Positions 1 through 32,000 of a stretch of 32,000 bases of DNA are shown piece after piece. Numbering within the stretch: the stretch's first letter is position 1; each line of letters begins with the position of its first letter. Source of the stretch: Segetibacter sp. (GTDB lineage: Bacteria > Bacteroidota > Bacteroidia > Chitinophagales > Chitinophagaceae); contig JAJKIP010000122.1 of assembly GCA_021154405.1 (NCBI GenBank), forward strand, positions 7,874-39,873, read 5' to 3'. The notes below the pieces were generated by a model. The model worked only from the letters and a program-made list of their open reading frames with translations, was not told the DNA's origin and ran no database searches. Both the position numbers and the translations under genes were made by a program.

Positions 1-594
1 GTTTGAAGGTCTGCCAAAAGGAATTTCACCAATCATCGAGGAAGGATGTGCACCTACGGGGTTAAAGTAGCGCAACAATACAAATTTTGAATCAGATACT
101 TTGGCTACATCCATGATCATATCCTCACCGATCTGTTTGGTTCTGGCATATGGTGATTCTGCTTTTTTTAGTGGTGTTTCTTCTGTAACAGGTATTACGT
201 CTGCATTGCCATAAACACTACACGAGGAAGAAAACACAAAGTACGGCACCTTAAATTCCTCAGTACATCTCATAATATTGATCTGGGAAACAAGATTGTT
301 CTGAAAATAGGCAAGTGGCTCTTTTACTGATTCATCTACGGCCTTGAAGGCAGCAAAATGAATAATTCCATCTATAGTATGGCTGCTGAATATTTTTCGG
401 GCCGCCTCCATATCACACAGGTCCGTAGTATAATGTTTTATATCACGACCAGTAATTTTTTGAGCACCCTCGAGAAGGCGCATTGAAGAACGGGAATTAT
501 TATCCACACAGATAACGTCATATCCATTTGTCAGCAGGTCAACAATGGTATGAGAGCCGATGTAACCACAGCCCCCGGTGACTAAAATTGTCAT
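1..594 (-). CDS. galE: UDP-glucose 4-epimerase, N-terminal 198 codons (3' end cut by the window edge)
   Basis: Hand translation from the ATG at 594-592 gives MTILVTGGCGYIGSHTIVDLL...IIHFAAFKAVDESVKEPLAYFQNN...FSSSCSVYG...SPYARTK...LRYFNPVGAHPS. This contains the Rossmann GxxGxxG, the YxxxK and the GalE-typical RYFNPVGAH block. The ORF is not in the supplied track because it has no stop inside the window. Confidence 0.8.
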   Translation of the reverse strand, partial: MTILVTGGCGYIGSHTIVDLLTNGYDVICVDNNSRSSMRLLEGAQKITGRDIKHYTTDLCDMEAARKIFSSHTIDGIIHFAAFKAVDESVKEPLAYFQNNLVSQINIMRCTEEFKVPYFVFSSSCSVYGNADVIPVTEETPLKKAESPYARTKQIGEDMIMDVAKVSDSKFVLLRYFNPVGAHPSSMIGEIPFGRPSN

Positions 595-706
595 ACTTAA
601 TTTTTATAGAATGAATTTGCAACGGTGGTGTGAGGGATATTTTGTTTGTGGGAAGAGGGAACAAAGCCTGCACCGCCTGTAATTAATACTCGACTATAAT
701 AGTGGT

Positions 707-1600
707 TTACCTTTTTTTGGGTCCTTTAAACATGGGTAAGACCTTCTTCCTGAATACGTTTCCTGGAGAATACAGGAAAGAACGCCAAAGAAATCCTAAC
801 ATCCTTTTTCTTTGTTGAGGAAAATGATAGCATATTCCGGCGAGTATAAGGTTTACATTGGATAGAGCCCTTCTCCGTATACGTCTGCTTCGGAACCATT
901 TTTTATCATCTGCCTTTTTATACATATAAATCACCTCATCTACTACTTTATAATTCTGAGCGGTCATACTTTGTCCATGTATTCTGTAGATCCACAATTT
1001 CTCATTCAGGAAATAAGGATCTTCCTTTGCTCCCAGTTGCAAAACAATATCCCTGTCAGCCGGTGAAGAGATGCGGGTATCAAAACGTACATCATCTCCA
1101 AATAATTCCCGCTTTGCCACAAAATTGCTCGTAGCGCCTGGCACCACATCGCCTTCAAAAAGCAAAGTATTCTCCAACACGTTATAGGGCCTGAAATTAA
1201 CTGGTTCTATTTTCAGTGGTTCATTTTTCTCATTGATATATTCCAGGTCACTGAAAACCCATTGCTTTCCGGTTTCATTGATTGCTCTGACCTTTTTTTC
1301 AAGATTATCAGGCTTCCAAAGATCATCAGCATCCAAAAAAGCAATGTAGCTTCCCCTGGCAAGCGCCAGGCCCTGGTTCCTGGTATCTGAAACGCCACTA
1401 TTTGGTTTGTATTTGTAACGTACGCGTGGATCCTGCTGTTGGAGTTGCAGAATGATCTCTTCCGAATTATCCTTTGAACCGTCATTCATCACAATAACTT
1501 CAAGGTTTCGATAGGTCTGGTTCAAGATTGATTCAAGCGTCTGCCTGATATAAGAACCCGCATTATAAGCAGGCACGATTACGCTTACTAGTGATTCCAT
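707..1600 (-). CDS. family 2 glycosyltransferase
   Basis: N-terminal VSVIVPAYNAGSYIRQTLESILNQTYRNLEVIVMNDGSKDNS and FLDADD (DxD) are classic GT2/GT-A signatures. The gene sits in the polysaccharide operon. Confidence 0.85.
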   Translation of the reverse strand: MESLVSVIVPAYNAGSYIRQTLESILNQTYRNLEVIVMNDGSKDNSEEIILQLQQQDPRVRYKYKPNSGVSDTRNQGLALARGSYIAFLDADDLWKPDNLEKKVRAINETGKQWVFSDLEYINEKNEPLKIEPVNFRPYNVLENTLLFEGDVVPGATSNFVAKRELFGDDVRFDTRISSPADRDIVLQLGAKEDPYFLNEKLWIYRIHGQSMTAQNYKVVDEVIYMYKKADDKKWFRSRRIRRRALSNVNLILAGICYHFPQQRKRMLGFLWRSFLYSPGNVFRKKVLPMFKGPKKR

Positions 1601-1603
1601 TAA

Positions 1604-2356
1604 TTACTTTTTACAAACCGCAAATAAGACCGGCGATTGGTGTATAATTTTGTTTTCATCAGTCTCCAGCAGAAAATCTTCCGGCCTGGGATAAAGCGGC
1701 AATCCGGTCAGCAGTTTCATGAAACCACTCCGCCAGGAATAGGGGAGTTTTCGGATCCCAAAAGACAGAAATAATTTCTCAAGTAGAAACCCCACATTTT
1801 TGCTGAATGATTTTTTGTCATACCTGCAATAACGCTGGCCGTACATTGAATATTCTGAGAATGCTTCTCCCAATAAAGTTTTTAATTCTTCCAGGCGGAA
1901 CTCCTGGGTGTGATAGGGATTTCCGATAACTCCGTCAGGTGAGGTAATGGCTGCATTAGGAGTTGACAGTATGAGCACACCTCCGGGCTTAAGAACGCGC
2001 GCAAATTCTGCAATCATTTTTCTATAGCCGGTTGTATGTTCAACGGTCTCAAATGAAACGATCTTGTCAAAATAATGGTCCGGGAATTTCAGGGCGGTTC
2101 CATCAAGCACCTGGAATTCTATATTTGACCGGTTCCATTCCTTCCTGCATTCTTCAATGGCTGCCTGCGAAATATCACCGCCAATGGTTTTATTTGAGGT
2201 GTGTGCTGCCAGGATATCTGTACCGAATCCGGTGCCGCAGGCAATGTCCAGCACAACATCATTTTTATCAATATAAGACAAGGCTTCCTTATAGCGGTGA
2301 ACATGTTCGCCCCACCACCTGTTGTTTGATTCTAATAATTGGCGTTCTGATGACAT
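1604..2356 (-). CDS. class I SAM-dependent methyltransferase
   Basis: Motif I VLDIACGTGFGTDILA and post-I GGDIS. The C-terminal half fits a Methyltransf_11-like fold. There is a 3-nt gap to the downstream GT2 gene. Confidence 0.8.
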   Translation of the reverse strand: MSSERQLLESNNRWWGEHVHRYKEALSYIDKNDVVLDIACGTGFGTDILAAHTSNKTIGGDISQAAIEECRKEWNRSNIEFQVLDGTALKFPDHYFDKIVSFETVEHTTGYRKMIAEFARVLKPGGVLILSTPNAAITSPDGVIGNPYHTQEFRLEELKTLLGEAFSEYSMYGQRYCRYDKKSFSKNVGFLLEKLFLSFGIRKLPYSWRSGFMKLLTGLPLYPRPEDFLLETDENKIIHQSPVLFAVCKK

Positions 2357-2357
2357 A

Positions 2358-3617
2358 TTAAGATTTAAAGTATTTCCATGAAAATTTCACACTTACAATT
2401 GCCATAAATGTATAAGTGATGATGCCGGTTACGGCAGCACCATACGCACCATATCTCGGAACCATATAAAAATTAAGCAAAATAGAAAGTAGCATGCCAG
2501 CTACGGAAATATAAAGGATCAGTCTGTTTTTGGCATGAAAAATCAGGTAGGCCATAAATGCGTTATAGATAGCCCACATGAAATAACCTGCACTCAGGTA
2601 ATAGGTGAATATCATTCCCCCATGAAAGCGCTTATTGATGAAAAGATGAAAAAGAAACGGCGTGGTCAAGAAAACACCTGCAACTATTATTGCTGCGACC
2701 AGAATATATAAACTCGTTCCTTTTTTTGTATTTCCCTTATTGCCGGCAGCCAGGTTCTGGAAGAGATAAGGTTGATAGGCGCTGTTCATGGATAAGATCA
2801 CCAGGTATATAATAGTAGCTATTTGTGCACCCACACTATATAAGCCCACCTGCTCCGTTCCTTTGAGATCGTAATTATCAATAAAATACCTGTCTGAATT
2901 ATTCAAAACAAATATGGATAATCTCTCAAAAACAAACGGTAAGCTGACCCAGGCAATTCGCCTTATCTGTTTCCATTCTATCTTCCCTGAAAAAAAATGC
3001 CATCGATTGATCAGGAATATGGCAATAATGCCCAATATTACAGGTGCAAGTGATGCGGATAACAATCGGCCCTGCCATGCCATACCGAGACCAATAACAA
3101 AAGAGATAGTCAATAATACTTCTACAAGATTCTTCGAAATAGAGAAAAAAGTAAATCCCCAGGGCTTACTTTTCATCCTGCAAACCATCATGATCAATTC
3201 ATTGTTCATAATCCACCAGACCGTTACAGGCAATATGGCCGCCCAAAGCGGAGTAACATGAAGAAAGCTGGCAACCTTTTGACGAAAAACTATAAACAGG
3301 ATCGTAAAAAAAACAACGCTGAGTAGGGTTAATGCCTGGGCATTGGTAAAAAAATCCCTGTACTCCTCACCTGATTTTTTATAATATTCAACAAATATCG
3401 GGTATAATACTCCACAGGTAACAAACGGCGTAAGAAGAGGGATAAAGGAACTATACAGGTTTATGATCCCATAATCCTCCGGAGTCAGGAAGTGGGTGAG
3501 CAACGAAATCGTAACAACGGATAATGCCGCGGTAAAGAAGTACGCCAAAAAATAAACATATACACTTCGTACTGCTCTTATCTTGGCAATATTTGTAAAC
3601 ACATTACCCAGTTTCAT
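2358..3617 (-). CDS. wzx: Wzx-like oligosaccharide flippase (MOP/PST family polysaccharide biosynthesis protein)
   Basis: 419 aa and almost entirely hydrophobic, with many predicted TM helices. Its position inside a Wza/Wzc locus and a 1-nt gap to the next gene also fit. The call rests on architecture and context, not on a catalytic motif. Confidence 0.65.
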   Translation of the reverse strand: MKLGNVFTNIAKIRAVRSVYVYFLAYFFTAALSVVTISLLTHFLTPEDYGIINLYSSFIPLLTPFVTCGVLYPIFVEYYKKSGEEYRDFFTNAQALTLLSVVFFTILFIVFRQKVASFLHVTPLWAAILPVTVWWIMNNELIMMVCRMKSKPWGFTFFSISKNLVEVLLTISFVIGLGMAWQGRLLSASLAPVILGIIAIFLINRWHFFSGKIEWKQIRRIAWVSLPFVFERLSIFVLNNSDRYFIDNYDLKGTEQVGLYSVGAQIATIIYLVILSMNSAYQPYLFQNLAAGNKGNTKKGTSLYILVAAIIVAGVFLTTPFLFHLFINKRFHGGMIFTYYLSAGYFMWAIYNAFMAYLIFHAKNRLILYISVAGMLLSILLNFYMVPRYGAYGAAVTGIITYTFMAIVSVKFSWKYFKS

Positions 3618-3642
3618 TGGATTGGCTATTAAATGCTGAGAC

Positions 3643-6102
3643 CTATTGAATGCCCGCTGGTATCAGCATTTGTTTTGGAGAAGTTCCCAGATAAGGCGGT
3701 ATGCCTTCAAGATAGAGCTCATCATATAAAGGTTTAATTCTCCAAAGACCTGCTTCCCCTTTTTGTACCTGAACCTGGATCTCTTCTGCTTTTTTATCGT
3801 TCATGCTAATTCTTCGTCCGGAAGGAGTTATCAATTCCACCGTGCCTGCCTTTATAACATTAAACCGCACTACATCATCCGGCACATAAAAAAAAGAATA
3901 ATTCAGCATGGTGCATTTAATCGGTCGATCAGGACGCATGACCATGCTATAGTTAATTTCAGGGCTGAAAGAAACCTTGAAAATTTTTACAGGATCCACT
4001 ATCACCATTGTATAGAACCCCGGTGCCAGGGTTGCCAGGCTTAGCTTTTCAGGTACTCTACTTTTATTGTATTCAAAATAGGCAACTGGAGATTTGGAAG
4101 TTATATTTCCATCTTTGGTAAATGGATACACACTGATCTTAAAAGGTTTGATATTTGAGGGATCGCCAATAAAATCGCCAGTAAAAACCAGATAATTCTG
4201 CGTTCCCTTTTTCTTAATTTCTATCACCCATTCATTGGTAAACCAGAATTTATTATCGTCCTTCTGTGCTGAATCTTCTACCAGTTTTTTGAACCTTTCA
4301 AGATTCCGAATGGTGGTAAACCGTGGAGCATAATTAAATGCTCGGACAGCCGCCGGTAAAGTAAGCAGTCCGCGATCCCGTTTTATCAACCTGTCCATTT
4401 CCTCCTGGGTCACTGGTTTACTGTCGGATTTCCATTTAGCATTGTCTCCCATCGCCATTCCTGGAATGGTTGAGCGGTTGCCCAGTTCAAAGAATGACGG
4501 GAAACCGGCAACTGATCCATCATCCAGTTTACGATACCCGAAGCTGAGAAGAGCCCGCAGGTTCTCTTCGTCAGACTTTAATTTATACTTATGGTACAAA
4601 AACAGATAATGCAGGTACGACTTTATCTGGAATATTCTTCTTTTTACAATGGCAGAGGATTCCAATCGTTCTGCTTCATTTGCATAATCCATCCACTGTG
4701 CCATATCCTTTTCCCGAACCGCAGCAAACGTGTAGCTCTCCCATTCACTCCATAATTTTTGCATGATGCGCGAAGCCTTCCCAAAACAAAGGGTAAAAAA
4801 TTCATTGCGGGAAGCGGTTGCATCAGCATTGATGTTCCACATCTGTTGGGCAGCCAGATAATATCCAAGGCCTTTGCTGATCCACCCTATAGATGATTCG
4901 CCTTCATAACTTCTCACTCCCTTTGCATAGTATTTTTTAATACTGCTGATCAGAACATTTGGCTTTGATGCCTGACTTTGTCCAGGAATATCATAATCCC
5001 ATGCATACCAGCTGAAATAATCATAGATCCCTACAATTGCGCCTTTCTTTCTCCATTCATCCACCAATTGTTCAATAGAATATTTTGAACTATTGAAAGC
5101 CGTGGTAATGGCTACGAATACATTGGGTTCAACGGGCTTTGTTGGGGGTGATATATACTCTCCGTAAGCCAGACAACCTATCAATGAAGAAGGATATTTT
5201 TTCCGTATTCCCCTGGCTACCCTGTTTACCAGGTAATATACCCTGTCTGTAATTGTTCCTAATTTTTGACAGGCTGGAGAATTACAGGTCCCAAGACCAT
5301 CGGATGGTGACATACTGATCATCTTATAGGCCTGGGTTTTTGCCTTCAGGGATTTCTCAATTTCCTTTTCAGTATACCTGATCAGATAGTCAAGGAGGTC
5401 TTCCCTGCTCATATCAAACTTGGCTCCATCAGGAAGCACTCCTTTTGGAGCTACCGGATAAAACCATTCCGGATGTTTAAGAAAAACATCCTTGTCAGAC
5501 AGCATAATGTTTTCATAATTGTGCCCAAATGAAGCATTGATTGAGCCACCAAGCTTATTGGCTAATACCCAAAAATTATAATCCGAGTCTGCGATGGCTG
5601 ATCCTGTTCCATATCCATACCAGATACGCCTGTAATCAAAAGAAGGCTTTGAAACAATAGCATACTTTTTATACAATGCAGGTTTGACTGGTGTAATATG
5701 CCAGTCCGGATTTGGGAAGTAATACCTGTAACCAAGTAAATGCAAATAGGAAAATATTCCGTGACTGACACCCAGGTTACTATTTCCCAGGATCTGAACG
5801 GAATTTCCTCCGGCATTTATTGAAAAAGCTTCAACTCCGGATTGTAATAATTGAGAACCAGCTTTGACCTTTTGAACACCAACAGTTGTATTGGCAATAT
5901 ATATTCCCTGACCTTTATATTCCGAAAGGGGTTTGACCAAAAAGTTTCCTGACTGGCTTTTAGCAAGCTCCCTGATAAAAAGACCCGCTATCCTTTGCAA
6001 GGTATCATTGCCTTCCAAATCGGCATAGATCACATTGGAAGATTGGGAAACTGCGGGAAAAGCCGACAGCAGAAAAAGAAAGATCTTCAATAACTGCTTC
6101 AT
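3643..6102 (-). CDS. secreted DUF4838-like protein, putative glycan-processing hydrolase
   Basis: Sec signal MKQLLKIFLFLLSAFPAVSQSS. The block PSFDYRRIWYGYG...FGHNYENIM...FLKHPEWFYP...GTCNSPACQKLG resembles the DUF4838 pattern (P.F.YR ... FGH ... HPE[WY]F ... Cys cluster) as I remember it. The family assignment is from memory and unverified. Confidence 0.5.
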   Translation of the reverse strand: MKQLLKIFLFLLSAFPAVSQSSNVIYADLEGNDTLQRIAGLFIRELAKSQSGNFLVKPLSEYKGQGIYIANTTVGVQKVKAGSQLLQSGVEAFSINAGGNSVQILGNSNLGVSHGIFSYLHLLGYRYYFPNPDWHITPVKPALYKKYAIVSKPSFDYRRIWYGYGTGSAIADSDYNFWVLANKLGGSINASFGHNYENIMLSDKDVFLKHPEWFYPVAPKGVLPDGAKFDMSREDLLDYLIRYTEKEIEKSLKAKTQAYKMISMSPSDGLGTCNSPACQKLGTITDRVYYLVNRVARGIRKKYPSSLIGCLAYGEYISPPTKPVEPNVFVAITTAFNSSKYSIEQLVDEWRKKGAIVGIYDYFSWYAWDYDIPGQSQASKPNVLISSIKKYYAKGVRSYEGESSIGWISKGLGYYLAAQQMWNINADATASRNEFFTLCFGKASRIMQKLWSEWESYTFAAVREKDMAQWMDYANEAERLESSAIVKRRIFQIKSYLHYLFLYHKYKLKSDEENLRALLSFGYRKLDDGSVAGFPSFFELGNRSTIPGMAMGDNAKWKSDSKPVTQEEMDRLIKRDRGLLTLPAAVRAFNYAPRFTTIRNLERFKKLVEDSAQKDDNKFWFTNEWVIEIKKKGTQNYLVFTGDFIGDPSNIKPFKISVYPFTKDGNITSKSPVAYFEYNKSRVPEKLSLATLAPGFYTMVIVDPVKIFKVSFSPEINYSMVMRPDRPIKCTMLNYSFFYVPDDVVRFNVIKAGTVELITPSGRRISMNDKKAEEIQVQVQKGEAGLWRIKPLYDELYLEGIPPYLGTSPKQMLIPAGIQ

Positions 6103-6132
6103 GGCTGCCCAATTATTTTCCTGTTAAACATA

Positions 6133-6993
6133 TTAGGAGACCTGACTTTGCAGGTATACGCCATAGCCGCTGTTTTTATATTTAGCAGCAATTTGCAAAA
6201 GTTGATCCTTGGAAATAAACCCATTGCGATAAGCGACCTCTTCAATGCACCCTATTTTCGTTCCCTGTCTTTTTTCAATTACTCTCACAAACTCGCTTGC
6301 ATCACTGAGTGAATCAAAAGTACCGGTATCCAGCCAGGCAGTACCACGGTCCAATATGGCAACCTTTAGCTTTCCCCGGCGGAGATATTCTTTATTTACA
6401 TCAGTAATTTCATACTCACCGCGTGGCGATGGTTTCAGGTTCTCAGCAATATCAATTACTGCATTATCATAAAAATATAATCCGGGCACAGCGTAGTTGG
6501 ATTTAGGCTGCTTTGGTTTTTCTTCAATAGAAATCGCTTTGAGTTCACTGTCAAATTCAACAACACCATACCGCTCGGGATCTGATACCTGGTAAGCGAA
6601 TACATAGCCACCATCTATATCAGCCAGCTTCTTCAACTGACTACCCAAACCATATCCATAAAATATATTGTCGCCCAATACCAGGGCAACCTTGTCCTTT
6701 CCAACAAATTCTTTCCCGATCACAAATGCCTGAGCGAGGCCATTCGGAACCTGCTGGATGGCAAATTCAAATCGGCAACCGACCTGGCTGCCATCTCCAA
6801 GTAATCTTTTGAATGATGGATTATCTTCTGGTGTAGTAATGATCAAAACTTCGCGGATCCCTGCCATCATCAGGGTTGACAAAGGATAATAGATCATTGG
6901 CTTGTCGTAAATGGGCATCAGCTGTTTTGAAATCGCCTTTGTGATAGGATACAGTCTTGTACCGCTACCACCAGCCAGAATAATACCTTTCAT
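6133..6993 (-). CDS. rfbA: glucose-1-phosphate thymidylyltransferase
   Basis: [55 protein letters not shown]... matches RfbA/RmlA almost motif for motif (GGxGTRLxPxT, LGDNIFYG, C-terminal NSGYGxYL). Confidence 0.95.
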
Positions 6994-7005
6994 TGAATAA
7001 TAGTT

Positions 7006-7920
7006 TTATGGAGTTTTTTTAAGCCAGACTTCCAGTTGCATCCCTGTTTTGGTAGCTTTCATATACCAATTGATTAATGAATGAAAGATCCGGGGAACTT
7101 TCAGAATGTTTGCCGGATAAATGGTATGATCAACCACCCTGTATTTATTCCTTTCCTGATTTTCAAGGAAAGACTTCAGGGTGAATTCATGCATATGAAA
7201 AGGGGAATGCATTGGGCTGATATTGGTAACATAGGTAGTGCCCCTTAACCTGAAATAAAAATTAAAAACCCTGGAGAGGAAAAAATCAGAAGATGGCACT
7301 TCTATATGTATTACACCCTCCGGTCTTAACCAGTTTAATGCCTTTTTTATAGCAGCATCCGGATCATACAGATGTTCCATTACGGCAGAAAAAGTAATAA
7401 AATCAAAGCTCTCCGGTTCATATTCCAGATCTTCCAGCATGCAGTTCTTCAGCCTTTCAGGAGCTATATTCATTTTACCTATGGCCCGATCATAAAATGG
7501 CTTTGAAGGTTCTGCGCCAAAGGCTGTAAACCCTTCCCGTTCCAGAGATATCATTGATTTACCAATGCCAGCCCCTATATCAAGTGCATTCATGCCCTCT
7601 CTAAAAGGGAGTAATTTTTTGGCTTTGGCAATTTGTATTGAAAAGTAATTCGGATCTACATTAAAGTATTCCGGAACCCAGTAAGATTCTGGAGGGATCC
7701 CATAATGATCGTTTATCTCGTATGGTACCGGTTGAGGATTGCTATAGATAAGGCCACACTTAGTACATCTCATCACCGTCACAGAGATTCCTTTTGCTGA
7801 TCTGGGTCGAAGCCCCTGGGAACTATTTAGTCGCTGGCCAAGAATCTTATGCTTCTGAATCGGATCCTGGCACATATTGCACCGGGTAATTTTAAAAAAA
7901 TAATAATGAAGCCTTTCCAA
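7006..7920 (-). CDS. SAM-dependent methyltransferase with an N-terminal Cys4 zinc ribbon
   Basis: CNMCQD...CTKCGLIYSNP gives two CxxC pairs. These are followed by methyltransferase motif I, LDIGAGIGKS, and FDFITFSAVMEHLYDP. Confidence 0.75.
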   Translation of the reverse strand: MERLHYYFFKITRCNMCQDPIQKHKILGQRLNSSQGLRPRSAKGISVTVMRCTKCGLIYSNPQPVPYEINDHYGIPPESYWVPEYFNVDPNYFSIQIAKAKKLLPFREGMNALDIGAGIGKSMISLEREGFTAFGAEPSKPFYDRAIGKMNIAPERLKNCMLEDLEYEPESFDFITFSAVMEHLYDPDAAIKKALNWLRPEGVIHIEVPSSDFFLSRVFNFYFRLRGTTYVTNISPMHSPFHMHEFTLKSFLENQERNKYRVVDHTIYPANILKVPRIFHSLINWYMKATKTGMQLEVWLKKTP

Positions 7921-7925
7921 AAGTT

Positions 7926-9011
7926 TTAATTTTCGAGAACCTGCTTAAAGTATTTAACGTATTTGTTTTTCCAGGCTTCAACTGAATAACGATCGATAAC
8001 CGTTTGCCTTCCTGCTTCGCCAATCCTCTTGCGCAATTCCTGATCATTCATTAATGTCTCCAGGGTTGATACCCACTCCTCGTTTGTATCTGGTAAATAA
8101 CCATTCACTCCGGGAGTGATGATCTCTTTGTTTACACCTACAGGTGACATCAGGGTAGGAATGGACAGCGCCATATATTGTAATCCCTTTAACCCACATT
8201 TCCCTCTGGCCCATTCATCATCAGGCAAAGGCATGATACCAATATCTATCTCGGATAGATCTTCAATTTCAGTGGCAGCAACCCAGGCGACCCCCTTTGT
8301 ATCCAATTCTGCACAATAATATTTTGCATCGCCTATGATCTTAAACTCAACAGCATTCCCATACATTTCTTTGATCTTCTTTAAAAAAGGGATCGCTTTT
8401 TCAAAATGCTGTATAGTTGAAAAACTACCGCTCCATCCAATACAGATCCTGTCTTTACGTTTCCTGTTTTTTATGGGAACATAGATTTCAGTATCAATGG
8501 TAGTGGGAACAATAACTATGTTCTTATTAAATTTTGCAGCATAATCAGCAAGGAACTGGTTACCTGCAAATATCATGTCAGACAGAGCAATGATCTTGCT
8601 TGTTTTGGATGCATCCTTTAAAAAGGCCAGTCTCTTATTTGCAGCCGAAACGTTTTGCATCCATATTGAATCATCAAAATCAAATATGATCTTTGCTTTC
8701 GAACGAGCAAATCTTTTCTCAAAGAAAGTAGAACCCGTCATCAAGGCATCCCTGAAAATGAATATAATATCATACCGGTTCATAGAAAACCAGTCGCCCA
8801 TACGTATCATCAGCGTACTGCAATAAATCAATATTTTTTTCAAGTAGTTGCCTTTTGAATAAAAGGCTTTGTCATTCTTTTCGTTGAGAAGGATTGAAAG
8901 TTTACAGTCAAACCCGTTTTCTTTCAGGAAGTTTAAATACTGTTCAAACCTGAATCGCTGGCCAGGAGACCGGTTGGTTCTGTGAAGACAGATAAAAAGC
9001 ACTTTTTTCAT
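7926..9011 (-). CDS. GT-B fold glycosyltransferase (GT4/GT1-like)
   Basis: The C-terminal GLKGLQYMALSIPTLMSPVGVNKEIITPGVNGYL is the E/G-rich nucleotide-sugar binding region typical of GT-B retaining transferases. The size (361 aa) and context also fit. Confidence 0.7.
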   Translation of the reverse strand: MKKVLFICLHRTNRSPGQRFRFEQYLNFLKENGFDCKLSILLNEKNDKAFYSKGNYLKKILIYCSTLMIRMGDWFSMNRYDIIFIFRDALMTGSTFFEKRFARSKAKIIFDFDDSIWMQNVSAANKRLAFLKDASKTSKIIALSDMIFAGNQFLADYAAKFNKNIVIVPTTIDTEIYVPIKNRKRKDRICIGWSGSFSTIQHFEKAIPFLKKIKEMYGNAVEFKIIGDAKYYCAELDTKGVAWVAATEIEDLSEIDIGIMPLPDDEWARGKCGLKGLQYMALSIPTLMSPVGVNKEIITPGVNGYLPDTNEEWVSTLETLMNDQELRKRIGEAGRQTVIDRYSVEAWKNKYVKYFKQVLEN

Positions 9012-9029
9012 ACTCTGGCGGAAGAAGGC

Positions 9030-10046
9030 TTATTGCTGGGCTTTTGATTTTGTGAGGATTTCCCATCCCTGAGGAAGTTTTTCCCGGATCTCAATATTTT
9101 CAAATTCCTGGCCTTGCCTTGCTCCTACGCGTTTCGCCCATGCAGCCATACGTGCTATTCCCTTTTCCAGTGTGACCTCCGTAGGACTGCCAAAGACCTT
9201 GTGCGCCTTTGTATGATCGGAATAGGCATGCATTACTTCATTTCTTGCCTGTAAGTAATTAATATCTGGTTTTACATTGAATTCATTACAAACTACCGTA
9301 GCCAGTTCATTTACCGTATAGGGCTTATCAGCTCCAATATTGAATATCTGGTTTTGCGCCGCGCTGATATCTACGGACCGGGCAATGGGAATAGCTACAT
9401 CATCAATGTAACTGAAAGCCCGCGTTTGCGTACCATCTCCAAAAACTGTCAATTGATTTCCCTGCATGATCTGGTTCATAAAAATACCGATCACATTTCT
9501 GTATTTATCTCCAATGTTCTGGTTTTCGCCATAGACATTGTGAGGGCGAAAGATCACATAATTCAATCCAAACATTTCATGGGCAGCTTTAAGATCCAGC
9601 TCCACCGCATATTTTGATACCCCATATGGATCTTCAGGTTCCGGTGTCATTTCTTCTGTCATAGGCAACTGTCCCTTTCCATACACGGCTATGGAAGAGG
9701 TGAAAACAAAACATTTTACTTTTGCCTTAACTGCCTCATTGATCAGGTTAATACTACCAATAAGGTTTGTATTATAATTATATCGCCTGATAAAATGGGA
9801 GAGGCCCTCTGCAGCATAGGCGGCAAGATGGTATACATAATCAAACCTGTACTTATAAAAAAGGTCACTGATAAACTGATGATCGGTTACACTGCCCTTA
9901 ATAAAGGTAGCAGCTTCCGGTACGTGATCTTCAAATCCCCCACTTAAATCGTCTATGGCAATCACGTTATGGCCTGCGGCCAGGCAATGTCGGACCACAT
10001 GCGAACCAATAAAGCCCGCTGCGCCTGTAATTAATGAAGTTGGCAT
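9030..10046 (-). CDS. extended-SDR NAD-dependent epimerase/dehydratase (possible dTDP-4-keto-6-deoxyhexose reductase/epimerase)
   Basis: ITGAAGFIGSHVV Rossmann motif and catalytic YGVSK (YxxxK). Its start lies 1 nt after the rfbB stop. The substrate is inferred only from that coupling. Confidence 0.7.
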   Translation of the reverse strand: MPTSLITGAAGFIGSHVVRHCLAAGHNVIAIDDLSGGFEDHVPEAATFIKGSVTDHQFISDLFYKYRFDYVYHLAAYAAEGLSHFIRRYNYNTNLIGSINLINEAVKAKVKCFVFTSSIAVYGKGQLPMTEEMTPEPEDPYGVSKYAVELDLKAAHEMFGLNYVIFRPHNVYGENQNIGDKYRNVIGIFMNQIMQGNQLTVFGDGTQTRAFSYIDDVAIPIARSVDISAAQNQIFNIGADKPYTVNELATVVCNEFNVKPDINYLQARNEVMHAYSDHTKAHKVFGSPTEVTLEKGIARMAAWAKRVGARQGQEFENIEIREKLPQGWEILTKSKAQQ

Positions 10047-10047
10047 G

Positions 10048-11100
10048 TTAAGATTGATATTGCTTTGTGTAATATTGTTGGTATTCCCCGGAAGTTACAT
10101 GTTTTAGCCACTCGGTATTCTCTAAATACCAATCAATTGTCAGACCAAGTCCCTGCTCAAACGTTACTGAAGGCTTCCAACCCAGTTCTGAACTGATTTT
10201 TGTGGCATCTATTGCATATCGCCGGTCATGTCCGGGACGATCTTTTACATAGGTTATCAATTTCTCACTGGTACCAGGTGAGTTACCGAGCTTCTCATCC
10301 ATCAATTTACATAGCAATTTTACAAGTTCTATGTTTTTCCATTCATTAAAACCGCCAATATTATAGGTTTCTCCGGGTTTACCCTGATGAAATACGAGAT
10401 CAATAGCCAGGGCATGGTCTTTAACAAAAAGCCAGTCGCGGGTATATAAACCATCCCCATATACTGGTAATGGCTTTTTCTGGATAATATTATTAATGAA
10501 TAAAGGTATCAGCTTTTCCGGGAAATGGTAGGGGCCGTAGTTATTAGAGCAATTACTAAGTACTATCGGAAGGGAATAGGTGTCATGATAAGCCCTTACG
10601 AAATGGTCCGAAGCCGCTTTGGAAGCACTGTAAGGAGAATGGGGATCATACCTTGTTGATTCTGTAAAAAATCCCGTTTGTCCCAAAGCTCCATATACTT
10701 CATCAGTAGAAACATGATAAAAGCGTCTGTCCTGAAAGCTTCCCTGCCAGGCCTTTTTAGCTGCATTAAGCAAATTTACCGTGCCGATCACGTTGGTATA
10801 TACAAAATCCAGGGGAGACACAATTGACCGGTCTACATGAGATTCAGCTGCCAGATGAATAACCCCGTCGGGATTATATTTTGCAAATAGCGCATCAAGC
10901 CCTTCAACATCAAGTATATTTTGTTTCTCAAAATTATAATTGGGGCTTTTCTCAATATCCCTGATATTTTCCAGATTGCCTGCATACGTTAGCGCATCCA
11001 GATTTACAATTTGATAGCTGGGGTATTTGGTAACAAACAGGCGAACAACATGGGATCCTATAAAGCCCGCTCCTCCTGTGATAACAATTGTCTTGGACAT
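10048..11100 (-). CDS. rfbB: dTDP-glucose 4,6-dehydratase
   Basis: ITGGAGFIGSHVVR...LDALTYAGNLENI...HLAAESHVDRSI...STDEVYG...SPYSASKAASDH...RPGHDRRYAID are the canonical RfbB/RmlB blocks. Confidence 0.93.
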   Translation of the reverse strand: MSKTIVITGGAGFIGSHVVRLFVTKYPSYQIVNLDALTYAGNLENIRDIEKSPNYNFEKQNILDVEGLDALFAKYNPDGVIHLAAESHVDRSIVSPLDFVYTNVIGTVNLLNAAKKAWQGSFQDRRFYHVSTDEVYGALGQTGFFTESTRYDPHSPYSASKAASDHFVRAYHDTYSLPIVLSNCSNNYGPYHFPEKLIPLFINNIIQKKPLPVYGDGLYTRDWLFVKDHALAIDLVFHQGKPGETYNIGGFNEWKNIELVKLLCKLMDEKLGNSPGTSEKLITYVKDRPGHDRRYAIDATKISSELGWKPSVTFEQGLGLTIDWYLENTEWLKHVTSGEYQQYYTKQYQS

Positions 11101-11108
11101 AATCGTGA

Positions 11109-12068
11109 TTATAAACGTGCAGAATTTTTTTTATACCAGTTATAAGTAATTTTCAGGCCTTGCTCAACAGATGTCTGGGGATTATAACCGAGAAGGTTTT
11201 TAGCTTTGGAAATATCGGCAAGGCTGTGTTTAACATCTCCGGCGCGTTCCGGACCGAAATGTGGTGACAGTGTGCTTCCGGCTTCCTGTTTTAATACTTC
11301 AAAAAGCTCAGACAGTGTTGTCTGGCTGCCATAAGCTATATTATATACCTGGTTCAGCGCTTCTTTTTTATCTGCAAAAAGAGCGGCAATATTTGCCTGC
11401 ACGGCGTTGTCCACAAAAGTAAAGTCACGACTATGTGTACCGTCACCATTTATGACAGGAGGTTTGTTTTCCAGGATCGCTTTTACAAAAAGGGGGATGA
11501 CAGCCGCATAAGGACCCTGAGGATTCTGCTTTGGCCCGAATATATTAAAGTATCGAAGTCCAATGAAATCAAGCTGGTAAAGGCTGGAAAATACCTGCGC
11601 GTATAACTCATTCACGTATTTGGTAACTGCATAAGGCGAAAGGGGATTTCCAATCCTGTCCTCCTTTTTGGGCAAGCCGGGATGGTCCCCATAAGTAGAT
11701 GAACTGGCTGCATAAACAACACGCTGTACCTTCCTTTCTTTGGCAGCAGTGAATATGTTCAGGGTACCGGTGATATTCACGTCATTGGTTGTAAGAGGGT
11801 CATTAATTGAGCGTGGCACCGATCCAAGTGCAGCCTGATGGGAAATGCCGTCTATTTTCTCACATGCCTGCAGGCATACATTATAGTCCCTGATATCACC
11901 ATCAATAAATTCAAACCGGCCCATTCCTTCAAATTCACGAATGTTCTCCATCGACCCCGTAGCAAGGTTATCTAAAACCCTGACAAGAGTAACACGGTTA
12001 TCCTTTAATAATTTATCTACAAGGTTGGAACCGATAAACCCGGCTCCGCCGGTAACTAGAACTTGCAT
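11109..12068 (-). CDS. extended-SDR nucleotide-sugar epimerase (WbpP/TviC-like)
   Basis: VTGGAGFIGSNLVDKLL...LDNLATGSMENI...SPYAVTKYVNELY resemble the UDP-GlcNAc/UDP-GalNAc(A) 4-epimerase subgroup (LDNxxTG). The subgroup assignment is tentative. Confidence 0.7.
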   Translation of the reverse strand: MQVLVTGGAGFIGSNLVDKLLKDNRVTLVRVLDNLATGSMENIREFEGMGRFEFIDGDIRDYNVCLQACEKIDGISHQAALGSVPRSINDPLTTNDVNITGTLNIFTAAKERKVQRVVYAASSSTYGDHPGLPKKEDRIGNPLSPYAVTKYVNELYAQVFSSLYQLDFIGLRYFNIFGPKQNPQGPYAAVIPLFVKAILENKPPVINGDGTHSRDFTFVDNAVQANIAALFADKKEALNQVYNIAYGSQTTLSELFEVLKQEAGSTLSPHFGPERAGDVKHSLADISKAKNLLGYNPQTSVEQGLKITYNWYKKNSARL

Positions 12069-12122
12069 CTTTTAAAGAGTTAAAATATAATTGGCGGCTT
12101 TACACTCATCATGCTTTTGATA

Positions 12123-13199
12123 TTACGCGGATGGCTTAAACATTCTGTTTATCACTCTTTCCCTGATACTTAAGAATTTCTCTTCTATCAGGATTGTAAA
12201 CAACATCGCTGTCCCAAACGAAACGATCAAATAAACCAGAAATGCTATTAAATTAATTCCGAGATAGTGGCTGATTATTAGTACAAACATTGAGTGCCAC
12301 AAATACCAGTTATAACTGTAATAAGCGATGAAACGAAAAGGCTTCCATTTTGAAAAATCATGATAGTACAGGCCAAGGATCATGAGAAAAAAGCAAAAAG
12401 GGGAAACTGAATAAAAAACTACTTTTTTGAAATAGTAGTTATCCCAGTTAACATATAAGGTAAGGCCTGCAGCAAATAAAAGCACACCAATAGGAAATAA
12501 GATCTTCAATTTTGTCTGTTTTTGAAGAAAGGATCCAAAATAATTAATGAAAACAGCAAGCAAAACTCCCCATCCAAGAGCATCTAATTTATTGTGGGTC
12601 CCCATGTAAGTATCTCCACTTTTAGTCAGAAACAAGCTCAATATTTTAAAAACTATTCCAGCGAGAATCATACAACCAACAGTCAAAAAAAGGTACTGTA
12701 GCCTGTTGCTGAATATTTTTGCTGTAATAATCAGGGCTAAGGGCAATAAAAGATAAAAGTGCTCTTCAATGCATAGCGACCATACAACATCAAAAGGGAT
12801 ATGAGCTGGCCCCCCTGTATAATTTTGGTAAAAAAAGATGTATCGCGAAATATCCTTGAAGTTCGGATTGATTATAAAATAACGGTCAAGATTACTATAA
12901 AACAATATGGCAACTATTGAACCGAAAAGCAAAAACCAGTAATAAGAAGGCCATATTTTGAACCCCCTTTGAAAAATAAATTTCCAAAAATTTATTCCAT
13001 TGGGCCCTTTGAACTGGTTAATAACAATTCCGCCCACGAGCAGACCAGAAATCACAAAAAAGAGATCCACGCCAAAATAACCATAGGGAAGAAACCCATT
13101 GAAATGGTAAAATACTACCGAAAGAATTGCAACCGACCTGAATACATCAACACTTGCTATACGTTTATTAGACTGAAGTACCTGACTCGATTTAAGCAT
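12123..13199 (-). CDS. acyltransferase family 3 membrane protein (polysaccharide O-acetyltransferase type)
   Basis: The N-terminal RIASVDVFRSVAILSVVFYHF is the acyltransferase-3 signature with its conserved His. The protein has about 10 hydrophobic segments and lies inside the EPS locus. Confidence 0.8.
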   Translation of the reverse strand: MLKSSQVLQSNKRIASVDVFRSVAILSVVFYHFNGFLPYGYFGVDLFFVISGLLVGGIVINQFKGPNGINFWKFIFQRGFKIWPSYYWFLLFGSIVAILFYSNLDRYFIINPNFKDISRYIFFYQNYTGGPAHIPFDVVWSLCIEEHFYLLLPLALIITAKIFSNRLQYLFLTVGCMILAGIVFKILSLFLTKSGDTYMGTHNKLDALGWGVLLAVFINYFGSFLQKQTKLKILFPIGVLLFAAGLTLYVNWDNYYFKKVVFYSVSPFCFFLMILGLYYHDFSKWKPFRFIAYYSYNWYLWHSMFVLIISHYLGINLIAFLVYLIVSFGTAMLFTILIEEKFLSIRERVINRMFKPSA

Positions 13200-13207
13200 A
13201 TAAATAT

Positions 13208-13297
13208 TCAGGAAATCTGACGCCTGAAATAATTACCATAACCACTGTTTTTAATTACTGCCGCAATTTCAAGTAACTCATTCTCTGTCATTAATCC
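13208..13297 (-). pseudogene. 3'-terminal relic of a second glucose-1-phosphate thymidylyltransferase (rfbA) gene
   Basis: Hand translation of the minus strand gives GLMTENELLEIAAVIKNSGYGNYFRRQIS followed by a stop. This aligns without gaps to the last 29 aa of the intact RfbA in this window ([29 protein letters not shown]) with 15/29 identities, including the NSGYGxY block. An in-frame TAG lies immediately upstream, so only the tail survives. Confidence 0.7.
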
Positions 13298-13308
13298 CTA
13301 TCTGAAAA

Positions 13309-15717
13309 CTATTTCTTCAATCCTACCCACCGGCGTGGATCTATTTTTGAAATAAATTTTTCAAAAGAAGATATTGGCTTTGCCTCTTCTTCGTAATAGC
13401 TGCTTTTCTGTGCATAGCCGTAACCATACCCATATCTGCCATATCCATAATATCCGTATCCTGGCTTTAATTTCACATCATTAATGATTATGCTTACTCT
13501 GGGCAATTTTTTTTCCTCGTAAAACTCATCAATCAGGGTGATTTGTTTTTTAAAGGTGTGCCCCTGGCGAACAAGATATAAAGTACAGTCTGCAAATTTT
13601 CCCAAAGTCATTGCGTCGCTTACCATTCCTACCGGAGCAGTATCAACAATGATTGCTTCAAAATTGGCACGGAGCTTTGTAAACATATCAGTCACCTTCG
13701 GATCCAGCAATAGTTCTGAGGGATTTGGTGGAATTGGTCCGCAGGGCAACACAAATAGATTGGGTTGATCGGGAACGGGGATGATCAGGTCTTCCAATTC
13801 ACCTTTGCCCAGCAGGTAATTACTAATTCCTGATTTTTTACTCATCCCAATACCTGAAAGTATCTTGGGTTTCCGTATGTCAAATTCAAGAATAACAGTT
13901 TTCTTTCCGGCCAATGATAATACGGCGCCTATGTTTATACTTACAAATGATTTACCCTCACCGCTAACCGAAGAGGTAACCATGATCACAGGCTGAGTTA
14001 TTTGTGGTAGAATATATTGAAGGTTTGAACGAATGATCCTGAATTGTTCCGCAACCATTCCGCGACTTGTTTTATTTACAATCAACGTTTTTTCCGAATA
14101 AGAATGCCCTACTTCTCCAAGTATGGGCGCCTTGGTTATTCTTTCAATATCAAACCTGGTACTTACTTTATCATTGACCACTTCTGCAATAAATATGATA
14201 AGTGCCGGCAGTCCAAGGCCAATTAGCACAGCCAGAATTTGTATGGCTCTTTTATTGGGTTTAACCGGAGTGAGAGATGGAGTGGCCAAATTAATGATCT
14301 TGGAATTTGAAATGGTTGATGCCCTCCCGATTGCAGCCTCTTCTCTTTTACCCTGTAATAGATTATAAAGAGTTAGTTTCGTATTGATCTGACGCTCCAT
14401 TTCTACCAGCTCTTTCAGCTTAAAAGGCATTGCCTTTAATTCAGATTCGTCGAAAGAGCTCTTTGTTTTCAGCGTTTCAATACTGGACGCATAAACAGCC
14501 CTGACATTTTTTAGATTTTCCAGGATACTTTCCCTTAATTTTTCTATCTGTCCTTCCACTTCCTTTACCGCAGGATTTTCGATTGGCACTTTGGAATCCA
14601 GCAGTGACTGTCTTTCCAGTTGCGCTTTGTTATATCCCGCAACCAGTTCATTCAATGTAAGGTCCTCGAGCCCCAGTGAAGAGGGAACAACTATTCGCAG
14701 ATATTCTTTGCTTTTATCTTTAAGGTAGCTTGTAATATCGTCTGCAATTGACAACCTGAACCGCTGCTCATTAATAGATTTATCTGCCTCACCTATCCTT
14801 TCAAAATAATTTGAAGACTGCACCTCAGGATCGATGAGATTATTAAGCTGCTTATATCGAAGGTATTTAGCTTGCAGCGTGTCAATTTCTCGCGTAAAAA
14901 TATTTAACCGCTCATCTATGAAATGAAGCATTTGATCAGTGGAAAAATTGTTTTGCTCAACGGTCATTGAATCATACTGAACCATCAATGAATTCACAAT
15001 ATCAGCGGACATCAAGGCACTTGAAGTCTGAATGCTCACAGCTACAATACCAGTTCCGGGCGTTTGGGGTTGTACCTTTAAATTAGTAACCAGGTTGCTT
15101 GCCACTACACTGGTGGGATCCCAATTGACGGTAAATTCGCTACCAGGGCTTATGTTTCCTGTTTTTATCAGCCTGAATATTCCATGCTTGTTTTGAAATA
15201 CTTTACCGAATGAAAAATTTGATTCATTGTCTATCCGGAACATCTGACTGTTAACCATCTTGATCTTTGTTGAAAAAGAGGCACTGGAGTCAGCTATTTC
15301 ATATACTTCCATTTGGAATGGAGCAAGTTTGTATACATTGAATTCTTTAATCTTTCCATTGGCTATGTAACTTACCTGAAGATGTATCCGGTTCACAACT
15401 CTTTCCATCAAAGGCCGTGACCGCATAATTTCAATCTCATTCTGTATGTTCTGGGAACGATTGCTACCTTCAAGGATGTCCTCAACCTTGTCTTCACGGC
15501 TCGCTGGCTTCTCGTTTTTAATAAGCATGGTACCCGTAGAACTGTAAATGCGTGTAGAATATCTCAGGTATATCCAGGCTACCAGCAGGGCGGCAGCAAG
15601 CGACAATAAAAACAAAGGCAGAAACCTTACATATTTATAAAAAATATCCCTGGCACTAAGGCCCCATAATTCACCCCTGTTGGTATTGCCATTATTTATA
15701 TTTACATGATCTTCCAT
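13309..15717 (-). CDS. wzc: Wzc-type polysaccharide co-polymerase / BY-tyrosine kinase
   Basis: N-terminal TM segment plus a long coiled periplasmic region. The C-terminal kinase domain has Walker A SSVSGEGKS, A' ILEFDIRKP and Walker B IIVDTAPVG. The Tyr-rich tail reads KPGYGYYGYGRYGYGYGYAQKSSYY. Confidence 0.9.
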   Translation of the reverse strand: MEDHVNINNGNTNRGELWGLSARDIFYKYVRFLPLFLLSLAAALLVAWIYLRYSTRIYSSTGTMLIKNEKPASREDKVEDILEGSNRSQNIQNEIEIMRSRPLMERVVNRIHLQVSYIANGKIKEFNVYKLAPFQMEVYEIADSSASFSTKIKMVNSQMFRIDNESNFSFGKVFQNKHGIFRLIKTGNISPGSEFTVNWDPTSVVASNLVTNLKVQPQTPGTGIVAVSIQTSSALMSADIVNSLMVQYDSMTVEQNNFSTDQMLHFIDERLNIFTREIDTLQAKYLRYKQLNNLIDPEVQSSNYFERIGEADKSINEQRFRLSIADDITSYLKDKSKEYLRIVVPSSLGLEDLTLNELVAGYNKAQLERQSLLDSKVPIENPAVKEVEGQIEKLRESILENLKNVRAVYASSIETLKTKSSFDESELKAMPFKLKELVEMERQINTKLTLYNLLQGKREEAAIGRASTISNSKIINLATPSLTPVKPNKRAIQILAVLIGLGLPALIIFIAEVVNDKVSTRFDIERITKAPILGEVGHSYSEKTLIVNKTSRGMVAEQFRIIRSNLQYILPQITQPVIMVTSSVSGEGKSFVSINIGAVLSLAGKKTVILEFDIRKPKILSGIGMSKKSGISNYLLGKGELEDLIIPVPDQPNLFVLPCGPIPPNPSELLLDPKVTDMFTKLRANFEAIIVDTAPVGMVSDAMTLGKFADCTLYLVRQGHTFKKQITLIDEFYEEKKLPRVSIIINDVKLKPGYGYYGYGRYGYGYGYAQKSSYYEEEAKPISSFEKFISKIDPRRWVGLKK

Positions 15718-15741
15718 TCAAAAGAAATTATATTCTTACCG

Positions 15742-16536
15742 TTACTTAAAAATGTTATAAACCAGCGCTATGGCAGTAACTATGCTAAGCCCAAAACTGA
15801 CTCTTTGAATGACCAGATCCTGGTCGGTTTTCTTAGCCTTTTTTGGTGTAGGATCAACTATCACCATATCATTTTGCCGAAGGGTGTAATATGGAGATTC
15901 AAAAAGTTGTTTGGAAGAAAGGTCAACCACCCCTATTTCCCTTTTTCCATCTGTTTCCCTTATCACTTTTACGGAAGTTTTTAATGCATAGTCGGTAAGC
16001 CCACCCGCCATTCCAACAGCTTCAAGCAAGGTGATCCTTTCACTGGGAATTGTAATAACCCCTTGCCTGTTCACCTCCCCAATGACGGTAACTTTTAAAT
16101 TCTGAAACCGGATAATAACGGTAGGGTCCTCCAATAATTTTACAGGTTCGGTTAATCTTTTTTTGATTTCATTTGCCAATTCCTCTCTTGTCAGGCCTTC
16201 AGCGTGAATAACACCCAGTTTGGGATGATGGATATTGCCATCTACATCTACCAGGAAACCAGGTGATGTGGCGCTACTACTGCCTCCCTGGCTGGAAAGA
16301 CCTCCAGAAACAGTTCCCAGATTATATATCGCATCCACTTCAGATTTGGTAGTGGTGCTATAAATCTGAATTGAGAGAAGATCATCTTTCTGAATGCGCA
16401 AAACTGGGGTCTGTAAAGTCCCTTTACCAGATGTATCCGTTACATTTTGGATATAATTGGGGATTTTTTGCTGAGTGCTGCAGGAGATTATATATAAAGG
16501 GAAAATTAAAATTGAGAGAGAACGGAGGAATTTCAT
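15742..16536 (-). CDS. wza: Wza-type polysaccharide export outer-membrane lipoprotein
   Basis: Lipobox-like LYIISCS. A Poly_export-like region (LRIQKDDLLSIQIY) is followed by an SLBB-like region (VTVIGEVNRQGVITIP...LLEAVGMAGGLT). The gene lies immediately upstream of wzc. Confidence 0.85.
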   Translation of the reverse strand: MKFLRSLSILIFPLYIISCSTQQKIPNYIQNVTDTSGKGTLQTPVLRIQKDDLLSIQIYSTTTKSEVDAIYNLGTVSGGLSSQGGSSSATSPGFLVDVDGNIHHPKLGVIHAEGLTREELANEIKKRLTEPVKLLEDPTVIIRFQNLKVTVIGEVNRQGVITIPSERITLLEAVGMAGGLTDYALKTSVKVIRETDGKREIGVVDLSSKQLFESPYYTLRQNDMVIVDPTPKKAKKTDQDLVIQRVSFGLSIVTAIALVYNIFK

Positions 16537-16579
16537 TTATAGTTCTTTAATGGTAATACGCGGCTTAAAGGCTATGACC

Positions 16580-17134
16580 CTATCCTTCAGATCGGGCCGA
16601 AGTTAATTTAGTTCTGTCAATATAGGCCACCAGCACATATCCCAGGCTGTCAATTGCTATTTTCACTGTTTTTCTATGCACGCTTAATACCTGCCCTTCT
16701 TTATCCATAAGTGGGCCGGTGGTAATCTTTACCCGCTGGTCTACCCGGAAGTTAATGGGTTTAACTTCCACATTTTCATACTCATCGAGAAAGCGGCGAA
16801 TGGCATTGATCTCTTTTTCCCGGATTACAGCCGGTTTCCCTTCCCAATAAACAAAATTGATGACCCCTGGTGTCATGCGCACATTAATGCGGTCATTATC
16901 ACTCACCTTTACGAAAACATAAGACTTAAAGAGTGGCTCTTCCACTACTTTAACCCGGTCACTCCATTTGCGTCTCACCTTATTGAGTGGACAATAGCTC
17001 TCCAGTCCCTTTTCCTGAAGAAGCTGGTTGATTTTTTTCTCCCAACGGGGCTTGCTATAGACTGCCAACCATTTTCGGGTCATCGAAGATTTTTTTGACG
17101 GCTTCGCCACCTCAGTCACATGGGTTAGTTTCAT
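16580..17134 (-). CDS. UpxY-family (NusG-like) transcription antiterminator
   Basis: WLAVYSKPRWEKKINQLLQEKGLESYCPL...PLFKSYVFVK is an NGN domain, and there is a C-terminal KOW-like region (VKITTGPLMDKEGQV). It is the first gene of the polysaccharide operon, as is typical in Bacteroidota. The true start may be the internal ATG at 17083 (MTRKW...). Confidence 0.8.
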   Translation of the reverse strand: MKLTHVTEVAKPSKKSSMTRKWLAVYSKPRWEKKINQLLQEKGLESYCPLNKVRRKWSDRVKVVEEPLFKSYVFVKVSDNDRINVRMTPGVINFVYWEGKPAVIREKEINAIRRFLDEYENVEVKPINFRVDQRVKITTGPLMDKEGQVLSVHRKTVKIAIDSLGYVLVAYIDRTKLTSARSEG

Positions 17135-17189
17135 ATGACCGGTAACAATGAGCTTAAATAACCCATCGTAATTTTACTTTATACGGGTG

Positions 17190-17197
17190 CAAATATA
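17190..17197 (-). promoter_or_regulatory. candidate Bacteroidota -7 promoter box (TATATTTG) for the UpxY-led operon
   Basis: The minus strand reads TATATTTG, an exact fit to the TAnnTTTG -7 consensus. It lies 55 nt upstream of the ATG at 17134. I found no clean TTTG -33 element. Confidence 0.35.
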
Positions 17198-17266
17198 AGG
17201 GGAAATGGGACTGAGGAAAGAATAAAATAACCGGATTCTGAATGATTTGTCCCCATGAGTTGATAA

Positions 17267-17848
17267 CTAGGAAACAGGAAAAACCATCTGGTTCATTAAT
17301 TTATAACGCTTCGCAGTAATGGGGCAGGAAGCCATCCCCTCGGCCGTAAAATCAAGTGTTATTCCGGCCTCACTAACCCAGCCGATCTGACGCGCCGGAT
17401 TACCCACCATCAGGCCATAAGGACTCACGTTTCCTACCACCATGGCACCTGCCCCGATCATGGCATATGAACCTATTTCAACTCCGCAAAGAATGGTGCT
17501 GTTGGCACCAATTGTAGCCCCTTTCCGGATTATGGTTTTCCTGAATTCATCCTTTCTTTCAATAAAGCTGCGGGGATTGATAACATTAGTGAACACCATG
17601 GAGGGGCCAAGGAATACATCATCTTCAATCACTACCCCCTTGTAAACTGAAACATTGTTCTGCACTTTTACTCCGTTGCCTAACGTAACATCGTTATCAA
17701 TAAAAACATTTTGCCCAAGAATACAGTTCCTGCCAACTTTTGATCTGGGCATAAGATGACAGAAATGCCAGATTCGCGTGCCTTCTCCTACCATGGCGCC
17801 ATCATCAATTATGGCAGAAGGATGTATATGGGTTTTCACTAAAGACAT
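17267..17848 (-). CDS. left-handed beta-helix sugar N-acetyltransferase (WbpD/WlbB-like)
   Basis: Hexapeptide repeats run throughout. IHPSAIIDDGAMVGEGTRIWHFCHL...VQNNVSVYKGVVIEDDVFLGPSMVFTNVINPRS...VGNPARQIGW matches the WbpD-type aminosugar acetyltransferase pattern. Confidence 0.8.
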   Translation of the reverse strand: MSLVKTHIHPSAIIDDGAMVGEGTRIWHFCHLMPRSKVGRNCILGQNVFIDNDVTLGNGVKVQNNVSVYKGVVIEDDVFLGPSMVFTNVINPRSFIERKDEFRKTIIRKGATIGANSTILCGVEIGSYAMIGAGAMVVGNVSPYGLMVGNPARQIGWVSEAGITLDFTAEGMASCPITAKRYKLMNQMVFPVS

Positions 17849-17980
17849 AAACAGCGTTTTAACTATTAATGAGCGCTTTCACTTCAGTATTGTTGCACAA
17901 CCAAAGTAATATATTTACCTTTTACCGACCATTACTGTTCAGAAGCTTAAAATTACTTTAATAACCCCAATTCAATCGTA

Positions 17981-19123
17981 ATGAACCAACGCTTCTATTC
18001 GCTTGATGTGTTTCGTGGCGCAACTGTTTGCCTGATGATCCTTGTAAATAATCCTGGCTCCTGGTCACATATCTATCCACCATTGGAACATGCGCCCTGG
18101 CACGGATTAACTCCAACAGATCTGGTATTCCCTTTCTTTCTTTTTGCAGTAGGAAATGCATTATCGTTCGTTATGCCAAGACTGGAAGCGGGTGGTGATG
18201 CTGCGTTCTGGAAAAAGGTGATCAAAAGAACAGCATTAATATTCCTGATTGGCTTATTTCTGAACTGGTGGCCATTTGTACGCTGGACAGATGGGCATCT
18301 CTCGTTTATTCATTGGGTAAATCCTGCTGATGAAACAAAAGGGGTGCGCATCCTGGGTGTGCTACAACGCATAGCGCTTTGTTATTTTTTTGCCTCCATT
18401 ATCATTTATTACTTTAAGATCCGCAGAGCATTTTATATAGCCCTTTTATTATTGCTTGTATACTGGCTTGTTTGTGTTTTAGGTAATCCTTCTGATCCGT
18501 TCAGCATGCAGGGCTGGTTTGGAACTGATATCGATAAAAAAATACTCGGCGTTCCACACATGTATAAAGGAGAAGGTGTTGCTTTTGATCCGGAAGGGAT
18601 CATGAGTACTATGGCCGCTATTGCAGAAGTAATATTCGGCTATATGATCGGAGATTATATTCAGAAAAAAGGCAAAACCCATGAAATGGTTAGTGGATTG
18701 TTTGTAGCAGGAGTTGCCTTAATAGTTACCGGATACTGCTGGGATATGGTATTCCCGATCAATAAGAAGATCTGGACAAGCTCGTTCACCATTTATACCT
18801 CCGGACTTGCCACTCTGACAATTGCAACTATGATCTATCTCATAGAATTCAACAACAAAAGAAATTTTCTTACAAGATTCTTTGATGTATTTGGGAAAAA
18901 TGCATTGTTTGTATTTGCACTCAGTGCATTTCTGCCAAAAGGGTTGTCACTGATCAGGATGGGCGATGGAGTAAACCCATGGAACTTTCTTTATACAAAA
19001 GTATTTTCAAATGTACCTGGTGATCCAAGACTGGGTTCCCTGTTCTACGCAATATGTGTAATCATATTCATGTGGGCCATCTGCTATTTTATGGATAAGA
19101 AAAAGATATACATCAGAGTTTAG
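17981..19123 (+). CDS. HGSNAT/DUF5009-like integral membrane acetyltransferase family protein
   Basis: RFYSLDVFRGATVCLMILVNNPGSWSHIYPPLEHAPWHGLTPTDLVFPFFLFAVGNA is the characteristic N-terminal block of the heparan-alpha-glucosaminide N-acetyltransferase-like family (COG4299). The protein has multiple TM helices. Confidence 0.75.
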   Translation: MNQRFYSLDVFRGATVCLMILVNNPGSWSHIYPPLEHAPWHGLTPTDLVFPFFLFAVGNALSFVMPRLEAGGDAAFWKKVIKRTALIFLIGLFLNWWPFVRWTDGHLSFIHWVNPADETKGVRILGVLQRIALCYFFASIIIYYFKIRRAFYIALLLLLVYWLVCVLGNPSDPFSMQGWFGTDIDKKILGVPHMYKGEGVAFDPEGIMSTMAAIAEVIFGYMIGDYIQKKGKTHEMVSGLFVAGVALIVTGYCWDMVFPINKKIWTSSFTIYTSGLATLTIATMIYLIEFNNKRNFLTRFFDVFGKNALFVFALSAFLPKGLSLIRMGDGVNPWNFLYTKVFSNVPGDPRLGSLFYAICVIIFMWAICYFMDKKKIYIRV

Positions 19124-19160
19124 CCTTAATTGCCTCATAAAAATTTCAATGTTGGAACCC

Positions 19161-19168
19161 TAATTTTG
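19161..19168 (+). promoter_or_regulatory. candidate -7 promoter box (TAATTTTG) upstream of the TonB-dependent receptor
   Basis: Exact TAnnTTTG match 51 nt upstream of the ATG at 19220. It is followed by a bulged hairpin, ggaaatttc-tcaata-gaaattcc. Confidence 0.3.
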
Positions 19169-19219
19169 GAAATTTCTCAATAGAAATTCCCGAAATGATC
19201 GTCATTTGTCCTACCTTAA

Positions 19220-22078
19220 ATGAAACAATACTGTATGAGACTGCCAAAAAAACTGCTTCTAACGACAGTGGCCATCCTGGCCACTTATTTTTTTTATGGA
19301 CAATCTGTATCCGGAAAAGTAACTGATTCCAAAACAAATGAAGGCGTGGGAGGAGTTTCAGTAATGGTCCGCTCAACACGGGCAGGCGTTGTTACCACTG
19401 ACAATGGATCATTCACGCTCAAAGCCTCCGCATCAGATGTTCTTGAAGTCAGCAGGATCGGTTATAAAACTATTTCGGTCAATGTAAATGGTCAGAGTTA
19501 TATCTCCATTTCATTTGAAAGCACAATGGAGGAACTGGGTCAGATAGTATTGGTTGGTTCCCGGCGCGGAGGACGGGTTAGAACAGAATCTCCCGTACCT
19601 GTTGATGTCATTAATATTAATCAGGCAGGAGCGCCTACTGCCAAAATGGACCTTACCTCTATTTTGAATTCTGCTGCTCCTTCTTTCAATTATAACAAAC
19701 AGAGCGGTGCAGATGGTGCAGATCATATTGATTTAGGCACATTGCGCGGACTTGGACCAGATCAGACGCTTGTATTGATCAATGGAAAGCGCCGTCACCA
19801 GACAGCTTTTGTTGGTTTGTTTGGTACAAGAGGACGAGGTAATTCAGGTGCTGATCTAAATGCATTTCCACAGTCAGCTGTTGATCGCATTGAAATATTA
19901 AGAGACGGCGCATCTGCGCAATATGGTTCCGATGCAATGGCCGGTGTTATCAATATCATTCTGAAAAAAGATGTAAATCACTGGAATATCAATGCAGGCT
20001 GGTCTGGTTATTATGACAAAAAATTCAATGCTTATGAATCAAGAGAGGGTAATCAATACTATTATAGTCACCCCATTGATGGCGGCACATTTGCATTATC
20101 AGTTAACAATGGTTTCAAACTGGGGAATAAAGGAGGGCTGATCAATATCTCATTGGATTTCTTAAAACAGGCCAAGACATATAGGCAGGTAGGTGATACC
20201 AATATCATGACCAATCCTGATGCCCTGTTATTAAACAGCGGTCGCCGTTCCTTTGGGGATGGATCTGTTACCAGCGGCGGCGGCATGTTTAACATGGAAC
20301 TGCCGGCTGGAAAAGCTACTTTCTATTCTTTTGGCGGATATAATTACAAGGCATCAGATGCCTTTGCCTATACCCGAAACTGGAGCGCAAGACCAGACAG
20401 GTTCCCTGTAAATAACAGCGGCGCAATAATTTATGTGCCTTCCATCATGCGTACTTCATCAGATGGAGAACAATATTACAATCCCCATATTCAAACTCAT
20501 ATTACCGATTATTCGCTGGCAGCAGGATTCAAGGGGTTATCCAGTGGTGGCTGGAGCTGGGATGCAAGCAATACGCTTGGAAGAAATGATTTCCATTATT
20601 ACGGTGATAAAACATTCAATGCTTCCATACTTAACTCGGTTGCCCAGACACATTTTGATGATGGTGGATTTAATTTTCTTCAGAATACAACCAATTTTGA
20701 TTTAAGTAAATCATTCGAGACTGCATCCCGCACAAGCACATTCGCTGTGGGAGTAGAATTCAGGTATGAACGCTATTCCATTTACAAAGGAGAAGAAGCT
20801 TCCTATAAGGGATACAGCAATCCATTTGACCAGGCGCCCGGATCACAGGGCTTTCCAGGATTTAGTCCTTCAGATGTGGTGAACGCAAACCGCACTGTGG
20901 AAGGTGTTTATGTGGATTATGAAAATTCCTGGAAATCTGGATGGCTGTTGGATCTTGCAGCCCGGTATGAACATTATTCGGATTTCGGTTCAGTAGTTAC
21001 CGGAAAGGCAGCTGCCCGCTATAAGATCTCTCCCAAATTCAATTTAAGAGGATCAGTGAGTACAGGTTTCAGGGCACCTTCCCTGCAACAGATCAATTTC
21101 AGCAATACGCTTACTTCCTTCAGTGGCGGCCAACTGGTGCAGTCTCGTATTGCGCGTAATGATGATGCCATCACACAGGCAGCTGGCATTCCTGAGCTGA
21201 AAGATGAAACATCTTTAAACGGAAGCCTTGGCTTTACCTGGAAAGCAATAAATAATCTGACGTTTACGCTAGACGGATATATGGTGAAAGTAAAAGACCG
21301 CATTGTATTATCCGGTTTATTCAGTGCGGACGACAATTCATTACCGAATGATTTCACAACTGCACTTGATAATATCGGCGTATCCACTGCGCAGTTTTTC
21401 GACAATGCAGTGAACACTACCAATTATGGGATTGATATCGTAGTAGATTATAATAAAAGATGGCTGAACAAATCATTCAGGGCACTGCTTACAGGCAATA
21501 TCCAGGATATGAGCATTGATGAGGTGCATGTACCATCCAAATTGAATGACAGCTATCTCCATCGCAAAACATTCTTCAGTGATCGTGAAGAAGCATTCCT
21601 TATCTCTTCTGCCCCGAAAGCAAAACTGGCTTTGAACCTTGATTATACCTGCAACAAGTTAGGCGGCGGGGTTCATTTCATTTATTATGGCAAGATGGCA
21701 ACGAAAGGTTTTGGATGGACAGGATTGGCAAGTCGCGCTGGTACAGGCGGTCCCGGTGACCCCGATATCTCTGGAAGCTTTACAGGAATTGATCCTTATG
21801 TGGATATAGATGGTTATAGCGACCAGGTGCATGTAACTCCCGAGGTCTTCAGATACGGAGGTAAAGTAACAACCGATATTTTCCTCTCCTATACCTTCTC
21901 AAAAAAAGCAACACTGTTCATAGGAGCAGATAACTTATTCAATGTTCATCCTGATTTTGCAGCGGTGCCCAATGCCCGTTACGAATCATTCGACAATGAG
22001 ACAGGCGGCCCCTGGGAATCTGTACAAATGGGATTTAATGGTTTGCGACTTTTCAGCAGACTTGTACTGAATTTTTGA
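19220..22078 (+). CDS. TonB-dependent outer-membrane receptor with N-terminal CarboxypepD_reg domain
   Basis: Signal peptide, then SGKVTDSKTNEGVGGVSVMV...GSFTL (CarboxypepD_reg). A plug domain follows (DLGTLRGLGPDQTLVLINGKR...VDRIEILRDGASAQYGSDAMAGVINIILK), then a long beta-barrel ending in a terminal Phe (LVLNF). No SusD-like gene follows. Confidence 0.9.
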   Translation: MKQYCMRLPKKLLLTTVAILATYFFYGQSVSGKVTDSKTNEGVGGVSVMVRSTRAGVVTTDNGSFTLKASASDVLEVSRIGYKTISVNVNGQSYISISFESTMEELGQIVLVGSRRGGRVRTESPVPVDVININQAGAPTAKMDLTSILNSAAPSFNYNKQSGADGADHIDLGTLRGLGPDQTLVLINGKRRHQTAFVGLFGTRGRGNSGADLNAFPQSAVDRIEILRDGASAQYGSDAMAGVINIILKKDVNHWNINAGWSGYYDKKFNAYESREGNQYYYSHPIDGGTFALSVNNGFKLGNKGGLINISLDFLKQAKTYRQVGDTNIMTNPDALLLNSGRRSFGDGSVTSGGGMFNMELPAGKATFYSFGGYNYKASDAFAYTRNWSARPDRFPVNNSGAIIYVPSIMRTSSDGEQYYNPHIQTHITDYSLAAGFKGLSSGGWSWDASNTLGRNDFHYYGDKTFNASILNSVAQTHFDDGGFNFLQNTTNFDLSKSFETASRTSTFAVGVEFRYERYSIYKGEEASYKGYSNPFDQAPGSQGFPGFSPSDVVNANRTVEGVYVDYENSWKSGWLLDLAARYEHYSDFGSVVTGKAAARYKISPKFNLRGSVSTGFRAPSLQQINFSNTLTSFSGGQLVQSRIARNDDAITQAAGIPELKDETSLNGSLGFTWKAINNLTFTLDGYMVKVKDRIVLSGLFSADDNSLPNDFTTALDNIGVSTAQFFDNAVNTTNYGIDIVVDYNKRWLNKSFRALLTGNIQDMSIDEVHVPSKLNDSYLHRKTFFSDREEAFLISSAPKAKLALNLDYTCNKLGGGVHFIYYGKMATKGFGWTGLASRAGTGGPGDPDISGSFTGIDPYVDIDGYSDQVHVTPEVFRYGGKVTTDIFLSYTFSKKATLFIGADNLFNVHPDFAAVPNARYESFDNETGGPWESVQMGFNGLRLFSRLVLNF

Positions 22079-22098
22079 CCTTCACATGCGTGCATTGT

Positions 22099-22135
22099 AA
22101 AAAATCCGGAACTTGCTTCCGGATTTTTTGTTTTT
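22099..22135 (+). terminator. rho-independent terminator-type hairpin
   Basis: aaaaaa-TCCGGAA-cttgc-TTCCGGA-ttttttgttttt: a perfect 7-bp GC-containing stem and a 5-nt loop, with an A-tract before and a T-tract after. It starts 21 nt after the receptor stop codon. Confidence 0.8.
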
Positions 22136-22147
22136 AAACCTTATAAA

Positions 22148-23044
22148 ATGCGTAGACTATTATTATCAGCAATTATTCTGTCTCTTGTAATTATTACCAA
22201 TGCCCAATCAAAGATTGTGGTATTTCAGTCCGATTTTGGATTAAAGGACGGAGCGGTATCTGCCATGAAGGGTGTGGCAATGGGAGTATCACCTGATCTG
22301 AAACTGTATGATCTTACCCACGAGATACCCGCTTATAATATCTGGGAGGGAGCTTATCGTTTAATGCAGACAGTTCCTTATTGGCCGGAAGGAACAGTGT
22401 TTGTATCAGTAGTTGATCCCGGTGTTGGCACCAGCCGTAAATCGGTAGTGGCTAAAACAAAGACCGGTCAGTATATCGTTACACCTGACAATGGAACACT
22501 TACTTTAATTGCCGAAACTCTGGGCATTGCAGAACTGAGAGAGATCGATGAAGCAGTGAACCGCAGAAAAAATAGTGAGAAATCATACACCTTCCATGGC
22601 AGGGATGTTTATGCTTATACTGGCGCCCGTCTTGCTTCTGGTGTAATAAGCTATGAACAGGTTGGGAAAGCATTGCCGGCTGAACCTGTGATGATCTCCT
22701 ATCAGAAAGCAACACTTGAAGGAAAGGTGATAAGAGGAAATATCCCGGTATTGGATATTCAATATGGAAATGTTTGGACGAATATCGGTGCTGATCTTTT
22801 TAATCAATGGAAATTAAGACCTGGCGACAAACTGCAGGTACGCATTTTCAATAACAAACAGAAAGTGTATGAGGGCGTTATGCCCTATGTTGAAACTTTT
22901 GGTGCTGTTGCCAGGGGTAAACCCCTGGCCTATTTAAACAGTTTACTTCAATTATCCTTCGCACTTAATATGGATAGCTTTGCAAACGTGCACCATGTAA
23001 GCAGTGGAAGTGCATGGAGTGTAGAAGTGAGCAGGGCCAATTAG
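22148..23044 (+). CDS. DUF62 / SAM hydroxide adenosyltransferase family protein with an N-terminal signal peptide
   Basis: KIVVFQSDFGLKDGAVSAMKGVAMGV matches the family's N-terminal TDFGxxDxYVGxMKGV block, and VSVVDPGVGT plus PDNGTLT are also typical. It is preceded by MRRLLLSAIILSLVIITNAQS (n-, h- and c-regions of a Sec signal). Confidence 0.75.
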   Translation: MRRLLLSAIILSLVIITNAQSKIVVFQSDFGLKDGAVSAMKGVAMGVSPDLKLYDLTHEIPAYNIWEGAYRLMQTVPYWPEGTVFVSVVDPGVGTSRKSVVAKTKTGQYIVTPDNGTLTLIAETLGIAELREIDEAVNRRKNSEKSYTFHGRDVYAYTGARLASGVISYEQVGKALPAEPVMISYQKATLEGKVIRGNIPVLDIQYGNVWTNIGADLFNQWKLRPGDKLQVRIFNNKQKVYEGVMPYVETFGAVARGKPLAYLNSLLQLSFALNMDSFANVHHVSSGSAWSVEVSRAN

Positions 23045-23068
23045 CATTCGCAGTATCATTATACTCGT

Positions 23069-23101
23069 CAAACAGGTCTTGGCTTCGCCATGACCTGTTT
23101 G
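23069..23101 (+). terminator. hairpin downstream of the DUF62 gene (possible terminator)
   Basis: A perfect 10-bp inverted repeat, caaacaggtc ... gacctgtttg, with a 13-nt loop. It starts 25 nt after the stop codon. The trailing T-tract is weak (catttggg). Confidence 0.45.
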
Positions 23102-23238
23102 CATTTGGGACTGTTAGTAAGCCCGCACTTTTACAGAACTTATCCACAAGCCGGCTCCCGAATGGAAAATGCCCTCCCCGCCTTTAAAATAATTGTAAAT
23201 TCAGTTCACATAAATTCCAAACTCCAATAGATACTGTT

Positions 23239-24282
23239 ATGAACAACGCTACTATCAACTTCCCGAGTATTTTCGAAACAGCCTTCGGAAATACTGAAAA
23301 CTCAGCAAAAGATCTTCTTAATGGTTTAAAAATTAAACGAGGCGAGAAATGGTATTTGGTTGGCAACCTCGCCAGGAAAGGAGCTGTTAGTCCCGGGCGC
23401 GTAGTTAATGCCGCGCCAACTGAAGAAGATTTTGATATCCTGTTCCGCTCAGCCATTACCAATGTCGTAGAAAAAGTAGAGCATCCTTTTGTAATAACTC
23501 TTGGTTTCCCTTTCTCCACATACAACGTTTATAAATCAGCTGCGGAGCATTACCTGGCCAAACGCCATTTCATGCTGGATTATGATACAAGGACTTTTAA
23601 TCTCAAAGGAAGCATTCGCAAAAACACATTCATTGTTGATCAATACGAAGTGATCCCTGAAATAGTAGGTGGTATTATCGGACTGAAAAAAATATTACCG
23701 CATGCAGAAAATGAAAACTTCATTGCCTTAAGCTTCGGTTTTGGCACCATGGAAGGAGCATTGGCAAGTTCAGATGGCCTGGTGCATCGTACCAATTTTA
23801 GCTCTCACGGTATTCGCTATGTGATCAATAACCTCGGTCGTGAATTAAGCCAGAAATATTTCCTGGAAATGAAGAATGAATATCAGCTGGATGAAGCTTT
23901 CATCAAAGGATCATTGTTTACCAACAGGAAACGCATCGATCTGACAGATTTGAAAAAAGAATTATTGACCCAGTATTATAAAGAGGTTGTATCACCTCAA
24001 TTGCGTAAACATTTTACCGATGCTGACCTTGAAAGTTGCGACAAGATCTATCTCATGGGTGGTGGCGCCAATTATACTGAATTGTATGATGCAATAAGGG
24101 AAGAGTTCGCCGGATTTATCCCGGTAGAAGTAGCTCCACATCCAGAATACATTATCAGTATTGGTTACCTCTACAATTCATTGAGGATTTCAGATTCAAA
24201 GGCAGCACGCTGTATAGGCATTGACTTAGGTAATGCCACTACAGCAGTTTCCTATTTTGAAAACCTGCCAGCGAACCAGTAG
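23239..24282 (+). CDS. actin-like ATPase (ParM/StbA/Alp-type)
   Basis: VIPEIVGGIIGL precedes a phosphate-2-like FIALSFGFGTMEGA. An adenosine motif KIYLMGGGANY is present, and the C-terminal end of the fold reads PHPEYIISIGYLYN. The extra C-terminal IGIDLGNATTAVSY is covered in the findings. Confidence 0.65.
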   Translation: MNNATINFPSIFETAFGNTENSAKDLLNGLKIKRGEKWYLVGNLARKGAVSPGRVVNAAPTEEDFDILFRSAITNVVEKVEHPFVITLGFPFSTYNVYKSAAEHYLAKRHFMLDYDTRTFNLKGSIRKNTFIVDQYEVIPEIVGGIIGLKKILPHAENENFIALSFGFGTMEGALASSDGLVHRTNFSSHGIRYVINNLGRELSQKYFLEMKNEYQLDEAFIKGSLFTNRKRIDLTDLKKELLTQYYKEVVSPQLRKHFTDADLESCDKIYLMGGGANYTELYDAIREEFAGFIPVEVAPHPEYIISIGYLYNSLRISDSKAARCIGIDLGNATTAVSYFENLPANQ

Positions 24283-24291
24283 GATTTATTA

Positions 24292-24756
24292 ATGAAACTC
24301 GACAGCCTGTTAAGCTCCAGTCATCGCAAGGACAGCTTCCTTATCCCAAAAGAGATGATGATCACCGGTACGATCCAGACGGATTCACCGGGACAGATAG
24401 CTGGTATAATCAATGGTGATGTGCTCACTAAAAGCCGGATCATTATTCTCAAAGAAGGAATTATCAATGGAGATGTAACAGCCGATGAATTGCTTGTTTA
24501 TGGAAAGATCAATGGCCATGTGAAGAGTTGTAACAAGATCAACGTTCAGAGCGGTGCTGTCATTAAGGGAAATATCAACACAGCGGAGATCCATATGGAG
24601 AAGAATGCAAAGATTGGTGGCATCATCACCAAATCAGACGTTCAGACCCTGACCAAAAACAAAGAAACTCCAAAGAAAAAGGAGACTCCTGCTTCAACTA
24701 TTGAACCGGTCCCTGCCGCCAAAGATCAGAACACGGAGCGGCAGGCCTGGTTCTGA
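24292..24756 (+). CDS. bactofilin (DUF583 polymer-forming cytoskeletal protein)
   Basis: Repeating beta-helix pattern ITGTIQTDSPGQIAGIINGDVLTKSRIIILKEGIINGDVTADELLVYGKINGHVKSCNKINVQSGAVIKGNINTAEIHMEKNAKIGGII, plus a Lys/Pro-rich disordered tail. The start lies 9 nt after the actin-like gene's stop. Confidence 0.8.
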   Translation: MKLDSLLSSSHRKDSFLIPKEMMITGTIQTDSPGQIAGIINGDVLTKSRIIILKEGIINGDVTADELLVYGKINGHVKSCNKINVQSGAVIKGNINTAEIHMEKNAKIGGIITKSDVQTLTKNKETPKKKETPASTIEPVPAAKDQNTERQAWF

Positions 24757-25030
24757 ATTAGAAATTCTCTCCTTCTTATCAAATAAGACAGGAGTTATAA
24801 AAGGCCATAAACCGTTTCTGAAATTTTATTGATGCCTGGATGACAAACAGGATCTGTAACATTGTTCCCCATTTTCGGCCTATTTGGCATTCAATGAGCC
24901 GGTTTTATTTAATAGTATTCACTTATTTTATCCCAGACACAGGATTTTTATAATCGGTGATTTCTTCCCGGCATGTAAAAAATCGGCTCCCGGTTTTCTC
25001 GCAGTCTGCTTGCAGTTTCTTGTGGCCTTG

Positions 25031-25063
25031 TTCGACTCTCATTCGACTCTCATTCGACTCTAA
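25031..25063. repeat. three tandem copies of an 11-bp unit (ttcgactctca)
   Basis: ttcgactctca ttcgactctca ttcgactctaa, read directly from the sequence. A degenerate inverted copy lies at 25139-25166. Confidence 0.85.
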
Positions 25064-25138
25064 GTCGATTTTCAGTTGTATAAGAGTCAATTTTCAACAG
25101 AATGCCAGTTTGTCCTGTTCGCTCGCCGGCGAAGCCGG

Positions 25139-25166
25139 GTCGAATGAAAGTTGAATGAGGTCAAAA
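25139..25166. repeat. degenerate inverted copy of the 11-bp tandem array
   Basis: The reverse complement, ttttgacctcattcaactttcattcgac, aligns to ttcgactctcattcgactctcattcgac with one gap and a few mismatches. Confidence 0.6.
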
Positions 25167-25226
25167 TAAGAACCCATAAGCTTCCCTTAAGGGCACAGGT
25201 ATCAATCAGGATACTGCTGCTGACCC

Positions 25227-26054
25227 TCACTCAAACACCACTGTCTTATTGTTGTAAACAAACACGCGGTCTTCAAACACCATTTGCAGGGCCCTCGCTA
25301 ATACCGCCTTTTCAATTTCCTTCCCTGCCTTCACCATATCATCTGCAGTATAGCCGTGGTTAACAGGAATGATCTGCTGTTCAATAATAGGACCTTCATC
25401 TAAATCATTATTTACAAAATGAGCTGTAGCGCCAATCAGTTTAACACCGCGTAACCAGGCCTGCCGGTAAGGACTGGCACCTACAAAGGCTGGAAGAAAG
25501 GAGTGATGAATATTGATGATGCGATTGGCAAATTGCGCTACAAATTGAGGGGAAAGTATGCGCATGAATTTAGCCAGCACCAGGTAATCACAATTGTACT
25601 CCGAAATAAGTGATAGTATCCTGCTTTCAAATTCATTCTTCTCAATATTTTCATGAGATATAAAATGAAAGGGCACTTCAAATCTTTGACAGATATCCTG
25701 TAGGTGGTCATAATTCCCTATGACGCATTGTAGTTTTGAACCAAGGGTATTGAAGTGATGACGTACCAGGATATCACCGAGGCAATGATGCTCTTTGGTA
25801 ACCAGCAGAATGATCTTTTTCTCCGGATCGGGATTGATCTGCACTATTGCATTTGAGGGAAGTACGGACTTTAATCTTTGCAATAAGACCGCGCTGTCCT
25901 CATTCTGTTTGGCTACAAGCCGCGTAAAGAAAAGATTGGCAGTAGTATCCACATGTTCGCGCATGGAAATGATATTACAGTCAGCAGCAGCCATTACACT
26001 GGCAATTGCTGCTACCAGGCCCACCTTATCTACACATTGAATAAGGACGATCAA
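25227..26054 (-). CDS. purU: formyltetrahydrofolate deformylase
   Basis: N-terminal ACT domain (IVLIQCVDKVGLVAAIASVMAAADCNII), then a formyltransferase core (DYLVLAKFMRILSPQF...IINIHHSFLPAFVGASPYRQA...GATAHFV...LDEGPII). The predicted start is a TTG codon. Confidence 0.9.
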   Translation of the reverse strand: MIVLIQCVDKVGLVAAIASVMAAADCNIISMREHVDTTANLFFTRLVAKQNEDSAVLLQRLKSVLPSNAIVQINPDPEKKIILLVTKEHHCLGDILVRHHFNTLGSKLQCVIGNYDHLQDICQRFEVPFHFISHENIEKNEFESRILSLISEYNCDYLVLAKFMRILSPQFVAQFANRIINIHHSFLPAFVGASPYRQAWLRGVKLIGATAHFVNNDLDEGPIIEQQIIPVNHGYTADDMVKAGKEIEKAVLARALQMVFEDRVFVYNNKTVVFE

Positions 26055-26130
26055 TTTACTTTTTGGATAAATTTAAAAAATACTGATCAGGATTTATTGG
26101 ATTTCGGTTTTTCATTCAGGAATAAACAGA

Positions 26131-26967
26131 CTAGAACCGGATATTCTCAATATGGATGCCTGTAATGAACCAGAATCCAGAGGCTTTATCCCGATGCATA
26201 TCCACTTTCCAGTTGCCGGTCAGTTTATGCCATTCTACTCCCGTGAACATAGACACCACATACCTACCAGTCACCTGCGAATCCTTTTCACCTAACTCGC
26301 AGGCCACTTCAGTGATCTCACTTAATTGCAGATCTTCATAAACTGATTTAAATCTGTCGATCAGTTTCTTTATTTCAGTTGCTGTCAAAGGATAATGCTC
26401 ATTGAGCCTCAAATTCTTTCCGCTGATCTGTTCCGTCCATTCCGTGGCTTCTTTGCTCAAAATATAAATTATACACTCTTCCAGTGCCAGACGCATATTC
26501 TCGTAAACAGGATCCGGGTGAAACTGATCATAAACAAAACCATAGATAACCCCAGGAACTCTTGCATCTTCCATTTCCATGTAAAACATTTCATCAACGG
26601 CAAAACGGTAAAGATCACGAATAGTAACGTTGGGACTACAAACGCCAATGCTGATTCCGTGTATAAACAGGTAGTTGGCCAGTTCCATCCATGCAGTTTC
26701 CATTTCATAGTCTGGAATTTTATTAGCCGGTCTGAAATGAGTTGGCCTTCCGATCCTGTCATACACTCTTATCATTTTCTGCTGTTCTACCTGCTTTTCA
26801 AAATCAATGATATCTTTTAGAAACCGGTTTTCTTCAGCAGGGTTGGCAACATAATTACCCTGGGGCCCGAATTGAGCTCCTCTTTCCAACATTAATTTCA
26901 TCTTGAGGTAATCGTTTTCTGCATCAATTTTTTCCTGTCCATGCAGGTGTGAAAAATCATTTTCCAT
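26131..26967 (-). CDS. conserved hypothetical protein (no recognisable domain)
   Basis: A 278-aa uninterrupted ORF with protein-like composition. I recognise no motifs. The antisense ORFs overlapping it are shorter and low-complexity. Confidence 0.6.
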   Translation of the reverse strand: MENDFSHLHGQEKIDAENDYLKMKLMLERGAQFGPQGNYVANPAEENRFLKDIIDFEKQVEQQKMIRVYDRIGRPTHFRPANKIPDYEMETAWMELANYLFIHGISIGVCSPNVTIRDLYRFAVDEMFYMEMEDARVPGVIYGFVYDQFHPDPVYENMRLALEECIIYILSKEATEWTEQISGKNLRLNEHYPLTATEIKKLIDRFKSVYEDLQLSEITEVACELGEKDSQVTGRYVVSMFTGVEWHKLTGNWKVDMHRDKASGFWFITGIHIENIRF

Positions 26968-27178
26968 AAGCGGTTCTTTTTTTAAGTGTTTAGCTTTTCT
27001 ATCGATTAGCGATGCACTAAATGTAGAACCTGTGGAAATGCGAGACTAGGTGAGAAAAACAATGATTTTTGGTGAAAAAACGCCGCAGGAAACACCCGTT
27101 TCAGAATATTTTCTTCAGTATTATTTGAGTTTATTCTCCCAGTAGCTGGGAATATAATTGAATCAGTCCCTGATTTTA

Positions 27179-28327
27179 TTAGTCAAACAACCGCCCCTGT
27201 TCTCCAGGTCTCCTGAAAATAGTAGTATCCAGACTCCATTCTTCCTCATTCATGCCATACAGTTTTCCGTACTTCTTGTATTGCTGTGAAACCATCTGGG
27301 CGATACTTCCTTCTCCACGCATTCTCACCCCCCAGCGTGTATCATTTACTTTTCCATCATGGCTTTCTTCAATCATGTGCCATACCTTATCTGCCCTGTC
27401 TGGGAAATTTTTGTATAGCCAGTCGTGGAAGAGAAATTTTATAGCTCCATTGAGCCGGATATAAGTATAAGCAGTAAAAGTAGCACCGCTTTCACTGGCT
27501 GCTTTCATGATCCGTTGCATTTCATGTTCATTAAGGCCAGGTATCATTGGCCCCATCATAACACCCATTCTTACGCCAGCCTTGCTTAAGTCTTCAATAA
27601 CTTTCAGTTTCTGTTTTGCAGTAGTAGTACGCGGTTCCATTACACGACGAAGATCCTCATTAAAGGAAGTGATGGATACCATGGCAGACACAAGCTGTTT
27701 CTTTGCCATTTCCTGCAGAATGTCCTTATCTTTTATTATCCATGAATTTTTAGTAAGGATACCCACAGGCTGATTGAACTCATTGCATACCTCAAGCAGG
27801 GAACGGGTGAGGCGGTACTTTTGTTCGGCTGGCTGATAACAATCTGTATTGCCACTGAGCATTATGGGAGTGCATTCCCATTTTGGATGCATAAGGAACT
27901 TGCGAAGCAATTGAGGGGCATTCTTCTTCACAATGATCTTACGCTCAAAATCAAGGCCCGCACTATAGCCCCAATACTCATGCACATTGCGCGCATAACA
28001 ATAAATGCAACCATGTTCACAACCTGCATATGGATTCATGCTATAAGCCATACCCACATCCGGACTCTCCACTTTATTGACTATGGTTTTTGATTCCTGT
28101 TCCAGATACTGGGTAGGTGAGTTGTCTTCCGACCAATCGTCCACCGCCTCTATATGTTCCCTTGTCTTTTCATTCTTTAAGAATCTGTTCTTTGTATTGA
28201 ACTGTGCTCCCCTTCCCTGCAGGTATTGTGGCACCTGGTTTTCCTTTTCTTCATTATCTGGGGATATATTATTTTCTGTTTTCTTTGGGCTGATCTTATA
28301 ATGATCCTGGTTTAATTTTTCAGACAT
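27179..28327 (-). CDS. PA0069-family radical SAM protein (COG1533, SplB-like 'DNA repair photolyase' group)
   Basis: GRGAQFNTKNRFLK followed by the CxxxCxxC cluster in NPYAGCEHGCIYCYARN. I place the start at the ATG at 28327 (MSEKLNQ...) because the longer ORF's first 21 codons (MRFFVLLFLFFFEMG...) just translate a polypyrimidine tract. Confidence 0.8.
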   Translation of the reverse strand: MSEKLNQDHYKISPKKTENNISPDNEEKENQVPQYLQGRGAQFNTKNRFLKNEKTREHIEAVDDWSEDNSPTQYLEQESKTIVNKVESPDVGMAYSMNPYAGCEHGCIYCYARNVHEYWGYSAGLDFERKIIVKKNAPQLLRKFLMHPKWECTPIMLSGNTDCYQPAEQKYRLTRSLLEVCNEFNQPVGILTKNSWIIKDKDILQEMAKKQLVSAMVSITSFNEDLRRVMEPRTTTAKQKLKVIEDLSKAGVRMGVMMGPMIPGLNEHEMQRIMKAASESGATFTAYTYIRLNGAIKFLFHDWLYKNFPDRADKVWHMIEESHDGKVNDTRWGVRMRGEGSIAQMVSQQYKKYGKLYGMNEEEWSLDTTIFRRPGEQGRLFD

Positions 28328-28567
28328 AGATTTTGTTTTATCCCGGCCCATCTCGAAAAAGAAAAGGAAAAGGAGAACAAAGAATCGCACTCGCCAGGCT
28401 TCTTCACAATACCATTCTTTATTCTCCTTAATGCAGAAAGACCTGCACCCTTGTTTTGGACGGATACTGATTAACTAGAATACCAGAACTCAAAAAACGC
28501 ACTACATGCTGGCGGATAAGGGGTATTTATGGTTGAACCCGATAGCTACCGGGTCAAATCTCTTTGC

Positions 28568-29197
28568 TTAACCAAACAGCTGGCCCTGCCTGGTTGCAAC
28601 CGGCAAGTTTTGAAAAGTGAAACGCTCTACAACCTGGTATTTCTCCCGGTTGTTACCGGGATCACCCACCGGCCTTTTCAGCAGAACCATGGAATCGGCA
28701 ATGAAACGGCCTGCAAAATGTTTCTGGCTATACTCCAGCCATCCTTTTTCATATTGCCAGGGTTTTAACTTCCTCGCAATAGTGAGGTGTGGCTCCATGA
28801 TAAAATGCGGTTTGTTATCCTCATTCAGCTTCATGAGCCGTTGTACTTCACTGCGTATCTGTTTCACCAGCCCCTGCACCGGCACTTTGGAGGTAATGGC
28901 GATATATATCGTGTGAGAAGGAAAACTCCCGAAATCCTTCAACTCTACTTTAAAGGGCGGATATCCCATAGCCACCGTCCTCAAACGGTTAATGATCCTC
29001 TCCTCCATCATCTCATACTGGAGGAAATTGACCAAACCCAAATTTGGTTTGCCACCCATTCCAGATTCCACCTTAAAGGCTTCCTGAAATTCTTTCTTTA
29101 CCTGCATCACACGGTTCCCCAGATCAGCATGCGGATAAACCACCAGCATGTATTCAAAAACCCCATACCCGGGCATTGTCATTCCTGTCAACTGCAT
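28568..29197 (-). CDS. 2H-phosphoesterase / 2'-5' RNA ligase-like family protein
   Basis: The layout fits the LigT-like fold: YMLVVYP strand, FKVELKDFGSF, and a second motif EPHLTIARKL (HxTx). The first HxTx position reads NLGL. The assignment rests on pattern and is moderate. Confidence 0.5.
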   Translation of the reverse strand: MQLTGMTMPGYGVFEYMLVVYPHADLGNRVMQVKKEFQEAFKVESGMGGKPNLGLVNFLQYEMMEERIINRLRTVAMGYPPFKVELKDFGSFPSHTIYIAITSKVPVQGLVKQIRSEVQRLMKLNEDNKPHFIMEPHLTIARKLKPWQYEKGWLEYSQKHFAGRFIADSMVLLKRPVGDPGNNREKYQVVERFTFQNLPVATRQGQLFG

Positions 29198-29349
29198 AAC
29201 CCATCTTTATAATTATTAATTAATTACCTATATTCTTAGCATAAATTTACTAATATTTTTAGTTTTACCAAAAATATTTCTGACCTTTAGGATGAAAACC
29301 GAATTCACATATCGCCTATGGATGAACACCAGGCTTAAATTATTTTTTT

Positions 29350-29781
29350 ATGGATGAGGAAGAATTCTATGGAGCCGCCTACAAGGGTTCCAAACAGTTT
29401 ACCCAGCAACAGGTAAAAACTGCCAATGCAACCGGTTTTGGTGCGGCTGCCGATGATTTTATGGAACGCGGCATTGATCTCAATGAACAACTGATCCGCA
29501 ATAAACCTGCAACGTATTTTTTTCGCATGAAGGGCGATGCCATGCGTGAAGCTGGCATATTCGATAATGATGTACTAATAGTAGATCGTTCAATCAAGCT
29601 GGGTGAAGGAAGGATCATAGTTGCCATTCTCAACGGTGAAATGCTGGTGAGACGTTTTCATAAAAACTTTTCCTCCGCCTTTCTGATACCGGAGAATAAT
29701 CGGTACAAGGCCATCAACCTGGCGGAGTTCACTGATTTTTCCGTATGGGGGGTAGTCACTTTCGTGATCCATGCGGTGTAA
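29350..29781 (+). CDS. umuD: UmuD-like S24-family protein with a substituted catalytic dyad
   Basis: It aligns block for block with E. coli UmuD as I recall it: GFGAAADDFMERGIDLNEQLIRNKPATYFFRMKGDAMREAGIFDNDVLIVD...NGEMLVRRF...VWGVVTFVIHAV versus [37 protein letters not shown]...DGEFTVKKL...VFGVVIHVVK. It lies immediately upstream of umuC. Confidence 0.85.
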   Translation: MDEEEFYGAAYKGSKQFTQQQVKTANATGFGAAADDFMERGIDLNEQLIRNKPATYFFRMKGDAMREAGIFDNDVLIVDRSIKLGEGRIIVAILNGEMLVRRFHKNFSSAFLIPENNRYKAINLAEFTDFSVWGVVTFVIHAV

Positions 29782-29792
29782 ACAATTACAGC

Positions 29793-31076
29793 ATGAAAGC
29801 AATCGTAGACTGTAATAATTTTTACTGCTCGTGTGAGCGATTGTTCAAACCATGGCTCGAAAATAAGCCGGTAGTGGTATTGAGCAATAATGACGGTTGC
29901 ATTGTATCAAGAAGTGATGAAGCCAAGAAATTTGGTGTTGAAATGGCGGGCCCTTATTTCATGGCAAAACCCCTGATTCAAAAACATGATATCGCCGTAT
30001 TCTCCTCCAATTATAATTTATATGGTGACCTCAGCTGGCGGGTAATGGAAACACTCCGGCTGATGCTTGGTAAAAAAAATGTGGAAGTATATTCAGTTGA
30101 TGAAGCCTTTGTTGACCTCTCTGGTTTTACCCTGGATCAGCTTCCCGCCATTGCCCGCGAAATAAGAGAAACGGTTGAGCAATGGACAGGCATCAGGGTA
30201 TCTGTTGGTGTGGCTCCAACCAAAGTGCTGGCCAAACTCGCCAATCGTTTTTCTAAAAAAGAAAAACAACGTACAGGATGTGTCACTGTATTTGATTCCG
30301 AAGAAAAGATCCTTGATGCTCTGCGAAAAACAGCTGTGGGTGATATCTGGGGTGTAGGCAGAAGATACGCGCACAGCCTGCAGGAAAATTGGGGAATATT
30401 TGATGCCCTGCAACTACGGAATGTAAGTGAAGAATTTGCCCGCACTCACCTGGGTGGAGTTACCGGTGTTCGCCTGGTAAAGGAACTGAGAGGTGAAATA
30501 GCCCGCGAAATGGAAGATGAACTGACCAATAAAAAAATGATCGCAACTACCAGGATGTTTGGATCACCTGTTAGTGATATCAATGCCATCAAAGAAGCTA
30601 TTGCTACCTATACTTCCAGAGCTGCTGAAAAATTACGTCGCCAGCACAGCGCTGCCAGCATGATCAGCATATTTGTTGTCACAAAAGACCAGGACCATAT
30701 GTTGGGATTTAACAAAAGCGGTACCATCAGCACCTATACTAATTTACCTGCTGCCACCTCTATAACCAATGAACTCATTAAACCGGCCGTTGCTATGGTG
30801 GACAGGTTGTACAGGAAAGACACCATGTATAAAAAAGCTGGTGTAATGCTAAGTGGCATCATCCCTGATGAATCCATCCAGGGCAATCTATTCCTCTCTG
30901 AAACTAAAAACTGCGAAAGAAAACTGATGGATATGATCGACAATATCAATTTCAGCCAGCGAGATGACGTGCTTAAATTTGCGGCCTCTGGTACAACCCG
31001 CGACTGGAAAATGCGGCAGGAAATGAGAAGCGGCAGATATACAACAAGATGGGAGGAACTTTTTGAAGTTCATTAA
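29793..31076 (+). CDS. umuC: Y-family DNA polymerase V catalytic subunit
   Basis: MKAIVDCNNFYCSCERLFKPWLENKPVVVLSNNDGCIVSRSDEAKKFGV...FSSNYNLYGDLSWRVM...YSVDEAFVDL...VGVAPTKVLAKLAN closely parallels UmuC. I place the start at the ATG at 29793 rather than the track's 29745, which overlaps umuD. Confidence 0.9.
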   Translation: MKAIVDCNNFYCSCERLFKPWLENKPVVVLSNNDGCIVSRSDEAKKFGVEMAGPYFMAKPLIQKHDIAVFSSNYNLYGDLSWRVMETLRLMLGKKNVEVYSVDEAFVDLSGFTLDQLPAIAREIRETVEQWTGIRVSVGVAPTKVLAKLANRFSKKEKQRTGCVTVFDSEEKILDALRKTAVGDIWGVGRRYAHSLQENWGIFDALQLRNVSEEFARTHLGGVTGVRLVKELRGEIAREMEDELTNKKMIATTRMFGSPVSDINAIKEAIATYTSRAAEKLRRQHSAASMISIFVVTKDQDHMLGFNKSGTISTYTNLPAATSITNELIKPAVAMVDRLYRKDTMYKKAGVMLSGIIPDESIQGNLFLSETKNCERKLMDMIDNINFSQRDDVLKFAASGTTRDWKMRQEMRSGRYTTRWEELFEVH

Positions 31077-31997
31077 TCAGCTCTTCTTTTTGCCGTCATT
31101 CATTTTTTGATCGATGAATTTAGGCTTGATAAGATCAAGCCCCAATTTCCTGTTCATCTTTTCAATTAAATATACTGTCAGCTCCGGTGATGTAGCCTCA
31201 TCATGCATGTGCATGAAAAAATACAGTTCCTGTAATCCATTGTCCAGCCAGTACTTCATTCGCTCCACCCATTTATCTATCCGGGTATAATCCGTTTTAT
31301 GCAGGCTGTTTCCCACATAGCGTATTAATGTTTTGGGAATGGTGAGATACATATGGGCTACGTCCCTTCGTCCGGCAGTATCTGTTATCACTGCTCCCAT
31401 TGAATGTTCTTTTAAAAATGTAAACAGCTCCATCCTTTGTTTCTCAGTTGCCAGCCAGGCAGGATGACGAACCTCCAAAAAAAACTGCAGATCAGCAGGC
31501 AGAGCAGTAAGAAAGGTAAAGAGCTCTTCTTTCCGTTTTGGAGTAAATTTCTCATTGACCTGAACGAATATGGGACCGAGGTGCGGCCCAAATGCCCGCA
31601 TGGCACGCAGAAACTCATTAAATAAAAATTTTCTGCTATCGAGCTTTCCTGAATGCGTAAGGCCCTTATACATCTTCGGGCAAAACAGGAAATCTCTTCC
31701 TTTTGCTTTCTCTGCCCATTTGGCTATAGCCCTCTCACCATAAAGTTTATGATGAACAGCATTTAATTCAATTGAATTATAATGTTCTACATACTTATCC
31801 AGGAAATTTCTTTCCCTTGTTTTAGGCGGATAAATTTTCCCAACCCATTCCGTTCTTCCCCATTTTGCACAGCCCACATATATCCTGGGATCACTGATCG
31901 CCTTTCCACTCAATATCTTTTTATTGAATGCAGGTTCAGCAGGGAGAGAAAAATCTACCTTATTCAGGTCCTGTTCAGGTACTCGCCCGAATTCCAT
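31077..31997 (-). CDS. DUF72 (YecE/UPF0759) family protein
   Basis: IYVGCAKWGRTEWVGKIYPPKT...FLDKYVEHYNSIELNAVHHKLY...FCPKMYKGLTH...LGPIFVQV...FLEVRHPAW follows the DUF72 pattern. The complete ORF ends 3 nt before the window edge. Confidence 0.75.
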   Translation of the reverse strand: MEFGRVPEQDLNKVDFSLPAEPAFNKKILSGKAISDPRIYVGCAKWGRTEWVGKIYPPKTRERNFLDKYVEHYNSIELNAVHHKLYGERAIAKWAEKAKGRDFLFCPKMYKGLTHSGKLDSRKFLFNEFLRAMRAFGPHLGPIFVQVNEKFTPKRKEELFTFLTALPADLQFFLEVRHPAWLATEKQRMELFTFLKEHSMGAVITDTAGRRDVAHMYLTIPKTLIRYVGNSLHKTDYTRIDKWVERMKYWLDNGLQELYFFMHMHDEATSPELTVYLIEKMNRKLGLDLIKPKFIDQKMNDGKKKS

Positions 31998-32000
31998 TTT

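Follow-up and report, generated by a model that had tools for sequence, protein, structure and literature searches.

A circularly permuted actin-like protein encoded beside a bactofilin in a conserved chromosomal gene pair of Bacteroidota and relatives

Why does a gene for a ParM/Alp-type actin-like protein lie on a chromosome directly upstream of a bactofilin gene, and do the two belong together? Bactofilins and the actin homologues of bacteria are among the main classes of cytoskeletal polymers, and work to date has treated the two apart. Here, "the window" means the whole 32-kb stretch of Segetibacter DNA that was analysed. All parts of the gene cassette described below are on its forward (+) strand. 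The gene for the actin-like protein (ALP; 347 aa) occupies positions 23239–24282. The bactofilin gene (154 aa) follows at 24292–24756, and its product matches Pfam PF04519 at 68.8 bits (E 4.8e-19), where the curated threshold is 27.9. The 9-nt gap between the ALP stop and the bactofilin start (24283–24291) fits an operon. With credible starts, the gaps in related loci range from about −30 to +130 nt, many of them from −1 to +30 nt, and apparent overlaps of −62 to −101 nt come from over-extended start calls.

The upstream neighbour encodes a SAM hydroxide adenosyltransferase (formerly DUF62). A terminator-like hairpin 3′ of this gene (23069–23101; 15-nt arms and a 3-nt loop) delimits the cassette on its 5′ side. 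Its arms are paired at 14 of 15 positions (93%): ten perfect pairs, one mismatch, and four more pairs. The hairpin is not conserved in related loci. On the other side, a 470-nt spacer (24757–25226) containing only short unconserved ORFs separates the cassette from a purU-type formyltransferase gene with an ACT domain. A gene for a TonB-dependent receptor lies farther upstream.

An earlier sequence-only reading had reported the 347-aa ORF with the motifs VIPEIVGG, GFGT, and MGGGANY, the bactofilin 9 nt downstream on the same strand, a 10-bp-stem hairpin behind the DUF62 gene, and the 470-bp non-coding spacer. It saw no ParR-like ORF at the cassette, no iterated repeats in 23102–23238, and no plasmid, phage, or ICE genes near the flanking purU and TonB-dependent receptor genes. 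All of this held. The hairpin stem extends past a mismatch by four pairs, and mobile-element genes are lacking from the entire window, where the neighbours are chromosomal housekeeping genes. Two features were overlooked: the C-terminal phosphate-1 motif of ALP and the C-terminal Trp-Phe of the bactofilin.

The pair is a real two-gene unit, widely conserved in Bacteroidota and relatives. In 80/80 Chitinophagales species genomes, a bactofilin gene lies directly 3′ of the ALP gene on the same strand (counted by a tblastn survey together with ORF inspection and Pfam, which revealed the bactofilin of locus L078). The same is seen at 48 of 70 diverse metagenomic loci from Cytophagales, Bacteroidales, Balneolales, and others; at 22 distant ALP loci, bactofilin is absent. 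Hundreds of genomes of Bacteroidota, Balneolales, and other groups carry the operon, including cultured Chitinophaga, Roseivirga, Cyclobacterium, and Odoribacter. The flanking genes vary between genomes, and no third gene is conserved beside the pair beyond genus-level synteny. Chance adjacency of two unrelated genes can practically be dismissed, since the same-strand adjacency persists despite the turnover of the flanks, and the bactofilin partner bears a specific tail motif.

The AF2 model of ALP (pTM 0.80) predicts the two-domain actin/ASKHA fold. The assignment is far above chance, because Foldseek matches the model to polymerising actin homologues (Ta0583 and ParMs) with an E-value of 3.5e-13 and a probability of 1.0. 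The best structural matches (E 3.5e-13 to 1e-10; 1e-13 to 1e-11 for Ta0583 and the ParMs) are Ta0583, pCBH ParM, Dh-cParM1, pSK41 ParM, Alp12, MreB, and CorM. Hsp70 domains rank below the polymerising actins, and there is no sugar kinase among the 50 listed matches. The 197 homologues of ALP share one common length class. Two strongly conserved segments of ALP are modelled at low confidence.

PDB sequence searches with native and de-permuted ALP returned no match, and the native protein stays below curated profile thresholds (25.3 bits against 27.8 for MreB-like_C; 17 bits against 417 for NF010498, the NCBIfam ParM profile). An identity as MreB was considered and rejected: the native protein does not match PF06723 (MreB_Mbl), and MreB structures rank under ParM-type ones in Foldseek. 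ALP has the actin fold of the ParM/Alp clade and is taken to be an NTP-binding protein; its polymerisation and dynamics are inferences only. The best structural matches, Ta0583 (the Thermoplasma actin homologue) and chromosomal cParMs such as Dh-cParM1 (PMC12270681), have TM-scores of ~0.6–0.7. The cParMs are chromosomally encoded, as ALP is. Their topology and that of Ta0583 is canonical, whereas ALP is permuted. Most cParM cassettes keep ParR partners and some seem to be without one; bactofilin is not mentioned (PMC12270681).

ALP is circularly permuted: the first beta-hairpin of the fold, bearing the phosphate-1 loop, has been relocated to the C-terminus. This hairpin, CIGIDLGNATTAVSYF, corresponds to nucleotides 24211–24258 (residues 325–340) and represents the first two actin-fold strands (DSSP strands 325–330 and 334–340). 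Its mean pLDDT in 10-residue blocks is 91 for residues 321–330 and 76 for residues 331–340. The phosphate-1 motif GIDLGN is found at residues 327–332 of 347, and the canonical order with this motif at the N-terminus is not met. Four of its residues, G327, D329, G331, and N332, are invariant among the homologues (GxDxGN). At the other end, the N-terminal strand with its FPS motif (23245–23277; residues 3–13, DSSP strand 3–9) is the counterpart of strand three in canonical actin-like proteins. Canonical relatives begin with DxGxGxxK followed by the FPS strand, while the permuted family begins at FPS.

Profile comparisons support the permutation. Native ALP does not match Pfam ALP_N, whereas de-permuted ALP scores 47 bits (cut-off 26.3; E 3.9e-12) over profile positions 1–146 of 148. 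This holds for the precisely spliced construct; with the disordered termini left in as a 12-aa insertion, there is no match. In the reciprocal test, a de-permuted family profile gains 3–9 bits on most canonical proteins and reaches the N-terminus in many of them, and the native profile gains 8–10 bits on the distant permuted proteins P0208, P0219, and P0237. All 120 close homologues are permuted. Among 120 listed broader homologues, 113 gave full-length matches, and every one of these 113 lacks the N-terminal motif; in 101 it is near the C-terminus, and in 12 long tails extend past it. The earlier view of ALP as an ordinary ParM/Alp actin thus held in part: the clade is right, but the chain is permuted and phosphate-2 is remodelled, as described below. 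The actin fold evidently tolerates moving the strand pair with the phosphate-1 loop, which bears on the evolution of ASKHA ATPases and on protein engineering. It can be speculated, as no more than a possibility, that the relocated hairpin acts in trans and fills out the nucleotide site of the adjacent subunit, tying assembly to catalysis.

VIPEIVGG (23650–23673; residues 138–145) contains P140, E141, V143, and G144, invariant in alignment A1; the Glu is invariant also in the wider alignment A4. Glu141 is the presumed equivalent of the catalytic Glu of ParM, although not from an alignment. The adenosine-binding motif YLMGGGANY (24049–24075; residues 271–279) includes the invariant G274, G275, G276, and A277. 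The phosphate-2 motif SFGFGTMEG (23731–23757; residues 165–173) is remodelled, with Ser for the canonical Asp and Glu for the second Asp. The canonical DxGxxTxD is not met by ALP, which has SFGFGTME. This is a family trait: SxGxGTxE is present in 242/257 permuted members, against DxGxxTxD in 23/29 canonical relatives. ParM mutants at D170 lose ATPase activity, and we take D170 to be the equivalent of the phosphate-2 Asp position that is Ser in ALP. Therefore ALP may have weak hydrolytic activity and lower dynamics than ParM, a possibility inferred from sequence alone.

Is the pair then an ordinary integrated type II (ParMRC-like) partition cassette, or another device for the segregation of chromosomes or plasmids? 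In its favour, sources annotate the ALP family as "ParM/StbA family protein" or "plasmid segregation protein ParM". An 11-bp tandem repeat is present downstream of the cassette, at 25020–25074. In addition, distant permuted relatives look like ParM with a small adaptor: six of them abut a gene of 87–130 aa whose product has a basic N-terminal part and a tail that is disordered. Four of these genes are complete, and in their products the tail bears an aromatic or hydrophobic motif close to or at its C-terminal end. ParR homology of these small partners has no Pfam or PDB support, so the label "ParR-like" rests solely on position, size, and sequence pattern.

The evidence against partition is stronger, and we regard this explanation as very improbable. 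There is no ParR, and a bactofilin occupies the adaptor slot. The 11-bp repeat was considered as a parC-like part of the module and rejected because it is found in the window only. In a centromere search, the upstream and downstream spacers proved to be conserved in no related locus, and Rfam gave no significant match. Searches for the module in 72,556 plasmids, 50,697 phages, and 2.9 million viral contigs yielded no match, with the lone exception of a weak canonical ParM match for the distant protein P0187. In 80 species the module keeps a stable place on the chromosome, in varied housekeeping settings. For these chromosomal genes, the ParM annotation is probably misleading.

The resemblance to ParMRC systems (ParM-R1, pSK41 ParM, pCBH ParM, AlfA/AlfB, and Alp7A/Alp7R) is nevertheless real in two respects. 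Both have an actin fold of the ParM/Alp clade, and in both a second gene in the adaptor position, directly downstream, encodes a protein whose flexible tail has a C-terminal motif that is conserved. They differ in that the ALP chain is permuted and has Ser for Asp in phosphate-2, that the ALP adaptor is a bactofilin polymer rather than an RHH DNA-binding ParR and there is no parC, and that the ALP module is chromosomal, its family being absent from plasmid and phage collections.

The bactofilin consists of a beta-helix and a disordered tail. The AF2 beta-helix spans residues 16–114, with mean pLDDT of at least 94 in the blocks covering 21–110. It is inferred to polymerise without nucleotide. 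The Lys/Pro/Glu-rich linker (24634–24747; residues 115–152) has block-mean pLDDT of 32–39 (residues 121–150), with each of residues 118–150 below 50, and differs in length and sequence among homologues. The chain ends with Trp-Phe (WF; 24748–24753), invariant in 81/81 Chitinophagales pairs. Among distant pairs, 44 of 47 have Trp within the last three residues. We propose WF as a putative docking motif, without binding data. The terminal Trp motif is absent from control bactofilins: the second copies that lie upstream at these loci, the copy of L087, and homologues from Firmicutes. Membrane association of this bactofilin is likewise an inference. Its N-terminus, MKLDSLLSSSHRK, differs from the membrane-targeting consensus MFSKKKK, and an N-terminal amphipathic helix is not supported, the hydrophobic moment not being significantly above shuffles (0.25).

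These facts lead us to favour, by a modest margin, a ParM-derived filament system in which the bactofilin polymer is the tail-docking adaptor, probably in cell-envelope morphogenesis. The role in the cell is inferred, as are polymerisation, docking, and membrane association. The two genes would form a self-contained chromosomal cytoskeletal module. The bactofilin polymer would be the multivalent platform, in the role of ParR on parC in ParMRC or of membrane-bound CorR in CorMR. Its many flexible tails would dock on ALP by the terminal Trp motif, and filaments of ALP would in this way be recruited to a defined site, or be nucleated or stabilised there. Such a system would likely serve morphogenesis of the cell envelope, not DNA segregation.

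CorMR of Anabaena is a precedent for such a role (bioRxiv 10.1101/2025.06.27.661541; PDB 9rmi). Like ALP, CorM is a chromosomal ParM-type actin, and it is among the structural matches of ALP. It has a non-segregation role and is recruited by the C-terminal peptide of the adaptor CorR, which binds CorM; cell shape is under CorMR control (bioRxiv 10.1101/2025.06.27.661541). The ALP pair is likewise chromosomal, and its terminal motif is conserved, with binding only inferred. CorR, however, is still an RHH ParR with an N-terminal amphipathic helix, while here a bactofilin fills the adaptor place; CorM, from another phylum, has an unpermuted chain.

The two proteins could act in one pathway even if the target of the Trp motif is the membrane or some third partner, with the ALP–bactofilin contact made through folded domains or indirectly. 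This alternative is possible but less likely. Stand-alone ALPs, which have no bactofilin neighbour, carry a long tail themselves, with YEPDFS or KTGMW at its end, and rumen-lineage ALPs, also without bactofilin, end in LKFK or LRFK. The aromatic-ended tails of the stand-alone ALPs fit binding of a third factor equally well and count against docking on ALP. Moreover, in known bactofilin clients such as PbpC, binding is to the core domain rather than to the tail (PMC12448750). Against this alternative, the residues around the motif are acidic (EEEQNTSWF is an example), unlike membrane anchors of the basic-hydrophobic kind; ParR and CorR provide a precedent of tail-to-actin docking; and the motif occurs only in bactofilins that fill the ParR slot.

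Another alternative is that ALP forms no filament. It might be a monomeric or dimeric actin-fold adaptor or regulator, like PilM or like FtsA on the C-terminal peptide of FtsZ, that caps, anchors, or regulates bactofilin polymers. In FtsZ–FtsA, the polymer has a linker that is disordered and variable and a C-terminal peptide that is conserved; this peptide binds FtsA, whose actin fold has a non-canonical topology. The ALP pair has the same architecture, although the families are unrelated (bactofilin against tubulin, ParM-like against FtsA) and there is no evidence of a division role for the pair. The family-wide replacement of the phosphate-2 Asp by Ser and the low model confidence of two highly conserved ALP segments also speak for this alternative. 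We consider it unlikely, since the nearest structures are polymerising actins of the ParM and Ta0583 types, not FtsA or PilM, and the nucleotide-site residues are strictly conserved.

The preferred reading of ALP as a filament former with a bactofilin adaptor makes the pair probably an undescribed two-polymer cytoskeletal system, with polymerisation and physical interaction inferred. No description of the pairing was found in the literature searched, as the sequence-only reading had supposed. That reading also proposed a composite scaffold of two filaments and set out three findings that would refute it. None was made: the adjacency is conserved, the top structural matches are polymerising actins rather than non-polymerising ASKHA enzymes, and no ParR/parC or plasmid or ICE backbone was found. 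The scaffold is supported to this extent, and the physical interaction and a dynamic actin-like partner are still inference.

If the reading is right, a conserved operon joining an actin homologue and a bactofilin would represent a new type of composite cytoskeleton. It would also be a second, independent domestication of a plasmid-partition actin for cell biology, after cyanobacterial CorMR, here with the adaptor itself swapped. The invariant WF tail is a proposed interaction motif open to direct testing. A bolder reading goes further than the evidence quite carries, and we lean slightly against it: this might be the first case in nature of a cytoskeletal actin fold that is circularly permuted, with a bactofilin polymer replacing the DNA-templated ParR array and its multivalent Trp-ended tails nucleating or anchoring filaments, in a two-polymer cytoskeleton for envelope morphogenesis in Bacteroidota and Balneolota.

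Known bactofilin–client modules bear on the proposed envelope role. They include BacA–LmdC and CcmA–Csd with M23 peptidases, BacA–PbpC, and BacNOP–PadC–ParAB, and like the ALP pair they combine a scaffold with a co-encoded client. The tail of BacP binds PadC through a motif (PMC12448750). The differences are that the client here is an actin-like NTPase, unreported as a bactofilin client in the literature searched, that the tail ends with an invariant Trp motif, and that the window has no M23 gene. Pairing of bactofilin with M23 is a known morphogenetic unit (PMC10945521), and the lack of an adjoining M23 gene in the window and in Chitinophagales modules counts against the mechanism, as does the absence of bactofilin from 22 of the 70 distant loci. 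A BLAST search with the M23 protein of locus L088 found no match in any of the 80 Chitinophagales loci. In favour of a link to morphogenesis, Pfam-confirmed M23 peptidase genes are located inside the module in five or more distinct lineages (L087/L088, L099, L145, L150/L151, and L166).

The actin-like protein (ALP, 347 aa) is encoded at 23239–24282 on the + strand. The ORF of its 154-aa partner, at 24292–24756 on the + strand, starts 9 nt past the ALP ORF. This partner is a bactofilin. It matches PF04519 in Pfam with 68.8 bits (cut-off 27.9), and its AF2 model has a beta-helix at residues 16–114, with block-mean pLDDT ≥94 over residues 21–110. A hairpin with 14 of 15 positions paired lies at 23069–23101. 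The flanking genes are those for a SAM hydroxide adenosyltransferase (ex-DUF62), a purU-type protein and a TonB-dependent receptor. The sequence-only reading had described both ORFs and their gap, this hairpin, a 470-nt non-coding spacer and these flanks, and all of them were confirmed. It had also seen no plasmid, phage or ICE genes nearby; none is present among the genes of the window, the remainder of which holds a capsule/EPS locus, a radical-SAM gene and a umuDC-like pair. The two ORFs (23239–24756) share a reading frame, with TAG and three codons between them. Programmed read-through is unlikely because this frame relation is not kept in other loci.

A collection with one genome per species contains 111 stretches that encode ALP relatives, and the best 80 loci were kept. 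All are annotated as Chitinophagaceae/Chitinophagales, except two labelled only "Bacteroidetes bacterium". A bactofilin is directly downstream of ALP in 79 of them (tblastn), and the divergent downstream bactofilin of the 80th was confirmed by Pfam. Scanning metagenomes with diverse members of the family as queries revealed 80 further loci, 40–57% identical to the query apart from three near-identical or close ones. Among the 70 with ≥500 nt downstream, 48 contain a same-strand bactofilin directly downstream. Named carriers are Balneolales, Roseivirga, Cyclobacterium, Lunatimonas, Lunatibacter, Odoribacter, Culturomica and Candidatus Azobacteroides, and the module is also seen in two high-GC lineages (68% and 74% GC). 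The sequence-only reading had proposed a two-filament cassette, to be dropped if the adjacency were not conserved; the pairing is kept (80/80 species loci, 48/70 metagenomic loci). Set against these counts, chance adjacency of the two genes is all but excluded. The module's components are shown, as are their order and conservation. The window's other neighbours were not found in the 80 loci examined, and flanking-ORF clustering across loci shows synteny at genus level only. Only one window neighbour also precedes the module in close relatives, a 380-aa ORF at 17981–19123 without a Pfam match (77% identity in locus L002, 69% in L003).

By sequence, ALP is only marginally recognisable. The native protein scores 25.3 bits with MreB-like_C (Pfam), below threshold, and 17 bits with NCBIfam ParM against a cut-off of 417; a PDB sequence search gave no match. 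The AF2 model, with 19 homologues as input, is confident (pTM 0.80). Its best structural matches, at E 3.5e-13 to 1e-9, include Ta0583, pCBH ParM, Dh-cParM1, pSK41 ParM, Alp12, MreBs and CorM. The top matches are polymerising actin homologues, Hsp70 nucleotide-binding domains rank below them, and no sugar kinase is among the 50 matches listed. Because of this ranking, the finding that the sequence-only reading would have taken as refutation, closest homologues among non-polymerising ASKHA enzymes, does not apply. ALP could still be an FtsA- or PilM-like adaptor that does not polymerise, the ranking notwithstanding; its polymerisation is inferred. Residues 11–28 (23269–23322) and 43–59 (23365–23415) are the sole internal regions with pLDDT <50. 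Invariant residues are abundant there (E13, T14, G17, N21, D25 and L26; N43, A45, R54 and N57). They may be interface segments that become ordered upon binding.

In the homologue alignment, G-x-D-x-G-N is invariant at ALP residues 327–332, a few residues before the C-terminus, and the N-terminus reads "..INFPSIFE..". The relatives returned by an exhaustive profile search fall into two kinds. Those of the first kind align to ALP end to end, with the FPS strand first and GxDxGN last. Those of the second kind are weaker matches offset by ~20 residues, in which the canonical phosphate-1 motif DxGxGxxK comes first, ahead of the FPS strand, and a C-terminal motif is absent. Pfam ALP_N does not match native ALP even at E up to 10. 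When residues 324–343 are placed ahead of residue 4, ALP_N scores 47 bits (cut-off 26.3; E 3.9e-12) over profile positions 1–146 of 148. The de-permuted family profile gains 3–9 bits on most canonical relatives, reaching the N-terminus in many, and the native profile scores 8–10 bits above it on the distant permuted relatives P0208, P0219 and P0237. In the AF2 model, strands 325–330 and 334–340 lie past the last helix (10-residue block-mean pLDDT 91 and 76). The restored ALP_N match, the reciprocal profile gains and this C-terminal strand pair indicate that ALP is circularly permuted. All 120 close homologues are permuted, as are all 113 broader-family proteins of ≥300 aa among the 120 listed, with none canonical or unclear in either set; the motif is near the C-terminus in 101 of the 113 and followed by long tails in 12. 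The exhaustive-search matches of ≥300 aa comprise 24 permuted, 29 canonical and 9 unclear proteins.

A remodelled active site accompanies the permutation: of 257 permuted proteins, 242 carry SxGxGTxE as phosphate-2, and of 29 canonical ones, 23 carry DxGxxTxD. ALP homologues keep three elements without exception, namely the Glu of PEIVGG, the GGG adenosine motif and phosphate-1 at its new place, from which we infer that nucleotide binding is under selection. Mutation of ParM Asp170 abolishes ATPase activity. Because we take this residue to be the equivalent of the altered phosphate-2 Asp position, the hydrolysis rate of ALP is uncertain.

ALP shares its fold with ParM/Alp but fails their defining motif order, curated thresholds and canonical phosphate-2, so the source annotation "plasmid segregation protein ParM" is unfit. 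The ParR, parC and mobile-element context that defines ParM/Alp is missing too, and plasmid, phage and viral-contig collections contain no match to the family. A DNA-partition cassette can be practically ruled out.

Trp-Phe is the C-terminal end of 81/81 Chitinophagales partner bactofilins, and the tail ahead of it varies in length and sequence. The partner tail is predicted to be disordered (pLDDT <50 over residues 118–150, block means 32–39), with pLDDT rising to 61 over the final four residues. At distant loci, Trp is among the final three residues in 44 of 47 complete partners, in the endings WW, FW, AW, LW, DW, EW, KW, GW and NW. The motif is not seen in three controls, the second, upstream bactofilins of eight of the same loci, the non-adjacent bactofilin of L087 and Firmicutes bactofilins. 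Bactofilin C-terminal tails are usually unconserved, one exception being that of BacP, which binds PadC (PMC12448750).

By a modest margin, we favour the module as a ParM-derived filament system with a bactofilin adaptor. The bactofilin, a nucleotide-independent polymer, would supply a multivalent array of tails, and the terminal Trp motif would be their docking element, which is inferred without binding data. Membrane association and a morphogenetic role are likewise inferred. In ParMRC, parC arrays many ParR tails, and these capture the ends of ParM filaments. In the CorMR system of cyanobacteria, CorR sits at the membrane, where it recruits CorM through its C-terminal peptide, and it controls cell shape. 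For the proposed function CorMR is the closest precedent, and for the architecture the closest analogy is FtsZ-FtsA. It is possible that the Trp motif binds a third factor rather than ALP, and in support, ALPs without bactofilin bear their own tails ending YEPDFS or KTGMW. For the bactofilin-adaptor reading, the folds and the adaptor-tail logic are known, while the pairing and the topology are new: neither an actin-like/bactofilin pairing nor a permuted actin-like protein is described in the open papers and preprints searched (subscription literature was outside the scope).

Six distant permuted ALPs (profile E ~1e-11 to 1e-4) are abutted by an 87–130 aa gene in the bactofilin slot. Its products contain a basic N-terminus, a strand and two helices (judged by eye, without secondary-structure prediction) and a disordered tail. 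Of these genes, four are complete; the tails that they encode have an aromatic or hydrophobic motif (DSFFSN, DKDDW, MGFEENP and GMFFKGKS) close to the C-terminus or at its very end. They bear on the origin of the module through a resemblance to ParR in position and pattern, which is tentative; profile and PDB searches gave no ParR match. Pfam-confirmed M23 peptidase genes are within the module in several lineages, as M23-ALP (L087/L088), M23-bactofilin-ALP-bactofilin(WW) (L145 and L150/L151), ALP-bactofilin-M23-bactofilin (L166) and ALP-bactofilin-...-M23 (L099). These M23 genes hint at the role of the module: the pairing of bactofilin with M23 is established as a morphogenetic unit (PMC10945521).

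A second, shorter bactofilin (~125 aa, without terminal Trp) directly upstream of ALP in L138, L145, L150–L152, L155, L167 and L169 makes a bactofilin-ALP-bactofilin(WW) trio, with the M23 peptidase ahead in L145 and L150/L151. Long permuted ALPs of 430–665 aa (P0420 in L175/L176, P0372 in L177, P0123, P0402 and P0413) carry their own long Lys/Glu-rich tail with one of the two conserved ends. The two neighbourhoods checked, those of P0420 and P0372, contain no bactofilin, a pattern complementary to the bactofilin-tail arrangement. A permuted-ALP lineage ending ..LKFK or ..LRFK in rumen and gut metagenomes (L123–L135) has no downstream bactofilin, and its downstream genes are mutually unrelated. 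Permuted ALP P0125 (L081/L082), also without bactofilin, is convergent to a secretin gene; the gene after the secretin has no more than a T2SS-M-like Pfam match below threshold (17.7 bits; cut-off 21.7).

The bactofilin-purU spacer contains 3–4 copies of an 11-bp tandem repeat, TTCGACTCTCA, at 25020–25074, with a partial inverted copy ~80 nt downstream at 25139–25159. The repeat is unique to the window, not in any related locus, and without a match in Rfam. A 143-aa ORF (29350–29781) overlaps a gene for a Y-family polymerase (29745–31076) that has impB/mucB/samB domains, a umuD/umuC-like arrangement by gene order, without a domain scan of the small ORF. The large capsule/exopolysaccharide locus (707–17134, − strand) encodes GT2 and GT1 transferases, a flippase, an rmlA-like gene, three epimerase/dehydratase genes and an acyltransferase, together with a Wzc-like GNVR kinase, a Wza-like exporter and a NusG/UpxY-like antiterminator.
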